A DNA stretch of 64,000 bases from contig CP064979.1 in assembly GCA_016699575.1 (NCBI GenBank), positions 2,576,824 to 2,640,823 of the forward strand, written 5' to 3'. The notes beneath the pieces are model-generated. The model made no database searches. It was given only the letters and a program-made list of their open reading frames with translations, and was not told the origin of the DNA. How positions within the stretch are numbered: position 1 is the stretch's first letter; each line of letters starts with the position of its first letter. Shown here piece by piece: positions 1-64,000 of the stretch. The translations under genes were made by a program, and so were the position numbers. Origin of the DNA: Flavobacteriales bacterium. Its GTDB lineage: Bacteria > Bacteroidota > Bacteroidia > Flavobacteriales_F > PHOS-HE28.

Positions 1-141
1 CGCGCGCTGGTGAAGCACAACGCCGAGCTGAAGCCCGCCCTGAAGAAGGAAGGCCTGATGACCCGTGACCCACGCACCGTGGAGCGCAAGAAATTCGGCA
101 AGAAGAAGGCTCGCAAGAGCTACCAGTTCAGCAAGCGTTAA
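1..141 (+). CDS. rpsI: 30S ribosomal protein S9, 3' end (partial, runs off window start)
   Basis: Frame-1 translation ends ...[12 protein letters not shown], the conserved uS9 C-terminus. rpsB follows, as in the usual rplM-rpsI-rpsB-tsf arrangement. Confidence 0.8.
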
Positions 142-250
142 GGTCCCACGCTTGTTCAGGATCCAATTCTGGCGGACTCAGCTGCTCCGGTGGCTGGCTA
201 CCCTCAGGATGCCTGTGATAACGGGAACAAGGAAAGTGAACTAAAGAGAC

Positions 251-1030
251 ATGGCACGTACCAATTTCCAGGAGCTGCTCGAGAGCGGCGTGCACTTCGG
301 CCACCTGCGCCGCAAGTGGAACCCCAACATGGCGCCCTACATCTTCGGCGAGAAGAAGGGCATCCACATCATCGATCTGAACAAGACGGTGGTGAAACTG
401 GACGAAGCCGCCAATGCGATGAAGAACATCTCGCGCAGCGGCAAGAAGGTCCTCTTCGTGGCCACGAAGAAGCAGGCCAAGGAGCTCGTCGCCACCAAGG
501 TGAAGGAGACCGGCATGCCCTACGTGACGGAGCGTTGGAGCGGTGGCATGCTCACCAACTTCGGCACCATCCGCCGCGCCATCAAGAAGATGGCCACCAT
601 CGACCGCATGAAGGTGGACGGCACGTTCGCCAACATGAGCAAGCGCGAGCGACTACAGGTGATGCGCCAACGCGAGAAGATGGAGAAGAACCTCGGTTCC
701 ATCGCTGACCTCACGCGTTTGCCAGCCGCTGTGTTCATCGTGGACATCGTGAAGGAGCACATTGCGCTGGCCGAGGCCCGCAAACTGGGCATCCCCACCT
801 TCGCCATGGTGGATACCAACAGCGACCCCAACCTCGTGGACTTCCCCATCCCGGCCAACGACGATGCCACCAAGAGCATCGAGAAGATCGTGGGCGTGAT
901 GCTGGACGCTGTGCGTGAAGGTCAGGAAGAGCGCAAGAACGATAAGAGCTTGGCCGACGCCGAAGCAACCGAAGGCGAGGAAGGCGAAGAGGCCGCTGAA
1001 GTGGAAGGCGGCGCAGAAGGCAAAGAGTAA
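251..1030 (+). CDS. rpsB: 30S ribosomal protein S2
   Basis: ATG at 251. MARTNFQELLESGVHFGH... is canonical bS2. There is an acidic C-terminal tail. Confidence 0.95.
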   Translation: MARTNFQELLESGVHFGHLRRKWNPNMAPYIFGEKKGIHIIDLNKTVVKLDEAANAMKNISRSGKKVLFVATKKQAKELVATKVKETGMPYVTERWSGGMLTNFGTIRRAIKKMATIDRMKVDGTFANMSKRERLQVMRQREKMEKNLGSIADLTRLPAAVFIVDIVKEHIALAEARKLGIPTFAMVDTNSDPNLVDFPIPANDDATKSIEKIVGVMLDAVREGQEERKNDKSLADAEATEGEEGEEAAEVEGGAEGKE

Positions 1031-1129
1031 GAAAAGGTTGATGGTTGTTGGTGGACGCGCGCCCATGTCGGACGCTGGACCAACGACCAAGGACCGAGAA
1101 CCAACAACTACCAAGAAGTGAGCACGACC

Positions 1130-1960
1130 ATGGCCATTACCGCCGCCGACGTGAACAAGCTCCGCCAGATGACCGGCGCGGGCATGATGGATTGCAAAAA
1201 GGCCCTCACCGAGGCCAATGGCGACTTCGATGCTGCCATCGACCTGCTGCGCAAGCAGGGCCAGAAGGTGGCCGCCAAGCGCGCCGACCGTGAGGCCACC
1301 GAAGGCTTGGTGATCGCCAAGACCTCCGCCGATGGCAAGCGCGGCGTGATGATCTGCCTGAACTGCGAGACCGACTTCGTGGCCAAGAACGCCGACTTCA
1401 CTGCAATGGCCGAGCGCATCGCCGATATCGCTTTGGAGAAGGGCTGCAAGAACGTGGACGAACTGAAGGCGCAGGCCTACGACAGCAACGGCCTTACCAT
1501 CGCCGAAAAGGTGATCGAGCAGACCGGTGTGATCGGCGAGAAGATCGACGTGAGCGTGTGCGAGATCGTGGAGGCCGCATTCGTTTACGCCTACAACCAC
1601 CCGGGCAACAAAGTGGCCAGCATGGTCGGGTTGAACAAGTCAGGTTTCGAGGGTCCCGCCAAGGATGTGGCCATGCAGATCGCTGCCATGGCGCCCGTGG
1701 CCCTGAACAAGGACAGCGTGCCCGCCGACATCATCGCCAAGGAACTGGAGATCGGCAAGGAGCTCGCCATCCAGGAGGGTAAACCCGCCGACATGGCCGA
1801 GAAGATCGCCCAGGGCCGCCTGAACAAGTTCTTCAAGGAAAGCACCCTGCTCGCACAAGAGTTCATCAAGGACAACAAGCTGAGCGTGGAGCAGTACCTG
1901 AAGACCCAGGACAAGGAACTCACCGCCACCGGCTTCAAGCGTCATTCGCTGATGCAGTGA
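1130..1960 (+). CDS. tsf: Elongation factor Ts
   Basis: MAITAADVNKLRQMTGAGMMDCKKAL... is the EF-Ts N-terminal UBA-like motif. The ORF-track start at 1118 is GTG. The first ATG is at 1130. Confidence 0.95.
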   Translation: MAITAADVNKLRQMTGAGMMDCKKALTEANGDFDAAIDLLRKQGQKVAAKRADREATEGLVIAKTSADGKRGVMICLNCETDFVAKNADFTAMAERIADIALEKGCKNVDELKAQAYDSNGLTIAEKVIEQTGVIGEKIDVSVCEIVEAAFVYAYNHPGNKVASMVGLNKSGFEGPAKDVAMQIAAMAPVALNKDSVPADIIAKELEIGKELAIQEGKPADMAEKIAQGRLNKFFKESTLLAQEFIKDNKLSVEQYLKTQDKELTATGFKRHSLMQ

Positions 1961-1981
1961 GTCCAACTCGCTATGAACGAA

Positions 1982-2015
1982 ACGCCTCGGAAAGTCTCCG
2001 GGGCGTTTTGCGTTC
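1982..2015 (+). terminator. Rho-independent terminator after tsf
   Basis: Stem acgcc(t)cgg / ccg(g)ggcgt with loop aaagtct, followed by ttttgcgttctt. Confidence 0.5.
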
Positions 2016-2067
2016 TTGGGATTGAACGTCGGCTGCGAATAGCTTCGGTTGACCAAATGCCCAAGCC

Positions 2068-4587
2068 ATGAACCTCCGAGCTTGCCTGTTTCTCTCTGCG
2101 TTCACTTTGATCGGAACCGTCCGCTCGAACATCCCGCCGGATTTTTACGGTCAGAAGTCGAGCCGAAGCATAGGCTATTTTGCCAATGAAGGCCAAGTGC
2201 TGCAGACCAATGGCAATAGTGCCAGTGCTGTAGCGGCATACTCGTTCGGAGCTTTCCCGCAGACCTATTTCCTGCACGAGTCAACCGTCTACTTCAACGC
2301 AAGGGAGAACGACGGAGACTTCAGTACCCCCGACCCGTCTTTCTCTTTGCGGTTCCGTCCGATCGGCGAGAATGCTGCACTTGTTTCGCCAGACCTTATT
2401 GGCCAGCGGTCCAACTATCAGAACTTCTTCCTCCCGCAAACGGCTCCCAACGGTGTGGTTGGTGTGCATGACCACGAACGTCTTCACTACAAAGATGTCT
2501 ACCCCGGGATCAGCATGCAGTTCTATGGCACGAGCGCTGGGCAGAACCTCGCTTTCTACGCGGAACCGTACAGCGACCCTTCGGAGATACAATTGCTGTT
2601 CGAGGGCCAAGACAGCTTGCATGTGGACTGGCTCGGGAATCTCAAGGTGCTCATCGCGGGGAAGTGGATCCTTTTGCGTGAGGCCGTTGCGTACCAGGTC
2701 GATGCCAACGAGAACGTCATCCCGCTAAATTGGAACGCACAGTACGAGGAGATCAACGGGCAGGACATCATTGGATTCATCTTTGATACATATGACCCGA
2801 GCCTAGCTCTGGTGCTCCAGATCGGTGCGATGCCCCTCGATGAGCCGGACCCAACCGAATACTTGTGCTGGGGCTCATACTACGGTGGTACTGACATGGA
2901 GGAACTCTACGCGAGCGACACCGATTCAGATGGGAATTTCTACCTCACAGGGTATTCGAGCAGCGACTTCCTCACCTTCCAAAGCAACGTTGGGGTGGAT
3001 CTGGTTGGCAATGATCAGGCGGTCGTTGTGACCAAGTTCCTGGCCAACTACGAGTTAGACTGGACCTTGTTCTACGGCGGATCGGATGATCAAGCGGGTA
3101 GGGACATTGGGGTGCGGGAACTTGGTGGCAACACCGAGATTTTTGTAACAGGATACACGAGGGCGAACGATTTGTACACCTGACCCTTGGCCGGCGCATA
3201 CAATGACTTGACGGCGAGCAGCCTCTGGGAGAAAGGCTTCATACTACAGCTCGATGTGACCGGAGGAATAGACTGGAGTACCTACTTCGGCGACGATAGA
3301 ACTCGCTTGGAGGGGTTGGATTTCGATGCGACGGGTCGGCTCTATTTGGTAGGCGATTGGGAGTACAGCTATCCCTCACAATCGCTTGCCGGTGCGTCCT
3401 CTTGGGCAGCCGGTGGTGAACACGATCTTCTGTTGGCGCGCTTCAGTGCAGCAGGAGCTCTTCAATGGTGTACTTCGTACGGGGGCTCAGACTCCGAGTT
3501 TGGGGGCGATATCGTTTGCACGCCACAGGGCTTTTGGGTCAGTGGGCAAACGCTGAGCACCACTGTTCCGCTCATCGCTGGGAGCGGGTATAACCAATCT
3601 GTTAATGCTGGCGGGCGCGACCTACTGCTGCTCGCGTTCAATAGTTCAGCGGCCTGCCAGAAAGCAACGTTCGTTGGCGGGAGCGATCATGACACACCTG
3701 GGGTCAACAGCCTCGCAGCAACGAGCAACGGGCATGTCTACTTCGTTGGGAATACATTGAGCAGCGATTTTCCATTGCAACAGAGCACTGGATTCTACGA
3801 CGACACGAACGGGGACAGGGCTGCATTCGTGCTTCAGTTCAGCGGCGTCACTAGGGCAATGATGTGGGGTACTTATGTGTACGGCAGTGGAAACAACGCC
3901 TTCGAGACGGCCGTGGTGGACAACCAAGAGAGATTGATAGCCGTTGGCTTCTCCAAGGATCCGAACTTCCCGTTGTGGCAGGCGCCGAACACGTTCTTCC
4001 AAGGTTCCATTATCGACCCTGTAGGTTTTGTCAGCTACTGGGGATACGATGGTGCCATCATGTGCTTCAACCCTGCGCACGTTGTGCAGTACGCGAGCTA
4101 TTTCGGGGGAGAACAAGGCATTTACGGCGACGTGGTGCACACTGCCTCAGTGCATGCCAATCGTTTGTTGATCGCCGGCATGACAGACAAGGATGGGATT
4201 AACGTTGCTGGGTACTTCCCGCTTTTTGATCCCGGTTTCCCGGCGTACTACGACGAGACCTATGATTACAACGGCGGTAGCAACTATTGGGATGGTTGGG
4301 TTGGAGCGATATGCACAGATTTCTTCAGCGCACTGAGCGTGGATGAAAGCACTTTCGGCATGCCTACCGCGCAGTGGTTGGATGGCACGATCACACTGTG
4401 TGGCCTGTCACCTGGGAGGACGCACTGCCGGTTGGTAGATTCTCGTGGAAGACTAGTTCGAGAGAGTAGTGTTGTGGTGCGGCCTGATGGGCGGGCCGAC
4501 TGGAATTGTGGCTCTGTAGCCGCTGGAACCTACGTGCTTCGCACGGATCAGAACTCGTCGGCGGTAAAGGTGGCCGTTCAGAACTGA
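2068..4587 (+). pseudogene. SBBP beta-propeller-repeat T9SS cargo protein, split by an in-frame TGA at 3181-3183 (ORFs 2068..3183 and 3187..4587 share one frame)
   Basis: Signal peptide MNLRACLFLSAFTLIGTVRS. Repeated SBBP-type units (Y/F-GG-sDxD-xG-xIavD-GN-Y-tGxT-S-DFP). The single stop falls inside one repeat unit. The C-terminal ~80 aa (..GTYVLRTDQNSSAVKVAVQN) resembles a Por/T9SS sorting domain. The upstream half lacks a C-terminal sorting domain and the downstream half lacks a signal peptide. Confidence 0.6.
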
Positions 4588-4595
4588 CCTGCTAC

Positions 4596-5948
4596 ATGAA
4601 ATCGCTTGCTGTACTTGTTGGGTGCTTGCCGTGTTTTGCACTGGCTCAGGACAATTGGATTGGGGCGGGTATGCCATACCTCACGTATGGCGTTCGAGAA
4701 CTCTACGTTGAACAGGAAAAGGATCGCCTCTTAGCGATGGGAGTTACTTCGGTGGGGCCTTTGACCTTTCCTGTTGTCATTGGAGAATACAACGGGTCCT
4801 CATGGGACGCATTCGGCGAGTTCGGTGGGTGGGTCTATTCTGCGTGTAGCTACGGTGATACGCTCGTAGTTGGCGGTGCGTTCAATGATGTGGGCGGAGA
4901 ACCCTTTGAGCATATTGCCGCCTTTTATGACAATGCGTGGCACCCATTTGGCGATCTTGACCAGTCTGTGCGCCGACTCCGGATTCTGAACGGAATCCTC
5001 TATGCGGTAGGTGCATTCGAGTACGCCGATGGGCACTTGTGCAACGGGGTGGCCAAACGTGTGGGTGGTGAATGGGTGAACTTGGGGAACTTGCAACAGG
5101 ATGTGCCTGGTGCCCCCATCTTGGTGGAGGTTGCTGAGTTTGCTGGAGATTTGTACGTCGGTGGTTCGCTCTCCTTGGCCGATGGAACCAATGGAATCGC
5201 CAAGTTCGATGGCACCATGTGGAGCGGGCCGGGAGGAGGAATTCTCGGTGGTGCAACCGCTGTGCTTGCCATGGAGGTTTACGGTGGTTCCCTATATGCT
5301 GGTGGTGAGATCGACATCAACTCCGGCAACGTGGGTCATGGGATAATGCGTTGGGATGGTAGCCAGTGGCATGCGGTAGGTGGTAGTGTGCAAGACATCT
5401 ATTGTGGGAGCAGCTATCCGGCGCGGGTATATGAACTACTGGAGCATGATGGACTGCTGCTGGTGGGCGGCGGCTTCGGCTGCGCGGGCGGCATACCGGC
5501 CAGCCGCTTTGCAGTTTGGGACGGCTATCAGTGGTGTGCCAATGCGAGTGTCATGACAGGCTACGTGGAGAGCATGGCTTTCTACCACGATACGCTCTTC
5601 ATCGCCTGCGGTCATGTGGTGGAGGGCGATAGCGTGAACCGTGTGGCCAAATGGGTAGGGGGAGCTTACGGGGATAGTTGCCAGGTCGTGGCCGTGAACG
5701 ATCCCGGGCCATGGCGGGACCGGCTGCGTGTCAGGGTCAGTGGTGCCGGGGTCCTGACCATTTCGGGGCTTCCCGACGGTCGCAGCGATTACTCACTATG
5801 CGATGCGATTGGTCGTGTGCTTGACACTGGCTCTTTGGCTGCCTTTGGTCCAAGTGCTGTGGAAGTTCGGCTACCAGGCCTTGCTTCCGGCGCATACGTT
5901 TTCGTTGTTGAGGGCCTTGCTTACCGATTCATTGTGGCTGAGCCATAG
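4596..5948 (+). CDS. Secreted repeat protein with T9SS C-terminal sorting domain
   Basis: ATG at 4596. [18 protein letters not shown] is a signal peptide. There are repeated G-G-x-F and (A/V)xWDGxxW motifs. The C-terminus ...[27 protein letters not shown] is typical of a Por_Secre_tail. Confidence 0.7.
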
Positions 5949-5986
5949 CGGTTGGCTTGCCGGGATCGCTTCTTTTGCGGCCCGCT

Positions 5987-6715
5987 ATGAGCAACACCTC
6001 CGCCCCCCGTACCTACAAGCGCATCCTCCTGAAGCTCTCGGGCGAAAGCCTGATGGGCACCAAGGACTACGGCATCGACAGCGATCGCCTGAACATGTAC
6101 GCTCAGGAGATCATCGGGGTGGCACGCGGTGGCATCCAAGTGGCCGTGGTGATCGGTGGCGGCAACATCTACCGCGGCATGCAGGCCAACGGCAGCGGTA
6201 TCGACCGTGTGCAGGGCGACCACATGGGCATGCTGGCCACCATGATCAACAGCCTGGCCTTGCAAAGTGCTCTGGAGGCACAGGGCTACAACACCCGGCT
6301 GCTCAGTGCCATCAAGATGGAGCAGATCGCGGAGCCCTTCATCCGCCGTAGGGCCGTGCGCCACTTGGAGAAGGGCCGCATTGTCATCTTCGGTGCGGGC
6401 ACAGGCAATCCCTACTTCACCACGGACACGGCAGCCAGCCTGCGAGCCATCGAGATCGAAGCCGATGTGATCCTGAAGGGCACCCGCGTTGACGGCATCT
6501 ATACCGCCGATCCCGAGAAGGACAAGACCGCCACCCGTTACGAGCGCATCAGCTTCACGGAGGTCTATGACAAGGGTCTCAACGTGATGGACATGACGGC
6601 CTTCACGCTCTGCAAGGAGAACAACCTGCCCATCATCGTCTTCGACATGAACAAGCCCGGCAACCTGGGCCGCTTGGTGAAGGGCGAGCAGGTAGGCACG
6701 CTGGTCGAGTTCTGA
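5987..6715 (+). CDS. pyrH: UMP kinase
   Basis: [14 protein letters not shown]...GGGNIYRG... are the amino-acid kinase family motifs. The ATG at 5987 is preferred over the upstream TTG. Confidence 0.95.
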
Positions 6716-6787
6716 ACAGCGCTATTGAACGGTATTTCTCATCCCGAGCCCGGTCGAGGGATATTTTCGCCGACCTATTCCAGCACC

Positions 6788-7348
6788 ATGACCGATACAC
6801 GCGCCATCATCAGCCAGGCCGACGACAACATGCGCAAGGCCGTTGCGCACCTGGAACAGGAACTCACGAAGATCAGGGCCGGTGCCGCCACCCCCAGCAT
6901 GCTCGATGGCGTGCGGGTGGATTACTACGGCAGCATGATGCCGCTGAGCCAGGTGGCCACCGTGAACACCGGCGATGCACGCACGCTGTTCGTGAAGCCC
7001 TGGGAAAAGAAGATGATCGACGCGATCGAGAAGGCCATCATCGCGGCCAATCTTGGCTTCAATCCCAGCAATAACGGGGAGAGCGTCATCATCAATGTGC
7101 CCATGCTCACCGAGGAGCGGCGCAAGACCCTGGTGAAAGGCGCCCATGCCGAAGGGGAGCATGCCCGGGTCAGTATCCGCGGGTTCAGGCAGAAGGCCAT
7201 GGAAGCCGTGAAGGCCGCTAAGAAGGACGGGCTCCCCGAAGACACTGCCAAGGATGCCGAGGAGCAGATCGAGAAGATCACCGGCATCAACAACAAGAAG
7301 GTCGAAGAGCACATCGCGGCGAAGGAGAAGGACATCATGAAGGTGTGA
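6788..7348 (+). CDS. frr: Ribosome recycling factor
   Basis: MTDTRAIISQADDNMRKAVAHLEQELTKIRAGAATPSMLD is canonical RRF. The gene directly follows pyrH. Confidence 0.95.
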   Translation: MTDTRAIISQADDNMRKAVAHLEQELTKIRAGAATPSMLDGVRVDYYGSMMPLSQVATVNTGDARTLFVKPWEKKMIDAIEKAIIAANLGFNPSNNGESVIINVPMLTEERRKTLVKGAHAEGEHARVSIRGFRQKAMEAVKAAKKDGLPEDTAKDAEEQIEKITGINNKKVEEHIAAKEKDIMKV

Positions 7349-7410
7349 GGACGGGCGTACTTAAATGCCCCAGTGCCCCAGTGCTGCTGGATGAAACCCG
7401 ACTCTCACGG

Positions 7411-7920
7411 ATGCGCTTTTTGATCAGCCGACAAATGGTGATAGGTGCTTTGGCTTTGTTCACGGCATCGGCAGTTGATGCTCAGCAACTCGTGCCCGAC
7501 GGCTCGTCCGTTCGACTTCCGCTCGCTAAGGGTTGGAAACTCGAAACCACCGACCATGTTGATGGTCCATGGCAAGTGCTAACCGTTGAAAAGAAGGGGT
7601 TGAGCACGAGCGGAAACGTAACAGTGCGCTGGACACCAGGTCAATTGAAGCTGGACAGTGTTGCAATGGAAATCGTGTCGGCTTATCGAAGGCGATCGGA
7701 GGTCTTGGACTTGAATACGGGTTCCGCGGCGTTCCAAGAGCGTTCAGCCTTCCGGGCTGATTTCAAGGTTTTCCCGATAATGCCGTTTCTCGTCGATGTG
7801 CGGTCGTTCCACGCTTGCGGGAAGACCTTCGTCTTCATCGTCTATGTTGCTCAGGAGGATGCTGGTAAGAGGCAACGCGACTTCCAGGAGATTGAGGCGG
7901 GCTTTGTCTGTGATGAGTAG
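7411..7920 (+). CDS. Hypothetical secreted protein
   Basis: ATG at 7411 gives the signal peptide MRFLISRQMVIGALALFTASAVDAQQ. No recognisable domain. Confidence 0.5.
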   Translation: MRFLISRQMVIGALALFTASAVDAQQLVPDGSSVRLPLAKGWKLETTDHVDGPWQVLTVEKKGLSTSGNVTVRWTPGQLKLDSVAMEIVSAYRRRSEVLDLNTGSAAFQERSAFRADFKVFPIMPFLVDVRSFHACGKTFVFIVYVAQEDAGKRQRDFQEIEAGFVCDE

Positions 7921-7967
7921 AGCAACTGCGAACAGTCTTGCCTTACACATTTGATCGAGCCGAGGAC

Positions 7968-8993
7968 TCACGCCCACACCGGGCTTCCCTCACTGCAGTT
8001 CCTGCACATCTCCAAATTGCTGCGGCTTTGTAGCAACGCAGCTCGGAAGTCACGGTAGGAGGCGCCGTTCCAGATCTCTTTGAAGGGGCCTTGCCCAACA
8101 CTGCCGAGCACATGGTGCGCGTCCTTGTCGAAGCAGCACGGCACCACACGACCGTCCCAGGTGATCACACAGCTGTGCCACATCTTCCAGCAGTGGTCGT
8201 GCATTGCGTTCTTCAATTGCCATGAGCCATCGGCCGCGCGGCGGTAACGTGCGTACTTGTCTTGGGTGGGTATGAGGGGATGGTCCTCGCGAGGGTCGTA
8301 CACCTGAGCGGTTTTCAGCCACAGGTCGTCGACGCCGATGCGCTTGGCCAACGCGCGGGCTGCGGGGATCTGGTGTTCATTCGGTTTCACCACCAGGAAC
8401 TGGAACACCAGGTGCGGCGTGCGGCTCTTCAGCAGGCGTTTCCATTTCACGATCCGCTCGGCTCCCTCGATCACCTTGTTCAACGTGCCTTCCTTGCGGT
8501 AGGCCTCGTACGTCGCCTGATCCGTGCCGTCCAGTGAAATGATGAGCCGCGACAGCCCGCTCCGCACCGTACGCTCCGCGACTTCCTCCGTAATGAAATG
8601 CGCGTTGGTGCTGGTCGCCGTGTACACGCCACGCTCGCTGGCATGCGCCACCATGTCGAGGAACGAAGGGTTGATGTACGGCTCGCCTTGGAAGTAGAAC
8701 GTCAGGCTCAGGAGGTCGTCGCCCAGTTCATCGATCACCCGGTGGAAGAGCGGCTGCTTCAGGTTGCCGGTCGGCCGGGTGAATGAGCGCAGACCGCTCG
8801 GGCATTCAGGGCATCGAAGGTTGCATGCCGTGGTGGGTTCGATGCTGATGTTGATGGGCAGGCCTTTGATGACGGGCTCCTTCGTGCGCTTGGCCCGTTG
8901 ATAGCTGCTCCAGATGCGCCACGCGTTGGTTGCACGGCGCGCGGAGAGCTTCCGCGACCATTCGCGCGCATCGTGCAGGGGGGCAAGGAGCAT
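7968..8993 (-). CDS. Radical SAM / SPASM-domain protein (342 aa)
   Basis: CNLRCPECPSG is a CX3CX2C 4Fe-4S motif. The Cys-rich C-terminal region (CCFDKD..., CRNCSEG) is SPASM/twitch-like. The ATG at 8993 was verified on the reverse strand. The ORF-track extension to 9605 is non-coding-looking and overlaps the divergent neighbour. Confidence 0.8.
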   Translation of the reverse strand: MLLAPLHDAREWSRKLSARRATNAWRIWSSYQRAKRTKEPVIKGLPINISIEPTTACNLRCPECPSGLRSFTRPTGNLKQPLFHRVIDELGDDLLSLTFYFQGEPYINPSFLDMVAHASERGVYTATSTNAHFITEEVAERTVRSGLSRLIISLDGTDQATYEAYRKEGTLNKVIEGAERIVKWKRLLKSRTPHLVFQFLVVKPNEHQIPAARALAKRIGVDDLWLKTAQVYDPREDHPLIPTQDKYARYRRAADGSWQLKNAMHDHCWKMWHSCVITWDGRVVPCCFDKDAHHVLGSVGQGPFKEIWNGASYRDFRAALLQSRSNLEMCRNCSEGSPVWA

Positions 8994-9065
8994 CTGCGGG
9001 ACAATGTAGCGGGCACCGGGGAGGGCGTCTGTTACTTTCTTCGTCGCCCGACCGTCACACTTCAC

Positions 9066-11486
9066 ATGCTTCCCTTGTTGCGAACGGCGACCGCGCTGTG
9101 CTGTTGCTGCCTTTGGGTGTTCACCGCTGCGCAAGTGATGGTCGCCGGTCGTGTGGTTGACGATCGCACCGGAGAACCGTTGCCTTTTGTGCACGTGCGA
9201 CCGGATGGTGCAGGACAGGGCGTGCTGGCGGATGCGGACGGACGCTTTGCGGTGGAAGTCGCTGCTTTGCCGACCACCTTGATATGCAGCTATGTGGGCT
9301 ACCAACCGCTGCGGTACGAGAGCTGGGACGAGCGACCGGTCGTCCTGCGCTTGCATGCCCTGACCAAAGAGCTGAGCGAGGCGGTTGTGCGTCCGGGCGA
9401 AAACCCCGCGCACCGCATCATCGAGGCCGTGCACGCCAACCGCAAGCGCAATGACGGGCTCAGCGCGGGCAGCTTCCGCTACACCAGTTACGCGCGCACG
9501 GTCTTCACCATCGAAGCGGACAGCGCCCTGATGACCGACAAGGCGCGCATCGCCCAGTTGGACAGCAACGGCCGCGAGATCGTGGAATTCATGAACGAGC
9601 AGCACCTCCTGCTCATCGAGAGCGCGACGCGCCGAACGTTCCGGCCGCCCAACGGTGACCGTGAAGAGGTGCTGGCCTTGCGTGTGAGCGGCTTCGAGGA
9701 TCCCGGATTGCTGGCGCTCGTCGCCTCAACGAAAACCTTCAGCATGTACGAGCCGCTGATCCCCTTGGGCGAGAAGACGTACATGAGCCCCATCGCGCGC
9801 GGATCGGTGAACAGCTATCTCTTCATCCTGGAAGACACGCTCTTCCAAGGAACCGACAGTGTGTTCGTGATCAGCTACCGTCCACGGACAAGCAAGAATT
9901 TCGAGGGACTTTCCGGAACGCTCTGGGTGAACAGCGATGGCTACGCCCTGCAGAACGTGGTGGCCGGTCCGGTGAAGCGGGGTGAAGGCCAGGGCCTGAA
10001 GGTGCAGCAGGTGCACAAGCGCATCGGTGCGACTTGGTTCCCCGTGCAGCTCAACACCACATACTTCTTCGATGGCATAACGCTGAACGGGTTCCAGCCG
10101 CTGGGTATCGGCCGCGTGCAATTACGTGACGTCGAAACGGGCATAGAAGTGTCGCGTTCGGAAGTGGCCGGTCCCGAATTCGTGATGGACCCCTTGGCGT
10201 TGCACCGCGACGAAGCCTATTGGCGGGCGCTTCGTCCCGATACGTTGGGAAAGAAAGAGCTGAAGACATACCAGGTCATCGACAGTATCAGCAAGGCGGA
10301 GAACTTGGGCAGGACCTTGAAGGGACTGGAGGCGTTGCTCAGTGGCAGCATCCCCTGGGGGCCGGTGGACTTCGAGCTTCGGCGCATCATTTCCGCCAAT
10401 GCGCTGGAGGACGTGCGGCTGGGCCTCGGCCTGAGCACCAACGACCGCGTGTCCCGTGTGGCACGCCTTGGTGGTTGGTTCGGTTACGGCTTCGGGGACA
10501 AGACATGGAAGTACGGCGCTGATGTGCGTGTGAAACCCAAGCCGGCGAGGTCGTTGGAAGTGCACGCGTACTACGCGAACGACCTTGTGGAAAGCGGTGG
10601 CGTTGCCTTCAAGGGCCCGCGTACACTACTGCTCAGCGATGACGTGCGGCTGCTCTACATGGACCGGATGGATCGCGTGGAGCGGATCGGAGGAACGGTG
10701 CACCTGCGCTTGGCCAGCGGACTCCGCATGTGGTTGGGCACGGCTAGTGAGTTGCGGATCAATGACCTCGGATATCGTTTTGTGCAACCGCTTGGAGAAG
10801 GAGTGGAGCGCTTGGTCAACGATTTCCGCAGTGGCGAGGTGAGCGTTGATGTCCGCTACGCACACGGCGAGCGCTTGGCCCAGTTGCCCGGCCGCCAGGT
10901 GGACCTCGGTACGAAGTGGCCCGTGCTCCAAGTGTCGTTCGCGCAAGCCGTGGATGGGCTTTGGGAAGGCGAGCAACAGTGGTGGCGTGCGGCTGTGCAA
11001 ACCGGCAAGTCGTTCAGGACGCGTCGCATGGGCACTCCATCAGTACGGGTGATGGCCGGTATGGCAGATGCCACGGCCGCGTACCCGTTTCTCTTCAACC
11101 TGAGGGGTTCGCGCGGCGAGGGATGGTGGCTGAACACACCTTATGCGTTCGAAACCATGGTGCCGGGCGAGTTCCTGTCGGACCGTTTCATCGTGGTCCA
11201 TTACCGGCATTCGTTCGGCAAGCTCCTGCTGAAGACCAAGAAGTGGCAGCCGTTGCCCACCCTGGTGACCAGCGCGGGTTGGGGTGGGCTGGAACATGCG
11301 GCGAACCATCGCGGCTATGACTTCCGCAGCATGGTGGAAGGGTTCTTCGAAAGCGGGGCGGAGGTCCTTTTCCGCAACAACCTCTCGGCCCTGGGCTTCG
11401 GTGTGTACTGGCGCTACGGCCCCTACGCGTTACCGGACGCAATGGACAACCTCTACCTGAAGCTGGCACTGGGGATCGGGATCTGA
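9066..11486 (+). CDS. Large outer-membrane-type protein with N-terminal carboxypeptidase-regulatory-like domain (DUF5686-like)
   Basis: ATG at 9066. Signal peptide MLPLLRTATALCCCCLWVFTAAQV, then GRVVDDRTGEPLPFVHVRPDG..DADGRF, a CarboxypepD_reg motif. ~806 aa. Confidence 0.7.
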   Translation: MLPLLRTATALCCCCLWVFTAAQVMVAGRVVDDRTGEPLPFVHVRPDGAGQGVLADADGRFAVEVAALPTTLICSYVGYQPLRYESWDERPVVLRLHALTKELSEAVVRPGENPAHRIIEAVHANRKRNDGLSAGSFRYTSYARTVFTIEADSALMTDKARIAQLDSNGREIVEFMNEQHLLLIESATRRTFRPPNGDREEVLALRVSGFEDPGLLALVASTKTFSMYEPLIPLGEKTYMSPIARGSVNSYLFILEDTLFQGTDSVFVISYRPRTSKNFEGLSGTLWVNSDGYALQNVVAGPVKRGEGQGLKVQQVHKRIGATWFPVQLNTTYFFDGITLNGFQPLGIGRVQLRDVETGIEVSRSEVAGPEFVMDPLALHRDEAYWRALRPDTLGKKELKTYQVIDSISKAENLGRTLKGLEALLSGSIPWGPVDFELRRIISANALEDVRLGLGLSTNDRVSRVARLGGWFGYGFGDKTWKYGADVRVKPKPARSLEVHAYYANDLVESGGVAFKGPRTLLLSDDVRLLYMDRMDRVERIGGTVHLRLASGLRMWLGTASELRINDLGYRFVQPLGEGVERLVNDFRSGEVSVDVRYAHGERLAQLPGRQVDLGTKWPVLQVSFAQAVDGLWEGEQQWWRAAVQTGKSFRTRRMGTPSVRVMAGMADATAAYPFLFNLRGSRGEGWWLNTPYAFETMVPGEFLSDRFIVVHYRHSFGKLLLKTKKWQPLPTLVTSAGWGGLEHAANHRGYDFRSMVEGFFESGAEVLFRNNLSALGFGVYWRYGPYALPDAMDNLYLKLALGIGI

Positions 11487-11546
11487 CCCGGGGCTGCACG
11501 TCCATTTCGTTCCTTTGGTCGCCGCAGTGCGGCACCCTGAACGCTC

Positions 11547-13946
11547 ATGTGGACATGGCTCGCCGGTAAGATCCTACGCAACCGCATCGCGGTGCTGGTG
11601 GTCACCGGCCTGCTCACCGTCTTCATGGGCTGGATGGCAAGCCGGGTGAAGATGAGCTACCGCAATGGTGGCCTGTTGCCCAAGGACGACAGCACATTCG
11701 TTGCCTACCAGCACTTCGTGCACCAGTTCAGTGAGGATGGGAACGTGGTGGTCATCGGCACCGACGACCCCGACTTCTTCAAGCCCGAACGGTTCGCCGC
11801 GTGGTGGCGTTTGGGCAAGGACCTGAAAGCCATCAACGGGGTCGACTCCGTTTTCAGTGAGGCGCACCTGTTCGATCTGGTCCGCGACGATTCGCTGATG
11901 ACCTTCAAGCTGCGTCCTGTCGTGGTGGCCCCGCCAGCGGACCAGGCAGGCATGGATTCCTTGAGGGCGCACATCCGATCACTGCCCTTCTACGACCGGC
12001 TGCTCTTCAACGACAGCACCAGGGCGCACGTGATGATGCTCTTCTTGGATGCGGCCATGTTCAACAGCGAGCGTCGAGGCCACATGATCGAGGATATCAT
12101 GCAGCTTGGCGATGCCTATGCCGCTGACCATGTGCCGCTGCACTACAGCGGGCTGCCGTACATCCGTGTGAAGGTCGCGTCACTGGTGAAAGGCGAGATG
12201 CCGGTCTTCATGGGAGGCAGCCTTTTCGTTTGCGCGGTGCTGCTCCTGGTTTTCTTCCGCAGTTGGCGGGTGATGTGGGTATGCACGGCCGTAGTGGCCA
12301 TCAGCGTGGTGTGGAGCTTCGGGATGATGGCCTTGTTCGATTGCCCTATCACCCTCATCATGTCGGTGATCGCACCGCTGGTCATTGTTACAGGTGTGCC
12401 CAACTGCGTGTTCTTGATCAATAGCTACCAGATCGAATACGTGCATCATCGCAACCAGATGAAAGCGTTGCAGCGCGTCATCACCCGGGTGGGCGCGGCC
12501 GCGTTCATGACCAATGCTACCACCGCCGTGGGCTTCACCAGCTTCATGCTCGTGAGCAGCGAGACCTTGCAGGAGTTCGGCCTCATCGCCACGCTCGGGA
12601 TCATGGTGCTTTGGGCATTGAGCATGGTGCTCATCCCCATCTTCTTCAGCTTCATGCCGCCGCCCACGGCCAAGCACCTCAAGCACCTCGACCGCAAATG
12701 GATGGACACGGTGGTGGACCGCATTGTGCGCATCAGCCACCGCCATCGGCCCTTGGTGTACGCCATCACCTTGCTTGTCTTCATCGTTGCGCTTGTGGGC
12801 ATGGGCCGCTTGAAGGACGAGAGCCGCGTGGTGGACGACCTGCCCGAGGAGAACGAAGTGCTGGTGAACATGCGTTGGTTCGAGCGCAACTTCCGGGGTG
12901 TGATCCCCTTGGAGGTGGTCATCGATACGAAGAAGAACGGCGGTGCGCTGAAGGACCCTACGCTCAAGCGGATCCAACGCCTGCACGACACGCTGGCCAC
13001 CTACCCGCAGTTCAGCCGTCCGCTCAGCGTGGTGGATGCCGTGAAGTTCACCAAGCAAGCTTTCTACGGCGGGGATCCCGATCGCTATGAACTGATCAAG
13101 CCCAGCTATGCCCCGGACCAGTTCATTGTGAAGTACCTCCCGAAGGCAGCGGAGAAGAAGGACATGGGCAAGGCGTTCCTGGACACGGCCCGACAGGTCA
13201 CACGCCTCACCGTGCAAATGGCCGACATCGGCACCACGCGGATGGACGAGCTGATGACACGTCTGCGTCCTCAGGTGGACAGCATTTTCGCACCGGACAA
13301 ATACGATGTCAGCTTCACCGGCAACAGCATCATTTTCCTCGAGGGCAGCCGCTACCTCATCGACAACCTCATCTGGAGCCTCTTCTGGGCGGTGGTGTTC
13401 ATCGTGGCGTTGATGGCCTTGCTGTTCAACTCATTGCGCATCCTGGTCGTTTCGCTCATCCCCAACCTCATCCCGCTCGTGGTCACCGCCGGGCTGATGG
13501 GCTACTTCCACATCCCCATCAAGCCGAGCACCATCCTCGTGTTCGGCATCGCGTTGGGCATCGCCGTGGACAATGCGATCCACTTCCTGGCGCGCTACCG
13601 GCTTGAACTGAAACTGACCAACAACGACTACAAGCGCGCGGTTGACCTGGCCACGCGCGAAGTGAGCGTGGGCATCATCTACACCAGTGCGGTGCTCTTC
13701 TTCGGCTTCATCATTTTCGCGTTCAGCAAGTTCGGCGGCATCCAGGCGCTGGGCATCCTCACCAGCATCACATTGTTGGTGGCCATGTTCACCAACCTGC
13801 TGGTGCTGCCGGGGCTCCTGCTCACCTTCCACCGCAACCTCATCACGCGTGCGTTCCAGGAACCGCTCCTGGTGATCCTCGACGAAGAAGAAGACATCAA
13901 CCTCGATGAACTGAAGGTGGAGGACACCGCACCTCAACAACCATGA
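11547..13946 (+). CDS. MMPL/RND-superfamily exporter (two 6-TM bundles, SSD-like)
   Basis: 799 aa. There are two hydrophobic clusters, each followed by a large periplasmic loop. It resembles Bacteroidota MMPL-family transporters. Confidence 0.85.
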
Positions 13947-14812
13947 AAGGCATCATCCTCGCCGGAGGGTCCGGCACCCGACTGCACCCGTTGACCTTGG
14001 CCGTGAGCAAGCAGCTCATGCCCGTGTACGACAAGCCGATGATCTACTACCCGCTGAGCACGCTCATGGCGGCGGGCATCCGCGATATTCTCATCATCAG
14101 CACACCGCACGACCTGCCCAACTTCCGGAAGCTGCTGGGCGACGGTGCAAGTCTCGGTTGCTCCTTCAGCTATGCCGAGCAACCGGTGCCTAACGGGCTG
14201 GCGCAGGCCTTCGTCATCGGTCGCGAGTTCGTGGGCAACGATGGCGTGGCACTCATCCTCGGCGACAACATTTTCCACGGCAGCGGCTTGGGCACGCGGC
14301 TTATGGAGCACAACACCGTGAGCGGCGGCCTCGTCTTCGCGTACCGCGTGAGCGATCCGGAACGTTACGGGGTGGTGGAGTTCGACGCGCACTTCAACGC
14401 GTTGAGCATCGAGGAGAAACCGGCCAAGCCGAAGAGCAACTATGCCGTGCCCGGGCTGTACTTCTACGACAACAGCGTGCTGGACATCGCCCGCGACCTG
14501 AAGCCGAGCGCGCGCGGCGAATACGAGATCACCGACGTGAACAAGGAATACCTGCGCCAGGGCAAATTGAAAGTGCTGGTGTTGGACCGCGGCACGGCAT
14601 GGCTCGACACGGGGACGTTCACCAGCCTCATGCAGGCGGGGCAGTACGTGCAGGTGATCGAAGAGCGGCAGGGGAGAAGGATCGGTTGCATCGAGGAAGT
14701 CGCCTTCCGCCGGGGCTTCATCACCGCCGATGAACTGCGCAAGCTGGGCGAGCCGTTGCGCAAGAGCGGTTACGGGGAATACCTGATCCAGGTGGCGAAC
14801 GGCACGGTGTGA
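13943..14812 (+). CDS. rfbA: Glucose-1-phosphate thymidylyltransferase
   Basis: [39 protein letters not shown] is canonical RmlA. There is an ATGA overlap with the upstream gene. Confidence 0.95.
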
Positions 14813-15756
14813 TGACCGATCATCGTGCGCTCATCGAAGCACGCATCACCGATTGGTGCGCGGCCCTACCGAAGGACGGGCTCTACGCGCCCATGGCCTA
14901 CCTCATGGGCCTTCCTGCCAAGCGCGTGCGGCCTGCCTTGGTGCTGATGGGGTGCGAACTGTTCGGCGGCGACCCGCGCGAAGCCCTCGACGAAGCCATC
15001 GGTATCGAGCTCTTCCACAACTTCACTTTGATGCACGATGACATCATGGACGCTGCGCCCTTGCGCCGAGGCCAGCCCACCGTGCACGCGAAGTGGAACG
15101 TGAACATCGGCATCCTCAGCGGCGATGCCATGTTGGTGAAGGCCTATCAGCTCATGGGTCGGCGTCCCGACGTCCTCGACTTGTTCAGCCGTTACGCGTT
15201 GATGGTCTGCGAAGGCCAGCAGCTGGACATGGACTTCGAGCAGCGCGACGATGTGCACGTGAAGGAGTACCTGGAGATGATACGGCTGAAGACCGCCGTG
15301 CTGCTCTCGTGCGCGTTGCGAACGGGTGCGATGGTCGCCGGTGCACCGCGCGAAGACCAGGAGCGGATCGGTGCGTTCGGCGAACATGTCGGGCTCGCCT
15401 TCCAATTGCGCGACGACCTGCTGGATGCGTTCGGTGACCCGGGCACCACCGGCAAGCAACAAGGAGGTGATCTGCGTGCGGGCAAGAAGACCTTCCTGCT
15501 CATCAGGGGTCTTGAGCGTGCTGCGGAAGGGCGTTGGGGCGTGTTGCGCGAAGAGCTGTCCAAGGCCCCGGATGCGCGTGACGTGTCCAGGATGCGCGAC
15601 GCCATCGAACAGCTTGGTGTGCGGGCCGAAGCCGAAGCCGAGGTGCTCAAGCACGACCGTGCTGCCATGGCCGCATTGGATGCGATCGATGTGCCTGTCG
15701 TGAAGAAGGAGCCCCTGCGGATGCTGGCCGCGCACTTGCTGGAGCGGAAGTCCTGA
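14812..15756 (+). CDS. Polyprenyl synthetase family protein (trans-isoprenyl diphosphate synthase)
   Basis: FHNFTLMHDDIMD (first DDxxD) and FQLRDDLLDAFGD (second DDxxD). There is a TGATG overlap with rfbA. Confidence 0.9.
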   Translation: MTDHRALIEARITDWCAALPKDGLYAPMAYLMGLPAKRVRPALVLMGCELFGGDPREALDEAIGIELFHNFTLMHDDIMDAAPLRRGQPTVHAKWNVNIGILSGDAMLVKAYQLMGRRPDVLDLFSRYALMVCEGQQLDMDFEQRDDVHVKEYLEMIRLKTAVLLSCALRTGAMVAGAPREDQERIGAFGEHVGLAFQLRDDLLDAFGDPGTTGKQQGGDLRAGKKTFLLIRGLERAAEGRWGVLREELSKAPDARDVSRMRDAIEQLGVRAEAEAEVLKHDRAAMAALDAIDVPVVKKEPLRMLAAHLLERKS

Positions 15757-15759
15757 GCG

Positions 15760-17646
15760 CTACTCGCAGGCCTCGCAGTACGTCTTCAGCAGGTACGGGT
15801 CCTCGAGCAATTGGAACGTGACACCGCCTTTGCCATAGGTCTTGAACAACGAGCAGAACCGTGGCTTGTCCTTGTTCACGGCGTTCATCATCACGCGCCG
15901 GTAGGCTTGTTCCTTGGTGCGCTCGGGGTCGGCGATGGTGAGGTTGAGGTAGTAGAAGAGCAAGTCTTCGTCCACGTTGATCTCCAGCGCGCGCGGCTCC
16001 ACCACGTTCAGTGCCATGGCGTGGTTCATATAGCTGGCGAAGTACTGGGCCAGGCTCAGGTGGTCCTGCTCGCTCATGGGGATGCTCTTGTAGTTGCGTT
16101 GGATGTACTTGAGGCACTCGTCCTTCTGCGCGTACTCCAGCTTGGCCATGTGCTCCTGCGCCATCATGATGTTCCAGTTGATGAGCATGCGTTTGATCAG
16201 CGGTTCCTCGATGCGGTACACGCGCAGGTGCTCGATCTCCTTCTTGAACGCGGCCGGGTCAACGGTGTGGCCGCCCAGCAGCCACAGCCGGAACTTCACC
16301 GCGCAGAGATTGTATTTGACGTGGCCGTCCTCGGGCAGCAGGCGGTCGAGCTCTTCCAACGCTTGGTAGGTGTCCCACGCGTCGCTGGGGTCCATGAACT
16401 GGCGGAAGGCCACCCTCGAGTGGAGCATCTGTGCGAATTCTATCCTGCTCGGCACCTCCAACTGTTCGAGGAACGATGACGGCAACTGGTTGTCCATCAC
16501 ACGATCGAACACGGCGTTCTGCACGGCGATGGCGCGCTCCAGGTTGTTGTTGGCAACAGCCTTCTCGAACTCCTCGATCAGTTCCACGGCCTTCACCCCG
16601 GCGAACTCGTCCTTGCGCGCCAACTCCACGGTAATGACGGCTTTGCGATGCTTGGCAAGCATGGGTTCCAGTGCCTCTGCCGTGCGTTTGTCCAACAACC
16701 GGCGTTTCACCTCGGCTTTCGGCAACGTGGCCAGTTCGCTTTGCGAGGTCAGCAGCACGTCGCTGAGGAACTCCACCCAGTTCTCGCTGGCCGAGACTTC
16801 CGTGATGATGCCTTGCTGCTGGTAGCTCTGCATGGCCGCAACGATGCTCTGCGCGCGCTTTTGCTGCAGTTCCAGGTTGCGTTCCTCGGGCCCCTCTACA
16901 CTACTGTACGCTTCAATGACGATGCGTTTGATGTGGAAGTCGGTGAGCCGGAGCGAGTCGCGCAATGGTTGCAGGTCGGCAGCGGAGTACTCGGCCTTGT
17001 TGCGTTCGAAAGGGATGGTGAAGTGCATCGCTTTGCGCCGCAGGATCGTGTTGCGCACTTCTGTCCGTGAAGTGTCGTACTGTTCGCCGTACGTGAGCGT
17101 GTCCATGTACAGCCCCATGTTCAGCAGGTCCCAGCGGTACACGCGCAGGTCGAAGTTGTAGTTGTAGTAGCAGTAGAACCGGTCTTTCAGGATGATGAAG
17201 TTGAGCTCGTGATCGGTGTTCCTGAGCGTGTTCGGCAGTGTCCCGACTTTCACTGCGACACCCGTGCCCCAAGGGATCTTGCTGCGTTTCAGTTCGAACT
17301 GATAAACTGGTTTCAGCACAGTGCCACGGTACATTCCATCGGCCGCTGGCCCACCCGTTGCACATGAGTAGCGCGAACGAGGGACCACGTCCACCGCGAT
17401 ACCATCACTTGGTTTGGTGATCAACGCGTTGAGCAACCGTTCATCTGTGACGATGAACCAGATGTCGCCTTGTGCGTCGGCAGACAATCCGTACAGTATT
17501 TCCTTGGCTTGCTTTTCGAACACGGACCGGCATTCGGTGCAGCGCAGGTCGTACTGCTCGCCCGGGTTGCGGATGTCGAAGACCTCTTGGGGAAATGCCC
17601 GACCAGCCAGGAGCCAAAGGAGAAGAACAAGCGTCCTTTCTTTCAT
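15760..17646 (-). CDS. Hypothetical secreted protein (628 aa)
   Basis: Signal peptide MKERTLVLLLWLLAGRAFPQ. Coding statistics are consistent. No confident family assignment. Confidence 0.6.
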   Translation of the reverse strand: MKERTLVLLLWLLAGRAFPQEVFDIRNPGEQYDLRCTECRSVFEKQAKEILYGLSADAQGDIWFIVTDERLLNALITKPSDGIAVDVVPRSRYSCATGGPAADGMYRGTVLKPVYQFELKRSKIPWGTGVAVKVGTLPNTLRNTDHELNFIILKDRFYCYYNYNFDLRVYRWDLLNMGLYMDTLTYGEQYDTSRTEVRNTILRRKAMHFTIPFERNKAEYSAADLQPLRDSLRLTDFHIKRIVIEAYSSVEGPEERNLELQQKRAQSIVAAMQSYQQQGIITEVSASENWVEFLSDVLLTSQSELATLPKAEVKRRLLDKRTAEALEPMLAKHRKAVITVELARKDEFAGVKAVELIEEFEKAVANNNLERAIAVQNAVFDRVMDNQLPSSFLEQLEVPSRIEFAQMLHSRVAFRQFMDPSDAWDTYQALEELDRLLPEDGHVKYNLCAVKFRLWLLGGHTVDPAAFKKEIEHLRVYRIEEPLIKRMLINWNIMMAQEHMAKLEYAQKDECLKYIQRNYKSIPMSEQDHLSLAQYFASYMNHAMALNVVEPRALEINVDEDLLFYYLNLTIADPERTKEQAYRRVMMNAVNKDKPRFCSLFKTYGKGGVTFQLLEDPYLLKTYCEACE

Positions 17647-17685
17647 GATGGCAAGGTAGCGGCCGCTGGGAAAGGCGAGGATGGC

Positions 17686-18639
17686 CTACCGCGAGGTGGC
17701 CAGTTCGCGCAAAGCGTCGGCCAGTAGACCATACTTGAATTCGAACCCCGGCGCGCTTAGCCGAACGCTCTCCACCCGGCTTCCCTCCGTCAGCAGCGCT
17801 GCCATTTCCCCCATGGCGGCCTTCAGGACAAAGCCGGGGACGGCGATCGGGAACAACGGACGATGCACCGAGCGCGCAACGGCCTGCAGGAAACTCTGGT
17901 TGGTGTTATGCTCCGGTGCAACGATGTTGTATGCGCCCTGCCAGGTTGTGCCATCAATGGCGCACAGATAGGCGCGCACCAGATCATCGATGTGCACCCA
18001 CGGAATCCATTGCCTGCCGGACCCCAGCGGCGCGAGAACGCACCAGCGGGCGAGCTGCGCGAACCGTGGCCACGCGCCGCCTTCGCGGGCCAGCACCACC
18101 GGCGTGCGAAATTTCACCACGCGGGCCAGTGTGCTCCATTCATCCACCGCGTCCTCCCAGGCACGTGTCAGGTTCCCGATCGCGTCGGTGGCACTTGCAT
18201 CGTTCTCGCCGAAGATGTGATCCAGGGTTTGGGCACCGTAATATCCCACGCCGCTGGCACTGATGAAGCTCTGCGGTCGCACACCTGCCTCCCTCGCTGC
18301 ACGCAGGACAAGTCTCGCCGACTCCGTGCGGCTTTCCTCGCACAGTCTCAACCGCTCAGGCGACCAGCGTTTGGCAATGATGTTCTCACCGGCGAGGTGC
18401 ACGATATGGTCCACGCCCTCAAGTGCTGACGCGTCGATGGTGCGCTCCTGTATATTCCATGCAAAGGCTTGCACGCCGTTGCGCGAGCCCGGCGTGCGGC
18501 TCAGGTGGCGGACACTGTGGCCTCGGCCGACCAGCGCATTGGTAAGCGCCGAGCCGATGAGGCCGCTACCGCCGGTGATGAGGATGGTGGGCACGGTGCA
18601 AACCAAGTCATGGACGGAACATTGTCCGATCCGGTTCAC
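17686..18639 (-). CDS. TIGR01777 (YfcH-like) NAD-dependent epimerase-family protein with DUF1731 C-terminus
   Basis: ILITGGSGLIGSALTNALVGRGHSV is a Rossmann motif. The true start may be the GTG at 18594. Confidence 0.8.
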   Translation of the reverse strand: MNRIGQCSVHDLVCTVPTILITGGSGLIGSALTNALVGRGHSVRHLSRTPGSRNGVQAFAWNIQERTIDASALEGVDHIVHLAGENIIAKRWSPERLRLCEESRTESARLVLRAAREAGVRPQSFISASGVGYYGAQTLDHIFGENDASATDAIGNLTRAWEDAVDEWSTLARVVKFRTPVVLAREGGAWPRFAQLARWCVLAPLGSGRQWIPWVHIDDLVRAYLCAIDGTTWQGAYNIVAPEHNTNQSFLQAVARSVHRPLFPIAVPGFVLKAAMGEMAALLTEGSRVESVRLSAPGFEFKYGLLADALRELATSR

Positions 18640-18661
18640 ACATCATTGGATCTCCTGTTGC

Positions 18662-19216
18662 TCACATGATGGGCGCCTTCTCAAAAAGCTGGAGCAATAC
18701 GGCCCCGTTCAGGCCGAGCCGGACCAGCACAAGGTTTTCAGCTTGTAGCAGCTCGGTGGAGGTCAACGGTGTCGTCCTGGCGTACTCCACGGTCACGAAG
18801 TCGATGAGCGTAATGCCAGCATGAAGCGTAAGCCGCGTGTCGTCCAGCGCTGCGCGGTAGCTGATGTTGTCGAACGAGATGCCACCGCATGGCCCTATGG
18901 CGCCATGGAACAGGTGCATCGCGCGGATCCCCACCGTACCCCTGCGGTATGTGCGGTCGCCTGCGAACACCGCGCTCAGAGACAGTTCAGGTCCGAACGC
19001 GGTGAGCCCGCTGCCCAGCTTGCGTTGACGGGCGACCATCCACTGGCCGTATAACCCGACTTCCGTGTCGTTCTTCCCGGCGGCAAAACGGAAACCGATC
19101 CCGGGGAAGTTCACCCACGGTTCTCTTCTTTCGGCCTTGAGTGTTGTGTCCTGCAACGTTTGCGCTACAGAGGAGCAAACTAGGATGAGGTGCAGGGCGA
19201 TAGCCGGAACGCGCAT
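18662..19216 (-). CDS. Hypothetical outer-membrane/secreted protein
   Basis: Signal peptide MRVPAIALHLILVCSSVAQT. It is tandem with neighbours on the same strand. Confidence 0.5.
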   Translation of the reverse strand: MRVPAIALHLILVCSSVAQTLQDTTLKAERREPWVNFPGIGFRFAAGKNDTEVGLYGQWMVARQRKLGSGLTAFGPELSLSAVFAGDRTYRRGTVGIRAMHLFHGAIGPCGGISFDNISYRAALDDTRLTLHAGITLIDFVTVEYARTTPLTSTELLQAENLVLVRLGLNGAVLLQLFEKAPIM

Positions 19217-20098
19217 CTACCTCGACCGCTCCAACGTCAGCAGGTCTTCCTCAATGAAGCCTTCCTTCTTGCCGAACAACGAAGCATCATCGGCCAGGTA
19301 CATCAGTTCACCGCTGCCCGCGTTGAACACACGTTTGAAGCAATGGCGGGTCTTGTGTTCGCCGGTCATCACCACATCACTGATGCAAACGCCCTTGTTC
19401 TGGGCTTCCACGGCGGTGAGCAACTGGCTTTCGGCCATCACCTGAGCGGTGCCTTTCACATAGCTGGCTTTCACCGTAGCCGCATCGGGGATGCTCTTGT
19501 CCAAATGCTCTTTCGCGAGCCAGAACTCGTGGTTGTCGCGCAGTAGGCGGTTGCGGCTGGCGTAGAAGCGATCGGCGGTGCTCTTGTCGGTGAACTTGCC
19601 CGCTTCCACCTGCTTTAGGTAGTCCTGGATGTTCTTCACATACACGGTGAGCAGCAAGCTGGTGTTGTCAGCGGCCATCGCGTTGGGGTCGATCATGATG
19701 AAGGCCAGTTCCTGCGCCGTGGGGATGTTCGTGAAGCCGCCGTCCTGCGTTTGCAGTGCTTCGCCCTTCTTCTGCTTCCATCCCTGCACCAGCGTCAGGT
19801 AGAACGCGCCGTGTTTCTCCGGGTCCACTTTCCAGGTCTTCAGCAGGTAGGTCTTGGTGGCGTCCATGGGCTGCAGTGCCATGTCGTTCACTGTTGCCAC
19901 GTCGTAGCTGCCGGTGAACTTCCAGTTGGCCTTCACGGCATCCATGATGGCGCGGTTGTACGGCGAGTCGCCGGCATCGAGCACGAGCACGGTGGTGGTG
20001 CCCTTCGCGGCGGCAATGGCCTTGGTGTCGAAGCTGCCGTACTGTGCCTTGGCGATGAGGGTGGCAAGCAGGGAGAGGGTGAAGAGGAAATTGCGCAT
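19217..20098 (-). CDS. Hypothetical secreted protein
   Basis: The ATG at 20098 gives signal peptide MRNFLFTLSLLATLIAKAQ. ~294 aa. Confidence 0.55.
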   Translation of the reverse strand: MRNFLFTLSLLATLIAKAQYGSFDTKAIAAAKGTTTVLVLDAGDSPYNRAIMDAVKANWKFTGSYDVATVNDMALQPMDATKTYLLKTWKVDPEKHGAFYLTLVQGWKQKKGEALQTQDGGFTNIPTAQELAFIMIDPNAMAADNTSLLLTVYVKNIQDYLKQVEAGKFTDKSTADRFYASRNRLLRDNHEFWLAKEHLDKSIPDAATVKASYVKGTAQVMAESQLLTAVEAQNKGVCISDVVMTGEHKTRHCFKRVFNAGSGELMYLADDASLFGKKEGFIEEDLLTLERSR

Positions 20099-20173
20099 CG
20101 GTTCGTTCAACGGTTTGTCGGTCGCGGCCAAACTTAGTGCCACCGTCTGCCGACCTTCGGCCGGGTTTTCCAC

Positions 20174-20533
20174 ATGGCCAACGAGGAACTGTCAAGATCC
20201 GGGGATGCCCTGCGCAAACGCCTCGATGAACAGGAGGTGCTCTTGTTCACCGTTCAACAGTTGCGCAAGGACCTCGACGAGCCGGACCTGGCCCTGCCAC
20301 GGTTGGGCAACGAGGCCTTTGAGCAGTTGCGTGCGGAAGTCAAGGCCCGGTTGGAGCTTTGGCAGCGCTCGGGGTCAACGTCCATGGCCCGGGCCATCAA
20401 CCGTGTTGACCTGACGGAGGCCCAGGTGGATCGGGCCTTGGAAGCGGGCGGTTTGCACGAACTGGCCGGTGCCATGGTGCTGCGTTGCTTACAGAAAGTG
20501 CTGCTGCGCGAGCGTTACGCGGGCCGGTTCTGA
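20174..20533 (+). CDS. Hypothetical protein (119 aa)
   Basis: ATG at 20174. Helical, charged sequence. Sits upstream of sucA. Confidence 0.4.
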   Translation: MANEELSRSGDALRKRLDEQEVLLFTVQQLRKDLDEPDLALPRLGNEAFEQLRAEVKARLELWQRSGSTSMARAINRVDLTEAQVDRALEAGGLHELAGAMVLRCLQKVLLRERYAGRF

Positions 20534-20622
20534 ACCTGGTTTTCCCCGCGCGTACCTGTGCATTTCTCCGTGCCGCCGCGCCTCCATATGACCTATTAGC
20601 CCTTCTACCTTCGCTGCCCCGA

Positions 20623-23397
20623 ATGGACAAGTACTCCTACCTGAGCAACGTCGACAGCGCCTGGCTCGACGACCTGCACCAACAATACCAGAAGGACCCC
20701 GCCAGCGTCGAAACCGGTTGGGCCCGCTTCTTCGAGGGCTTCGAGTTCGCCCGATCACTGGAAGGCGACACTTACCTGACGGCTGCCCCGAATGCACCAG
20801 CACCCGGTGGTAATGACCGCTTCGAGAAGGAGTTCAAGGTGCTCGACCTCATCAATGCCTACCGCCAGCGCGGGCACCTGTTCACGAAAACGAACCCCGT
20901 TCGCGATCGGCGCAAGTACAGTCCTACGCTCGATCTGGAGAACTTCAACCTGAGCGACGCCGACCTGGACACCGTTTTCAGCGCGGGCAATGAAGTGGGC
21001 ATCGGCCCCAGCAAGTTGCGCGATATCGTGGCGCTGCTCCAGCAGACCTATTGCCAGAGCATCGGCGTGGAGTTCAAGTTCATCCGCGATCCGGAAAAGA
21101 TCAAGTGGATGCAGCAGCGCATGGAAGGGGTGCGCAATACGCCCTCTTTCAGCATCGATCAGAAGAAGGACATCCTGGAGAAGCTGAACGAAGCCGTGGT
21201 CTTCGAGCGCTTCCTAGGCAAGAAGTTCATCGGCGCCAAACGCTTCAGCATCGAAGGCGCGGAGGCGTTGATCCCCGCATTGGACACGGTGATCGAGCAT
21301 GGCGCGGAGCTGGGCATCACGGAGTATGTCATCGGCATGGCGCACCGCGGGCGCTTGAACGTGCTGGCCAATACACTGCGCAAGAGCTACGACCAGATCT
21401 TCTCGGAGTTCGAAGGCAAGGACTACGAGGATCAGCTCGTGGAGGGCGATGTGAAGTACCACATGGGGTACAGCAGCAAGGTGAAGACGAACACCGGAAA
21501 GGAGGTTCGTTTGACGCTTGCGCCGAACCCGAGCCATTTGGAAACCGTGGGCCCGATCATGGAAGGCATCTCCCGCGCCATCATCGAGCACGACGACAAC
21601 TTCGCGAAGGGCATCACTGCGCCGATCCTCATCCACGGCGATGCGGCTGTCGCTGGTCAAGGCGTCGTGTACGAAGTGGTGCAGATGGCCGGGCTGAAGG
21701 CCTACGAGGTCGGTGGCACCATCCACATCGTGGTGAACAACCAGGTCGGCTTCACCACCAACTACATCGACGCGCGTACCAGCACGTACTGCACCGATGT
21801 CGCCAAGGTGACCCAATGCCCCGTCTTCCACGTGAACGGCGACGATGCCGAGGCGGTGGCCTACACCGTGCAGCTGGCCATGGATTTCCGCCAGCGCTAC
21901 AGCAAGGACGTGTGGGTGGACATCCTCTGCTACCGCAAGCACGGCCACAACGAGGGCGACGAGCCCAAGTTCACGCAGCCGGTGCTGTACAAAAAGATCG
22001 CGGCACACCCTGATCCGCGCGAAATCTATACGCAGAAGCTCATCGACAGCGGCGTGGAAGGTGCGCGGGAGATGGCGCAGGAGATGGAGCGCTCGTTCAC
22101 CGAGATGCTGGACGCACGCCTCACTGAAGCGAAGCAAGTGCGCGTAGGCAAGATCACCAACTTCCTCGAAGAGCGCTGGAAAGGCTTCAAGCGCGCCGAC
22201 GCGAAGGACTTCCTGAAGTCACCGGCCACGGGCGTGAAGAAGGAGACGCTTCAACTGATCGGGGAAAAGCTGAGCGTGCTTCACCCGGACGGCAAGAAGT
22301 TCTTCAGCAAGGTGGAGAAGATCCTCGGTGACCGGAAGAAGATGATGGATACCGGCGTCCTCGACTGGAGCATGGGCGAGCTGCTGGCTTATGGATCCTT
22401 GCTGGTCGAAGGTCATCCCGTGCGCTTCACAGGACAGGATGTAGAACGCGGCACGTTCTCACACCGCCATGCTGTTGTGAAAGTCGAGGATAGCGAGGAG
22501 GAGTTCATCCACCTGAAGCACATCCGGGAAGGACAAGCGCTGTTGCAGATCTACAACTCGCTGCTCAGCGAGTACGCGGTGCTCGGCTTCGAGTACGGCT
22601 ACGCGCTGGCCATGCCGAATTCGCTCACCATCTGGGAAGCGCAGTTCGGTGATTTCGTCAACGGCGCGCAGATCGTACTGGACCAATACCTGTGTTGCGC
22701 AGAGGAGAAGTGGGGCACGCAGAACGGCACGGTGCTCCTGCTGCCCCACGGCTACGAAGGCCAGGGCGCGGAGCACAGCAGCGCGCGCATGGAGCGCTTC
22801 CTGCAGAGCTGTGCCGATGAGAACATGGTGGTGGTGAACTGCACCACGCCCGCTAATTTCTTCCACGCGTTACGTCGCCAGTTGAAGTGGGACTTCCGCA
22901 AGCCGCTCGTCGCCTTCTCCCCGAAGAGTTTGCTGCGTCACCCGAAGTGCGTGAGCAAATTGGATGAGTTGACGACCGGCTCGTTCCAAGAGCTGATCGA
23001 CGATGCAAGTGCCGATGCGAAGAAGGTGAAGACCGTGATCTTCACGCAAGGCAAGATCCACTACGACCTCGCCGAGCATCGTGAGAAGAACAACATCACG
23101 GATACCGCGCTCGTGCGCATCGAACAGATCCATCCGCTGCCCGCAGAGCAGATGCGTGCGGTGATCAAGAAGTACGCGAAGGCCGAGCGCTACATCTGGG
23201 TACAGGAGGAGCCGTTGAACATGGGTGCGTGGCAGTACATCGCCATGAACTTCACCGATGTGAAATGGGAAGTGATCGCGCGCCCTGCCAGCGGCGCCCC
23301 GGCCACCGGCAGCAGCAAACGCAGCGCGAACCAGCAGATCGCGATCATCGAGAAGGCGTTCGCCAATGCGGCGACGAAGGTGAAAGTAAAAGCCTGA
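20623..23397 (+). CDS. sucA: 2-oxoglutarate dehydrogenase E1 component
   Basis: MDKYSYLSNVDSAWLDDLHQQYQKDP..., the TPP-binding region and overall architecture of SucA. The ATG at 20623 was verified. Confidence 0.95.
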   Translation: MDKYSYLSNVDSAWLDDLHQQYQKDPASVETGWARFFEGFEFARSLEGDTYLTAAPNAPAPGGNDRFEKEFKVLDLINAYRQRGHLFTKTNPVRDRRKYSPTLDLENFNLSDADLDTVFSAGNEVGIGPSKLRDIVALLQQTYCQSIGVEFKFIRDPEKIKWMQQRMEGVRNTPSFSIDQKKDILEKLNEAVVFERFLGKKFIGAKRFSIEGAEALIPALDTVIEHGAELGITEYVIGMAHRGRLNVLANTLRKSYDQIFSEFEGKDYEDQLVEGDVKYHMGYSSKVKTNTGKEVRLTLAPNPSHLETVGPIMEGISRAIIEHDDNFAKGITAPILIHGDAAVAGQGVVYEVVQMAGLKAYEVGGTIHIVVNNQVGFTTNYIDARTSTYCTDVAKVTQCPVFHVNGDDAEAVAYTVQLAMDFRQRYSKDVWVDILCYRKHGHNEGDEPKFTQPVLYKKIAAHPDPREIYTQKLIDSGVEGAREMAQEMERSFTEMLDARLTEAKQVRVGKITNFLEERWKGFKRADAKDFLKSPATGVKKETLQLIGEKLSVLHPDGKKFFSKVEKILGDRKKMMDTGVLDWSMGELLAYGSLLVEGHPVRFTGQDVERGTFSHRHAVVKVEDSEEEFIHLKHIREGQALLQIYNSLLSEYAVLGFEYGYALAMPNSLTIWEAQFGDFVNGAQIVLDQYLCCAEEKWGTQNGTVLLLPHGYEGQGAEHSSARMERFLQSCADENMVVVNCTTPANFFHALRRQLKWDFRKPLVAFSPKSLLRHPKCVSKLDELTTGSFQELIDDASADAKKVKTVIFTQGKIHYDLAEHREKNNITDTALVRIEQIHPLPAEQMRAVIKKYAKAERYIWVQEEPLNMGAWQYIAMNFTDVKWEVIARPASGAPATGSSKRSANQQIAIIEKAFANAATKVKVKA

Positions 23398-23398
23398 G

Positions 23399-23500
23399 CA
23401 AGACTCAATTCACAAGACACAAGTCCAAAGACACAAGTAGGATCACCAAGCACCCGGACCTTGACACTTGAGTCTTGTGTCTTGTGACTTGAGTCTTCAA
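23399..23500. repeat. Imperfect ~38-bp inverted repeat (CAAG-rich) forming a large stem-loop in the sucA-sucB spacer
   Basis: Left arm aagactcaattcacaagacacaag... pairs with right arm ...cttgtgtcttgtgacttgagtctt at about 29 of 38 positions. The loop is ~22 nt. Confidence 0.6.
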
Positions 23501-23512
23501 TCAAGAACGATC

Positions 23513-24748
23513 ATGGCAATAGTTGAAATAAAGGTTCCCAGTCCCGGAGAAAGCATCAGCGAAGTGCGCATTGCGCGCTGGCTTGTGAAGGATGGTGATG
23601 TGGTGAGCAAGGACCAGGTGCTGGGCGAGATCGACAGCGACAAGGCCACGCTGGAGCTGAGTGCCGAGGCCGAAGGCAAAGTGCAACTGCTCGCTAAGGA
23701 AGACCAGACGGTGAACGTGGGTGATGTGGTGGTGAAAGTCGACACCTCGTTCAAGGCCGAGAAGAAGGAGAAAGCCGCCGCACCAGTCGCAGCTGCCTCT
23801 GCGCCCGCCGCGAAAGCTGAAGCGCCCAAAGCTGCTCCGGCTGCTACCGCTGCACACGCGACGCCGGTAGCCAAGGCCATGCTCGATGACAAAGGCGTGA
23901 GCGCCGACAAGGTGAAGGGCAGCGGTCCGAACGGACGTATTACCAAGAGCGACGTGGTGGCCTACGTGGCCGGCGGTGTAAAGGCCGATGCGATCGCTCT
24001 CAACGGCTGGGGCGGTTCCCGTAACCAGAACCGCGTGAAGATGACCACCCTCCGCAAGAAGGTGGCGGAACGACTTGTCGCGGTGAAGAACCAGACCGCC
24101 ATGCTCACCACGTTCAACGAGGTGGATATGAGCGCGGTGATAGCCCTGCGCGACAAATACAAGGACAAGTTCAAGGAGCAGCACGGCGTGAACCTCGGCT
24201 TCATGAGCTTCTTCACCAAGGCAGTGACGGAAGCACTGCGCCTCTTCCCGGCTGTGAACGGCCAGATCGACGGCGAGGAACTCGTGATGCACGACTACGC
24301 GGATATCGGTATCGCCGTGAGTTCGCCGAAAGGTCTCATGGTACCCGTGCTGCGGAATGCGGAAAAAATGTCGCTCGCCGAGATCGAGGCGGGAATCAAG
24401 ACCCTTGCGGTGAAAGCGCGCGACGGCAAGCTCAGCATTGATGAGATGACCGGTGGCACGTTCACCATCACCAACGGCGGCGTGTTCGGCAGCATGCTCA
24501 GCACGCCGATCATCAACCCGCCGCAGAGCGCCATCCTCGGCATGCACAACATCGTGGAGCGGCCCGTAGCCGTGAATGGCCAGGTGGTCATCCGCCCGAT
24601 CATGTACGTGGCGCTCAGCTACGATCACCGCATCATCGACGGCAAGGAAAGCGTGAGCTTCCTCATGGCCGTGAAGCAGATGATCGAGGATCCCGATAAG
24701 ATGGTCTTCGGGAACCGGGAGCCGGGCGAGGTGTTATTGGGGTTGTAG
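23513..24748 (+). CDS. sucB: Dihydrolipoyllysine-residue succinyltransferase (E2 of 2-oxoglutarate dehydrogenase)
   Basis: [18 protein letters not shown].. is a lipoyl domain with the conserved Lys. There is an Ala/Pro-rich linker. The catalytic domain ends ..DHRIIDGKE. Confidence 0.95.
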
Positions 24749-24772
24749 GTCGAACACGAATTCTATTGGCGC

Positions 24773-25177
24773 ATGCCAGCTCGGGGAACACAACAACTTG
24801 AACAGATTCTCCGGGAGAGGTTCACGACGACGTACATGTCGGATTCCAAGTGGAGGAAGTTTGCCGATTTGGTGCGTGAGCCACGCTTCAACATCCAGCA
24901 GGTGGTCTGGAAGTTTGTTTACACGGACAAGGAGATTCGCAGCCGACTGAATTGGCTCCAGGACAACGGAGAAGACACGTTCGAAGTAGGACCCTTCTTC
25001 TACAAAGAGGTGGAATGGGTCGAAATTCCCCAAGTCGGCTTTAACCATGGCGATGAGAAGGTTCCAACGCGCCACTGGCAGCAGGATGTTCCGGCTTTCC
25101 GTGAAGCGCTTTGTGCTCTGGGTGAATTTGAGGTTTTTGCGACAGACCGTGGACTCCGAGTCATCGGATACAGGTGA
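24773..25177 (+). CDS. Hypothetical protein (134 aa)
   Basis: ORF with a GC3-rich codon pattern. No family assigned. The start could instead be at 24836. Confidence 0.4.
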   Translation: MPARGTQQLEQILRERFTTTYMSDSKWRKFADLVREPRFNIQQVVWKFVYTDKEIRSRLNWLQDNGEDTFEVGPFFYKEVEWVEIPQVGFNHGDEKVPTRHWQQDVPAFREALCALGEFEVFATDRGLRVIGYR

Positions 25178-25246
25178 TCATCTTATTGGTCTAGTAGGGC
25201 GGGCCTCGCTTTCAGCCATGGTTTAGCCACGCGAAATCGAATCTTA

Positions 25247-25897
25247 CTAGTCCAGCACATCCACCATGATCGCCTCTGTGCTGTCCGGATCCACGTACAG
25301 CCAGCGCCAGTTCCGGCCAGGTTGTACCTCCCAGTAGTAGGTGGTGATGGTGTCCCCAAGGTTTTCAGGAGCAAAGGGACCGGCAGCATCCGCGCCACCA
25401 TATACGCGGTCGGCTGCGTGGCTGACGCTTCGCGTTCCAGTGTACGGGGCCATCGATAGGATCCTCTGGACCTCGCGCGGGCAGGTCTTCATGCGCAGGC
25501 TTATGCCGGTGTCGATCTTCGGCACCACTTGATCGCGATGGTCGGTGACAGTCACGCAGGCGGGTGTTTCGTCGAAGAATGCTGCATATATCTCGCTGCC
25601 TGTTCTTGGCTTGAAGGCGTCCGGTATGCCGCGAACCACTTCGCTCGCCTTGTCCATTCCCGCGCGCGTTGTATGGAAGACATCCTGCGCGTCTTGAGCA
25701 ACTCCTCTTGCAGCACCTGCGGCTTTGTGGGCGGTCAGGTATACAGCGCTTAACCCACAACCCACTGCAACGACCAGTGCAGCAACGGCGCCAAGGATCC
25801 AAAAGGGTCGCTTCTTGATCAGTCCGAAGATCAGGAGCAGCAGGAACGCCAACCCGAAAAGGCCGCACGCAACGAAGAGCAGGGCGATGGTCAGCAT
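25247..25897 (-). CDS. Hypothetical membrane protein (two N-terminal TM helices)
   Basis: MLTIALLFVACGLFGLAFLLLLIFGLIKKRPFWILGAVAALVVAVGCGL. Confidence 0.5.
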   Translation of the reverse strand: MLTIALLFVACGLFGLAFLLLLIFGLIKKRPFWILGAVAALVVAVGCGLSAVYLTAHKAAGAARGVAQDAQDVFHTTRAGMDKASEVVRGIPDAFKPRTGSEIYAAFFDETPACVTVTDHRDQVVPKIDTGISLRMKTCPREVQRILSMAPYTGTRSVSHAADRVYGGADAAGPFAPENLGDTITTYYWEVQPGRNWRWLYVDPDSTEAIMVDVLD

Positions 25898-25927
25898 GGT
25901 TGGTCGCTCCCCCCTCGGGTGCCGAGA

Positions 25928-26803
25928 CTATGCCCCCACCGCCTCCACCTCCTTGCTCACCTTCTTGAAAAGCCCTTGTAGCACGGTGCCCGGCCCGACT
26001 TCCACCACCTTCTTCGCGCCATCGCCGAGCATGTTCTGCATGGTCTGCGTCCAGCGCACGGGCGCGGTGAGCTGCGCGATGAGGTTGGCCTTGATGCGCG
26101 CAGGGTCGGTGTGTGCGCGGGCGTCCACGTTTTGGTAAACTGGGCAGCGCGGGTTCACGATGGGCGTGTACTCGATCGCAGTGGCGAGCTCGGCACGTGC
26201 GGGTTCCATCAGCGGGCTGTGGAACGCGCCGCCCACTTGCAGCACGAGCGCACGCTTTGCACCGGCGGTCTTCATGGCTTCGCACGCGGCGTTCACGGCT
26301 TCCACCGTGCCGCTGATCACCAATTGGCCGGGGCAGTTGTAGTTGGCGGGCACCACCACGCCGGGGATGGCAGCACAGATCTCTTCCACTTTGGCATCTT
26401 CCAATCCGATGATGGCGGCCATGGTGCTGGGCTGCAGTTCGCAGGCTTTCTGCATGGCGTTGGCGCGCGCGGCCACCAGCTTCAAGCCATCGCTGAATTC
26501 CATGGCACCTGCCGCCACCAGCGCGCTGAACTCGCCCAGCGAGTGCCCGGCCGTCATGGCGGGTTGGAACGCATCGCCCATCACTTTGGCCTTCACCACG
26601 CTGTGCAGGAAGATGGCGGGTTGCGTCACCTTGGTCTGCTTCAGGTCCGCCTCGGTGCCCTTGAACATCACATCGGTGATGTTGAAGCCGAGCGTGTCGT
26701 TGGCATGCTCGAACCAGATGCGGGCGTTGTTGTCGGCGTCGTACAGGTCCTTGCCCATGCCGGGGAATTGGGAACCCTGGCCGGGGAATACATAGGCGGT
26801 CAT
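25928..26803 (-). CDS. fabD: Malonyl-CoA:ACP transacylase
   Basis: MTAYVFPGQGSQFPGMG...GHSLGEFSALVAAG has the active-site GHSLG. Confidence 0.95.
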   Translation of the reverse strand: MTAYVFPGQGSQFPGMGKDLYDADNNARIWFEHANDTLGFNITDVMFKGTEADLKQTKVTQPAIFLHSVVKAKVMGDAFQPAMTAGHSLGEFSALVAAGAMEFSDGLKLVAARANAMQKACELQPSTMAAIIGLEDAKVEEICAAIPGVVVPANYNCPGQLVISGTVEAVNAACEAMKTAGAKRALVLQVGGAFHSPLMEPARAELATAIEYTPIVNPRCPVYQNVDARAHTDPARIKANLIAQLTAPVRWTQTMQNMLGDGAKKVVEVGPGTVLQGLFKKVSKEVEAVGA

Positions 26804-26896
26804 GCGTGATGGGTTGTTGGTGCGTCCCGGAGCGCGCTGCTCGTCGGAAGCGTGACGAATATCGCTAACGGCCCGATCGCTCGGTGTTCCGGCGGG

Positions 26897-27535
26897 TCAA
26901 TGAAGTTTCGAGGAGATGAGCTGGATGAACTCCTTGCGGGTAGTATCACTCTTGAGGAACACGCCGGTGAAGGCACTGGTAGTGGTGACACTGTTCTGCT
27001 TCTGCACCCCGCGCATGCGCATGCACAGGTGGTCGCACTCCATCACCACGGCCACGCCTTGGGGCTTCAACGTCTCATGGATGCAGTCGCGGATCTGGTC
27101 GGTGAGGCGCTCCTGCACCTGCAACCGGCGTGCGAAGGCGTCGACCACGCGCGGGATCTTGCTCAGGCCCACGATGCGGCCGTTCGGGATGTAGGCCACG
27201 TGTGCCTTGCCGAAGAAGGGCAGCATGTGGTGCTCGCACAGGCTGTACACCTCGATGTCCTTCACCAGCACCATCTGGCTGTACTTCTCCGTGAACATGG
27301 CGCTGCGCAGGATCTCGCGCGGGTCGAGGTCGTAACCGTGCGTGAGGTACTGCAGCGCCTTGGCCACGCGCTCGGGGGTCTTCGCCAGGCCCTCGCGCTT
27401 GGGGTCCTCGCCGATCTGGTGCAGGATGTCGCCGTAATGCTGACCGATGCGCGCAATGCGCTTCGCGTCGTACATGTCGATGCGCTCGTAGCCCTCGGCC
27501 GAGTCGCCCGTTGCGGAGGTTTTGCTTTTGGCCAT
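26897..27535 (-). CDS. folE: GTP cyclohydrolase I
   Basis: ...[36 protein letters not shown].. is the FolE signature. Confidence 0.95.
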
Positions 27536-27545
27536 GGTCGATCGT

Positions 27546-27989
27546 TCACCTCTTCACCGGAGAGGATGGGTGAGGCCCGTAGTACTCCACGCTGTTGTTC
27601 TCCGTCTCCTGCAGCTTGATGCAGTGCAAGGTGCAACCCAGCGCGTTGATGGGCTGTTCCAGTTGCTTCCAGAAGGCGATGGCCAGGTTCTCCGTGCTGC
27701 TGTATGTGCCCTTCATGAACGCCACGTCGAGGTCGATGTTCTTGTGGTCCACCTGATCGATGACGCGCTCCTTGATGATGCGGCTCACCTGCGACAGGTC
27801 GGCCACGAAACCGGTCTCGTTGCTGGGCTCGCCCTTCACCGTCACCCACAGCTCGTAGTTGTGCCCATGCCAGTTGGGGTTGGCGCACTTGCCGAACACG
27901 CTCATGTTCTTTTCCGGCGACCAGTCGGGCCGGCTCAGCTTGTGGGCCGCGCTGAACCGTTCGCGGCGGGTGATGAACACTGTGGGCAT
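27546..27989 (-). CDS. 6-pyruvoyl-tetrahydropterin synthase family protein (PTPS/QueD-like)
   Basis: RFSAAHKL...[11 protein letters not shown] are the PTPS catalytic motifs. It is adjacent to folE. Confidence 0.9.
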
Positions 27990-28084
27990 CGTGCCTGGTT
28001 ATGAGGGCGGCGAAGGTAGGCCGGGCGCTTTCGCCGCTCCTACTTTCGCCCCCCGTCTTCGCCTAAGGCTATGGCGGCCAACGC

Positions 28085-29050
28085 ATGATCGTCGTCACGG
28101 GTGCCGCAGGTTTCATCGGGAGCTGTTTGCTGGGCGAGCTCCAGCGCCAAGGCTGGCACGACCTGGTGGCCGTGGACGATTTCTCGCGCGTGGACAAGGC
28201 GCCCAACCTGCTCAACAAGAAGCTGACGGCCCGTGTGGATCGGCGCGACTTTCCGCAGTGGCTCGATGCCAACCAGAAGTTGGTGCAGTTCGTCTTCCAC
28301 CTCGGGGCGCGCACGGACACCACCGAGTTCGACAAGAGCATCTTCGACGAGCTGAACGTGCGCTACAGCAAGGCGGTGTGGGAGCGGTGCACGCGCTACC
28401 AGATCCCCTTGGTGTACGCCAGCAGCGCGGCCACCTACGGCGGTGGCGAACTGGGCTATGATGACGATCATGCACTGATCCCGCAGCTCAAGCCGCTCAA
28501 TCCCTACGGCGATAGCAAGAACGAGTTCGACCAGTGGGTGCTGGAACAGGCGGAGGCGCCGTTCTTCTGGGCAGGTTTGAAGTTCTTCAACGTGTACGGC
28601 CCGAACGAGTACCACAAGGCACGGATGGCAAGCGTCATCTTCCATGCCTTCAACCAGGTGCGCGACGAGGGCGAGGTGAAGCTCTTCCGCAGCCACCGGC
28701 CAGACTACAAGGACGGCGAGCAACTGCGCGACTTCGTGTACGTGAAGGACCTCTGCAATGTGTGCATGTGGCTGATGGAGACGCGCAAGCACCCTGCGAT
28801 CTACAACCTCGGCAGCGGCCGCGCCCGCACCTTCCTCGACCTCGTGCGCGCCACCTTCAAGACGATGGGGAAGGAGGAGCGCATCGTGTTCATCGATACG
28901 CCGGCGGACATCCGCGACAAGTACCAGTACTTCACGGAAGCCCGCATGGAGAAGCTGCGTGCTGCGGGGTACGACAAGCCTTTCCACACGTTGGAAGAGG
29001 GCGTTGCGGATTACGTGGGGAACTACCTGCTGAAGGCCGCTTACTGCTGA
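28085..29050 (+). CDS. hldD: ADP-L-glycero-D-manno-heptose 6-epimerase
   Basis: MIVVTGAAGFIGS...YASSAATYG...NPYGDSK are SDR-family motifs with the HldD/RfaD pattern. Confidence 0.9.
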   Translation: MIVVTGAAGFIGSCLLGELQRQGWHDLVAVDDFSRVDKAPNLLNKKLTARVDRRDFPQWLDANQKLVQFVFHLGARTDTTEFDKSIFDELNVRYSKAVWERCTRYQIPLVYASSAATYGGGELGYDDDHALIPQLKPLNPYGDSKNEFDQWVLEQAEAPFFWAGLKFFNVYGPNEYHKARMASVIFHAFNQVRDEGEVKLFRSHRPDYKDGEQLRDFVYVKDLCNVCMWLMETRKHPAIYNLGSGRARTFLDLVRATFKTMGKEERIVFIDTPADIRDKYQYFTEARMEKLRAAGYDKPFHTLEEGVADYVGNYLLKAAYC

Positions 29051-29385
29051 TCGAGCAGGTTGCGCAAGGCGCTCAGTTGGCTGCGCACGTCAAGCAGCTT
29101 GTCGTGCAGGTCGGTGGCGGATCCCTGCACTTTGTGCTTCGCCTTCAACTGGGTGCGTGCACCTTCAATGGTGTGGCCCTTCACCTTCAGCAGTTCGTAC
29201 TGCTCGCGCACCATGTTCTTTTCCTCGGCCGTATAAAGGCGGTCGCCCTTGGCATCGCGCTTGGGACTGGGCTTGCCGAACTGTTTTTCCCAGAAGCGGA
29301 TCTGCGTGGCGGTCACCCCCAGCTCAACGGCGATCTCGCCGATGGTCCAGTAGAACTTGCCGATCGTTTTCGGTTTCAGTGGCAT
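29041..29385 (-). CDS. MerR-family transcriptional regulator
   Basis: YWTIGEIAVELGVTATQIRFWEKQFG is an HTH, followed by a coiled coil. The ATG at 29385 is preferred over the upstream GTG. Confidence 0.8.
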   Translation of the reverse strand: MPLKPKTIGKFYWTIGEIAVELGVTATQIRFWEKQFGKPSPKRDAKGDRLYTAEEKNMVREQYELLKVKGHTIEGARTQLKAKHKVQGSATDLHDKLLDVRSQLSALRNLLDQQ

Positions 29386-29422
29386 GCTAGGCACCGCGAA
29401 TGTACCTGCGACGGTGGCATGA

Positions 29423-30226
29423 TCAAGGCTTGTGTGTGGGCGGAGCGGTCTTGCGGAAGTCGAGGTTGTAGGTGAGCAGTAAGTGCACCGTGCTGTTCAT
29501 CTCCTGCAGGTCCGCTCCTTGCGCCGCTCCGGGTCGTTGGATGGTCTGCAGCAGATAGCCGATCTGCACATTGCCACCGGAACTGTACTGGTACCCGAGC
29601 AACGCGCTCAAGCGGTTCTGCTGCACGAAGTCCGCTCGCTGGCTATCGCCGAAGCTGATGAACAGTTCGTCGTAGGCCGTGGCGAAAAGCGCGCCCTGTT
29701 CCACTTTGGTGTGATTACCGAACGGCACCGTGATGCCGATGCGGTAACGGAAGCGGTTCTGGTAGTTGTAACGGTCGAGCTCGTAGGCGCCAGGCTCATT
29801 GGCCACGGGTTGCATCACGCTCAGCCAGCGCTCCTCCATGCGGAAGCGGTGCGAAAGCGCCACGCGGCCAAGCGCATTGGACAGCGTCACCTGCTGGTAG
29901 AGGTTGTGCTCCCAGGCTCGCGTTGCGATCGGGTAGTTGCCGTACGGATAATTGATGTAATAGCTGTAACCCCCGGTGATCACCACCTCCGGGCGCCAGT
30001 GGAAACTGACGGCAGGGCGCACGAGCAGCTGTTGCCAGTGTTCGCCCAGTCCTGAACGACGCCAGTGCGCTTCGGAATGAAAGCTCCAACGGTCATGCAA
30101 CATATGATCACCGAGGTGGCTCACCCACAGGTGCGCGTTGCGATCAATGGCCCGTTGTGCGGCGGCCTTCGCGCCGTGCATGAACACCACCGCGGCGAAC
30201 ACGGTGTGCAGGAGCAGGGATCCCAT
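29423..30226 (-). CDS. Hypothetical outer-membrane protein (DUF2490-like)
   Basis: ATG at 30226 gives a signal peptide. The sequence is aromatic-rich with beta-strand character. Confidence 0.55.
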   Translation of the reverse strand: MGSLLLHTVFAAVVFMHGAKAAAQRAIDRNAHLWVSHLGDHMLHDRWSFHSEAHWRRSGLGEHWQQLLVRPAVSFHWRPEVVITGGYSYYINYPYGNYPIATRAWEHNLYQQVTLSNALGRVALSHRFRMEERWLSVMQPVANEPGAYELDRYNYQNRFRYRIGITVPFGNHTKVEQGALFATAYDELFISFGDSQRADFVQQNRLSALLGYQYSSGGNVQIGYLLQTIQRPGAAQGADLQEMNSTVHLLLTYNLDFRKTAPPTHKP

Positions 30227-30243
30227 GGGCGTCCGTTCCATCT

Positions 30244-30273
30244 CAAAAGAGAAGAGCCACGTTCGGTGGCTCT
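30244..30273 (-). terminator. Rho-independent terminator downstream of tRNA-Ser
   Basis: Hairpin aagagccac/gtggctctt with loop gttcg, followed on the minus strand by ctctttt. Confidence 0.5.
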
Positions 30274-30280
30274 TGTTCCA

Positions 30281-30367
30281 GCGGAGAGAGAGGGATTCGA
30301 ACCCCCGTTACCCTTTCAGGTAAACGCACTTTCCAGGCGCGCGCCTTAAACCACTCGGCCATCTCTC
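30281..30367 (-). tRNA. tRNA-Ser (anticodon GGA), class II with long variable arm
   Basis: The reverse complement reads GGAGAGATGGCCGAGTGGTttAAGGCGCGCGCCTGGAAAGTGCG...GGTTCGAATCCC. The anticodon loop cT-GGA-Aa and a long extra arm are present. The 7-bp acceptor stem pairs. Confidence 0.85.
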
Positions 30368-30409
30368 CTTCCGGCCATCGGGACCCTCCCGCTGGCAAGG
30401 GCGGCGAAA

Positions 30410-30841
30410 CTAACCAAGACGACGGAGGGACTGCTTCCCGGGGCCCCTGCGGGCGCTTTCCATCAGCTCCGCGCGTGCTATCGGGTCGCGGAAGTGGATC
30501 TGCAGGTTGTGGAACACGCTTCTGACCTGCATTTCGACAAGCGCGTGCCTTGAGAGCAGCAGCACGTCATTTCCGGAAAGACGGAACTCCAGGCACAGGG
30601 CAGGAGAGGTGGTCGGGACCGTCTCCCAGTTCGACCGGTCGGCGTCGCAGTGAAGTACGAGCATGGCACTGTTCTCCAGGACCGCGATGACCAGGATGGA
30701 ACCCAAAGGGTCGAGGAAACGTCGCGCCAAGCCGGTCAGGCGAACATAGAGTACCGGCTGGTCATCGACGGTGGCGAGCCAGATGGCGGAACCCGTCGTG
30801 CCGGTCTGCCAAGGGCCGGTGAACAGGACGCAGCTGTGCAT
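30410..30841 (-). CDS. Hypothetical protein (143 aa)
   Basis: ORF adjacent to the tRNA. No family assigned. Confidence 0.35.
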   Translation of the reverse strand: MHSCVLFTGPWQTGTTGSAIWLATVDDQPVLYVRLTGLARRFLDPLGSILVIAVLENSAMLVLHCDADRSNWETVPTTSPALCLEFRLSGNDVLLLSRHALVEMQVRSVFHNLQIHFRDPIARAELMESARRGPGKQSLRRLG

Positions 30842-30892
30842 GTCCTTGGAACGGAACAGTAACGCAACGGTTACATAGATACCCAAAGGTTA

Positions 30893-31321
30893 TTGAGTGA
30901 GGACATCAACGTTCTTTGCGCGCGCGGACCAACCCCTCCCCACTGGGACCTTCGCAACGTGGCAGTCCATATCGGCACAGAGCTTCGCAAGAGGCTGGTG
31001 GTAAGCGGCATTCCAGTGACCCGCTTCGCGAAGCGTATCGGTACATCGGCCAAAACGGTGCACGCCCTTTTCAAGCGCCCCAGCATGGACACCATGCTGC
31101 TGAAGAAGTGCTCCGAGGTGCTCAACTTCGACTTCTTCCGGTTGTACAGCGACGAGCTCCGGCCGAAGTTGCGTGACGGTGAAGCTGTATCAGAACCTGC
31201 CGCCCGCTACGGCAAACGGGCGGCGATGGACGAGCTGGAGATCATCATCAGGCCTGGCCAGAACCAGGAGCTCCTTCAATCGCTTATCAAGGCGATGGAA
31301 AAGAAGGACAAGGGCCGTTAG
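30893..31321 (+). CDS. Hypothetical HTH-containing protein
   Basis: LRKRLVVSGIPVTRFAKRIGTSAKTVHALF is XRE-like HTH. The start codon is uncertain (TTG at 30893, and no nearby ATG). Confidence 0.4.
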   Translation: MSEDINVLCARGPTPPHWDLRNVAVHIGTELRKRLVVSGIPVTRFAKRIGTSAKTVHALFKRPSMDTMLLKKCSEVLNFDFFRLYSDELRPKLRDGEAVSEPAARYGKRAAMDELEIIIRPGQNQELLQSLIKAMEKKDKGR

Positions 31322-32343
31322 ATGGTCAGCTCACCGCAAAGCGGTACACCGAAGCGTTCCTGCACAACACGTTCAGCAAGGCCTTGGCCGAAGAGGAACA
31401 TGAGTTTTGTAACGGCTGCTTCGACGGTCATGTCGCTTGCCGGCGTTATGCCCATATCGTTGAACGCCCGACTGGTCTCATAGCGTCCCTGTTCCACGCG
31501 ACCACCGAAGCACTGTGTGGCGTTCACCAGAACGATGCCGCGCGCGCGCGCTTCGCGCAGAGCGTTCAGGAAGTCCTCGTTGCGCGGTCCATTGCCACTG
31601 CCGAAGGTGGTGAGCACGGCCCCGCGCAACCCTGGTGTAGCCAAAGAGTGCCGTACCCATTCGCCGGTGATCCCGGGGAAGAGACGGACGACGCCCACAT
31701 TGGGATCGAGCAGCGGATGCACATCCAACGGGCCAGTGCGCTTCGGTAGCATGGCGGCGAGGTTCCAGCGGATGTGCACGCCGGCCTCGGCCAGCCTCGG
31801 CCAGTTGGGGCTACGGAAGGCCTCGAAGCGTTCGGCATGCGTCTTCACCGCACGGTTGCCGCGGTACAAACTGTATTCGAAGTAGATGGCCACCTCCTGC
31901 AGCGTAGCAACGCCATCGGTGTGCGCCGCGGCGATCTCGATGGCGGTGAGCAGGTTTTCTTTTCCGTCGGTCCGCAGCACGCCCAATGGCAACAAGGCCC
32001 CGGTGAGCACCACGGGTTTCGTCAGGCCTTCAAGGAGATAGCTCAGCGCGCTTGCCGTGTAGGCCATGGTGTCCGTGCCGTGCAGCACTACGTAACCGTC
32101 CTCGTTGGGATGTTGGGCAATGAGCTGTGCGATGCGCACCCAATCGGCGGGCCCCATATCGCTGCTGTCCATTACCGGTTCCAATGATGCAGTGCTAAGC
32201 GCGGCGGGGATGTTGCCCAGTTCCGGCACCAGGTCTTCCAGATGCTCGAGGTCCATGGGTTGCAGAGCCCCTGTGCGCGGGTCTTTCATCATCCCGATGG
32301 TGCCTCCGGTGTAGATCAGCAATACCCTGCGGTGCTTGGCCAT
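31318..32343 (-). CDS. ansA: L-asparaginase, type I
   Basis: VLLIYTGGTIGM is the threonine active-site motif. Confidence 0.9.
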   Translation of the reverse strand: MAKHRRVLLIYTGGTIGMMKDPRTGALQPMDLEHLEDLVPELGNIPAALSTASLEPVMDSSDMGPADWVRIAQLIAQHPNEDGYVVLHGTDTMAYTASALSYLLEGLTKPVVLTGALLPLGVLRTDGKENLLTAIEIAAAHTDGVATLQEVAIYFEYSLYRGNRAVKTHAERFEAFRSPNWPRLAEAGVHIRWNLAAMLPKRTGPLDVHPLLDPNVGVVRLFPGITGEWVRHSLATPGLRGAVLTTFGSGNGPRNEDFLNALREARARGIVLVNATQCFGGRVEQGRYETSRAFNDMGITPASDMTVEAAVTKLMFLFGQGLAERVVQERFGVPLCGELTI

Positions 32344-33107
32344 CAGCTGAAGAGTTGTTGTGCGTTGCGCGTGGTGGTGCGGGCAATGTCGTCGAGCGAC
32401 AGGCCCGTTGCCGTGGCCAAAGCCTGCGCGATGAACGGGATGTAACTGCTCTCGTTGCGCTTGCCGCGGTGCGGGACCGGGGAGAGGTACGGTGCGTCGG
32501 TCTCAAGAACGCAACGGTCGGCGCCCACCTCGGCAATGGTCTGTGCCAAACCACTTTTGGGATAGGTGATCACTCCACCAATGCCGAGGTAGAATCCATC
32601 GAGCGCGAGAATGCGACGTGCCTCGTCGGCGCTGCCGGTAAAACAATGGAACACGCCACGCAGCTCCGGTGTCTTCTCTTCTTCCACGATGGCAACGGTC
32701 TCCGCGAAGCTCTCGCGGCAGTGGATGGCGATGGGCAGCTTCTTCTCCTTGGCCCAACGGATCTGCTGGCGGAAAGCCAACTGCTGCTGCGGAAGGTTGC
32801 TCTTGTCCCAGTACAGGTCGATGCCGATCTCGCCGACGGCTGCATAGCGACGCTCGCTGAGCAAGCGCTCAACATTGGCCAGTTCCTGCGAGGGGTCCAC
32901 ACCCACATGGCACGGATGAAGGCCCATCATGGGGAAACACGCGTCCGGGTACGCAGCGCACAGATCGTGCATCGGCCCCACGCTTGCCATGTCGATGTTC
33001 GGCAAGTAGAGCTTCGTGACACCGGCATCCAGGGCGCGCTGCACCATGGCTACGCGGTCCTCAGCGAACCTGTCCGCGTACAGGTGGGCATGGGTGTCGA
33101 CGAACAT
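32343..33107 (-). CDS. tatD: TatD-family metal-dependent hydrolase
   Basis: MFVDTHAHLY...VGEIGIDLYW...IHCRESF...LETDAPYL are TatD motifs. The ATG at 33107 was verified. Confidence 0.9.
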   Translation of the reverse strand: MFVDTHAHLYADRFAEDRVAMVQRALDAGVTKLYLPNIDMASVGPMHDLCAAYPDACFPMMGLHPCHVGVDPSQELANVERLLSERRYAAVGEIGIDLYWDKSNLPQQQLAFRQQIRWAKEKKLPIAIHCRESFAETVAIVEEEKTPELRGVFHCFTGSADEARRILALDGFYLGIGGVITYPKSGLAQTIAEVGADRCVLETDAPYLSPVPHRGKRNESSYIPFIAQALATATGLSLDDIARTTTRNAQQLFS

Positions 33108-33130
33108 GGTGCGAAGAAAGGCCATGAGGA

Positions 33131-33239
33131 CATGTGACCATGGGCCCATGTGGCCATGTGACCGTGCGGAAGCTGCACGGCGCGCGATCCTACATTCGCC
33201 CCCTATGAGCGCATGTCCACATGGGCCCATGGGCACATG
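33131..33239. promoter_or_regulatory. Two inverted copies of 16-mer CCATGGGCCCATGTGG in the tatD/heptosyltransferase divergent intergenic region
   Basis: Each copy contains the perfect palindrome CATGGGCCCATG. Copy 1 is at 33138-33153. Copy 2 (reverse complement) is at 33216-33232. Copy 2 is embedded in the 28-bp near-palindrome catgtccacatgggcccatgggcacatg, which ends in the heptosyltransferase ATG. A 6-bp-stem hairpin lies between the copies at 33162-33180. Confidence 0.5.
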
Positions 33240-34214
33240 AAAGTCCTCATCATCCGCTTCTCGTCCATTGGCGACATCGTGCTCACCTCGCCTGTGGTCC
33301 GTTGCCTGAAGCTGCAGCGTCCGGATGCCGAGATCCACTTCCTGACCAAACGTGTTTTCGCCGATCTGGTTCAGCACTCGCCGCACATCGCCAAGGTGCA
33401 TCTGTTGGATGATGGGCTCGGTTCGATCCTTCCCGTGCTGAAGAATGAGCGTTTCGATGCGGTTGTGGACCTGCACAACAACCTGCGGACCTGGCGGGTG
33501 AAGCGTGCGCTTGGTTTGCCCTCCCACAGCTTCCCGAAACTGAACTGGGAGAAGTGGTTGATGGTGAATCTCAAGGCCGACCGGCTGCCGAAGGAGCACA
33601 TCGTGGACCGTTACTTGAGAACGGTGAACGGCCTCGGGGTCAAGAACGACGGTATGGGCTTGGACTTCTTCGTTCCTGCCAACAGCGAGGTGCCGCTCAC
33701 AGCATTCCCAGAGCCGCACAGGAATGGCTACACGGCACTATGCATCGGTGGTGGTCATGCCACCAAGCGCCTGCCGCCGCACAAACTGCTGGCACTGGCC
33801 AGGGAAGTGCAGGGTCCCATCGTCATCATCGGTGGGAACGAGGACAGCGCCACTGCGCAACGCATTTCCACGGAGATCGGACCGCGCGTGTTCGATGCAA
33901 CCGGCCAGTTCGACCTCTTGGGCAGTGCCTCGCTCATCCGTCAGGCGCGCAGTGTTGTTGCTCACGATAGCGGTGCAATGCATGTGGCGGCAGCGTTCAA
34001 CAAACCACTGGTGAGCGTGTGGGGCAACACGGTGCCGCACTTCGGTATGGGGCCATACATGCCGCAGCACAAGGAGCGCGCCCATGTGGTGGAAGTCATG
34101 GGCCTGGGGTGCAGACCGTGCAGCAAGCTCGGCTACGACAAATGCCCCAAGGGCCACTTCCACTGCATGGAGAAACAGGACATTGGACGCATTGCACAAT
34201 TGGTCAACCAATGA
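33237..34214 (+). CDS. Glycosyltransferase family 9 (LPS heptosyltransferase-like)
   Basis: MKVLIIRFSSIGDIVLTSPVVRCLK... is the GT9 N-terminus. The C-terminal GGNEDSA...VAHDSGAMHVAAAF motif is present. Confidence 0.85.
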   Translation: MKVLIIRFSSIGDIVLTSPVVRCLKLQRPDAEIHFLTKRVFADLVQHSPHIAKVHLLDDGLGSILPVLKNERFDAVVDLHNNLRTWRVKRALGLPSHSFPKLNWEKWLMVNLKADRLPKEHIVDRYLRTVNGLGVKNDGMGLDFFVPANSEVPLTAFPEPHRNGYTALCIGGGHATKRLPPHKLLALAREVQGPIVIIGGNEDSATAQRISTEIGPRVFDATGQFDLLGSASLIRQARSVVAHDSGAMHVAAAFNKPLVSVWGNTVPHFGMGPYMPQHKERAHVVEVMGLGCRPCSKLGYDKCPKGHFHCMEKQDIGRIAQLVNQ

Positions 34215-34570
34215 GCTGGGACATCTACATCCAGGACCTGCCGCCTGTAAAGAGCGTGCGTGACCTTCCGGCGGACTTCCAGCTGAAGCCGATCGGAACC
34301 CGGGCTGAGCTCGAAGACAAGATCACCGCAGCGGTCGGGCACGCGGAGAAGCAAGATGGATGGCTCTTTGTGCAAGGCAGCGGCATCGACCTGAGCATTT
34401 CGTTCCAGATGGAAACGCCCGAGCTGGTGCGCTACATCACTGTGCATGTGCACGGCGGCGAGCAGAGCGCGGCCTGCGTGGCAGCCATCGTGAAACAGCT
34501 TGGCTTGCGTGCCCTGGACACGGCCACAGGCGAGTTCCTCGACACGGACGCGTTGGACGAGAGCTTGTAG
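34211..34570 (+). CDS. Hypothetical protein (119 aa), translationally coupled to the heptosyltransferase
   Basis: ATGA overlap. Confidence 0.5.
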   Translation: MSWDIYIQDLPPVKSVRDLPADFQLKPIGTRAELEDKITAAVGHAEKQDGWLFVQGSGIDLSISFQMETPELVRYITVHVHGGEQSAACVAAIVKQLGLRALDTATGEFLDTDALDESL

Positions 34571-34573
34571 CTA

Positions 34574-35092
34574 CTACTCGAACAACGCCTTCAGCTCCGT
34601 CGCTTCCTCGGGCTTCATCTTGCCACTGAGGATGAGCCTTAGCTGGCGGCGGCGCAGGGCACCGTCGTAGCGCTTTTGTTCTTCTTCGTTGGTGGGTTCA
34701 ACGGGCGGCACCGTCGCGGTATGTCCGCCATGGTCCACGGCCACGAACGTGTAGATGGCGCTGTTGCACTTGATGCGCTCGCTGGTCAGCTGGTCTTCCA
34801 CCCACACGTCGGCCCATACTTCCATGCTGGTGCCGAACGCACGGCTCACGTGGCTCTTGATGGTGACGAAATCGCCGAGCTTGATGGGCCGGTCGAAGCT
34901 CACGTGGTTCACGGCCACGGTGACCACCACGCGTTTGCAATGCCGGTGGGCGCTGATGGCGCACGAGATGTCCAGCCATTCCAGCAGACGCCCGCCGAAC
35001 AGATTGCCCAAGGTGTTGGTGTCGTTGGGCAGCACCAGGTTGGTGGTCTCCGCGTAGCTGTCCGTGGCCGGTCGGGCGCTCTTCATGTTCAT
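34574..35092 (-). CDS. Acyl-CoA thioesterase (hotdog fold, YciA-like)
   Basis: ...LPNDTNTLGNLFGGRLLEWLD... is a hotdog thioesterase motif. Confidence 0.85.
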   Translation of the reverse strand: MNMKSARPATDSYAETTNLVLPNDTNTLGNLFGGRLLEWLDISCAISAHRHCKRVVVTVAVNHVSFDRPIKLGDFVTIKSHVSRAFGTSMEVWADVWVEDQLTSERIKCNSAIYTFVAVDHGGHTATVPPVEPTNEEEQKRYDGALRRRQLRLILSGKMKPEEATELKALFE

Positions 35093-35187
35093 GGCGCAAA
35101 GGTGCGCAGGTCCTGTGCAGCGCTCCGTGGGCGCATCAACTCTTTTCAACCGTTCGGCGGGCCGCAAGCACGGGCTACCTTCGGAGC

Positions 35188-35742
35188 ATGTTCAGCTACG
35201 AGGGCCAGCACGTGCTCCATGTGTTCTTCACGGTGGGCTATTTCGCAGGCACGTTCAGCACACTGTGGATGATAGCCCAGCTGAAGGAGGCGGAGCGCAA
35301 GTTCGATCCCGACCGGGGCATCATCACGGCCCAGCTCTCTCGTATGATGCGGCGCACATGGCTGCACATCGCATGGCCATCGCTCATCGGCATGCTGCTG
35401 ATGGGTGTTCTGCTGATCGCGAAGAACAGTGGGCTCTTCATGGAACCGTGGATGTACACGAAGACCGGGCTTGTCGCCCTGCTCATCGTGCATCACAGTG
35501 TCACTCATGGGCTGTGGGCGAAGGCGCGAGCTGGCGAACTGCGTTGGAAGAGTATCACCGTTCGCTTGTGGAACGCGTTGGCGATGTTGCTCTTGTTCGC
35601 GCTGATCTATGTGGTCGTTCGTCGCGGCGAGCTGGGCACGCTGTGGGGCGTGCTGGGAGGCGTGATGCTCGCGACCGCCGTGTTCCTGCTGGTGCGCAAG
35701 CTCCGCAACGGGAAAAGCGCGGACGGTGAAAAGGCAGCCTAG
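35188..35742 (+). CDS. CopD/UPF0093-family membrane protein, possible HemJ protoporphyrinogen oxidase
   Basis: N-terminal ...HVLHVFFTVGYFAGTFSTLW... resembles the HemJ WxKAxHxxxVxxWFAGLFYL motif. There are four TM segments. Confidence 0.5.
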   Translation: MFSYEGQHVLHVFFTVGYFAGTFSTLWMIAQLKEAERKFDPDRGIITAQLSRMMRRTWLHIAWPSLIGMLLMGVLLIAKNSGLFMEPWMYTKTGLVALLIVHHSVTHGLWAKARAGELRWKSITVRLWNALAMLLLFALIYVVVRRGELGTLWGVLGGVMLATAVFLLVRKLRNGKSADGEKAA

Positions 35743-36134
35743 GCCGAACCCACCAAGTGCCGCTGCTGATCCAGCCAGGTGAGTGCGCTGTCCATGTCGC
35801 CGAACAGCTGGATGGGCCGTTGGGGCTTGTTGTAACGCACGAACACATTGGCCGTGAGCTGGTGCCCGAAGTCCCGCACCACGATGGCGTCCGCTGCGAT
35901 GTACTTGGATGACTCCGGTGATGAGGCGTACTGGCGGGCTTCGTTGCTGAGCGTGCTGCCCACGCCCACGCTCACCACCAGCAGCACCTTGCGGCCATTG
36001 CGGCCCTCGGCAGCGGCCTCGAACATCGCTTGCACTTCCTCGGGGCTCACCGTGTGACCGTCCTTGAAGTGCGCGTGCACAACATCGTCTTCGATGAAGG
36101 TCAGCGTGCAGACGTCGAGTTCGATGGAGCGCAA
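35739..36134 (-). CDS. Hypothetical protein (131 aa)
   Basis: ORF with a TTG start. No family assigned. Confidence 0.4.
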   Translation of the reverse strand: MRSIELDVCTLTFIEDDVVHAHFKDGHTVSPEEVQAMFEAAAEGRNGRKVLLVVSVGVGSTLSNEARQYASSPESSKYIAADAIVVRDFGHQLTANVFVRYNKPQRPIQLFGDMDSALTWLDQQRHLVGSA

Positions 36135-36164
36135 GGGAAGTGCGAAAGGGGCGCAAATCTATGC

Positions 36165-36180
36165 GGACGGTGCACCGTCC
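36165..36180 (-). terminator. Perfect 16-bp palindrome ggacggtgcaccgtcc downstream of the SPOR gene (possible terminator)
   Basis: A self-complementary 16-mer followed on the minus strand by gcatagattt (a weak U-tract). Confidence 0.35.
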
Positions 36181-36189
36181 GTCACGCTC

Positions 36190-37236
36190 TTATTTGTGCA
36201 GGATCCAAGCCCCGGGGGCTTCCTCTTTGCGAGCGGCGACCAAAGCCTCCACGGCGATGCGCTCGTCGGCAAAGCTGCCGATGGCCACGCGCCACAAGCC
36301 CCGGTGCTGGTCGATGATGCCGGCATCGAACCCGCGTCCGCGCAGCCCGGCAACCAGGTTGTCGGCATTGCCCCGCACTGAGAAACAGCCCGCCATCACA
36401 TGGTAAAGACCCTTGGCGCGCGGCGTAACGGGTGTCACGGCCACATGCGTGGTGTCCGGGAGAACGATCGGGGCCACCACCAGCTCCACACCGGGTTCCA
36501 CATCCACCGTCACTGCTGAATCAAGCGTCTCGGGAAGGCTGAAGTTCTCGTCTCCCGATTCCTCCACGATCACAGGTGTTGTACCCCGCTGCACATAACC
36601 GGGTGCTTCACGCTGCAGCCAGCTTGCCCACCCGCCTAATTGCTCGTTGCCGGTGGTGGGGGTGAGCACGAACGTGGCCACCGCCACCAGCACGGCTGCA
36701 GCCGCGGAAGCAGCCCACAGCAGCGGACGGTTGCGCGATGCGGAAGTGCCTTCGTCGGCCAGGACGGGCTCCAGCTTCCTCACCACCGCCTCTTTCAACG
36801 TCTCCACCACCACCGGCTTGGCGATCGGCGATGCCGCCACGGCCCGCAACCCGAACGCATCCTTCAGAAAGTTGGCGTGCGGGTCCGGTTCAAAGCGGAG
36901 GTTCCGGGCGGTATCGGTCCAGAAGGTGCCCACGCCGGAGACTTCCACGCGGCCGCCATGGCCCAGCGTGCGCTGCCACTGTTCCACTTGTTGGGCCACT
37001 TGGGTACGTGCTTGCTCGAAGCGCACATCGTCCTGCTTGGCCACCGAGTCCACCAACAGCCCGTCGTTGCGGGTCAACTGCTTGTTGAACCCCACTTCCT
37101 TGCTGGGCGGATGCACCAGTCGGCGTGCTTCGTCGATGCGGGCACCCTTGTACTGCACCAGGAACCCGCCGAACTCGGGCACGATCACGCAATCGTGGTC
37201 GAAGAGCAGTTCGCGGATGCGCTGGTCGATGGACAT
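36190..37236 (-). CDS. SPOR-domain protein with N-terminal HU-CCDC81-like domain
   Basis: N-terminal MSIDQRIRELLFDHDCVIVPEFGGF. The C-terminal ...YHVMAGCFSVRGNADNLVAGLRGRGFDAGII..WRVAIGSF is a SPOR repeat. There is one TM helix. Confidence 0.75.
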   Translation of the reverse strand: MSIDQRIRELLFDHDCVIVPEFGGFLVQYKGARIDEARRLVHPPSKEVGFNKQLTRNDGLLVDSVAKQDDVRFEQARTQVAQQVEQWQRTLGHGGRVEVSGVGTFWTDTARNLRFEPDPHANFLKDAFGLRAVAASPIAKPVVVETLKEAVVRKLEPVLADEGTSASRNRPLLWAASAAAAVLVAVATFVLTPTTGNEQLGGWASWLQREAPGYVQRGTTPVIVEESGDENFSLPETLDSAVTVDVEPGVELVVAPIVLPDTTHVAVTPVTPRAKGLYHVMAGCFSVRGNADNLVAGLRGRGFDAGIIDQHRGLWRVAIGSFADERIAVEALVAARKEEAPGAWILHK

Positions 37237-37405
37237 GGCGCGGCGAACTTAGTGAGCCACCCGCCGCCGTGCTATCTCTTCCGTCGTGGTGAAGTTGGAT
37301 GGAGACTGGTCTGGCATTGCGTAAACCGATCTGTCACCCTGAGCCCGTCGAAGGGCGACTCCAAGTCTTATTGAGCCCAAGGCGGGCTATTCTGTCAAAG
37401 CAGGA

Positions 37406-37744
37406 CTAGATGTCACCTTTATGAAGCGGTGGGAAGACCCGTCTGCTGTAAGCCAAGGAGTTGAGGGAAAGAGATCTCAGGTCACCGGCTATCAATGCCT
37501 CTTTCTTCCTCCGGGACCATCCTTTCAGCTGCTTCTCGCGGGCCAGCGCTTGTTCGACCCGGTTGAACCATTCGTAATGGGCAAGCTCTACGGGCCTTCG
37601 GGAAAACGTGAAACAGCCGCGGTCAACGCCTTCAAAATGTTCCAACATGCGCCGTTCCAGATCATTTGTCACACCAGTGTAGTAACTGCCGTCCGCGCAT
37701 CGGAGGATGTAAACGAAGTAGTTGTGGAAACGGGTGGAGGGCAT
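37406..37744 (-). CDS. GIY-YIG nuclease-family small protein (UPF0213/YhbQ-like)
   Basis: YFVYILRCADGSYYTGVTNDLERRMLEH is the GIY-YIG motif. 112 aa. Confidence 0.8.
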   Translation of the reverse strand: MPSTRFHNYFVYILRCADGSYYTGVTNDLERRMLEHFEGVDRGCFTFSRRPVELAHYEWFNRVEQALAREKQLKGWSRRKKEALIAGDLRSLSLNSLAYSRRVFPPLHKGDI

Positions 37745-37784
37745 TGTTCGGGCATCTGGTTCCGCCGGTCATGGTTCGACGGGC

Positions 37785-38531
37785 TCACCATGACAGAACC
37801 CGCCGCCGTGCCTCTTCCAGGTCGGCCGGGGTGTCCACGCAGAAGGACGGATGCTCCGTAAGCCCCACCCGGATGCGGAGCCCAGCCTCCAGCCATCGCA
37901 GTTGTTCCAAGGACTCGGCCCGTTCCAGTGGCGAGGGTTCCAACTGGACAACCCGCGCCAGAGCTTCCGTCCGGTAGGCATAAAGACCCACGTGCTTCAA
38001 GTATCTGAACTGCTGGTGGCGGGGACGATGGTCCGGGTTGCGCAGGTAGGGGATGGGCGCCCGGGAGAACAGTACGGCGTTCATCGCATGATCCACGACC
38101 ACCTTGGCTTCACCGGGATCGTCGATCTCGCGGTCGTCGCTGATCACTTGCACCAACGTGGCGATGTCCACAGCGGTGCCGTTCAGCACGGCAGCCACTT
38201 CACCGATCTGTTCAGGGGCCACGAACGGTTCATCGCCCTGGATGTTCACCACGCCATCAAAGCGGCCACCGGCCAAGAGCAGGGCTTCGTGGCAGCGATC
38301 CGTTCCGCTCGGATGGTCGGTGCGTGTCATCACGGCCTCCCCACCGAACACGCGCACATGGTCCATAATGCGCTCATCATCCGTGGCCACCACCACGCGC
38401 GAAAGCGCATTTGATGCCTGTGCCTGTTCCCACACCCGCTGCACCATGCTCTTGCCACCGATGTCCACCAGTGGTTTGCCGGGCAAGCGGCTGCTGCCGT
38501 ATCGGGCGGGAATGATGCCGAGCAGATCCAT
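37785..38531 (-). CDS. kdsB: 3-deoxy-manno-octulosonate cytidylyltransferase (CMP-KDO synthetase)
   Basis: MDLLGIIPARYGSSRLPGKPL is canonical KdsB. Confidence 0.9.
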   Translation of the reverse strand: MDLLGIIPARYGSSRLPGKPLVDIGGKSMVQRVWEQAQASNALSRVVVATDDERIMDHVRVFGGEAVMTRTDHPSGTDRCHEALLLAGGRFDGVVNIQGDEPFVAPEQIGEVAAVLNGTAVDIATLVQVISDDREIDDPGEAKVVVDHAMNAVLFSRAPIPYLRNPDHRPRHQQFRYLKHVGLYAYRTEALARVVQLEPSPLERAESLEQLRWLEAGLRIRVGLTEHPSFCVDTPADLEEARRRVLSW

Positions 38532-38537
38532 CGGCGA

Positions 38538-40919
38538 TCAGAGCGCGTAGGTCATCATCACCTGGAACGATCGCGGCGCTTCAACGCTCAACGGGCGTAT
38601 GGCGTACACCTCGTTGCTGATGTTGTTCACGATGAACGAGGCCTGCACCTGCTCGCTCAGTTTCCATTGCACGCGCGCGTCGAGGATCCAATCGCCGCTG
38701 TTGTGGTCCGTCATCCACTGATCCACGCCCGTTGCCAACTGGCCTGACCGGTCGAGGTTCACGAAGATGACGTCGATGTTGCGCACATGGCTGTTGTAAC
38801 GCACGCTGAACCCGAAGCCGAAGCGCTTGTAGTTCATCTGCACATCGCTGCGGAACATTTCCTCCACGCGGAACTTCAGCACGTTGTCCACATTGGTGTA
38901 GCTCGTGTTGTTGTACGTGCTTGCCGGGAAGCTGGCGCCTTGTTGGGTGGCTTCGGCGTAAACGAAGTCGGGAGTGGTGCTGACGGGTTTGGTCTTGGTA
39001 TAGCCGATCAGGGTGCTCACCTCCACCATGCCGATCTTCCCTTTTGCCGCAAGCTCCAGTTCCAGACCTGTCACGCGTGCGTTGCCGGTGTTGGTGCTGC
39101 GGAAGCCCAGGCCGAGGAAGTTGTCGATGGTGACGGCGCCCCACTGCCCGAAGGTGAACTCGATGTAGTTTGCGTATTCCTGCTGGAAGACGACAGCATC
39201 GAAGTAGCCGCTGAAGTTGCCGATCTTGAAGCCTTGCTTCAGGCCGCCTTCCAGGTTCCAGCTCTCTTCGGGCTGAAGACCGGGATTCGGATAGATGTTC
39301 AACTGCCCCACGCTGGTGGTGATGAACCGCTCGCCGATGGTGGGGAAGCGGTAGCCCTGGCCGTAGCTGGCGCGCAGGTAGGTGGCCTTATGGAACCGAA
39401 AGGTTGTGCCTGCGCGGAAAACGGGTTGCTCCTGCGTGTCATCATTCACCTTGAAGTGCTCGTAGCGCATGCCGCCGCTCAGCATCCAGCGGTCGAAGAA
39501 CTTCTTGTCCAGTTGCAGATAACCGCTGGCGTTCACTGCGGTGTTGGTGCTGTTGCCCTCCACGTTGCCGCTGTAGAGCTCGCTGTTGCTGATGGTGCTC
39601 TGCCCGCTGAAGCCGGCCGTCACGTTCATTTCGCCGAGCAGGTCCACCTTCTGCTGTATCTGGTACTCGCCGTAGAGGAAGTCGCTGGCGTTGCTCTGGC
39701 CGTTGTCGTTGTCGAAGATCTGCCGGTACCAGCGGCCGCGCAGGCTGTGCTTGGTGCCGCGCGCGCCGAAGTAGTTCACGTACGGGTCAACGTACACCTG
39801 CGTGCCCACGGTGCGGGTAACCGTGCCGGGCTCCGGGCGAAGGATGTTATCGCTGCCGTTGTCCCAGATGAACACGCTGGTGCTACGGCTTTTCATGGCG
39901 TTGGCGTTGATGCCGTAGTTGAGGCCCTTGATCTTCTTGCTCCGGTAACGCGTCGCCACATTGAAGCGGACGCGGTTCTCATAACCGCCGGGACCCACCC
40001 GCAACGGATCACCGATGCTGTCCGCCGGCAGTGGTTCTGGGCCCACGTATCCCGCATCGGACCATGCGTTGCCGCCGAGCACCAGATCGAACCGCCCGAA
40101 CTGACGGCTATGGAAGAAGTTGGCGCCGCTGAACAACGGAGAGTTGTTGTCCCACCAGCGCGCCGGCTCGTGCCCGGGGCCATCGTACATGCCGGCGAAC
40201 ACGTTCACGCGCGTCTGTGGCTCCAAGCGCGGATAGGCCGTGCGCACGTTGATGACGCCGGTGAGCGCCGCGCTTCCGTAGAGCACGCTGCTCGCGCCTT
40301 TCATCACCTCGATCTGTTCCAGGTTCTCCGTGGGCAGGAAGGCCCACTGAGCGCGGCCGATGTCGCCGCTGAGGACCGGCAGATCGTCCACGAGCAGCAT
40401 CACACGGCTGCCCGCACCGTAGCTGAACCCGCTGCCACTGCGGATCTGCGGGTCCTCGTCGATGATGATGACGCCCGGCACCTGGTCCAGCGCCTCGCTC
40501 ACCTTCATGTTGTTCTTGTTGCGCACCAGTTCGGTGGGCAGCACGCTCAGGCTTTGTGTCACTTCACCTACGCGCTGCTTGAATTTCCCGGCGCTCACCA
40601 CCACCTGGTCCAGCTGCTTGGCCGTGGCCTTCAACCCGGCATCCAGCGTTACGTCCTGTCCTGCCACGGTGGTCACGGTCAGTTGCACAGGCTCGTAACC
40701 GATCATGCTGAAGGTCACGGTCAGCGCTCCCTTCGGCGCTACAACGCGGAACGTGCCATCGAGGTCGGTACTGGTGCCTTGGCCAACGGCCCATGAAACA
40801 CCGGCGCCGTATAAGGGTTCCTTGGTTTCGGCATCGGTAACGGAACCCACCAGCACGGCGTCCTGCGCGGTCAAGGTGGTGACAAGGAAAGCGCAAAGCG
40901 CGAAGAGGCAGATCCGCAT
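38538..40919 (-). CDS. TonB-dependent receptor with N-terminal carboxypeptidase-regulatory-like domain
   Basis: Signal peptide, then GSVTDAETKEPLYGAGV (CarboxypepD_reg). There is a plug domain with a TonB box and a C-terminal beta-barrel ending in aromatic residues. Confidence 0.9.
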   Translation of the reverse strand: MRICLFALCAFLVTTLTAQDAVLVGSVTDAETKEPLYGAGVSWAVGQGTSTDLDGTFRVVAPKGALTVTFSMIGYEPVQLTVTTVAGQDVTLDAGLKATAKQLDQVVVSAGKFKQRVGEVTQSLSVLPTELVRNKNNMKVSEALDQVPGVIIIDEDPQIRSGSGFSYGAGSRVMLLVDDLPVLSGDIGRAQWAFLPTENLEQIEVMKGASSVLYGSAALTGVINVRTAYPRLEPQTRVNVFAGMYDGPGHEPARWWDNNSPLFSGANFFHSRQFGRFDLVLGGNAWSDAGYVGPEPLPADSIGDPLRVGPGGYENRVRFNVATRYRSKKIKGLNYGINANAMKSRSTSVFIWDNGSDNILRPEPGTVTRTVGTQVYVDPYVNYFGARGTKHSLRGRWYRQIFDNDNGQSNASDFLYGEYQIQQKVDLLGEMNVTAGFSGQSTISNSELYSGNVEGNSTNTAVNASGYLQLDKKFFDRWMLSGGMRYEHFKVNDDTQEQPVFRAGTTFRFHKATYLRASYGQGYRFPTIGERFITTSVGQLNIYPNPGLQPEESWNLEGGLKQGFKIGNFSGYFDAVVFQQEYANYIEFTFGQWGAVTIDNFLGLGFRSTNTGNARVTGLELELAAKGKIGMVEVSTLIGYTKTKPVSTTPDFVYAEATQQGASFPASTYNNTSYTNVDNVLKFRVEEMFRSDVQMNYKRFGFGFSVRYNSHVRNIDVIFVNLDRSGQLATGVDQWMTDHNSGDWILDARVQWKLSEQVQASFIVNNISNEVYAIRPLSVEAPRSFQVMMTYAL

Positions 40920-41029
40920 ACGGGTGGGTGTCGGGCGAATGTATTCCTATCGCAGTTGCGACCAAGTTGGCCGGACAACGCCGCCGCGTTCGCATATTGT
41001 CACCGGGGCTTCGACGGTAATCCCGTCGG

Positions 41030-42148
41030 ATGCACCGTTCCATGGACGACCGCACACTGGTGCACCGTATCGCGCTCAGCATGCTCAAAGGCATCGGCCC
41101 GGTGAACGCGCGCAACTTGGTGGCGTACTGCGGCGGTGTGGATGTGCTCTTCACCGACAAACACATCAGGCGGAAGCTTGATAGTGTACCGGGCATAGGT
41201 GCAAAGCTCATCGGCAACATCCTCGACCGGTCGGTGCTTCAACAGGCCGAACGTGAACTGGAGTATGTGCGCAAGCATGATGTGCGTGTGCTTTTCTACC
41301 TCGATGACGATTACCCGAAACGATTGCGCAACTGCGAGGACGCGCCCGTGCTGCTCTTCGCCAAAGGCAACACGGACCTGGATGCGCAACGCACCGTGAG
41401 CATCGTAGGCACCCGCCAACCCACCGAGCACGGCAAGCTCACCTGCGAGCAGCTGGTGGAAGAGCTGGTGCCCACTGGTGCCACCATCATCAGCGGACTG
41501 GCTTACGGTATAGATATCACCGCGCACCGTGCCGCGTTGAGGCACAAACTGCCAACGGTGGCCAGCGTTGCGCACGGCCTGGACAAATGCTACCCCAGCG
41601 AACATGCGGCCACCGCACGTCAAATGATGCGGCACGGCGCACTGGTCAGCGAACTGCCGAGCGGGTCACCGTTCGCTCCGGGCAATTTCCCCGCACGCAA
41701 CCGCATCATCGCCGGCTTGGGCGATTGCACCATTGTGGTGGAAAGCGGGCCCAAGGGCGGTTCGCTCATCACGGCCGACATCGCCAACAGCTACGACCGC
41801 GATGTGATGGCCATTCCAGGGCGTGTTGCCGACACCCGCAGCCTCGGATGCAACGCCCTCATCAAGCAGAATAAGGCAGCGCTGATCACCGGGGCGGAAG
41901 ACATCATCAAGGCGATGGGGTGGGAGGAACGCAAGAAGAAGGCCCCCAAGCAATCCGCGCTCTTCGTGGACCTGAGCCCGGAGGAGCAGCAGTTGGTGGA
42001 AGTGCTCAAGAAAAGCGGCAAAGCGGAGATCGACGAGCTCTGCCTTCACAGCCGCATGCCGCAAGGCAAGGTGGCCGCGCTGCTGCTGAACATGGAGTTC
42101 AATGGCGTGGTGAAAAGCCTGCCCGGCAAGGTGTGGGCGCTGGCGTGA
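41030..42148 (+). CDS. dprA: DNA-processing protein DprA
   Basis: ...VSIVGTRQPTEHG..IISGLAYGID..IVVESGPKGGSLITA... is a DprA Rossmann-like fold with a C-terminal wHTH. Confidence 0.9.
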   Translation: MHRSMDDRTLVHRIALSMLKGIGPVNARNLVAYCGGVDVLFTDKHIRRKLDSVPGIGAKLIGNILDRSVLQQAERELEYVRKHDVRVLFYLDDDYPKRLRNCEDAPVLLFAKGNTDLDAQRTVSIVGTRQPTEHGKLTCEQLVEELVPTGATIISGLAYGIDITAHRAALRHKLPTVASVAHGLDKCYPSEHAATARQMMRHGALVSELPSGSPFAPGNFPARNRIIAGLGDCTIVVESGPKGGSLITADIANSYDRDVMAIPGRVADTRSLGCNALIKQNKAALITGAEDIIKAMGWEERKKKAPKQSALFVDLSPEEQQLVEVLKKSGKAEIDELCLHSRMPQGKVAALLLNMEFNGVVKSLPGKVWALA

Positions 42149-42158
42149 AGGAGCGCGA

Positions 42159-44081
42159 TCAGTACTCGCCGCCCACCTTCCGGCGTGCCATGCTCTCAGC
42201 GGTGCATGCGGGTAGTTTCACGGGAACGGTGACGACCGGCAGGTCCTCGTTCAAGGAGATCATGAAAGCTTCCAACGCGCGCTTTTCCGTTTCGGACAGG
42301 TGGAGACTATCGCTGGAAAGCGTCTGGTTCGGCACATCGAGCCCGCGCCCGGCACCGCCACCGTTGTTGTAGTGGTCGATCGTTTGCCGCAGCGTGCGGA
42401 ACACGCCGTTGTGCATGTAGGGCGCCGTGCGTGCGATGTTCCGCAGGCCACCGGTGCGGAAGGCATGGTCCATTTCCGGTTCCGGCAGCGCATCGAAACG
42501 ACCGCGGTCCTCGCTGAGCGCGGTGTAGGCCGTATCGGCCGGCGTGCCGATCACTTCGAACTCGTTACTGCCGTACGGCGGTTTCACCCCGTTGAAGTGC
42601 GGCACGAAATGGCAGGTGGCGCACTCGGCCTTGCCCATGAACAGGTTGAACCCGTGCACGACTTCCGCCGGTGCCGCCGCCTTGCCCTGCATGGCCCTGT
42701 CGAACGGCGATAAGCCGGTGCTCTGCCGGGTGTAGAAGTAGGTGATGGCGGAGAGTACGTGGTGCGGTCCGATCCCCGTCAACCTGGGTGTGTACTTGAG
42801 CAGCGGTGTGAAGCCCTTGACGTACTCGGGGCTGCGCTGCACGCGGTCGATCACGGCGGTCATTTCGCCGCCCATTTCGCGCGCATCGCTGATCACCGCA
42901 TGTGCTTGTGCGCGCAAGTGCGCGTGCCTGCCATCGTGCATCAGCAAGTGGTTCAGGTCGGCGTTGATGAGCGTGGGCGCGTTGCGGTCCAGGGTGCCTT
43001 GGTGGTCGAACACGATGGGCGTAGCACGCGTGGTGTCGGTGAAGGCCATCGCTGAGGAATGGCACGAGGCACAGCTGCGCTGTCCGTTCCCGGAAAGGAG
43101 CGGGTCGAAGTAGAGCTGGCGTCCGAGCTCTTCTAAGCGCTTCAGGTCTGCAGCATCCGTCACCTGCGCGAACACGCCCTTGCCATCCTGTGCGCTGTAG
43201 AGCCCTTTGCTGAAGAGCTCGCGCTCGGTGGGGCTCAGTGCATAGTCCACCGTGCTGCTGCTGCGCACGCCGTAGCGAGCTATCATATCCTGCACGGAGC
43301 GGTACAACGGTGCCACATGGTTGCGCAGGAAGGTGTACCTGTCAAAGGCGTCAGCATCGTTCGGCGCGGCTTGCACGAACTCCAATGCGGCCGAGTACAA
43401 GCGTTGGTGTTCAGGTGTGATCGGCGTGCTGGGGTAGGTGGCGTTGAAGGCCGCATGCGCTTCCAGTCCCGCGCTCAACAAGGCTTCCAGCTCGGGCACC
43501 AGCCGGTCGGCGTCCGGGCACTCGAAGCCTGTGGTGTAAATGGCGGCCAGGTTGAGGATCTGCAGTCGTTCGCAGAAAAGGAAATGGTCAGGCTGGGCCA
43601 GCTTGGCCGACAGACCCTTGTAGCGTTGTACAGCTTCTTGGGCAGGGGCCAGGAGCGAGCGAAGGGCTTCACGGGTCGGATGCTCTTCATCGGTCATGTG
43701 AAGCTCGGCCAGGATCAAGCCCGCACCGGTCCGCTTATGCGGGCGTCCGTTCTTCTCGTACGCTTCAGACTCCCACTCCACCGGTAATGGACCATTGATC
43801 GAGCGGTACCCGACCGGATCGAGGTAGCGCAACCAGAGATCGGCGCGCTTCACGGCTAGACGCGCTTCGTGCAGTGAAGCCAGGATGATGGCGCGCCCGT
43901 TCTCCGTGGCCGGATCTTGCGCATCCACGGTGTGCAGCGCCTTCTCCAGCGCTTTATCCACAGCGGTAACGCGTTCAATGAAAAGTGTGGGGTAGGCCGC
44001 GTCGTTCTCGCGGTAACCGGCGCCGAGGAACGCAGTGCACAGCGCCACCACCGCTCCGATGACCATCCACTTCGCACGCAT
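42159..44081 (-). CDS. Di-haem cytochrome c peroxidase-family protein with ~300-aa N-terminal extension
   Basis: Two CxxCH motifs (CASCH, CATCH) and the CCP/MauG-family signature ..PYMHNG.. are present. There is a signal peptide from the ATG at 44081. Confidence 0.85.
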   Translation of the reverse strand: MRAKWMVIGAVVALCTAFLGAGYRENDAAYPTLFIERVTAVDKALEKALHTVDAQDPATENGRAIILASLHEARLAVKRADLWLRYLDPVGYRSINGPLPVEWESEAYEKNGRPHKRTGAGLILAELHMTDEEHPTREALRSLLAPAQEAVQRYKGLSAKLAQPDHFLFCERLQILNLAAIYTTGFECPDADRLVPELEALLSAGLEAHAAFNATYPSTPITPEHQRLYSAALEFVQAAPNDADAFDRYTFLRNHVAPLYRSVQDMIARYGVRSSSTVDYALSPTERELFSKGLYSAQDGKGVFAQVTDAADLKRLEELGRQLYFDPLLSGNGQRSCASCHSSAMAFTDTTRATPIVFDHQGTLDRNAPTLINADLNHLLMHDGRHAHLRAQAHAVISDAREMGGEMTAVIDRVQRSPEYVKGFTPLLKYTPRLTGIGPHHVLSAITYFYTRQSTGLSPFDRAMQGKAAAPAEVVHGFNLFMGKAECATCHFVPHFNGVKPPYGSNEFEVIGTPADTAYTALSEDRGRFDALPEPEMDHAFRTGGLRNIARTAPYMHNGVFRTLRQTIDHYNNGGGAGRGLDVPNQTLSSDSLHLSETEKRALEAFMISLNEDLPVVTVPVKLPACTAESMARRKVGGEY

Positions 44082-44223
44082 GGCCGGCGAAAGTACCCCG
44101 GCGTCCAACTGTTATGCCTGCCGACTGTCAGTCCATTGTCATAGTGGTAAGCAACCCGCATCAGACCGCAGTTCGGAAAATCCTTTTCTTGCCGCACGAA
44201 CGAACGTCATACCCGCCCATTCC

Positions 44224-44595
44224 ATGGACACATCCAATACCGGCCGCATCGATCAGCCTCTTCCACCCTTGGGTGGCCCTGAGCCCATTCCCAATTCCAC
44301 CACGGCTCTTGTGCTGGGCATCTTGTCCATTGTGTTCTGCTGGTGCTATGGCGTTATCGGCTTGACGCTCGGGATCGTGGCCTTGGTGCTGGCGAACAAA
44401 GGCAGGAAGCTCGATGCCCAGAACCCGGGCTTTTACACCCCTGGCTCGCGCAACAACCTGAACGCCGGACGTGTCTGCGGGATCATCGGCATTTGCCTCT
44501 CGTCGATCTACGTCGTGTTCCTTATCATCTACGTCTTCATCATCGGAGCTGCGTTTATGACCCTGCCTTTGCAGGAGCTCATGAACCAGCAGTAG
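44224..44595 (+). CDS. DUF4190-like small membrane protein
   Basis: ..TALVLGILSIVFCWCYGVIGLTLGIVALVLANKG.. Two TM helices with a CW/CY motif. Confidence 0.6.
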   Translation: MDTSNTGRIDQPLPPLGGPEPIPNSTTALVLGILSIVFCWCYGVIGLTLGIVALVLANKGRKLDAQNPGFYTPGSRNNLNAGRVCGIIGICLSSIYVVFLIIYVFIIGAAFMTLPLQELMNQQ

Positions 44596-44634
44596 TTCTG
44601 GAATGGATGGTCGAAGCTTTCGACGCACTGTCCA

Positions 44635-44925
44635 ATGGATGAGCTGGAGCAGCACTTGTTGCCGTGCTTCTACAAGCAATACTTCGGCGTTGATTGCCCG
44701 GGTTGCGGCATGCAACGATCAATGGTCGCTCTGCTGGAGGGCAACTTCTCCGAGAGTTTCCACTTGTTCCCTGCGTTGGTCCCGATGATGGTCATGCTGG
44801 GCTTCCTCGCCCTGCACTTGGTGTTCAAGTTCGAGCGGGGCGGCACCTGGTTGAAGTACATGTTCATCGGTGTAGCGGCCATCGTTACGGTGAACTATGT
44901 GTGGAAGATGGTGTGCGCGCAGTAG
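44635..44925 (+). CDS. DUF2752-family small membrane protein
   Basis: CPGCGMQR motif near the N-terminus, then two TM helices. It is immediately downstream of the DUF4190-like gene. Confidence 0.65.
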   Translation: MDELEQHLLPCFYKQYFGVDCPGCGMQRSMVALLEGNFSESFHLFPALVPMMVMLGFLALHLVFKFERGGTWLKYMFIGVAAIVTVNYVWKMVCAQ

Positions 44926-45039
44926 GAACGGCCGATTGGTTGTGCTGGCTATCGGCACAGGCTCAACTTCCCACAGCGCCAGGTCTTTCGCGACGGAGTG
45001 GTTCCATTGAACGTGCCTGACGGTCTCTATTGTCAGGTG

Positions 45040-45250
45040 GAGCGTGTCTTGGGGCGGAGTGAGGGCTTCTCGCACGGCGCTGACCTTGTCCTTTTAGGGG
45101 CGGAGATCTTCTTGGAAGGCTTGAAGAGCTTGTTGTCAAGGGCGGAGGGCTTCTTGGAAAGGGCGATGAGGTTGTTGGGAGGGTGGGAGTGGATGTTTTG
45201 TCAGGGAGAGAGGCTTTTGGAGCGGTGTGCGAGCGTTTGCCAACACCAAG
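45040..45250. repeat. Degenerate ~43-bp tandem repeat array (4-5 units) in a 660-bp gene-free gap
   Basis: Units share GGGCGGAG..GGCTTCTTGGAAAGGGCGA-like cores. The array is followed by the hairpin ccacctttt-gctcgcc-aaaaggtgg at 45259-45283. Confidence 0.4.
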
Positions 45251-45585
45251 TCGTTTCCACCTTTTGCTCGCCAAAAGGTGGAGCCAAAAGGCGCCCACGA
45301 TCAAAGCACTGGCCCAGCCCACGCAAGGCCCACGCACGGCCTTCGGGCTGGGCCGTGCCGCGCTGATCGTGGACATCCCCGCACGACTGCCTGCCGAGGC
45401 AAACACGCGAGGGCAAGCGGGGTAATACAGGGTACCGGTGACGCTGCTTTGTTAAATGGTACCGTTGCTGAGATCGGGTGGCGGAAATGCACGGTGGGCG
45501 TGGGTTTGGACGTTGATGAGTGCGAGCCCGGGCATTGTGCCCGGGAACCGAAGGGCGGCCGGACCGCCCAGTAAAACCAAGTACC

Positions 45586-46272
45586 ATGAAGAAGACCGCT
45601 GAGAACCGCATGAGCATGTTCTATGCGGTGGAGGGGGTGTGCGACAAGCACACGCTCGTGTGGACCCCTTTGGTGCCCTACGCCACGGCCGTGGGCGAAC
45701 TGAAGGACAAGATCCTGTTGTTGGAGGACGCTGTGCAGCTGCAGGAAAGCGAGCTGAAGGGCTACGCCGAGGACAAGCGGCACAAGAAGGAGGCGATGGT
45801 GGACAAGACCCTTGAGGTTGCGCAGGCCACCTACGCCTTGGCGGTGGACAAAGGCGACGATGTGCTGAAGGCCCAAATGGACCACAGCCGCAGCGACCTG
45901 CTGCTGGGCCGCGATACGGTGGTGGGCCAACGCTGCCAGGACGTGCACGACCTGGCCAATGCGGTGGTGGTGCAACTGGCGCCGTACGGCATACTGCCCG
46001 CCGACATGACCGCGCTACAAACGGCCATTAACGCCTACGTGACGGTGGTGGACGCACCGCGTGTGGCGGTGACCGTGCGCAAAGGCGCCACGACGGCCAT
46101 TGACAAGTTGGTGACGGAAGCCACGGCGATCCTGACCGAGCGGATGGACAAGCTGATGGTGGAGTTCAAGAGCAGCGCGCCGGACTTTTGGCAGCAGTAC
46201 TTCGATGCCCGGATCATTGTGGATCTGGGCGGGAAGGAAGAGGACGAAGAACCGCCGCCGCCTACGCCTTAA
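45586..46272 (+). CDS. Hypothetical protein (228 aa, helical, acidic Pro-rich C-terminus)
   Basis: ATG at 45586 (MKKTAENRMSMFYAVEG..). GC3-rich coding pattern. No family assigned. Confidence 0.5.
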   Translation: MKKTAENRMSMFYAVEGVCDKHTLVWTPLVPYATAVGELKDKILLLEDAVQLQESELKGYAEDKRHKKEAMVDKTLEVAQATYALAVDKGDDVLKAQMDHSRSDLLLGRDTVVGQRCQDVHDLANAVVVQLAPYGILPADMTALQTAINAYVTVVDAPRVAVTVRKGATTAIDKLVTEATAILTERMDKLMVEFKSSAPDFWQQYFDARIIVDLGGKEEDEEPPPPTP

Positions 46273-46654
46273 GGCGGTGATGTGGAAGCCCGCGCAGAAG
46301 ACAGCTGCGCAGGGCACACGCCAACAAGTGGCCCTGTTGGCGGCGGCAAGGCCCGGTGAAAGCCGGGCCTTGTTGTTCGTGTGAGGATTTCGGATACGTT
46401 TGGATTGACCATGCACAGGACAGGAGGCGGGCCAGAGGCCATAGAGCGTCCCGGTAGGGACGGGGACTTACTCGGGCAAGACTCGGGCGCGTTCAATGGA
46501 CAACGTTCGAGCGTTTGCGGGGCCTGGAGTGTGGGCGTTTCGCTTTATAGCCGTTGTTGGCTGGCTTTACGAAACCCCCTTCCTCACCCAAGCCCGGATA
46601 TTGACGCAATGCGTTAACCCTCAGTTACCTGCAAGGCTAAAAAACGACACGACA

Positions 46655-48385
46655 ATGAAGAAACTAACTGTAATAATATTGACTTTCTCTTTTGCATTGA
46701 CTGCATTAGGACAGACATTTGAACCTCAAATTTTAATTTTGACACCAAATGAGTTCAAGTACGAAAAAACTTTTGATAAGGAGATAAAATCAGCTAACAA
46801 AGAACTCTCAAAAAGACCAAAGAATTCCGAACAAACCGACTTTGTAAAATCAGAAGAATTTAAAAAGCAGCCTGACAACATTCAAAGAATAACGCTTTCT
46901 GAAATCAGCTTTTCAGAGAAACTTGACTTTTCAAAACAAGCAAGTTTTATTGCACAGCAGTATTTAGCTTATCGTTTTTATGAACGTTTTCCAAATTTGC
47001 TCATTCTACTTTCTAATAACAAATCAAATGGCAGTCCGACAGAATTAAAGAAAATCGCAGACAGTGATAAAATTCAGTATGTTCTAAATTTTCCACGAAT
47101 AGAACTTTATAAAAGAGACGGGATTAGTTTTGCGAAAATAACCGTTCAGCTATATGACAATTCTTCTCAAACCTTTCTAATAAATACCGAATATGAAGGA
47201 GATTGGACAAACCCAGGTTTTGAATTTGCTTGTACTGACAAATCTATTGACTGCACAATTAGCAACGCCTTATCAAAAGCACTTGGAGATGTAATTTATC
47301 AAGTAGCTTCAAACAGTCCGACAATAAAAAGAGACCGAGAACTTGCACAACTTCGTTTTGACGAGCTTGTTTCAAAGTATTATTCAAATACTAACAACAA
47401 GGAGTTTTTAAAACCAATAATTACTCAGCCTGACAGCAATATTGTGTTAAAAGACCAATATCAAATTTTGATAGACCCTTCACAAACTAAGTTTGTTGCC
47501 TTTTTCATAGAACAAGTTTCTGCGCAGGACTTCAAAGCTATGAAAGACAACAAGAGAGATAAAAATGTAAATATCATATCAAGCAAAGACATTAAAGATG
47601 AAGGTTTCTTAGATGATATTCCACAAACTTATGCTTACATTGTTAAGGGTGTAAAACATAATGAAAAGTGGTATTACGAAAAATCAAATGTTACTTACTT
47701 TGAAGCAAAAACTCTTGAAGAAGGCAAACAGAAATATTTTTACAACCTTAATAAATGGAACTTTTTCAAAGAGAACTCAACTGAATTTAATCCTGACTTT
47801 TGGGAAACGAGTCTATTCAAAAAAGTCAAAGACTTAAAACAAGAACCTGATTGGGACAAATACGGTGAAACTATATGGAAAACTCAAGAAGTAAACGACC
47901 GTCCTTATATTGGTCATTATGAAATTGTCGCCAATCAACTAAAAAAAGATGCTTCAGCGAAATCAGAAAACTTTGACCGAAAAATAATTGAAGAAATAAC
48001 ACGACCACTTTCTGAAAAAATCAAGATAGAAGGAAATTACGAGATTGTTTCTCTAAAACAAATGTCAAAGGACTATTTGTTAATCTACCCTACGGACAAA
48101 TCAATTATACTGACCCCTATTAAAGTCAAAGAAAAAGATGGAGAAATGTTTATAAGATACTTTGTTCTTATTCCAAACAAAGACAGTTATGACATTTATG
48201 AATGGAATTACTTAGACCCGAAAAAATTTAAGAACTCGCAATTGGGACCGAGTTTTATGGACCAAATCAATACTTTGACAACTTGGAATTTTTCATACAA
48301 AAATTTAGACGACAAAGATTTTTGGGAAAAGTATGTATTATTAAAAGTAGGTGACAACTATAAATACCTAACCAAAAGACAATGA
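46655..48385 (+). CDS. Hypothetical secreted protein, AT-rich (cassette 1, 576 aa)
   Basis: ATG at 46655. Signal peptide MKKLTVIILTFSFALTALGQ. The protein is Lys/Asn/Glu-rich. Its codon usage is completely different from the flanking genes. Confidence 0.65.
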   Translation: MKKLTVIILTFSFALTALGQTFEPQILILTPNEFKYEKTFDKEIKSANKELSKRPKNSEQTDFVKSEEFKKQPDNIQRITLSEISFSEKLDFSKQASFIAQQYLAYRFYERFPNLLILLSNNKSNGSPTELKKIADSDKIQYVLNFPRIELYKRDGISFAKITVQLYDNSSQTFLINTEYEGDWTNPGFEFACTDKSIDCTISNALSKALGDVIYQVASNSPTIKRDRELAQLRFDELVSKYYSNTNNKEFLKPIITQPDSNIVLKDQYQILIDPSQTKFVAFFIEQVSAQDFKAMKDNKRDKNVNIISSKDIKDEGFLDDIPQTYAYIVKGVKHNEKWYYEKSNVTYFEAKTLEEGKQKYFYNLNKWNFFKENSTEFNPDFWETSLFKKVKDLKQEPDWDKYGETIWKTQEVNDRPYIGHYEIVANQLKKDASAKSENFDRKIIEEITRPLSEKIKIEGNYEIVSLKQMSKDYLLIYPTDKSIILTPIKVKEKDGEMFIRYFVLIPNKDSYDIYEWNYLDPKKFKNSQLGPSFMDQINTLTTWNFSYKNLDDKDFWEKYVLLKVGDNYKYLTKRQ

Positions 48386-48407
48386 CAACAAAGAGAAGCC
48401 CAGCAGG

Positions 48408-48537
48408 TAACAGCACCTACCCAAAAGTGGCGGTTCAGTGGTTAAATCAAGCTTTGTGCTTTTATCAAAGTTTGTGCTTGGTTGACAGTGAAGTGCTTCG
48501 AAATCGCCACCTTCGGGTAGCTGCAAAACGTTATAGG
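48408..48537 (+). repeat. attC-like imperfect palindromic element 1 (~130 bp)
   Basis: Left end TAACAGCACCTACCCAAAAGTGGCGG. Right end CGCCACCTTCGGGTAGCTGCAAAACGTTATAG (inverse complement with bulges). There is an internal direct repeat TTTGTGCTT x2. It ends with a GTTA.. core-like motif. It begins 23 bp after the ORF stop. Confidence 0.5.
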
Positions 48538-48694
48538 GCATTTTAAAAGACTACAAAAGCACGACAAAAATGATAGTTCGGAGGGAAAAATATTCATACA
48601 ATCCAATAATGCAAAACCTTATTTTTTCTAAATTTGGAAAGACATTGAAAAATAATTTTTAGGTCAATTCGATTAACACAATAAAAAAGAAAAT

Positions 48695-49090
48695 ATGAAC
48701 ACAACGTTGAGACATTTAATATTTCTTCTTCTAGTAACTGCATTTTTAAGCTCTTGCGAAAAAGAGACTATTATTGATTACTATATAGATAACCAATCCT
48801 CAACCTCGATTTCTATAGATGGAACTGATATTATTCATTCGGTGGATATAGACTATACTATATCTGAAAATGAAAAAATGAAAATCACTAATTGGTCAAA
48901 ACGAGGTATTCAATCCGACTTATTTGAACCTACGACAATGTTTGGAAATGATTTGCTAATTATTAATTCCAATAGTGATACACTTCAGAAAGATTATAAA
49001 CTCTTGTCGAATTGGCAATCTAGTGTGGACGACGAAAGAAAAACTGTTTCTCACGACTATATTTTAGTAATAACAGATGCAGACTTCTAA
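48695..49090 (+). CDS. Hypothetical lipoprotein, AT-rich (cassette 2, 131 aa)
   Basis: MNTTLRHLIFLLLVTAFLSSCEKE has a lipobox Cys. A TAAATTTG (Bacteroidota -7-like) motif lies at 48629-48636, ~60 bp upstream. Confidence 0.6.
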   Translation: MNTTLRHLIFLLLVTAFLSSCEKETIIDYYIDNQSSTSISIDGTDIIHSVDIDYTISENEKMKITNWSKRGIQSDLFEPTTMFGNDLLIINSNSDTLQKDYKLLSNWQSSVDDERKTVSHDYILVITDADF

Positions 49091-49101
49091 AAAACGCCCT
49101 A

Positions 49102-49229
49102 TAACAGCACCTACCCAAAAGGCGGGGTTTCGTGTTCTAAAGACAGTTTTGTGGTTAATCAAACATTAGTTTTTCAAATCAGGTTTTGTGGTAAAAGTCC
49201 CGCCCTTCGGGTAGCTGCAAACCGTTAGC
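49102..49229 (+). repeat. attC-like imperfect palindromic element 2 (~128 bp)
   Basis: Left end TAACAGCACCTACCCAAAAGGCGGGG. Right end CCGCCCTTCGGGTAGCTGCAAACCGTTAGCGG. There is an internal direct repeat TTTTGTGGT x2. It begins 12 bp after the ORF stop. Its right end (GTTAGCG) abuts the duplicated fic 3' segment. Confidence 0.5.
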
Positions 49230-49241
49230 GGTCGTTTGTTT

Positions 49242-49490
49242 TCAGTGACTGGTCGGATGCCTGTACACCGCCGCCCTGCCTTCCCCGATCCTCACCAGTC
49301 GCGCCCTTGCCACCGCCTCGGCCAGATCCCTGCTCGCACTGGCCGTGCTGAGCCTTGGGAACGCGTTCATGTGATCCTTGCGGCGGAATGGACGGTCCGG
49401 TGCTTGGGCCATGAAGAGCGCGATGCGGTCGGGTGCGCGGCGCACGGGGTCGGGCATGGACAGGAGTTCGGCCAGGGCTTCATCGAGGCG
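49242..49490 (-). pseudogene. Truncated duplicate of the fic 3' end (C-terminal ~83 codons), copy A of the ~265-bp direct repeat
   Basis: The translation ..RLDEALAELLSMPDPVRRAPDRIALFMAQAPDRPFRRKDHMNAFPRLSTASASRDLAEAVARARLVRIGEGRAAVYRHPTSH is ~90% identical to the C-terminus of the full Fic gene at 50078-51052. The nucleotide identity extends over 49222-49490 versus 50059-50330. Confidence 0.65.
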
Positions 49491-49513
49491 AAGTCTACTG
49501 GTCTGCGCGAAAT

Positions 49514-49807
49514 TCAGAAGGGCCTGTCTGCCGGGTTGCGCCGAACGTGCCAAAGTGTGAGGACGTGCACGGCGTTCGACGTGGCGCTGTAGAAGATCAA
49601 ATGGTCTCCTACGGTCTTCACTCGAACGTCAGGGTCGCTTGTCGGTCGCCCGATCTTCGGTTGGGAGGCGATGAGCCGGAGGGCGGAACGGAACATGCCG
49701 TCGAGTTTTTCGCTGTAAAGCGTTGAGCCATTGCGCTCGACCCAATAAGCCAGGATCTCCAATCGCTGCCGGTGGGCTTGCGCGGACCAGACTATTTGCC
49801 GAACCAT
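49514..49807 (-). CDS. Type II toxin, ParE/RelE family
   Basis: 97 aa, ..DHLIFYSATSNAVHVLTLWHVRRNP is a ParE-like C-terminus. It overlaps the upstream antitoxin ORF by 16 nt. Confidence 0.8.
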   Translation of the reverse strand: MVRQIVWSAQAHRQRLEILAYWVERNGSTLYSEKLDGMFRSALRLIASQPKIGRPTSDPDVRVKTVGDHLIFYSATSNAVHVLTLWHVRRNPADRPF

Positions 49808-50028
49808 TCGTCCACGGCCTTGTTGGCCTGCGCGGCCGAGAGCGTACGGCCCTCTTTGATGTCTTTCTTGCCGCGCTTGATGGAAGCTTGCTGCTCCTTG
49901 CTCAACTTATACGGTTCCAGGTCTGCGGCGTCGGTGCCGAGCAAGCGGTAGGCTTCGCGGAGCAAGGCACTATCGCGTGAGCGCTGAATGCGGTTGATGA
50001 GGCGCTTTTTCAGTTCAACATCCGACAT
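49792..50028 (-). CDS. Putative antitoxin (addiction-module component, 78 aa)
   Basis: Small charged protein directly upstream of, and overlapping, the ParE-like toxin. Confidence 0.65.
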   Translation of the reverse strand: MSDVELKKRLINRIQRSRDSALLREAYRLLGTDAADLEPYKLSKEQQASIKRGKKDIKEGRTLSAAQANKAVDEWFGK

Positions 50029-50077
50029 GGTGCAATGGATCGATCGCGTAAATCTAGCGTGCTAACGGTCGTTTGTT

Positions 50078-51052
50078 TCAGTGACTGGCCGGATGCCTGT
50101 ACACCGCAGCCCGGCCTTCCCCGATCCTCACCAGTCGCGCCGTTGCAACCGCCTCCGCCAGATCTCTGCTCGCACTGGCCGTGCTGAGCCGCGGGAACGC
50201 GTTCATGTAATCCTTGCGGCGGAAGGGCCGGTCAGAGGCTTGGGCCAGGAAGAGCGCGATGCGGTCAGGCGCGCGGCGCACGGGGTCGGGCATGGACAGG
50301 AGTTCGGCCAATGCTTCATCGATGCGCTCCATGAGGTAGGTGACGAAGAGGCCGCAGTCGCCCTGGCGGTCGGCGTACTCGAGCGCGGCGTAGTAGGCGG
50401 GCTGGGTGCGCTGGATGAAGCCCTCCACCGGCAGGAAGCCGAAGACGGGCCAGTGGCGCATGAGCACGCGGCGCTGCCAGAGTCGGGCCATGCGCCCGTT
50501 GCCGGCAGTGAAGGGCCGCAAGTACACCAGGCCGAAGTGCAGCAAACAACTGGTGATGATGGGCGGCGCATCGTCGTTCTCCACGAAGTGCAGGAGCTCC
50601 TCCACCAGCACGGACATGTTCTCGGCCGGGGCCACGCGCAGCGGAGGCGGTTCGCCGTAGAGGACGTCCATGGGCCCGGTGCGGTAGGTGCCGGCATCGA
50701 GGGCCAGGCCGTGCATGAGCACCCCGTGCGCGTGGCGCAGGTCGTGGGCCATGAAGGGGTCGAGCCCCGGCAGCAGCTCATGGGCGCGCTGGGTGTTCAC
50801 GGCTTCCAGGGCTTCGGGCCCGGCGGTGTGGGTGGGGTGCGCGACGAGTTCGGCCACGGGCAGGGGCTCCAGCTGGTTCCCTTCCAAAGCCAGCGTGGCG
50901 TGCACGGTGCGGATGCGGTATGCCAGGTCGAGGTCGGCCGCCGGGCGCCCCAAGTGGCGGGCGTGCACTTCGCCCAAGCGATGGTAAATGGACGTGAGCA
51001 GGGTGAGCATCCTGCTGTGCATGGTGTAGAAGGCGTAGGAGGAGGGGAGCAT
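50078..51052 (-). CDS. Fic/DOC-family protein with a non-canonical motif (RPFTAGNGRMAR)
   Basis: The Fic core ..LRPFTAGNGRMARLW.. is present. The ATG at 51052 is preferred over the upstream TTG. The C-terminal helical domain matches the duplicated fragment at 49242-49490. Confidence 0.85.
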   Translation of the reverse strand: MLPSSYAFYTMHSRMLTLLTSIYHRLGEVHARHLGRPAADLDLAYRIRTVHATLALEGNQLEPLPVAELVAHPTHTAGPEALEAVNTQRAHELLPGLDPFMAHDLRHAHGVLMHGLALDAGTYRTGPMDVLYGEPPPLRVAPAENMSVLVEELLHFVENDDAPPIITSCLLHFGLVYLRPFTAGNGRMARLWQRRVLMRHWPVFGFLPVEGFIQRTQPAYYAALEYADRQGDCGLFVTYLMERIDEALAELLSMPDPVRRAPDRIALFLAQASDRPFRRKDYMNAFPRLSTASASRDLAEAVATARLVRIGEGRAAVYRHPASH

Positions 51053-51057
51053 GGAGT

Positions 51058-51117
51058 TCAAGTGTCAAGGCTCAAGTTCCAAGTCCCAAGCTTCAAGAAG
51101 ACTGAAGACACAAGGCC
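51058..51117. repeat. CAAG-rich repeat, second locus of the family seen between sucA and sucB
   Basis: ttcaagtgtcaaggctcaagttccaagtcccaagcttcaagaagactgaagacacaagg. It shares the 13-mer tcaagtgtcaagg and a gaagact(c/g)aag(a/t)cacaag segment with the arms of the 23399-23500 element. Confidence 0.45.
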
Positions 51118-51580
51118 ATAGGCGCAAATGGCTTCGAGCTGTGAGCCATGAGCAGCGAGCGCTGGTAGGGTGGGAGTGAATGAAAAAAGTAGAATGAAGA
51201 ATGTAGAAGTGGGAACGCGGTGGGGCGAGGCTTGAGGCTCATGGCTAGGCGCGAAAGAAGGGCTTCAAAGGTGGCAATATGATATCAAATGATGCTATCG
51301 AATGGATCGGAGGGGTGGGAACAGGGGTGGGGCAGATGGAGATGTTCTGGAGATCAACGAGGGTGCGGGATCCTGGGACGGGGATAGCTGGAGTGCTTGA
51401 TGGACAAGGGTTTCGGAGGGTCGGCCGCGGGAAAGGCCGATCAGATCAGGGAGGTGGTGAACGAGGGTGGTGAGATTTTTCATTGAACAGGCATGCGTTG
51501 AAAGGGTGGTTCGGCTACATTTGCAGCCCGTTTTTCGCGCCGCATGCGAAACCGGCTGAAAGACAGAAGAAAACCGCGCG

Positions 51581-51964
51581 ATGCCAACCATCCAGCAGCT
51601 CATCCGCAAAGGCCGCGAAAGCCAGACCTACGCGAGCAAGTCGGTAGCCCTCACCCGCTGTCCGCAGCGCCGTGGGGTATGCACCAAGGTGTACACCACC
51701 ACCCCGAAGAAGCCGAACTCGGCCCTTCGCAAGGTGGCCAAGGTGCGCCTGACGAACAAGTACGAGGTGATCGCCTACATCGGCGGCGAGGGCCACAACC
51801 TGCAGGAGCACAGCATCGTGCTGGTGCGCGGCGGCAGGGTGAAGGACCTTCCCGGCGTGAAGTACCACATCGTGCGCGGCGTGCTGGACACCGCCGGTGT
51901 GGAAGGCCGCAACCAGCGCCGCAGCAAGTACGGAACGAAGAAGCCCAAGGCCAAGAAGGCATAA
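51581..51964 (+). CDS. rpsL: 30S ribosomal protein S12
   Basis: [12 protein letters not shown]... is canonical uS12. Confidence 0.97.
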
Positions 51965-51976
51965 GAGCACTGAGCC

Positions 51977-52441
51977 ATGCGCAAGAAAGCAGTCAAGCAC
52001 GCCACGCTCCCCGACCCCAAGTTCGGTGATGTGATGGTGACCAAGTTCGTGAACAACATGATGTACGACGGGAAGAAGAGCAAAGCGCTCGACATCTTCT
52101 ACGGCGCCATCGACATCGTTGCCGAGAAGAGCGGCGAGGACGGTCTGGAGACCTTCCGCAAGGCCCTCAGCAACGTGACCCCGCAAGTGGAAGTGCGCAG
52201 CCGTCGCGTGGGCGGTGCCAACTTCCAGATCCCGCAGCCCGTGCGCGAGGACCGCAAGAAGAGCCTGGCCATGAAGTGGCTGATCGGCTACAGCCGCGGT
52301 CGCAACGAGCGCGGCATGACCGCCAAGCTGGCCGGCGAGATCCTCGCTGCCGCCAAGGAGGAAGGTGCAGCCTTCAAGAAGAAAGAAGAAGTCCACAAAA
52401 TGGCCGAAGCGAACAAGGCCTTCAGCCACTTCCGCTTCTAA
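51977..52441 (+). CDS. rpsG: 30S ribosomal protein S7
   Basis: MRKKAVKHATLPDPKFGD.. is uS7. Confidence 0.97.
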   Translation: MRKKAVKHATLPDPKFGDVMVTKFVNNMMYDGKKSKALDIFYGAIDIVAEKSGEDGLETFRKALSNVTPQVEVRSRRVGGANFQIPQPVREDRKKSLAMKWLIGYSRGRNERGMTAKLAGEILAAAKEEGAAFKKKEEVHKMAEANKAFSHFRF

Positions 52442-52456
52442 GCCAACGAAAGCCAC

Positions 52457-54562
<2,106 letters not shown>

Positions 54563-54575
54563 TCCAACAAGAACC

Positions 54576-54881
54576 ATGAACCAGAAGATCCGGATCAAGC
54601 TGCGCTCGTACGACCACAACCTCGTGGACAAGAGCGCGGAGAAGATCGTGAAGACGGTGAAGAGCACCGGTGCGGTGGTGAGCGGGCCCATCCCCCTGCC
54701 GACGCACAAGCGCATCTTCACCGTGCTGCGCAGCCCGCACGTGAACAAGAAGGCGCGGGAACAGTTCCAGTTGTGCTCCTACAAGCGCATCATGGACATC
54801 TACAGCAGCAGCAGCAAAACCATCGACGCGCTGATGAAACTGGAGCTCCCCAGCGGCGTGGACGTGGAGATCAAAGTCTGA
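54576..54881 (+). CDS. rpsJ: 30S ribosomal protein S10
   Basis: [18 protein letters not shown].. is uS10. Confidence 0.97.
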
Positions 54882-54900
54882 CCGATAGCACTACGAAGCC

Positions 54901-55518
54901 ATGAGCGGGATCATTGGAAAGAAGATCGGGATGACCAGTCTGTACGACACGGACGGTAGCCTTGTGGGCTGCACCGTGATCGAGGCAGCACCCAATGTGG
55001 TCAGCCACATCAAGACGGCGGAGAAGGACGGCTACGCGGCCATCCAGCTCAGCTACGGCGACAAGAAGGAGAAGCACGCCACCAAGGCGAGCATCGGCCA
55101 CTACAAGAAGGCCAGCACGGCCCCCAAGGCGAAGAGCCACGAGTTCAAGGAATTCGAGGAAGAGTTCAAGCTGGGCGATACGGTAGGCGTTGGCCTCTTC
55201 GAAGAGGGCAGCTTCGTTACCGTTACCGGCACGAACAAGGGCAAGGGCTTCCAGGGCGTGGTGAAGCGCCACGGCTTCAGCGGCGTGGGCGAGGCAACGC
55301 ACGGTCAGCACGACCGTTTGCGCGCCCCCGGTTCGCTGGGCGGATCGAGCTATCCCGCACGCGTGTTCAAGGGCATGCGCATGGCCGGCCGCGACGGTGG
55401 CAAGAAGATCACCACCGAGAACCTGAAAGTGGTGAAGGTGGACGCAGAAAAGAACCTCGTGCTGTTGCGCGGAGCCGTTCCCGGCCCCAAAGGCAGCTAC
55501 GTCATCATCTGGAAGTAG
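54901..55518 (+). CDS. rplC: 50S ribosomal protein L3
   Basis: [16 protein letters not shown].. is uL3. Confidence 0.97.
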
Positions 55519-55560
55519 ATATGGTAAGGGCGGGACATGTCCCGCCCCAACAAGACAACA

Positions 55561-56187
55561 ATGGAACTCGACATCCATAGCGCTGACGGAAAAGCCACTG
55601 GCAAGAAAGCCAAGCTGAGCGACGCGGTATTCGCGATCGAACCCAACGATCACGCGATCTACCTCGACGTGAAGCAGCACCTGGCCAACAAGCGCCAAGG
55701 CACGCACAAAGCGCTTGAGAAGGGCGAAGTGAGCGGCAGCACGAAGAAGTTGCACCGCCAGAAGGGCACCGGTGGCAGCCGCAAAGGCTCCATCAAGGCC
55801 CCGAACTTCAAGGGCGGTGCACGCGCCTTCGGTCCGCGCCCGCGCGACTACTCCTTCAAAGTGAACCAACAGGTGAAGGACCTGGCCCGCCGCAGCGCCC
55901 TTACCTACAAGGCCAAGGACGGCGCCATCAAGGTGATCGACGCACTGGCGCTGACGGCCCCCAAAACGAAGGACTACGCCAAGATGCTGGGCGCCTTCGG
56001 TCTGGACCGCAAGAGCCTGCTGGTGATGGCCGAGCGCAACGACAACGTGCTGCTGAGCGCCCGCAACCTGCAAGGTGCGCGCGTGGTGATGGCCACCGAG
56101 CTGAGCACCTACGACATCCTCAACGCGAACGGCCTCTTGATCGTGAAGGACGCGATCGCGCCGATCGAAGCCACCCTGAGCAAATGA
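55561..56187 (+). CDS. rplD: 50S ribosomal protein L4
   Basis: MELDIHSADGKATGKKAKLSDAVF.. is uL4. An in-frame upstream ATG at 55537 lies inside a perfect 20-bp palindrome. The start at 55561 is preferred. Confidence 0.9.
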   Translation: MELDIHSADGKATGKKAKLSDAVFAIEPNDHAIYLDVKQHLANKRQGTHKALEKGEVSGSTKKLHRQKGTGGSRKGSIKAPNFKGGARAFGPRPRDYSFKVNQQVKDLARRSALTYKAKDGAIKVIDALALTAPKTKDYAKMLGAFGLDRKSLLVMAERNDNVLLSARNLQGARVVMATELSTYDILNANGLLIVKDAIAPIEATLSK

Positions 56188-56480
56188 GCAAGACCATCCT
56201 CATCCGTCCGGTGATCACCGAAAAGGTGACCAAACAGACCGAGAACGAGGGCCGTTACGGCTTCGTTGTGGCGCGCACCGCCAACAAGATCGAGATCAAG
56301 AACGCCGTGGAGAAGGAGTACGGTGTTTCGGTAACGGGCGTGCGCACCATGATCGTGCGCGGCAAGAACAAGACCCGCTACACGAAGACCAACATCCTCC
56401 AAGGTGGGACCAGCAGCTACAAGAAAGCGGTGATCACCCTGAAGAAGGGCGAGGTCATCGACCTGTACAGCGCCATCTAA
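56184..56480 (+). CDS. rplW: 50S ribosomal protein L23
   Basis: uL23 family. There is an ATGA overlap with rplD. Confidence 0.95.
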   Translation: MSKTILIRPVITEKVTKQTENEGRYGFVVARTANKIEIKNAVEKEYGVSVTGVRTMIVRGKNKTRYTKTNILQGGTSSYKKAVITLKKGEVIDLYSAI

Positions 56481-56500
56481 GACAGCGATAGCAGAGCGCC

Positions 56501-57340
<840 letters not shown>

Positions 57341-57346
57341 TAGCAC

Positions 57347-57619
57347 ATGAGCCGTTCACTCAAAAAACCGCCGTTCATCCACTACAAGCTCGCGAAGCGC
57401 GTAGGGGAAGCCACGGCCAGCGGTAAGAAGAGCGTGATCAAGACCTGGTCGCGCGCCAGCACCATCGCTCCGGAGTTCGTGGGCATGACGTTCGCCGTGC
57501 ACAACGGCAACAAGTTCATCCCCGTGTACGTGACGGAGAACATGGTGGGCCACAAGCTGGGCGAGTTCGCGCCCACGCGCACCTTCCGCGGCCACAGCGG
57601 TAACAACAAAGGCGCATAA
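57347..57619 (+). CDS. rpsS: 30S ribosomal protein S19
   Basis: [15 protein letters not shown].. is uS19. Confidence 0.97.
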
Positions 57620-57621
57620 CC

Positions 57622-58020
57622 ATGGGAGCCCGCAAGAAACTGAGCGCCGATAAGCGCAAGGAAGCCATGAAGACGGTGGCCATCGCCACGCTGCGCAACG
57701 TGCCCACCAGCCCGCGTAAAATGCGCCAGGTGGCCGATGTGATCCGTGGCCTCGAAGTGGAGAAAGCCCTGGGCATCCTCCAGTTCAGCACCCGCCACAC
57801 CAGCCTGCCGATGCGCAAGCTCCTGTTGAGCGCCATCGCCAACTGGGAGGCCAAGAACGAAGGCAAGAAGGCCGATGAGAGCAAGCTGGTGGTGAAGACC
57901 ATCCAGGTGGACGAAGCCAAGGGCCTCCGCCGCATGTTGCCCGCACCGCAAGGCCGCGCCTACCGCATGAAGAAGCGCAGCAACCACGTGACCCTCATCG
58001 TCGATACCGCAGCCAACTGA
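57622..58020 (+). CDS. rplV: 50S ribosomal protein L22
   Basis: uL22 family. Confidence 0.95.
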
Positions 58021-58022
58021 TA

Positions 58023-58838
58023 ATGGGACAGAAAGCACATCCGATCGGACAACGCCTGGGCTTCATCAGGGGCTGGGACAGCAACTGGTACGGCGGTAGC
58101 GACTACACCGACAAACTGGTGGAGGACGAAAAGATCCGCACGTACCTCATGGCCCGCTTGAAGAAGGCGAGCGTGAGCAAGATCATCATCGAGCGCACCA
58201 TGAAACTGGTGACGGTGACGATCAACACGGCGCGCCCCGGCGTCATCATCGGCAAGGGCGGCACCGAGGTGGACAAGCTGCGCGAGGAACTGAAGAAGTT
58301 CACCGGGAAGGACGTGCAGATCAACATCTTCGAGATCAAACGTCCTGAGCTGGACGCCAAGTTGGTGGCCGACAGCATCGCCCGCCAATTGGAAGGCCGC
58401 ATCAGCTTCCGCCGCGCCATGAAGATGGCCATGGCCAGCAGCATGCGCATGGGCGCCGAAGGCATCAAACTGCAGGTGAGCGGCCGCTTGAACGGCGCCG
58501 AGATCGCCCGCACCGAGAAATACCGCGACGGCCGTGTGCCCCTGCACACGCTCCGCGCCGACATCGACTTCGCGATCAGCGAGGCGCACACCAAGATGGG
58601 ACGCATCGGGGTGAAGTGCTGGATCTGCCGCGGCGAAGTGTTCGGCAAGCGCGACCTGAGCCCCAACGTGGGCCAAGTGAAAACGACCGGTACGGCAGCC
58701 CGTGGTGGTGGCCGTCCGGGCGGCGACCGCGAACGCCGTGGCGGCGATCGTCCTGACCGTCGTGGTCCGGGCGGTGATCGCCGTGGTGGCCCCGGTGGAG
58801 ATCGCCGTGGTGGTGGACGTGATCGTAACAACAGCTAA
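58023..58838 (+). CDS. rpsC: 30S ribosomal protein S3 with Arg/Gly/Asp-rich C-terminal extension
   Basis: [20 protein letters not shown].. is uS3. The C-terminal ~55 aa are GGDRR-type repeats. Confidence 0.97.
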
Positions 58839-58849
58839 GAACCAAGGCA

Positions 58850-59272
58850 ATGCTCCAACCGAAGCGTTCCAAGTTCAGGAACATGCACAAGGGCCGCATG
58901 AAAGGCCAGGCCCAGCGCGGGCACCGCGTGGCCCTCGGCTCCTTCGGCCTGAAGGCCGTTGAAGGCGCGTGGCTCACCGGCCGCCAGATCGAAGCCGCCC
59001 GCGTGGCGCTCACCCGTCACATGAAGCGCGAAGGCCAGGTGTGGATCCGCGTGTTCCCCGACAAGCCGGTGACCAGCAAGCCCGCCGAGGTGCGTATGGG
59101 TAAGGGCAAAGGTGCCCTGGACCATTGGGTGGCCGTAGTGCACCCCGGTCGCATCATTTTCGAGGCGGATGGTGTGCCCATGGCCACCGCCAAAGCAGCC
59201 CTGAAGCTGGCCGCTGGCAAACTGCCCATCATGACCAAGTTCGTGATCCGCGAGGACTACGCGGGCCAATAA
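58850..59272 (+). CDS. rplP: 50S ribosomal protein L16
   Basis: [19 protein letters not shown].. is uL16. Confidence 0.97.
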
Positions 59273-59281
59273 GACAGCGCC

Positions 59282-59485
59282 ATGAAAAAGAAAGGAACAG
59301 AGATCAAGGACCTCACCGTGCAGGAGCTGCAGGACAAGGTGGCGGAAACGCGCCAGACCCTTGGCAAGCTGCGCTTCAACCACGCGCTGAGCCCCATCGA
59401 AAGCCCTGCCCAACTGCGCACCAAGCGCAAGGAAGTGGCCCGCCTCCTCACTGAACTGCGAAAGCGCGAACTGAACGCGAAATGA
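59282..59485 (+). CDS. rpmC: 50S ribosomal protein L29
   Basis: uL29 family, 67 aa. Confidence 0.95.
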
Positions 59486-59757
59486 GCACCGAGAAGACCC
59501 CCATCGAGCGCAACCTGCGCAAAGAGCGCATCGGCATCGTCACCAGCGACAAGATGACCAAGAGCATCACGGTGACCGTTGAGCGCCGGGTGATGCACCC
59601 CAAATACGGCAAGTTCGTGAAGCGTTCGAGCACCTTCATGGCGCACGACGAGAACCGCGACGCCAAAGTGGGCGACACGGTGAAGATCGAAGAGACCCGC
59701 CCCTTGAGCAAGCTGAAGCGCTGGCGCCTGGTGGAGATCGTTGAACGCGCCAAGTAA
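59482..59757 (+). CDS. rpsQ: 30S ribosomal protein S17
   Basis: uS17 family. There is an ATGA overlap with rpmC. Confidence 0.95.
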
Positions 59758-59772
59758 TCCCGCACCCGAGCC

Positions 59773-60141
59773 ATGATCCAACAAGAATCCCGCCTGGCGG
59801 TGGCCGACAACAGCGGCGCCAAGGAAGTGCTCTGCATCCGCGTGCTCGGTGGCACCGCCCGCCGTTACGCATACATCGGCGACACCATCGTGGTGAGCAT
59901 CAAACATGCATTGCCCAACGGCACCGCCAAGAAGGGCACCGTGAGCAAGGCCGTGGTGGTGCGCACCAAGAAGGAGACGCGCCGCAAGGACGGCAGCTAC
60001 ATCCGCTTCGATGACAACGCCGTGGTGCTGCTCGATGCGGCCGGCGAGATGCGGGGCACCCGCATTTTCGGTCCGGTGGCCAAGGAGCTGCGCGAGAAGA
60101 AGTTCACCAAGATCATTTCGCTCGCACCCGAAGTACTCTGA
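59773..60141 (+). CDS. rplN: 50S ribosomal protein L14
   Basis: [19 protein letters not shown].. is uL14. Confidence 0.97.
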
Positions 60142-60182
60142 TCGTTAAGGGCGGTGCGTGCACCGCACCAACAAGAGATCCC

Positions 60183-60503
60183 ATGAAGAAGACACACATC
60201 AAGAAAGGCGACCTGGTGAAGGTGCTGAGCGGTACCGAGCGCGGCAAGCAAGGCCGGGTGCTCGACGTGGACCGCACGGCCGACCGCGCCTTCGTGGAGG
60301 GCCTGAACCTGGTCTCCAAGCACAGCAAGCCCAACACGGCAAACCCGCAGGGCGGCATCGTGAAGCAGGAGGCGGCCATCCACCTGAGCAACCTCATGCT
60401 CATCGATCCCAAGAGCGGCGAAGCCACCCGTGTGGGCCGCAAGAAGGACAAGGACGGCAACCTCGTCCGTTACGCAAAACGCTCCGGCGCAACCATCCAG
60501 TGA
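60183..60503 (+). CDS. rplX: 50S ribosomal protein L24
   Basis: [17 protein letters not shown].. is uL24. Confidence 0.95.
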
Positions 60504-61054
60504 TGAGCACCTACCAACCCCGCCTGAAGGAGAAGTACCGGGCCGAAGTGGCGCCGGCACTGAAGAAGGAGTTCAACTACACGAGCTCCATGCAGATCCC
60601 CCGCCTGATGAAGATCAGCGTGAACCAGGGATTGGGCAGCGCCGTCGGTGACAAGAAGCTCATCGAGAACGCGCAGACCGAGATGACCACCATCACGGGC
60701 CAGAAGGCCGTGCAGACGGTGAGCCGCAAGGACATCAGCAACTTCAAGTTGCGCAAAGGCATGCCCATCGGCGTGCGCGTAACACTGCGCGGCGACAAGA
60801 TGTACGAGTTCCTCGACCGCTTGATCAGCGTGAGCCTGCCCCGTACCCGCGACTTCCGCGGTGTGAAGCCCAGCGGCTTCGACGGAAACGGCAACTTCAC
60901 CTTCGGCGTGAAGGAGCAGATCATCTTCCCGGAGATCGACATCGACAAGACCCCGAAGATCCAAGGCATGGACATCACGTTCGTGACCTCGGCCCGTACG
61001 GACGAAGAAGCAAAAGCCCTATTGACCGCGTTCGGGATGCCGTTCGCCAAGTAA
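60503..61054 (+). CDS. rplE: 50S ribosomal protein L5
   Basis: [24 protein letters not shown].. is uL5. The ATG at 60503 overlaps the rplX stop (TGATG). The longer track ORF from 60158 is an artefact. Confidence 0.95.
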
Positions 61055-61063
61055 GCGCAGACC

Positions 61064-61333
61064 ATGGCCAAAGAATCGATGAAAGCCCGCGAGCGCAAGC
61101 GCGCCCGCATGGTGGAACTGCACAAGGACAAGCGTGCAGCCCTGAAAGCAGCAGGCGATTGGGACGCGCTGCAGAAGATGCCCCGCAACGGCAGCTACGT
61201 GCGCATGCACAACCGTTGCCAGCTCACGGGCCGTCCCCGTGGCTACGTGCGCATCTTCGGCATCAGCCGGAACATGCTCCGCCAAATGGCCCTGGAAGGC
61301 AAGATCCCGGGCGTAACCAAGTGCAGCTGGTAA
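61064..61333 (+). CDS. rpsN: 30S ribosomal protein S14
   Basis: [17 protein letters not shown].. is uS14, the long 89-aa non-zinc form. Confidence 0.95.
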
Positions 61334-61345
61334 GACCATAAGACC

Positions 61346-61741
61346 ATGACCGACCCCATTTCAGACTACCTGACCCGCTTGCGCAACGCCATCATGGCGC
61401 GCAAGAAGATCGTGGAGGTTCCCGCCAGCGGCCTGAAGAAGGACATCACGCGGATCCTGTACGACAAGGGCTACATCCTGAGCTGGAAGGCCGAGGACGA
61501 CGGCAAACAGGGCACCATCAAGATCGCCCTGAAGTACGATCGCGCCACGCGCCAGAGCGCCATCCGTGAGCTCTCCCGTGTGAGCTCGCCCGGCCTGCGC
61601 CAGTACAGCCATGTGCGCGAGCTGCCCCGCGTGATGAACGGCCTCGGTGTGGCCATCATCAGCACCAGCAAGGGCGTGATGACCGACAAGGAAGCCCGTC
61701 AATTGAACGTGGGCGGCGAAGTCCTCTGCTTCGTCAGCTGA
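61346..61741 (+). CDS. rpsH: 30S ribosomal protein S8
   Basis: MTDPISDYLTRLRNA.. is uS8. Confidence 0.97.
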   Translation: MTDPISDYLTRLRNAIMARKKIVEVPASGLKKDITRILYDKGYILSWKAEDDGKQGTIKIALKYDRATRQSAIRELSRVSSPGLRQYSHVRELPRVMNGLGVAIISTSKGVMTDKEARQLNVGGEVLCFVS

Positions 61742-61761
61742 TCCACAAAGAGCACAGTACC

Positions 61762-62316
61762 ATGTCACGCATTGGAAAAGCACCGATCAGCATCCCGAAA
61801 GGCGTGCAGATCAACATCAGCGACAAGAACCTGGTGACCGTCAAAGGTCCCAAGGGCACGCTGGTGCAGAGCGTCGACCCGACCATCACGGTGAAGGAAG
61901 AGGACGGCAGCATCAACGTGAGCCGCCCCAGCGACGCCAAGCCGCACCGGTCCATGCACGGTCTTTACCGTGCGCTCATCGCCAACATGGTGAAGGGCGT
62001 TACGGAAGGCTTCGTGATCGAGCAGGAACTGGTGGGCGTGGGTTACCGCGCCACCACCAAGGGCCAGCGCCTCGACCTGTCGTTGGGCTTCAGCCACAAC
62101 GTGGCGTTCGAACTGCCCAGCGAGATCAAGGTGACCGCCGCCCAGGAGAAAGGAAAGAACCCCATCATCCGCATGGAGAGCGCCGACAAGCAATTGTTGG
62201 GCGCCGTGGCTGCCAAGATCCGTGGCCTCCGCAAGCCTGAGCCGTACAAAGGCAAGGGTGTGCGCTTCGTGGGTGAGATCGTCCGCCGCAAAGCCGGTAA
62301 GGCCGCAGGCAAATAA
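61762..62316 (+). CDS. rplF: 50S ribosomal protein L6
   Basis: [15 protein letters not shown].. is uL6. Confidence 0.97.
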
Positions 62317-62327
62317 GAGAACCGACC

Positions 62328-62681
62328 ATGGCAACGACCAAGACCATCCGCCGCGCCAAGATCAAGCGCCACATCCGCAAGCGCGTGAAGGGTACGCCCG
62401 AGCGCCCGCGGCTGAGCGTGTACCGCAGCAATGCCGATTTCTACGCGCAGATCATCAACGACGAAGAGGGCCGCACGCTCGTGAGCACCGGCAGCCTCAA
62501 GGACAAAAAGGCGCATGGTGCCAGCGGCATCGAGCAGGCCAAATTGGTGGGCGTGGCACTGGCCGAGAAGGCCAAGGCAGCGGGCATCGAAAAGGTGGTG
62601 TTCGATCGCAACGGTTACCTGTACCATGGCCGCGTGAAGGCCTTTGCCGACGCAGCACGCGAAGCCGGTCTCAACTTCTGA
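62328..62681 (+). CDS. rplR: 50S ribosomal protein L18
   Basis: uL18 family. Confidence 0.95.
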
Positions 62682-62691
62682 ACACAGCAAC

Positions 62692-63204
62692 ATGGCTGAC
62701 AGCAACAAAGTCAAGAGCAGCGACCTCGAACTGAAGGACAAGCTCGTAGCGCTGAACCGCGTCACCAAGGTGACCAAGGGCGGCCGCACCTTCACCTTCG
62801 CCGCCATCGTGGTGGTGGGGAACGAGAAAGGCGTGGTGGGCCACGGTCTTGGCAAGGCCAAGGAAGTGCAGGAGGCCATTGCCAAGGGCGTGGACGATGC
62901 CAAGAAGAACCTGGTGAAAGTCCCGGTCCGCAAAGGCACCATCCCCCACACACAAGAAGGGAAGTTCGCCGGTGCGAAAGTGCTGCTGAAGCCTGCCGCG
63001 CACGGTACCGGTGTTATCGCCGGTGGTGCCATGCGCGCCGTGCTGGAGAGCGTGGGCGTAACGGACGTTCTGGCCAAGAGCAAAGGCAGCAGCAACCCGC
63101 ACAACGTGGTGAAGGCCACGATCCAGGCCCTGCAGAGCCTGCGCGATGCGAACGCGGTGAGCACGCAGCGCGGTGTGGCGGTGGAACGCGTATTCAACGG
63201 ATGA
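62692..63204 (+). CDS. rpsE: 30S ribosomal protein S5
   Basis: [32 protein letters not shown].. is uS5. The ATG at 62692 is preferred over the track start. Confidence 0.95.
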
Positions 63205-63235
63205 ACCGGTCGGTAACGGCCAACACGAGAACACG

Positions 63236-63415
63236 ATGAGCAAGTTGAAGATCACCCAGACCAAGAGCTGGATCAAGTGCCCGAAGCGCCAGAAGGACAC
63301 CCTCACGGGGTTGGGCCTGGGCCGCATCGGCCGCACGGTGGAGCACAATGCAACGCCGCAGATCCAAGGCATGGTGGCCAAAGTGGCGCACCTGGTGAAA
63401 GTCGAACAGCTCTGA
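63236..63415 (+). CDS. rpmD: 50S ribosomal protein L30
   Basis: MSKLKITQTKS.. is uL30, 59 aa. Confidence 0.9.
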   Translation: MSKLKITQTKSWIKCPKRQKDTLTGLGLGRIGRTVEHNATPQIQGMVAKVAHLVKVEQL

Positions 63416-63430
63416 TAAAGGAACCACGAG

Positions 63431-63877
63431 ATGGACCTCAGCAAGATCAAGCCCGCCAAGGGCGCGGTGAAGAGCAGCAAGCGCATCGGTCGCGGCCAAG
63501 GCAGCGGCAAGGGCGGCACCTCCACCAAGGGCCATAAGGGCCAGCAGAGCCGCAGCGGTTACAGCCGCAAGCGCGGTTTCGAGGGCGGCCAGATGCCCCT
63601 GCAGCGCCGTGTGCCGAAGTTCGGCTTCAGCAACCCCACGCGCATTGAGCACAAGGGCATCAACCTCGATGCACTGCAACTGCTCGTGGAGAAGAAAGGA
63701 CTGAAGGCCATCGACCCCGATGTGCTCCGCGCCAACGGCATCCTCGGCAAGAACGAGACGCTGAAAGTGCTGGGCCGCGGCGAAGTGAAAGGCGCATTGG
63801 ACGTGAAGGCCCATGCCTTCAGTGCAACGGCCAAAGCGGCCATCGAAGCGAAGGGCGGAAAAGCGGAGACGATCTGA
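63431..63877 (+). CDS. rplO: 50S ribosomal protein L15
   Basis: [30 protein letters not shown].. is uL15. Confidence 0.97.
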
Positions 63878-63886
63878 ACCAGGCCA

Positions 63887-64000
63887 TGAAGAACCTGATC
63901 GCAACCATCAAGAACATCTGGCGCATCGAAGAGCTGCGCAACCGCATCCTCATTACCCTGGGGCTGCTCTTGGTGTACCGCATCGGCTCTTACATCGTGC
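63887..64000 (+). CDS. secY: Preprotein translocase SecY, 5' end (partial, runs off window)
   Basis: MKNLIATIKNIWRIEELRNRILITLGLLLVYRIGSYIV is the SecY N-terminus. The gene sits after rplO as usual. Confidence 0.85.

Follow-up and report, generated by a model that had tools for sequence, protein, structure and literature searches.

The sedentary chromosomal integrons of Vibrio cholerae carry attC sites of ~120-130 nt, the Vibrio cholerae repeats (VCRs), which are highly alike within arrays. In the 'inverted' integrons of the Treponema denticola type, intI and the cassettes are reportedly co-directional. Archaeal integrons have their attI immediately downstream of intI (PMC9668308). Published work holds the IntI-specific domain to be necessary for attC recombination, and the integron literature reports almost no integrons in Bacteroidetes. 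An integron cassette is a unit of gene plus imperfect palindrome (attC) with invariant AAC/GTT ends; the crossover falls at G|TT, the cassette start complements its own R'', arrays keep to one strand, the bottom strand of the site is the better folder, and covariation prevails over sequence conservation (2016, PMC4889954). All these features recur in the Bacteroidota sequences described here, and the locus itself shares with known cassettes the arrangement of two sites with no integrase nearby.

We examined a window of 64,000 nt (the whole stretch of DNA that was analysed) from the chromosome of a Flavobacteriales bacterium. Judged from its sequence, the interval 46625-49224 very probably consists of two integron-type cassettes from a Bacteroidota-wide pool, inserted in trans at a pseudo-site. 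The features are as follows.

46612..46624, + strand: host side of the left junction (..GTTAACCCTCAG|), still GC-rich
46625..48530, + strand: cassette 1, 1906 bp, with a 30-nt leader, the gene for a 576-aa secreted protein, and attC-like site 1
46655..48385, + strand: cargo gene 1, 576 aa from the MKKL start, with a signal peptide
48405..48536, + strand: attC-like site 1, with R'' TAAC at 48408-48411 and R' GTT at 48530-48532
48531..49224, + strand: cassette 2, 694 bp, with a 164-nt leader, a 131-aa lipoprotein gene (48695-49090), and attC-like site 2
49099..49230, + strand: attC-like site 2, with R'' TAAC at 49102-49105, R' GTT at 49224-49226 and the crossover at 49224|49225
49225..49553, - strand: host side of the right junction (TTAGCGGTCG..), running into a 3' fragment of a Fic gene

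The interval has ~32% GC, as against roughly 60-62% for the chromosome. Sliding 300-nt windows give a GC fraction of 0.27-0.35 over ~46650-49200 and 0.57-0.65 on either side, with steps at both junctions, bearing out the abrupt AT-rich shift inside GC-rich sequence that had been described from the letters alone (hereafter the sequence-only reading). The left boundary is a G|TT at 46624|46625, reading CAG|TTACCTGC, and not the GTTAACC at 46611-46617 where that reading had placed it; an independent short-read assembly (Logan assembly L001, SRR11674035) has an identical left junction, base for base. The right crossover lies at 49224|49225. The duplicated host segment, which had been taken to begin at 49222, starts at ~49231-49240: a direct repeat (49240-49490 / 50076-50326) is 92% identical, the Fic 3' fragment duplicating 50076-50326, and a 103-aa ORF in the right flank (49225..49553) matches the C-terminus of Fic proteins. 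The insert occupies an AG|TTAGC pseudo-site between a hypothetical gene and the Fic gene fragment. We infer that 46612-46624 joined to 49225-49234 formed the pre-insertion target, CTCAG|TTAGCGGTCG; after a simple insertion, the uninterrupted earlier sequence would read ..CCCTCAG|TTAGCGGTCGTTTG... The empty site was looked for, as had been suggested: the more distant relatives L013 (93% identical) and L014 have neither insert nor sites, and a strain-level empty site was not found, metagenome contigs giving 0 matches for either the left or the right host flank. Searches for exact matches to the rpsG, ParE, antitoxin and Fic proteins returned nothing on record, and by tblastn the GC-rich spacer 46373-46624 is unrelated to the gene at the same position in L014.

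Comparison with other loci fixes the limits of both cassettes. The left boundary of cassette 1 (GC ~0.32) is set by L137/L140, where homology to a 91%-identical cassette begins exactly at G|TTACC, and on the right it ends where cassette 2 begins, as read in five other contexts. Cassette 2 shares 692 of 694 nt with its copies in L008/L009 (99.7%), its protein is exactly identical in 38 index blocks, and its copies sit in unrelated low-GC contigs. Ten of its contexts were read; the neighbours differ, the left break always falls at G|TTATAGGGC, and the right break reads ..AACCG|TTA in the five of them where the site is complete. The mobile unit, with identical boundaries across contexts, is a gene plus its 3' recombination site. 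Furthermore, the letters themselves show that each cassette opens with 9-10 nt complementary to the R'' end of the site it carries. The start of cassette 1, (G)TTACCTGC at 46624-46632, complements GCAGGTAAC at 48403-48411, with GTTACCTGC pairing with GCAGGTAAC; likewise, the start of cassette 2, GTTATAGGGC at 48530-48539, complements and pairs with GCCCTATAAC at 49096-49105. Such complementarity is the signature expected of a circular cassette.

The two same-strand ORFs that had been proposed, of 576 and 131 aa, were confirmed at 46655-48385 and 48695-49090. The elements do follow their stops closely, at 19 and 8 nt (12-23 bp had been given), and measure 132 nt rather than 128-130. Both sites have exactly the same arms, TAACAGCACCTACCCAAAAG (48408-48427, 49102-49121) and CCTTCGGGTAGCTGCAAA (48510-48527, 49204-49221), at equal arm-to-arm distance; at <=3 mismatches the left arm has 0 additional copies in the window, with 0 expected in shuffles. 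Site 1 is made up of a 20-pair stem, a 72-nt central part with four GTG units, and an AAAAC loop. The internal TTTGTG repeat noticed earlier is real, and it belongs to a four-unit periodicity of 18-19 nt that runs through the whole family. The central repeats were also considered as a Bacteroidetes promoter (TTTG ... TAnnTTTG), a candidate dropped because neither of the window's two sites has the right spacing. The cores, AGGTAAC/GTTATAG and CTATAAC/GTTAGCG, agree with the integron consensus RYYYAAC/GTTRRRY in their AAC/GTT triplets and no further, as do the cores of the family. In both sites the bottom strand folds better: for site 1 it gives -22.2 kcal/mol (z -2.7) and the top strand -19.4 (z -1.2), and for site 2 the values are -22.7 kcal/mol (z -2.9) and -16.8 (z -1.1), respectively. 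This agrees with what the sequence-only reading had proposed to look for; the extrahelical bases that it had also named do not appear as conserved single positions in an alignment of 69 sites.

A covariance model (R1) was built from 69 diverse sites. Site 1 scores 120.8 bits (E 2e-25) and site 2 scores 114.5 bits (E 5e-24), both being seed members that match by construction. With filters off, the full model finds two sites only in the window and no further or degenerate one at the left junction or in the toxin-antitoxin block (best other E = 2.1). Rfam gave no match over the whole window at gathering thresholds, nor over 48380-49260 at E <= 1, and it contains no family for attC (0 matches). 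Tblastn over the 64 kb found no integrase, in agreement with the sequence-only reading, and its suggestion of a CALIN-type cluster (>=2 clustered attC, no integrase nearby) fits the window: it is CALIN-like because it has two sites only, 694 nt apart, and no integrase, the sites being called with the family-specific model and not with IntegronFinder's.

Beyond the window, the two-arm pattern occurs in at least 120 stretches of genome contigs, nearly all titled Bacteroidota among the matches listed, and model R1 found 172 + 133 sites. Arrays are present in five Bacteroidota orders and on plasmids. Site copies are 95-98% identical across many genera and different orders, whereas the homogeneity of VCRs is limited to one genus. 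All 60 of 60 multi-site loci have every site on one strand, with a median spacing of 1041 bp and sites that follow ORFs. The common plan is an R box (TAAC/GTTA), a 1x5 asymmetric loop, the 20-pair stem and the 72-nt central part with its four 18-19-nt repeats. AAC and GTT are invariant in 69/69 seeds within a core consensus of nnYAAC / GTTA(G/T)(C/G)n, and most stem positions show three to four Watson-Crick pair types. Pairing is kept in 85.7% of cells, against 60.8% in shuffles and <=43% with partners slid, covariation scores 0.556 against 0.135, and double-sided changes occur in 20/20 stem pairs, figures to be read with the caveat, which applies to strand bias too, that the sites had been aligned by fitting them to the model and a pairing screen had supplied the seed. 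One position holds an A.C pair, which is T.G on the bottom strand, in 63/69 sites. Among non-seed sites the bottom strand is the more stable in 154 of 184, by ~3.3 kcal/mol.

Several traits set these sites apart from attC. Their length is nearly fixed at ~132 nt (compare PMC4889954), the 1x5 asymmetric loop stands in place of the roughly symmetric unpaired central spacer, a T.G wobble (A.C on the top strand) is conserved in place of extrahelical G and T, the central part consists of the four 18-19-nt units instead of varying freely, and conservation reaches +11 past GTT. One plasmid has sites of this type in which R'' is the exact insertion point of a group II intron and of an IS110-family element.

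The same kind of insertion has reportedly been seen at folded attC sites of classical integrons. Neither of the two plasmid records inspected annotates the 132-nt sites. Since their carriers are mostly short contigs, the sites probably break short-read assemblies. Solo AT-rich cassettes like those in the window occur in other GC-rich Bacteroidota metagenome-assembled genomes (MAGs), for example in L046, where the target is GCTAG|TTAGCAG. At another locus, L018, a GC-rich integrase was first suspected beside the cassette; tblastn and the ORF list show none. A full-text literature search found no published description of the site family, and in the IntegronFinder supplementary tables examined the plasmids and genera found here do not appear.

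Elsewhere, a tyrosine recombinase gene in the same orientation ends ~100 nt before the array begins. Of the 23 loci with a homologue, 19 have the gene upstream on the strand of the array and all sites downstream of it. A conserved attI-like core, ..ATAAAYRAG|TTA.., is found ~100 nt past the recombinase stop in these related loci only, the window having none; in L008/L009 cassette 2 itself is joined to the attI-like site, and a Chryseobacterium plasmid carries a complete platform. This layout, a recombinase gene upstream of and co-oriented with the array and an attI-like site after its 3' end, is that of 'inverted' and archaeal integrons, whose integrases carry the IntI-specific additional domain that the Bacteroidota proteins lack. 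The best NCBIfam match of the recombinase (one example is WP_143853951.1) is the integron integrase family TIGR02249, at 218.7 bits and below the family cut-off of 265. It is 27% identical to VchIntIA (PDB 2a3v) over the core-binding and catalytic domains, has 15 residues in place of the 57 that make up the I2 region of VchIntIA (residues 183-239), and carries ~95 additional N-terminal aa that form a domain of beta-beta-alpha-beta-beta-alpha fold without a Pfam match. Its top PDB match is P. abyssi XerA; XerA, XerC and XerD have a similar core length and align without a break through the region of the IntI insertion. No intI encoding the IntI-specific additional domain (intI_Cterm) was found in the window or among the recombinases of related loci, and since it lacks this domain the associated recombinase is not a canonical IntI. 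Either its chemistry differs or it needs a different partner.

Together these comparisons establish the boundaries, mobility, array architecture, stem covariation, strand bias and recombinase association as far as sequence can. They indicate an integron-like system of a distinct Bacteroidota type and not a textbook integron, because the cores fit AAC/GTT only and the recombinase lacks the IntI-specific domain. In the mechanism that we propose, the attI-like site that follows the co-oriented tyrosine recombinase gene would be where an array begins. Each site would form a hairpin from its bottom strand, folded single-stranded DNA being the probable substrate, and the recombinase would swap strands at G|TT, so that cassettes would be excised as circles and re-inserted. 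A circle with both cassettes would have been inserted here by such a recombinase acting in trans, the likely target being the chromosomal pseudo-site CTCAG|TTAGCGG in the interval between the hypothetical gene and the Fic fragment, and the cassettes would now be a stranded two-site cluster in the host chromosome. The transfer was probably recent, from a low-GC Bacteroidota donor.

The cassettes might instead be the rest of a larger resident array, or have arrived with flanking DNA by homologous recombination, with 49225 as a deletion end-point inside a third cassette. We regard this as unlikely, though worth weighing. The right flank, TTAGCGGTC, resembles common cassette starts, so the array may be truncated and not inserted whole; GTTAGCGGTC in this flank matches the first 10 nt of several unrelated cassettes, and the flank overlaps the host repeat with a microhomology, CGGTC. 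The whole block 44925-50076, which also carries the duplicated Fic 3' end and a ParE toxin-antitoxin pair, varies among relatives. Nevertheless, the left junction is exactly G|TT beside GC-rich host DNA with no attI- or attC-like site upstream, the 64 kb hold no integrase or remnant of one, and in L046 a single cassette has been cleanly inserted at an AG|TTAGC target like this one. These points favour insertion of the two cassettes at a pseudo-site. How the sites are recognized allows another doubt, namely that they recombine as double-stranded DNA in an Xer-like manner (dif/pdif), the palindrome being two inverted protein-binding arms. The recombinase is as close to XerA as to VchIntIA and has no I2 region, and the partner sites in L046 share 10 nt (GTTAGCAGTA) at the crossover, as an overlap region would. 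We consider this improbable all the same: the arms are free to vary and pairing is kept, which argues for recognition of structure and not of sequence, the bottom-strand bias via G.T wobbles is systematic, the partners in the window share GTTA only, and the group II intron and IS110-family insertions at R'' on the plasmid resemble those at folded attC. Nor does the locus look like a Xer/dif (pdif) module, which is flanked by 28-bp XerC-spacer-XerD sites; Xer enzymes work on a 28-bp dif site in double-stranded DNA, have neither cassette arrays nor 132-nt hairpins, and bear no extra domain at the N-terminus. Here the sites are 132 nt long, with variable arms and conserved pairing.

Two further explanations concern the insert as a whole. 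That foreign reads were joined into the MAG by an assembly or binning error is suggested by the metagenomic source and by the 99.7% identity of the insert to DNA of low-GC organisms, and is nonetheless very improbable, given that the insert sits in a 4.48-Mb chromosome, that Logan assembly SRR11674035 reads through the left junction without a single difference, that each junction coincides with the point at which the system recombines, unlike in a chimera, and that like inserts occur in other GC-rich MAGs. We give the least credence of all to dispersed MITE/REP repeats that flank foreign genes by chance, the alternative raised in the sequence-only reading. In its favour stand the palindromic form of the elements, their length of ~130 nt and the 95-98% identity of copies in different genera; still, the elements have no target-site duplications, always lie just past a same-strand ORF, keep one orientation in 60/60 multi-site loci and number two copies only in the window, and the moving unit is a gene plus an element with G|TT ends. 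The G|TT crossovers in varied contexts, the R'' complement, the one-strand arrays after a recombinase, the covariation and the bottom-strand folding on which this alternative fails are the observations that uphold the cassette interpretation.

More broadly, we tentatively suggest that Bacteroidota possess their own widespread integron class, on chromosomes and plasmids, that standard tools have missed. Its integrase may act on folded sites at G|TT without an I2 or IntI-specific domain, relying instead on the extra N-terminal domain, perhaps to recognize the four 18-19-nt repeats, and its cassettes may cross between orders of very different GC and lodge at AG|TTAGC pseudo-sites with no integrase nearby. 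All this is perhaps slightly harder to credit than to doubt. If it holds, Bacteroidetes would not be almost devoid of integrons, against the literature, and the I2/IntI-specific domain would not be required for folded attC, contradicting Messier and Roy 2001 and Escudero 2016 and 2020. The system would then offer a natural test case of a Xer-like enzyme on structured DNA. The cassettes are also a route of gene flow: here DNA of 32% GC, at 99.7% identity, has entered a chromosome of 60% GC. The traffic runs among Bacteroidota of the environment and of wastewater, conjugative plasmids included.

As for the cargo, the proteins of both cassettes have no Pfam or NCBIfam match. The 131-aa protein (48695-49090) has an LSSC lipobox. 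Cargo protein 1 has 346 homologues, of which every named one is from Bacteroidota. Its AF2 model (pLDDT 83) gives weak Foldseek matches only, to periplasmic lipoprotein domains of the FlgT/PelC/LpoB/CsgG type. In the MAG annotation the cassette 1 gene carries a false GC-rich N-terminal extension of 53 codons, giving 629 aa in place of 576 aa.

GC fraction falls to 0.27-0.35 between ~46650 and 49200, against 0.57-0.65 outside (300-nt windows), bearing out the abrupt AT-rich block claimed by the sequence-only reading. The block lies in a 4,479,215-bp MAG contig, its proteins being QQR85115.1 (annotated as 629 aa) and QQR85116.1, and a separate Logan assembly of SRR11674035 has the identical left junction. 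Two genes on the same strand had been described, each followed by an element of common architecture, and both are found as claimed:

46655-48385, + strand: ORF of cassette 1, 576 aa counted from the MKKLTVIIL start
48695-49090, + strand: ORF of cassette 2, 131 aa, with an LSSC lipobox

The arms TAACAGCACCTACCCAAAAG and CCTTCGGGTAGCTGCAAA are the same in both elements, and the middles diverge at equal arm-to-arm distance. Allowing up to 3 mismatches, the 64 kb contains the left-arm 20-mer just twice, with 0 expected. Folding of the bottom strand, proposed earlier as a check, gave a bias in its favour: as ssDNA the minus strand of the two elements folds better than the plus strand (-22.2 and -22.7 vs -19.4 and -16.8 kcal/mol; z-scores -2.7 and -2.9 vs -1.2 and -1.1).

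An exact match to the 131-aa protein is present in 38 index blocks of public assemblies, and we read 10 contexts. In every context read, homology at the left end of cassette 2 begins at G|TTATAGGGC, preceded by four different sequences, namely three different palindromes and one recombinase-adjoining site. At the right end, where the element is intact, homology stops at ..GCAAACCG|TTA, and TTAGCGTTC.. or TTATATGC.. follows elsewhere and TTAGCGGTCG.. in the window. Cassette 2 DNA of the window is identical to that of loci L008 and L009 at 692/694 nt. Likewise, a 91% identical relative of cassette 1 (L137, L140 and other loci) has the boundary G|TTACC in common with the window, with unrelated sequence upstream. 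Because homology breaks at these G|TT boundaries, we place the cassettes at 46625-48530 and 48531-49224. Sequence comparison thus indicates that the mobile unit is a gene plus its element, cut at G|TT (the bar marks the crossover position). Furthermore, the first bases of each cassette are complementary to the left end of the element it carries: (G)TTACCTGC (46624-46632) to GCAGGTAAC (48403-48411), and GTTATAGGGC (48530-48539) to GCCCTATAAC (49096-49105). Such complementarity would be expected of cassettes that, like those of integrons, form circles and complete the site at the circle junction. Together, the same G|TT boundaries in differing contexts, the circle-junction complementarity and the same-strand arrays uphold the proposed reading of gene cassettes with attC-like sites. 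Conservation past GTT continues as GTTAnnnGnnAT (235 distinct flanks, loci L017-L136; window 46624-46636 and 48530-48542), and 94% of the flanks have A at +11; A-rich leaders with ..GACA..ACGACA.. motifs come next. The functional site probably reaches into the beginning of the following cassette.

Scanning for the two-arm pattern, with each species represented by one genome, returned at least 120 stretches. Among the matches listed, nearly all records are titled Bacteroidota, a few having no informative name; the orders are Flavobacteriales, Chitinophagales, Sphingobacteriales, Cytophagales and Bacteroidales, and the carriers include the isolates Pedobacter glucosidilyticus DSM 23534 and P. 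psychrophilus CCM 8644. Whole elements across these orders are 95-98% identical to the window elements. We built a covariance model, R1 (24 pairs), on 69 diverse ~132-nt seed sites from a pairing screen of fetched loci; AACA on the left, CGTT on the right and one T-A pair are invariant in the seeds, and the remaining stem is variable. R1 matched 172 + 133 sites in the loci. In 60/60 multi-site loci all sites lie on one strand, at a median start-to-start spacing of 1041 bp. Scanned with filters off, the 64 kb yields two sites only, the next best match having E = 2.1. In the aligned R1 hits 85.7% of cells are paired (60.8% when shuffled, at most 43% with partners slid), the covariation score is 0.556 (control 0.135) and double-sided changes affect 20/20 stem pairs (no control), figures that lean towards structure because the alignment was fitted to R1 and the seed came from a pairing screen. 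Most stem positions show three to four Watson-Crick pair types, a variety that is not a product of selection by the seed screen alone.

At one stem position 63/69 seeds have A.C, that is, T.G on the bottom strand, and G.T pairs overall number 151 on the bottom strand vs 29 on the top. The bottom strand is more stable in 154/184 non-seed sites, by ~3.3 kcal/mol. Whereas the loop of canonical sites varies freely, four GTG-centred units repeat every 18-19 nt through the 72-nt centre here. These units (window 48434-48505 and 49128-49199; family-wide) are kept among sites with wholly different stems, and may be arm-type binding sites.

No integrase was seen in the window by the sequence-only reading, and tblastn of the 64 kb likewise finds none. 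Elsewhere, a tyrosine recombinase gene lies upstream on the same strand, with all sites downstream, in 19/23 loci with a homologue. A conserved core, ..G(G/T)ATAAAYRAG|TTA.., sits ~100 nt 3' of the recombinase stop codon, where the first cassette is joined; in L008 and L009 the cassette joined to this attI-like core is cassette 2 of the window. A complete platform is carried by a Chryseobacterium plasmid, on which the recombinase gene (WP_143853951.1) is followed by at least 7 same-strand sites, and a conjugative Emticicia plasmid carries four sites. Arrays and sites are unannotated in the two plasmid records inspected. WP_143853951.1 is itself annotated 'site-specific tyrosine recombinase/integron integrase', an NCBI protein name which shows that the resemblance of the protein had already been noticed.

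The best NCBIfam match of the recombinase is TIGR02249 (integron integrase), at 218.7 bits in two stretches, below the cut-off of 265. Residues 40-214 align to 8-182 of VchIntIA (PDB 2a3v) and 230-308 to 240-318; since the blocks end at 214/182 and resume at 230/240, 15 residues replace the 57 of IntIA (the IntI-specific I2 region). Alignment to archaeal XerA is unbroken, and in structural comparison XerA and VchIntIA rank first, about equally. Full-length recombinases (~345-374 aa) have an extra N-terminal domain of ~95 aa, for which no Pfam match was found and which is predicted, with confidence, as beta-beta-alpha-beta-beta-alpha.

The system resembles integrons in its mobile cassettes, AAC/GTT ends, G|TT crossover and circular-junction complementarity, as well as in its same-strand arrays, attI-like site, bottom-strand bias and apparent recognition of structure, not sequence. 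Co-orientation of recombinase and cassettes recalls 'inverted' integrons, in which integrase and cassettes are co-oriented. It is also like archaeal integrons, in which intI is followed downstream by attI (PMC9668308). In contrast to integrons, the recombinase is without the IntI-defining domain and has the extra N-terminal one. The cores, earlier called reminiscent of RYYYAAC/GTTRRRY, agree with it at the AAC/GTT triplets only and not in the remainder. Unlike canonical attC, the sites have no conserved extrahelical bases, showing a 1x5 loop and a conserved wobble instead, and their length is nearly fixed at ~132 nt. We describe the two window sites as a CALIN-like cluster (no integrase nearby) of an integron-like system, which we do not file as a canonical integron. 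For Bacteroidetes, IntegronFinder 2.0 reports only In0 elements from before, plus one complete integron, in Salinibacter, and in a 2024 preprint Bacteroidota figure with the clades 'previously found without any integrons'. No description of the 132-nt site family was found in the full-text literature outside subscription journals.

On a Chryseobacterium plasmid (L145, NZ_CP041688.1), an IS110-family element and a group II intron with its reverse transcriptase on the opposite strand (~2290-3545 and 4755-6610) have each landed at precisely the R'' end, GGTAA(C), of an attC-like site, in parallel with classical integrons and their IS1111-attC elements and group IIC-attC introns. In five contigs (L002, L003, L004, L010 and L011, e.g. 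L011 697-2540) an IS whose transposase is DDE_Tnp_1/DUF772 lies just 3' of the 131-aa gene, within the site and at the same position, after TATAACAGCA; the site half beyond it is of a different attC-like subtype.

Both cargo proteins are predicted exported envelope proteins. The 576-aa protein has 346 homologues, all named ones from Bacteroidota, and its model (pLDDT 83) gives weak domain-level matches only, to FlgT, PelC, LpoB and CsgG-type periplasmic lipoprotein folds. QQR85115.1 is annotated with a 53-codon N-terminal extension (46496-46654) that begins at an ATG upstream of the cassette boundary, within GC-rich host DNA, and the mechanical ORF likewise extends across GC-rich DNA to 46496; because cassette relatives begin at MKKL and measure 549-597 aa, this extension is probably an annotation artefact. 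The cassette 1 leader is 30 nt only. In cassette 2, TAAATTTG (48629-48636, 58 nt 5' of the start codon) fits TAnnTTTG, the Bacteroidetes -7 promoter motif, and this cassette may therefore carry its own promoter.

The Fic locus is an insertion hotspot. In L013, a relative 93% identical on the rpsL side, the DUF2752 gene reaches the Fic gene in 165 bp, all of 44925-50076 being absent; in L014 a homologue of the 228-aa gene is present and a different gene precedes Fic; in L012, a 95%-identical relative, a Mu-like prophage replaces everything left of window 50745 and interrupts the Fic gene. This prophage (L012 1-9100) includes DUF3164, AAA_22 and a 679-aa transposase-size gene. R1 sites are absent from these three loci. 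In the suggested search for an empty site, L013 and L014 lack the insert; host flanks searched in metagenome contigs gave no strain-level empty site.

The junctions read CCCTCAG|TTACC on the left and ..AACCG|TTAGCGGTCG on the right, for which the simplest pre-insertion target would be CTCAG|TTAGCGG. Another GC-rich Flavobacteriales MAG (L046) has a clean single-cassette insert with the target GCTAG|TTAGCAG, and more solo AT-rich cassettes occur in L018, L091, L082 and L093. We favour a scheme in which a recombinase provided in trans would have placed a two-cassette circle at an AG|TTAGC pseudo-site, because the junctions imply such a target, that of L046 is alike and the 64 kb has no integrase. 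Since TTAGCGGTC is also a common cassette start, we retain, as improbable but worth keeping in mind, that the window cassettes are a truncated array.

The interval 49231-50076 separates cassette 2 from the intact Fic gene (50078-51061) and holds a ParE toxin-antitoxin pair and a Fic 3' fragment that shares 92% identity with 50076-50326, with minus-strand genes at 49242-49553, 49514-49807 and 49792-50028. Read on the minus strand, the toxin-antitoxin block starts directly after ..AACGACCG|TTAGCACGC (~50055-50075), a GTTAGC pseudo-core like that of the cassette junction; no attC-like site is present at this block. A CAAG-rich 38-nt inverted repeat (23400-23497, 82% complementary, 22-nt loop) resembles a stretch at 51060-51115, upstream of the Fic gene, and L013 has a 39-nt match to the former adjoining its own Fic gene; the repeat is host-specific. 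At 33116-33239 lie 8-nt-spaced CATG-containing repeats (CATGTGACCATGGGCCCATG..), and 53 nt away is an inverted copy of 28 nt that is 93% complementary.

Follow-up and report, generated by a model that had tools for sequence, protein, structure and literature searches.

A diverged direct repeat of a fic gene end around a ParE-family toxin-antitoxin module and the route by which it may have formed

The 3' end of a Fic-family gene is present twice in the 64-kb window (the whole stretch of DNA that was analysed), as a 265-bp direct repeat that brackets a putative toxin-antitoxin (TA) module, and we consider this repeat to be probably the scar of a homology-anchored acquisition of the kind called "insertion with long target duplication". 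Taken together with its relatives at loci of other bacteria, the bracket at the fic end suggests a recombinase-free entry of "addictive" genes into genomes. The movement of chromosomal TA modules without mobility genes is a long-standing loose end, and the locus and its relatives give it a testable sequence signature, namely diverged direct repeats of a neighbouring gene's end.

The repeated fic end and its cargo

In the present layout, one fic end is still on fic and is followed by the 572-bp ParE/antitoxin module, while the other lies as an orphan 836 bp downstream, still on its own flanking DNA, which holds two integron-type cassettes. The features of the region, from left to right, are:

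45520..46272 (+): hypothetical 250-aa gene, which flanks the variable region on its far side; homology to strain L008 begins again at 46456
46625..48532 (+): low-GC integron-type cassette 1, ~31% GC; 576-aa secreted protein at 46655-48385; attC1 at ~48404-48538
48533..49224 (+): low-GC integron-type cassette 2, 31% GC; 131-aa putative lipoprotein at 48695-49090
49098..49230 (+): attC2; R'' CCTATAAC; R' GTTAGCG at 49224-49230; G|TT boundary at 49224|49225
49226..49490 (-): repeat copy A, orphan fic 3' end of 81 codons, stop and ~16 nt, contiguous with attC2 (from alignments)
49491..50062 (-): unique cargo of 572 bp, comprising leader, antitoxin, toxin and trailer
49491-49513 (-): TA trailer, 23 nt, ending in GTAGACTT
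49514..49807 (-): ParE/RelE-superfamily toxin, 97 aa; Pfam ParE_toxin at 1e-09, 39.2 bits against a cut-off of 23
49792..50028 (-): putative antitoxin, an ORF of 78 aa that overlaps the toxin start by 16 nt
50029-50062 (-): TA leader, containing TAGATTTACGCGATC, which is common to the module at L017
50063..50326 (-): repeat copy B, running from fic nt 727 through the stop and ~15 nt beyond it, contiguous with the TA leader (from alignments)
50078..51052 (-): intact Fic-family gene, 324 aa, QQR85120.1; Pfam Fic at 3.3e-11; the anchor gene

Copies A (49226-49490) and B (50063-50326) are identical at 242 of 265 positions (91.3%; MAFFT and blastn), with a core of 92% identity recovered by a repeat search of the window (49240-49490 / 50076-50326), a start-to-start spacing of 836-837 and a single 1-nt indel that falls within a T run. 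The local alignment score of the pair is 412 against a shuffle maximum of 28, so the resemblance is not due to chance, and the pair is the sole direct repeat of at least 50 nt within the window. Differences are spread over the entire length of the repeat, identical runs reach up to 40 nt, and the ends carry no identical core. Copy B consists of the last 81 codons of the Fic gene (50078-51052, minus strand), its stop and ~15 nt. In copy A, an ORF at 49242-49553 follows fic until the homology ends at 49490 and then runs through unrelated sequence that overlaps the toxin gene; the source genome annotates copy A as a 71-aa hypothetical protein, QQR85117.1 (identical to P0122), which is a displaced Fic C-terminus. 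At its other end, copy A joins GTTAGCG (49224-49230), the R' core of the second attC-like hairpin.

An earlier note on this DNA had described a long direct repeat at the fic 3' end, with copy A as an orphan that diverges beyond the homology and abuts the GTTAGCG of the second attC, and with solely a ParE-family toxin and an antitoxin (ORFs 49514-49807(-) and 49792-50028(-)) between the copies, all of which the alignments and ORFs bear out. The alignment that it proposed for fixing the repeat ends gave 49226/50063 and 49490/50326; its end at 49490 therefore stands, its ends at 49222, 50059 and 50330 move to the strict limits 49226, 50063 and 50326, and copy B, which it correctly took for the genuine fic 3' end with stop, spans 81 rather than ~83 codons.

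Judged by sequence, the bracketed pair fits a type II TA module of the ParE/RelE superfamily, as the toxin passes the model cut-off and has an overlapping upstream partner. The 78-aa antitoxin ORF had no Pfam or NCBIfam match, and a conserved 78-aa partner lies 5' of every homologous toxin examined. Homologues of the toxin are few (only 12 at E<=1e-10 in 5.8e9 proteins, the best non-self match being 69% identical). Canonical ParE poisons gyrase and in this way produces double-strand breaks, and for restriction enzymes a contribution of such breaks to insertion has been proposed. Nucleotide homology to the TA modules at L015 and L017 ends near the cargo limits, 49491/50062, and the TA leader showed no homology to the sequence beyond the cassettes. 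A 7-nt motif, TAsAyTT, is found at both module ends in the window and in L017 and is absent from L015 and L021.

Divergence of the copies, related strains and recurrence

Between the 81 codons of A and those of B there are 15 synonymous and 6 non-synonymous differences (dS 0.29, omega 0.12), with no stop and no coding indel. Such mostly synonymous differences argue for two alleles and not for a fresh duplication: an orphan evolving neutrally since a duplication in situ would be expected to show ~26-29 non-synonymous differences where 6 are observed (Poisson P ~1e-6; conditional binomial P 0.003-0.004). Orphan ends at other loci, those of thyA, a cytochrome-c-like gene and a 1211-aa gene, give omega values of 0.14, 0.23 and 0.31, and each of these omega tests draws on 21-26 differences per pair. 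Over the conserved 180 nt, A, B and strain L008 are about equidistant (90.6, 89.4 and 90.0%). Sites that favour A or B in a three-way comparison are interleaved along the repeat, which discounts a hybrid copy with a single crossover point inside it, none being visible. On these substitution patterns, A and B read as alleles from diverged lineages that would have been joined by recombination.

The Fic gene, whose protein is identical to P0121, adjoins rpsL-rpsG-fusA, and this synteny with the ribosomal-protein cluster recurs in 7 MAGs at genus level and about 6 contigs at strain level. Its Fic domain lies in a conserved body (aa 105-197) and its last 22 aa are hypervariable among strains; in close strains Fic is ~100% identical over ~300 aa, with 94-96% nucleotide identity in the fic body. 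The DNA 3' of fic is unrelated among close strains, consisting of a NACHT island in L008, of DUF2752 directly in L009-12, of CCP_MauG directly in L013 and of an island of at least 10 kb in L043. A tblastx comparison of the regions 3' of fic in L001-L007 with the window gave noise only, and no synteny past fic. Nucleotide homology of the window to L008 and L009 ends at one point, 50148, and on the far side of the variable region L008 5978-6995 matches window 46456-45437 at 90%. At this far boundary (window 46273-46640, L008 5400-6170), no third fic remnant scored above shuffles. A search of Rfam gave just a sub-threshold sX12 match at 46317-46376, a hairpin 3' of the 250-aa gene.

Each of L001-L014 carries one fic 3' end and no TA module, and none has the same tail allele together with the downstream flank, hence these strains offer no exact empty site. 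Neither an intact A-type fic allele followed by attC2 nor a B-type fic with the TA module and no orphan was found, so we infer the parental states. The earlier note had proposed an insertion geometry at the fic terminus, in which one copy keeps fic intact and the other is orphaned, and had named two full-length fic paralogues in relatives as the observation that would overturn it. We looked for such paralogues and found a single fic, without the TA module, in every relative, so that this case did not arise, and both the alignment and these relatives agree with the proposed geometry. Orphan fic ends begin at different points, at nt 727 in the window, nt 676 in L043 and ~codon 249 (~nt 745) in P0149.

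Several loci with a homologous TA module have that module, or an adjacent one, bracketed by direct repeats of 71-265 nt that stem from the end of a neighbouring gene and have diverged to 80-91% identity:

Window: fic 3' end
L017/18: thyA 5' end
L021-23: dnaE 5' end
Further bracketed loci: L019/20, L030, L034, L035, L037 and L015

The anchor genes of homologous TA modules elsewhere are thyA, dnaE, the cytochrome-c-like gene and the 1211-aa gene, and in every case one copy of the anchor is intact: for fic it preserves the 3' end, for thyA and dnaE the 5' end including the start codon, and for the 1211-aa gene the final 96 nt. Four TA lineages, 62-69% identical, use four different anchor genes, and at L030 and L019 arrays with three repeat copies part successive modules. 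Leaders range from 32 to 128 nt and trailers from 19 to 412 nt across loci, which rules out fixed element termini. Four loci with a TA homologue and adequate flanks had no bracketing repeat. In 232 kb of control sequence, which is core-genome DNA and not island DNA, the only non-tandem direct repeat was the TA bracket of the window.

Routes to the bracketed arrangement

The transfer route, the illegitimate join and the stabilisation by addiction that we infer would run as follows. DNA from a related strain would have paired with the resident chromosome via the fic sequence, which would be the only available homology because everything downstream of fic differs between strains, and its other end would have been joined illegitimately at fic nt 727, with the outcome that fic is intact, the TA module is inserted and one fic end is displaced. 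In an equivalent reading, a TA-less fragment may have attempted replacement of a resident fic-TA locus, and only TA-keeping products would have survived. Recombination between the repeats would delete the TA module, so post-segregational killing should stabilise an otherwise unstable arrangement, and stabilisation by the toxin would in turn explain the recurring brackets around this TA family. Illegitimate joins are rare in experiments, and their repeated occurrence therefore needs either strong survivorship, as through TA addiction, or another mechanism. The junction held no interpretable microhomology.

The same geometry is exactly that expected from single-crossover integration of a circle that carries a gene-end fragment, with the intact gene copy always kept, and an unlikely rival to homology-anchored acquisition is a RecA-driven cassette cycle. 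Recombination between the repeats would release a circle of ~836 bp (one fic-end arm plus the TA module) that re-inserts, by a single Campbell-type crossover, at the matching gene end in another genome, each insertion recreating the bracket and successive insertions building arrays such as the three-copy arrays in L030 and L019. The divergence between A and B lies within the between-strain range, RecA could use identical runs of up to 40 nt, and restriction-modification units have been suggested to undergo a comparable "virus-like cycle" (PMC2853133). However, both the circles and their transfer would have to be supposed, excision should kill the host cell, and the SNP pattern has no single crossover point; moreover, the use of four different anchor genes by four TA lineages implies that new arms must still often be made by an illegitimate step. 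Also unlikely is a general recombinase-free cassette system in these high-GC Flavobacteriales, with diverged gene ends serving as att/attC, with circles, with arrays beside the anchor gene and with addiction guarding against loss of the module, and with small defence modules among its cargoes too; if true, such a gene-end system would be a RecA-dependent analogue of the integron, whose circle could enter any genome with a homologous gene.

Other routes fare less well. That A and B are mutually closest, their terminal ~70 nt being 93-95% identical as against at most 82% to other strains, is what a tandem duplication of the fic 3' end in situ would leave (through template switching, say, with capture of the TA module at the junction), after which the copies would have diverged and the orphan decayed, and the near-identical repeats of restriction-modification examples in the literature fit a true target duplication; yet an omega of 0.12, with 6 non-synonymous differences against ~27 expected under a neutral orphan, 81 codons free of frameshifts and stops, and orphans of thyA, the cytochrome-c-like gene and the 1211-aa gene with the same signature make it improbable here. 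The earlier note had read the junctions as att-like sites of a site-specific insertion, and an integrative element with its att in the fic 3' end that brings a replacement 3' end, as tRNA-targeting islands do, would account for the reconstituted gene end, for the last 22 fic codons being hypervariable, as if each island supplied its own end, and for the L008 and L009 homologies both stopping at 50148. We nevertheless hold such an element to be very improbable: no recombinase or integrase was detected in the bracket or among ~30 window ORFs tested in a scan that was not exhaustive, the bracketed cargo is only 572 bp, the repeat ends lack an identical core, fic orphans do not share one inner boundary (nt 676, 727 and ~745), no remnant was found at the far boundary of the variable region, and the same TA family is bracketed by unrelated gene ends, a recurrence that contradicts the site-specific model. 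TA cassettes are common in chromosomal integrons, and GTTAGC on the A side and GCTAAC on the B side are exact reverse complements, as the R' and R'' of one cassette would be, so that the TA module and copy A might be construed as a third integron cassette that starts at TTAGCG (49225), with an attC overlapping the fic 3' end and its R'' GCTAAC at 50061. This is scarcely credible, as neither strand of 50040-50180 folds more stably than its shuffles (z -0.30 and -0.70, as against -3.4/-3.7 for attC1/attC2), which rules out a third attC inside the fic repeat, the trailer has no G|TT junction, the candidate R' GTTGCAA in B is CTTGCCA in A, and the 265 bp of shared sequence would be left unexplained.

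The neighbouring cassettes and known systems

With their attC hairpins, R'' complementarity and G|TT junctions, the two low-GC units at 46625-49224 class as integron gene cassettes. The bottom strand of attC2 is predicted to form a long hairpin (z = -3.68, 0/200 shuffles as stable), and attC2 is 79% alignable to attC1, whose own fold gives z = -3.42 (0/200 shuffles as stable). At the left junction of cassette 1, ccctcaG|TTACCTG, GTTACCTG pairs as reverse complement with the attC1 R'' CAGGTAAC, and the first bases of cassette 2, GTTATAGGGC, stand in the same relation to the R'' of that cassette's attC, GCCCTATAAC. Both cassettes (46625-49224) fall outside the bracket formed by the fic repeats, and the array has its own precise integron-type G|TT junctions; it is a separate insertion of the integron-integrase type, ~17 nt beyond the stop of the copy-A allele. 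The earlier note's supposition that the whole low-GC array had probably been inserted with the TA module is not supported, given its place outside the bracket, its own junctions and the lack of a fic remnant at the far boundary. A complete integron, with adjacent intI and attI, was not found: the left neighbour is the hypothetical 250-aa gene and no integrase was present among the ORFs tested, so the array behaves as an attC cluster without an integrase, and it lies within a genome of 62% GC.

For restriction-modification gene units, insertion with long target duplication was reportedly described by Nobusato et al. in 2000, in Gene 259:99. The Kobayashi group defines it by a complete addictive module of <20 kb and direct repeats of >30 bp, inserted without mobility genes, and the window has a 572-bp insert with a toxin and an antitoxin only, between 265-bp repeats. 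The repeat is also single-copy in insert-less relatives (L001-L014, among which the exact empty site is absent), although the cargo is a ParE_toxin gene with a small antitoxin gene instead of a restriction-modification system. Restriction-modification units, which are also addictive, have 46-423-bp flanking direct repeats and no mobility genes (Furuta, Abe & Kobayashi 2010, PMC2853133), and in both cases a small post-segregational killing module without a mobility gene lies between repeats whose length varies (46-423 bp there and 71-265 bp here) and which often overlap a gene end and are single-copy in related genomes. The differences are that the cargo here is a type II ParE-family TA pair, that the repeats here are diverged alleles (80-91%, omega 0.12-0.31) and there near-identical, and that multi-module arrays parted by repeat copies occur here. 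A 2014 review ascribes insertion with long target duplication to restriction-modification systems only (PMC3874152), and the literature searched held no report of a type II TA module inserted in this way.

C-terminal displacement and orphan arrays at loci of the Rhs/CDI/T6SS type are said to have been described by Jackson et al. in 2009. Both features are documented for Rhs/CDI/T6SS effector-immunity loci (Kirchberger et al. 2017, PMC5361080), where, as here, the 5' part of an anchor gene is conserved and its 3' end varies, incoming DNA is homologous on one side only, and the displaced 3' end becomes a downstream orphan that retains a conserved piece, with sequential events giving arrays. In contrast, the anchors here are ordinary genes (fic, thyA, dnaE and the cytochrome-c-like gene), used sometimes at the 5' and sometimes at the 3' end, with a free-standing TA operon as the cargo and not an anchor-fused toxin tip with its immunity gene; in the window, the variable tip is a 22-aa tail rather than a toxin domain, and the cargo is a separate operon.

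Elements that integrate at tRNA or protein genes and duplicate their 3' ends resemble the locus in that a direct repeat brackets the insert and the gene is intact, whereas here no integrase and no short identical core were found, and both the target gene and the inner boundaries vary. TA modules are thought to stabilise integron cassette arrays, and like the TA cassettes of chromosomal integrons, the small module of the window lies directly beside an attC-bounded array; unlike them, it has neither an attC nor a G|TT, and only the two neighbouring low-GC cassettes are of integron type.

The locus ties TA modules both to the "long target duplication" of restriction-modification units and to the orphan arrays of polymorphic toxins; the feature common to TA, restriction-modification and polymorphic-toxin cargoes would be addiction or self-protection rather than any one enzyme. 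It is predicted from this that TA modules keep recombination scars that are otherwise erased, and if they preserve such scars, orphan gene ends beside TA modules could be dated records of between-strain transfer. Counting against homology-anchored acquisition, the points at which the TA module and the cassette array meet their respective fic alleles fall within ~10 nt of each other, beside GTTAGC/GCTAAC, which could hint at a preferred site.

The repeated fic end and its cargo

In a closed Flavobacteriales MAG (4,479,215 bp), the 3' end of a Fic-family gene occurs twice, on either side of a putative toxin-antitoxin (TA) module.

Features of the fic locus in the window
49226-49490: copy A, orphan fic end; homology to fic stops at 49490
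49514-49807: ParE_toxin gene, between the copies (Pfam 1e-09)
49792-50028: 78-aa gene, upstream of the toxin gene and overlapping it
50063-50326, minus strand: copy B, the last 81 fic codons, the stop codon and ~15 nt
50078-51052, minus strand: Fic gene (Pfam Fic 3e-11; QQR85120.1)

The two copies are identical at 242 of 265 positions (91.3%; MAFFT, blastn and global alignment) and their local alignment score is 412, against a shuffle maximum of 28, so the direct repeat that the earlier note had described is real. The only indel is 1 nt in a T run past the stop codon. A repeat search recovered a core of 49240-49490 and 50076-50326 (92%), and no other direct repeats of at least 50 nt occur in the 64-kb window. 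Between the copies lie only the ParE_toxin gene and the overlapping 78-aa gene, which had no family match in a profile search. Copy A, annotated in the source genome as a 71-aa hypothetical protein (QQR85117.1), is continuous with the R' core (GTTAGCG, 49224-49230) of attC2, the second attC-like hairpin.

Across the 81 homologous codons, the copies differ by 15 synonymous and 6 non-synonymous changes, with no indel and no stop (dS 0.29, omega 0.12). A neutral orphan since in-situ duplication would be predicted to carry ~26-29 non-synonymous differences (Poisson P ~1e-6; conditional binomial P 0.003-0.004), which argues against plain duplication of the fic end in place. Over the conserved 180 nt, copy A, copy B and the strain-level contig L008 lie at similar distances from one another (90.6, 89.4 and 90.0%), and the positions where other strains side with A are intermingled along the repeat with those where they side with B. 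The low omega, the equidistance and the interleaved sites argue that copy A was recently part of a working fic in another lineage. On this sequence evidence the copies are alleles, brought together by recombination and not by local duplication.

The fic locus in related genomes

In seven MAGs related at genus or family level (Fic 56-82% identical), fic is present once, adjoining rpsL-rpsG-fusA; the TA module, a low-GC array and downstream synteny with the window were absent in all seven. Strain-level relatives (Fic ~100% identical over ~300 aa; fic body 94-96% nt identity) also have one fic each, and the content past it differs from strain to strain: a NACHT island and then a homologue of the 250-aa gene in L008, DUF2752 directly in L009-12, CCP_MauG directly in L013, and in L014 a prophage inside fic itself. 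The first ~300 aa of Fic are near-identical among strains and the last ~22 aa (window 50078-50147) hypervariable (P0001, P0123-P0133). Nucleotide homology of the window to L008 and L009 breaks at 50148, and identity of the strains to the window falls toward the fic 3' end. The hypervariable tail, the decay of identity and the differing downstream content therefore mark the fic 3' end as the edge of a hypervariable locus, at which fic is the sole sequence common to all strains.

Two further independent fic orphans were found at this locus. In one (L043/44), the final 297 nt of fic (starting at nt 676) lie past an island that spans 10 kb or more (L043 1-10405), and this fic stretch is colinear with the downstream genes of L009 (93.9%); the island holds four large genes (708, 377, 1907 and >339 aa) with almost no family matches. 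In the other, a 1002-nt ENA contig, a HipA_C fragment and the Fic C-terminus (from ~codon 249) are joined in a single 137-aa ORF (P0149); here too a toxin gene borders an orphan fic end. In L008 (Fic 97% identical), the stretch just past fic (1709-5977) holds a NACHT NTPase gene (1090 aa) with two small genes, which suggests a defence-island hot spot at this position. The L014 prophage (1-10636; ENA ERZ15185901 NODE_2), which carries genes for tape-measure and baseplate proteins, interrupts fic at ~codon 104-116, leaving an N-terminal ORF of 116 aa (P0126) and a C-terminal ORF of 211 aa (P0128).

Brackets at other genes and their possible origin

Only 12 homologues of the toxin reached E<=1e-10 among 5.8e9 proteins, and we compared the contigs that carry them, along with 13 loci taken from a metagenome scan. 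Unexpectedly, these contigs and loci repeatedly show bracketing direct repeats, drawn from different genes.

Repeats at the compared loci (sequence repeated; positions of the copies; identity)
L017/18: thyA 5' end; 526-687 / 1271-1432; 85%
L021-23: dnaE 5' end and upstream sequence; 237-400 / 1003-1173; 81%
L037: last 96 nt of a 1211-aa gene; 3630-3725 / 4707-4802; 88%
L034: cytochrome-c-like gene 3' end; 2781-3008 / 4481-4713; 82%
L030: three copies; 531-658, 2117-2263, 3040-3214; 84-88%
L019/20: three copies; 1423-1543, 2414-2484, 3034-3154; 80-86%

Brackets are also present in L035 and L015, and four TA loci with adequate flanks had no bracketing repeat. In a 232-kb control (window plus fic loci), the sole non-tandem direct repeat was the TA bracket itself. 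Orphan and intact ends compared at omega 0.14 for thyA, 0.31 for the cytochrome-c-like gene and 0.23 for the 1211-aa gene. Module ends are not fixed (leaders 32-128 nt, trailers 19-412 nt). The L034 repeats bracket a YhcG/DUF1016 nuclease gene, with the TA module just outside the orphan, and those of L030 separate ParE, then ParE-like and YafQ-like, then PIN modules. L030 (1-3302) is an array of four TA modules, and what is repeated there is the 5' portion of a gene for a small secreted protein (three copies, about 128-147 nt). In L015, a 91% direct repeat (1553-1640 / 3418-3504) brackets an HTH/M78-peptidase and DUF4411 gene pair immediately upstream of a ParE module homologous to that of the window, with HEPN/MNT and DUF2200 genes nearby.

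Insertion with long target duplication is known for restriction-modification units, with 46-423-bp repeats, no mobility genes and an unknown mechanism (PMC2853133), and a 2014 review ascribed it to restriction-modification systems only (PMC3874152). The fic-locus bracket has the same pattern, but its cargo is a type II TA module, as called from sequence, and our literature search returned no report of such modules inserted with long target duplication. We infer that the window locus is a long-target-duplication or displacement-type insertion carrying a type II TA module between demonstrably allelic repeats.

The bracket fits homology-anchored acquisition. DNA from a diverged strain would pair at the anchor-gene end, the only sequence in common, and its opposite end would be joined illegitimately; the anchor gene would stay whole, the cargo would be gained and one gene end would be displaced. 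Recombination between direct repeats 100-270 bp long should remove the intervening cargo; if that cargo is addictive, deletants would die and the scar would persist. Double-crossover replacement of a TA-bearing locus would likewise kill the cell, so survivors would keep the module. The earlier note had read the bracket as a site-specific or homologous insertion with candidate att-like junctions. A displaced fic end beside an intact gene is borne out, but an att system is disfavoured: no recombinase lies in the bracket or turned up among ~30 window ORFs scanned, the junctions are variable and have no core in common, and the anchors are unrelated genes. A circular arm-plus-TA unit that cycles by Campbell-type integration would yield the same geometry and account for the arrays, yet we rank it second to homology-anchored acquisition because different TA lineages use different anchors and no crossover point is visible. 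That host gene ends serve as recombination sites of a RecA-dependent, integron-like cassette system seems improbable.

At the junctions, the TA leader (B side) and attC2 (A side) join the fic alleles within ~10 nt of each other, ~17 nt past the stop codon, and the outer-end hexamers are exact reverse complements (GTTAGC, 49224-49229; GCTAAC, 50061-50066). A 7-nt TAsAyTT motif stands at both module ends in the window (TAGATTT, 50046-50052; TAGACTT, 49494-49500) and in the thyA locus L017 (TACATTT / TAGATTT). The near-coincident junctions and hexamers, or the paired 7-mers, could be chance.

The neighbouring cassette array

The block at 46625-49224 (~31% GC, versus ~62% in host DNA) consists of two integron-type cassettes, one encoding a secreted protein of 576 aa and the other a putative lipoprotein of 131 aa, neither with a family match. 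Each cassette has an attC at its end, the bottom strand of which folds into a long hairpin (z -3.42 and -3.68; 0 of 200 shuffles as stable), and each starts with the exact reverse complement of its own R'' (GTTACCTG matching CAGGTAAC; GTTATAGGGC matching GCCCTATAAC). Since no integrase was found among ~30 window ORFs scanned, the array is an attC cluster lacking one. It lies wholly outside both fic repeats, which argues against the earlier proposal that it arrived with the TA insertion.

Imperfect 21/42-nt tandem repeats (GGGCGGAG..CTTCTTGGAA..) occupy 45098-45202, in the stretch that separates the DUF2752 gene from the 250-aa gene; this stretch is only 71% alignable to L008. A sub-threshold Rfam match to the Xanthomonas sRNA sX12 (46317-46376; 26 bits, gathering score 106) falls on a GC-rich hairpin that closely follows the 250-aa gene, probably a terminator.
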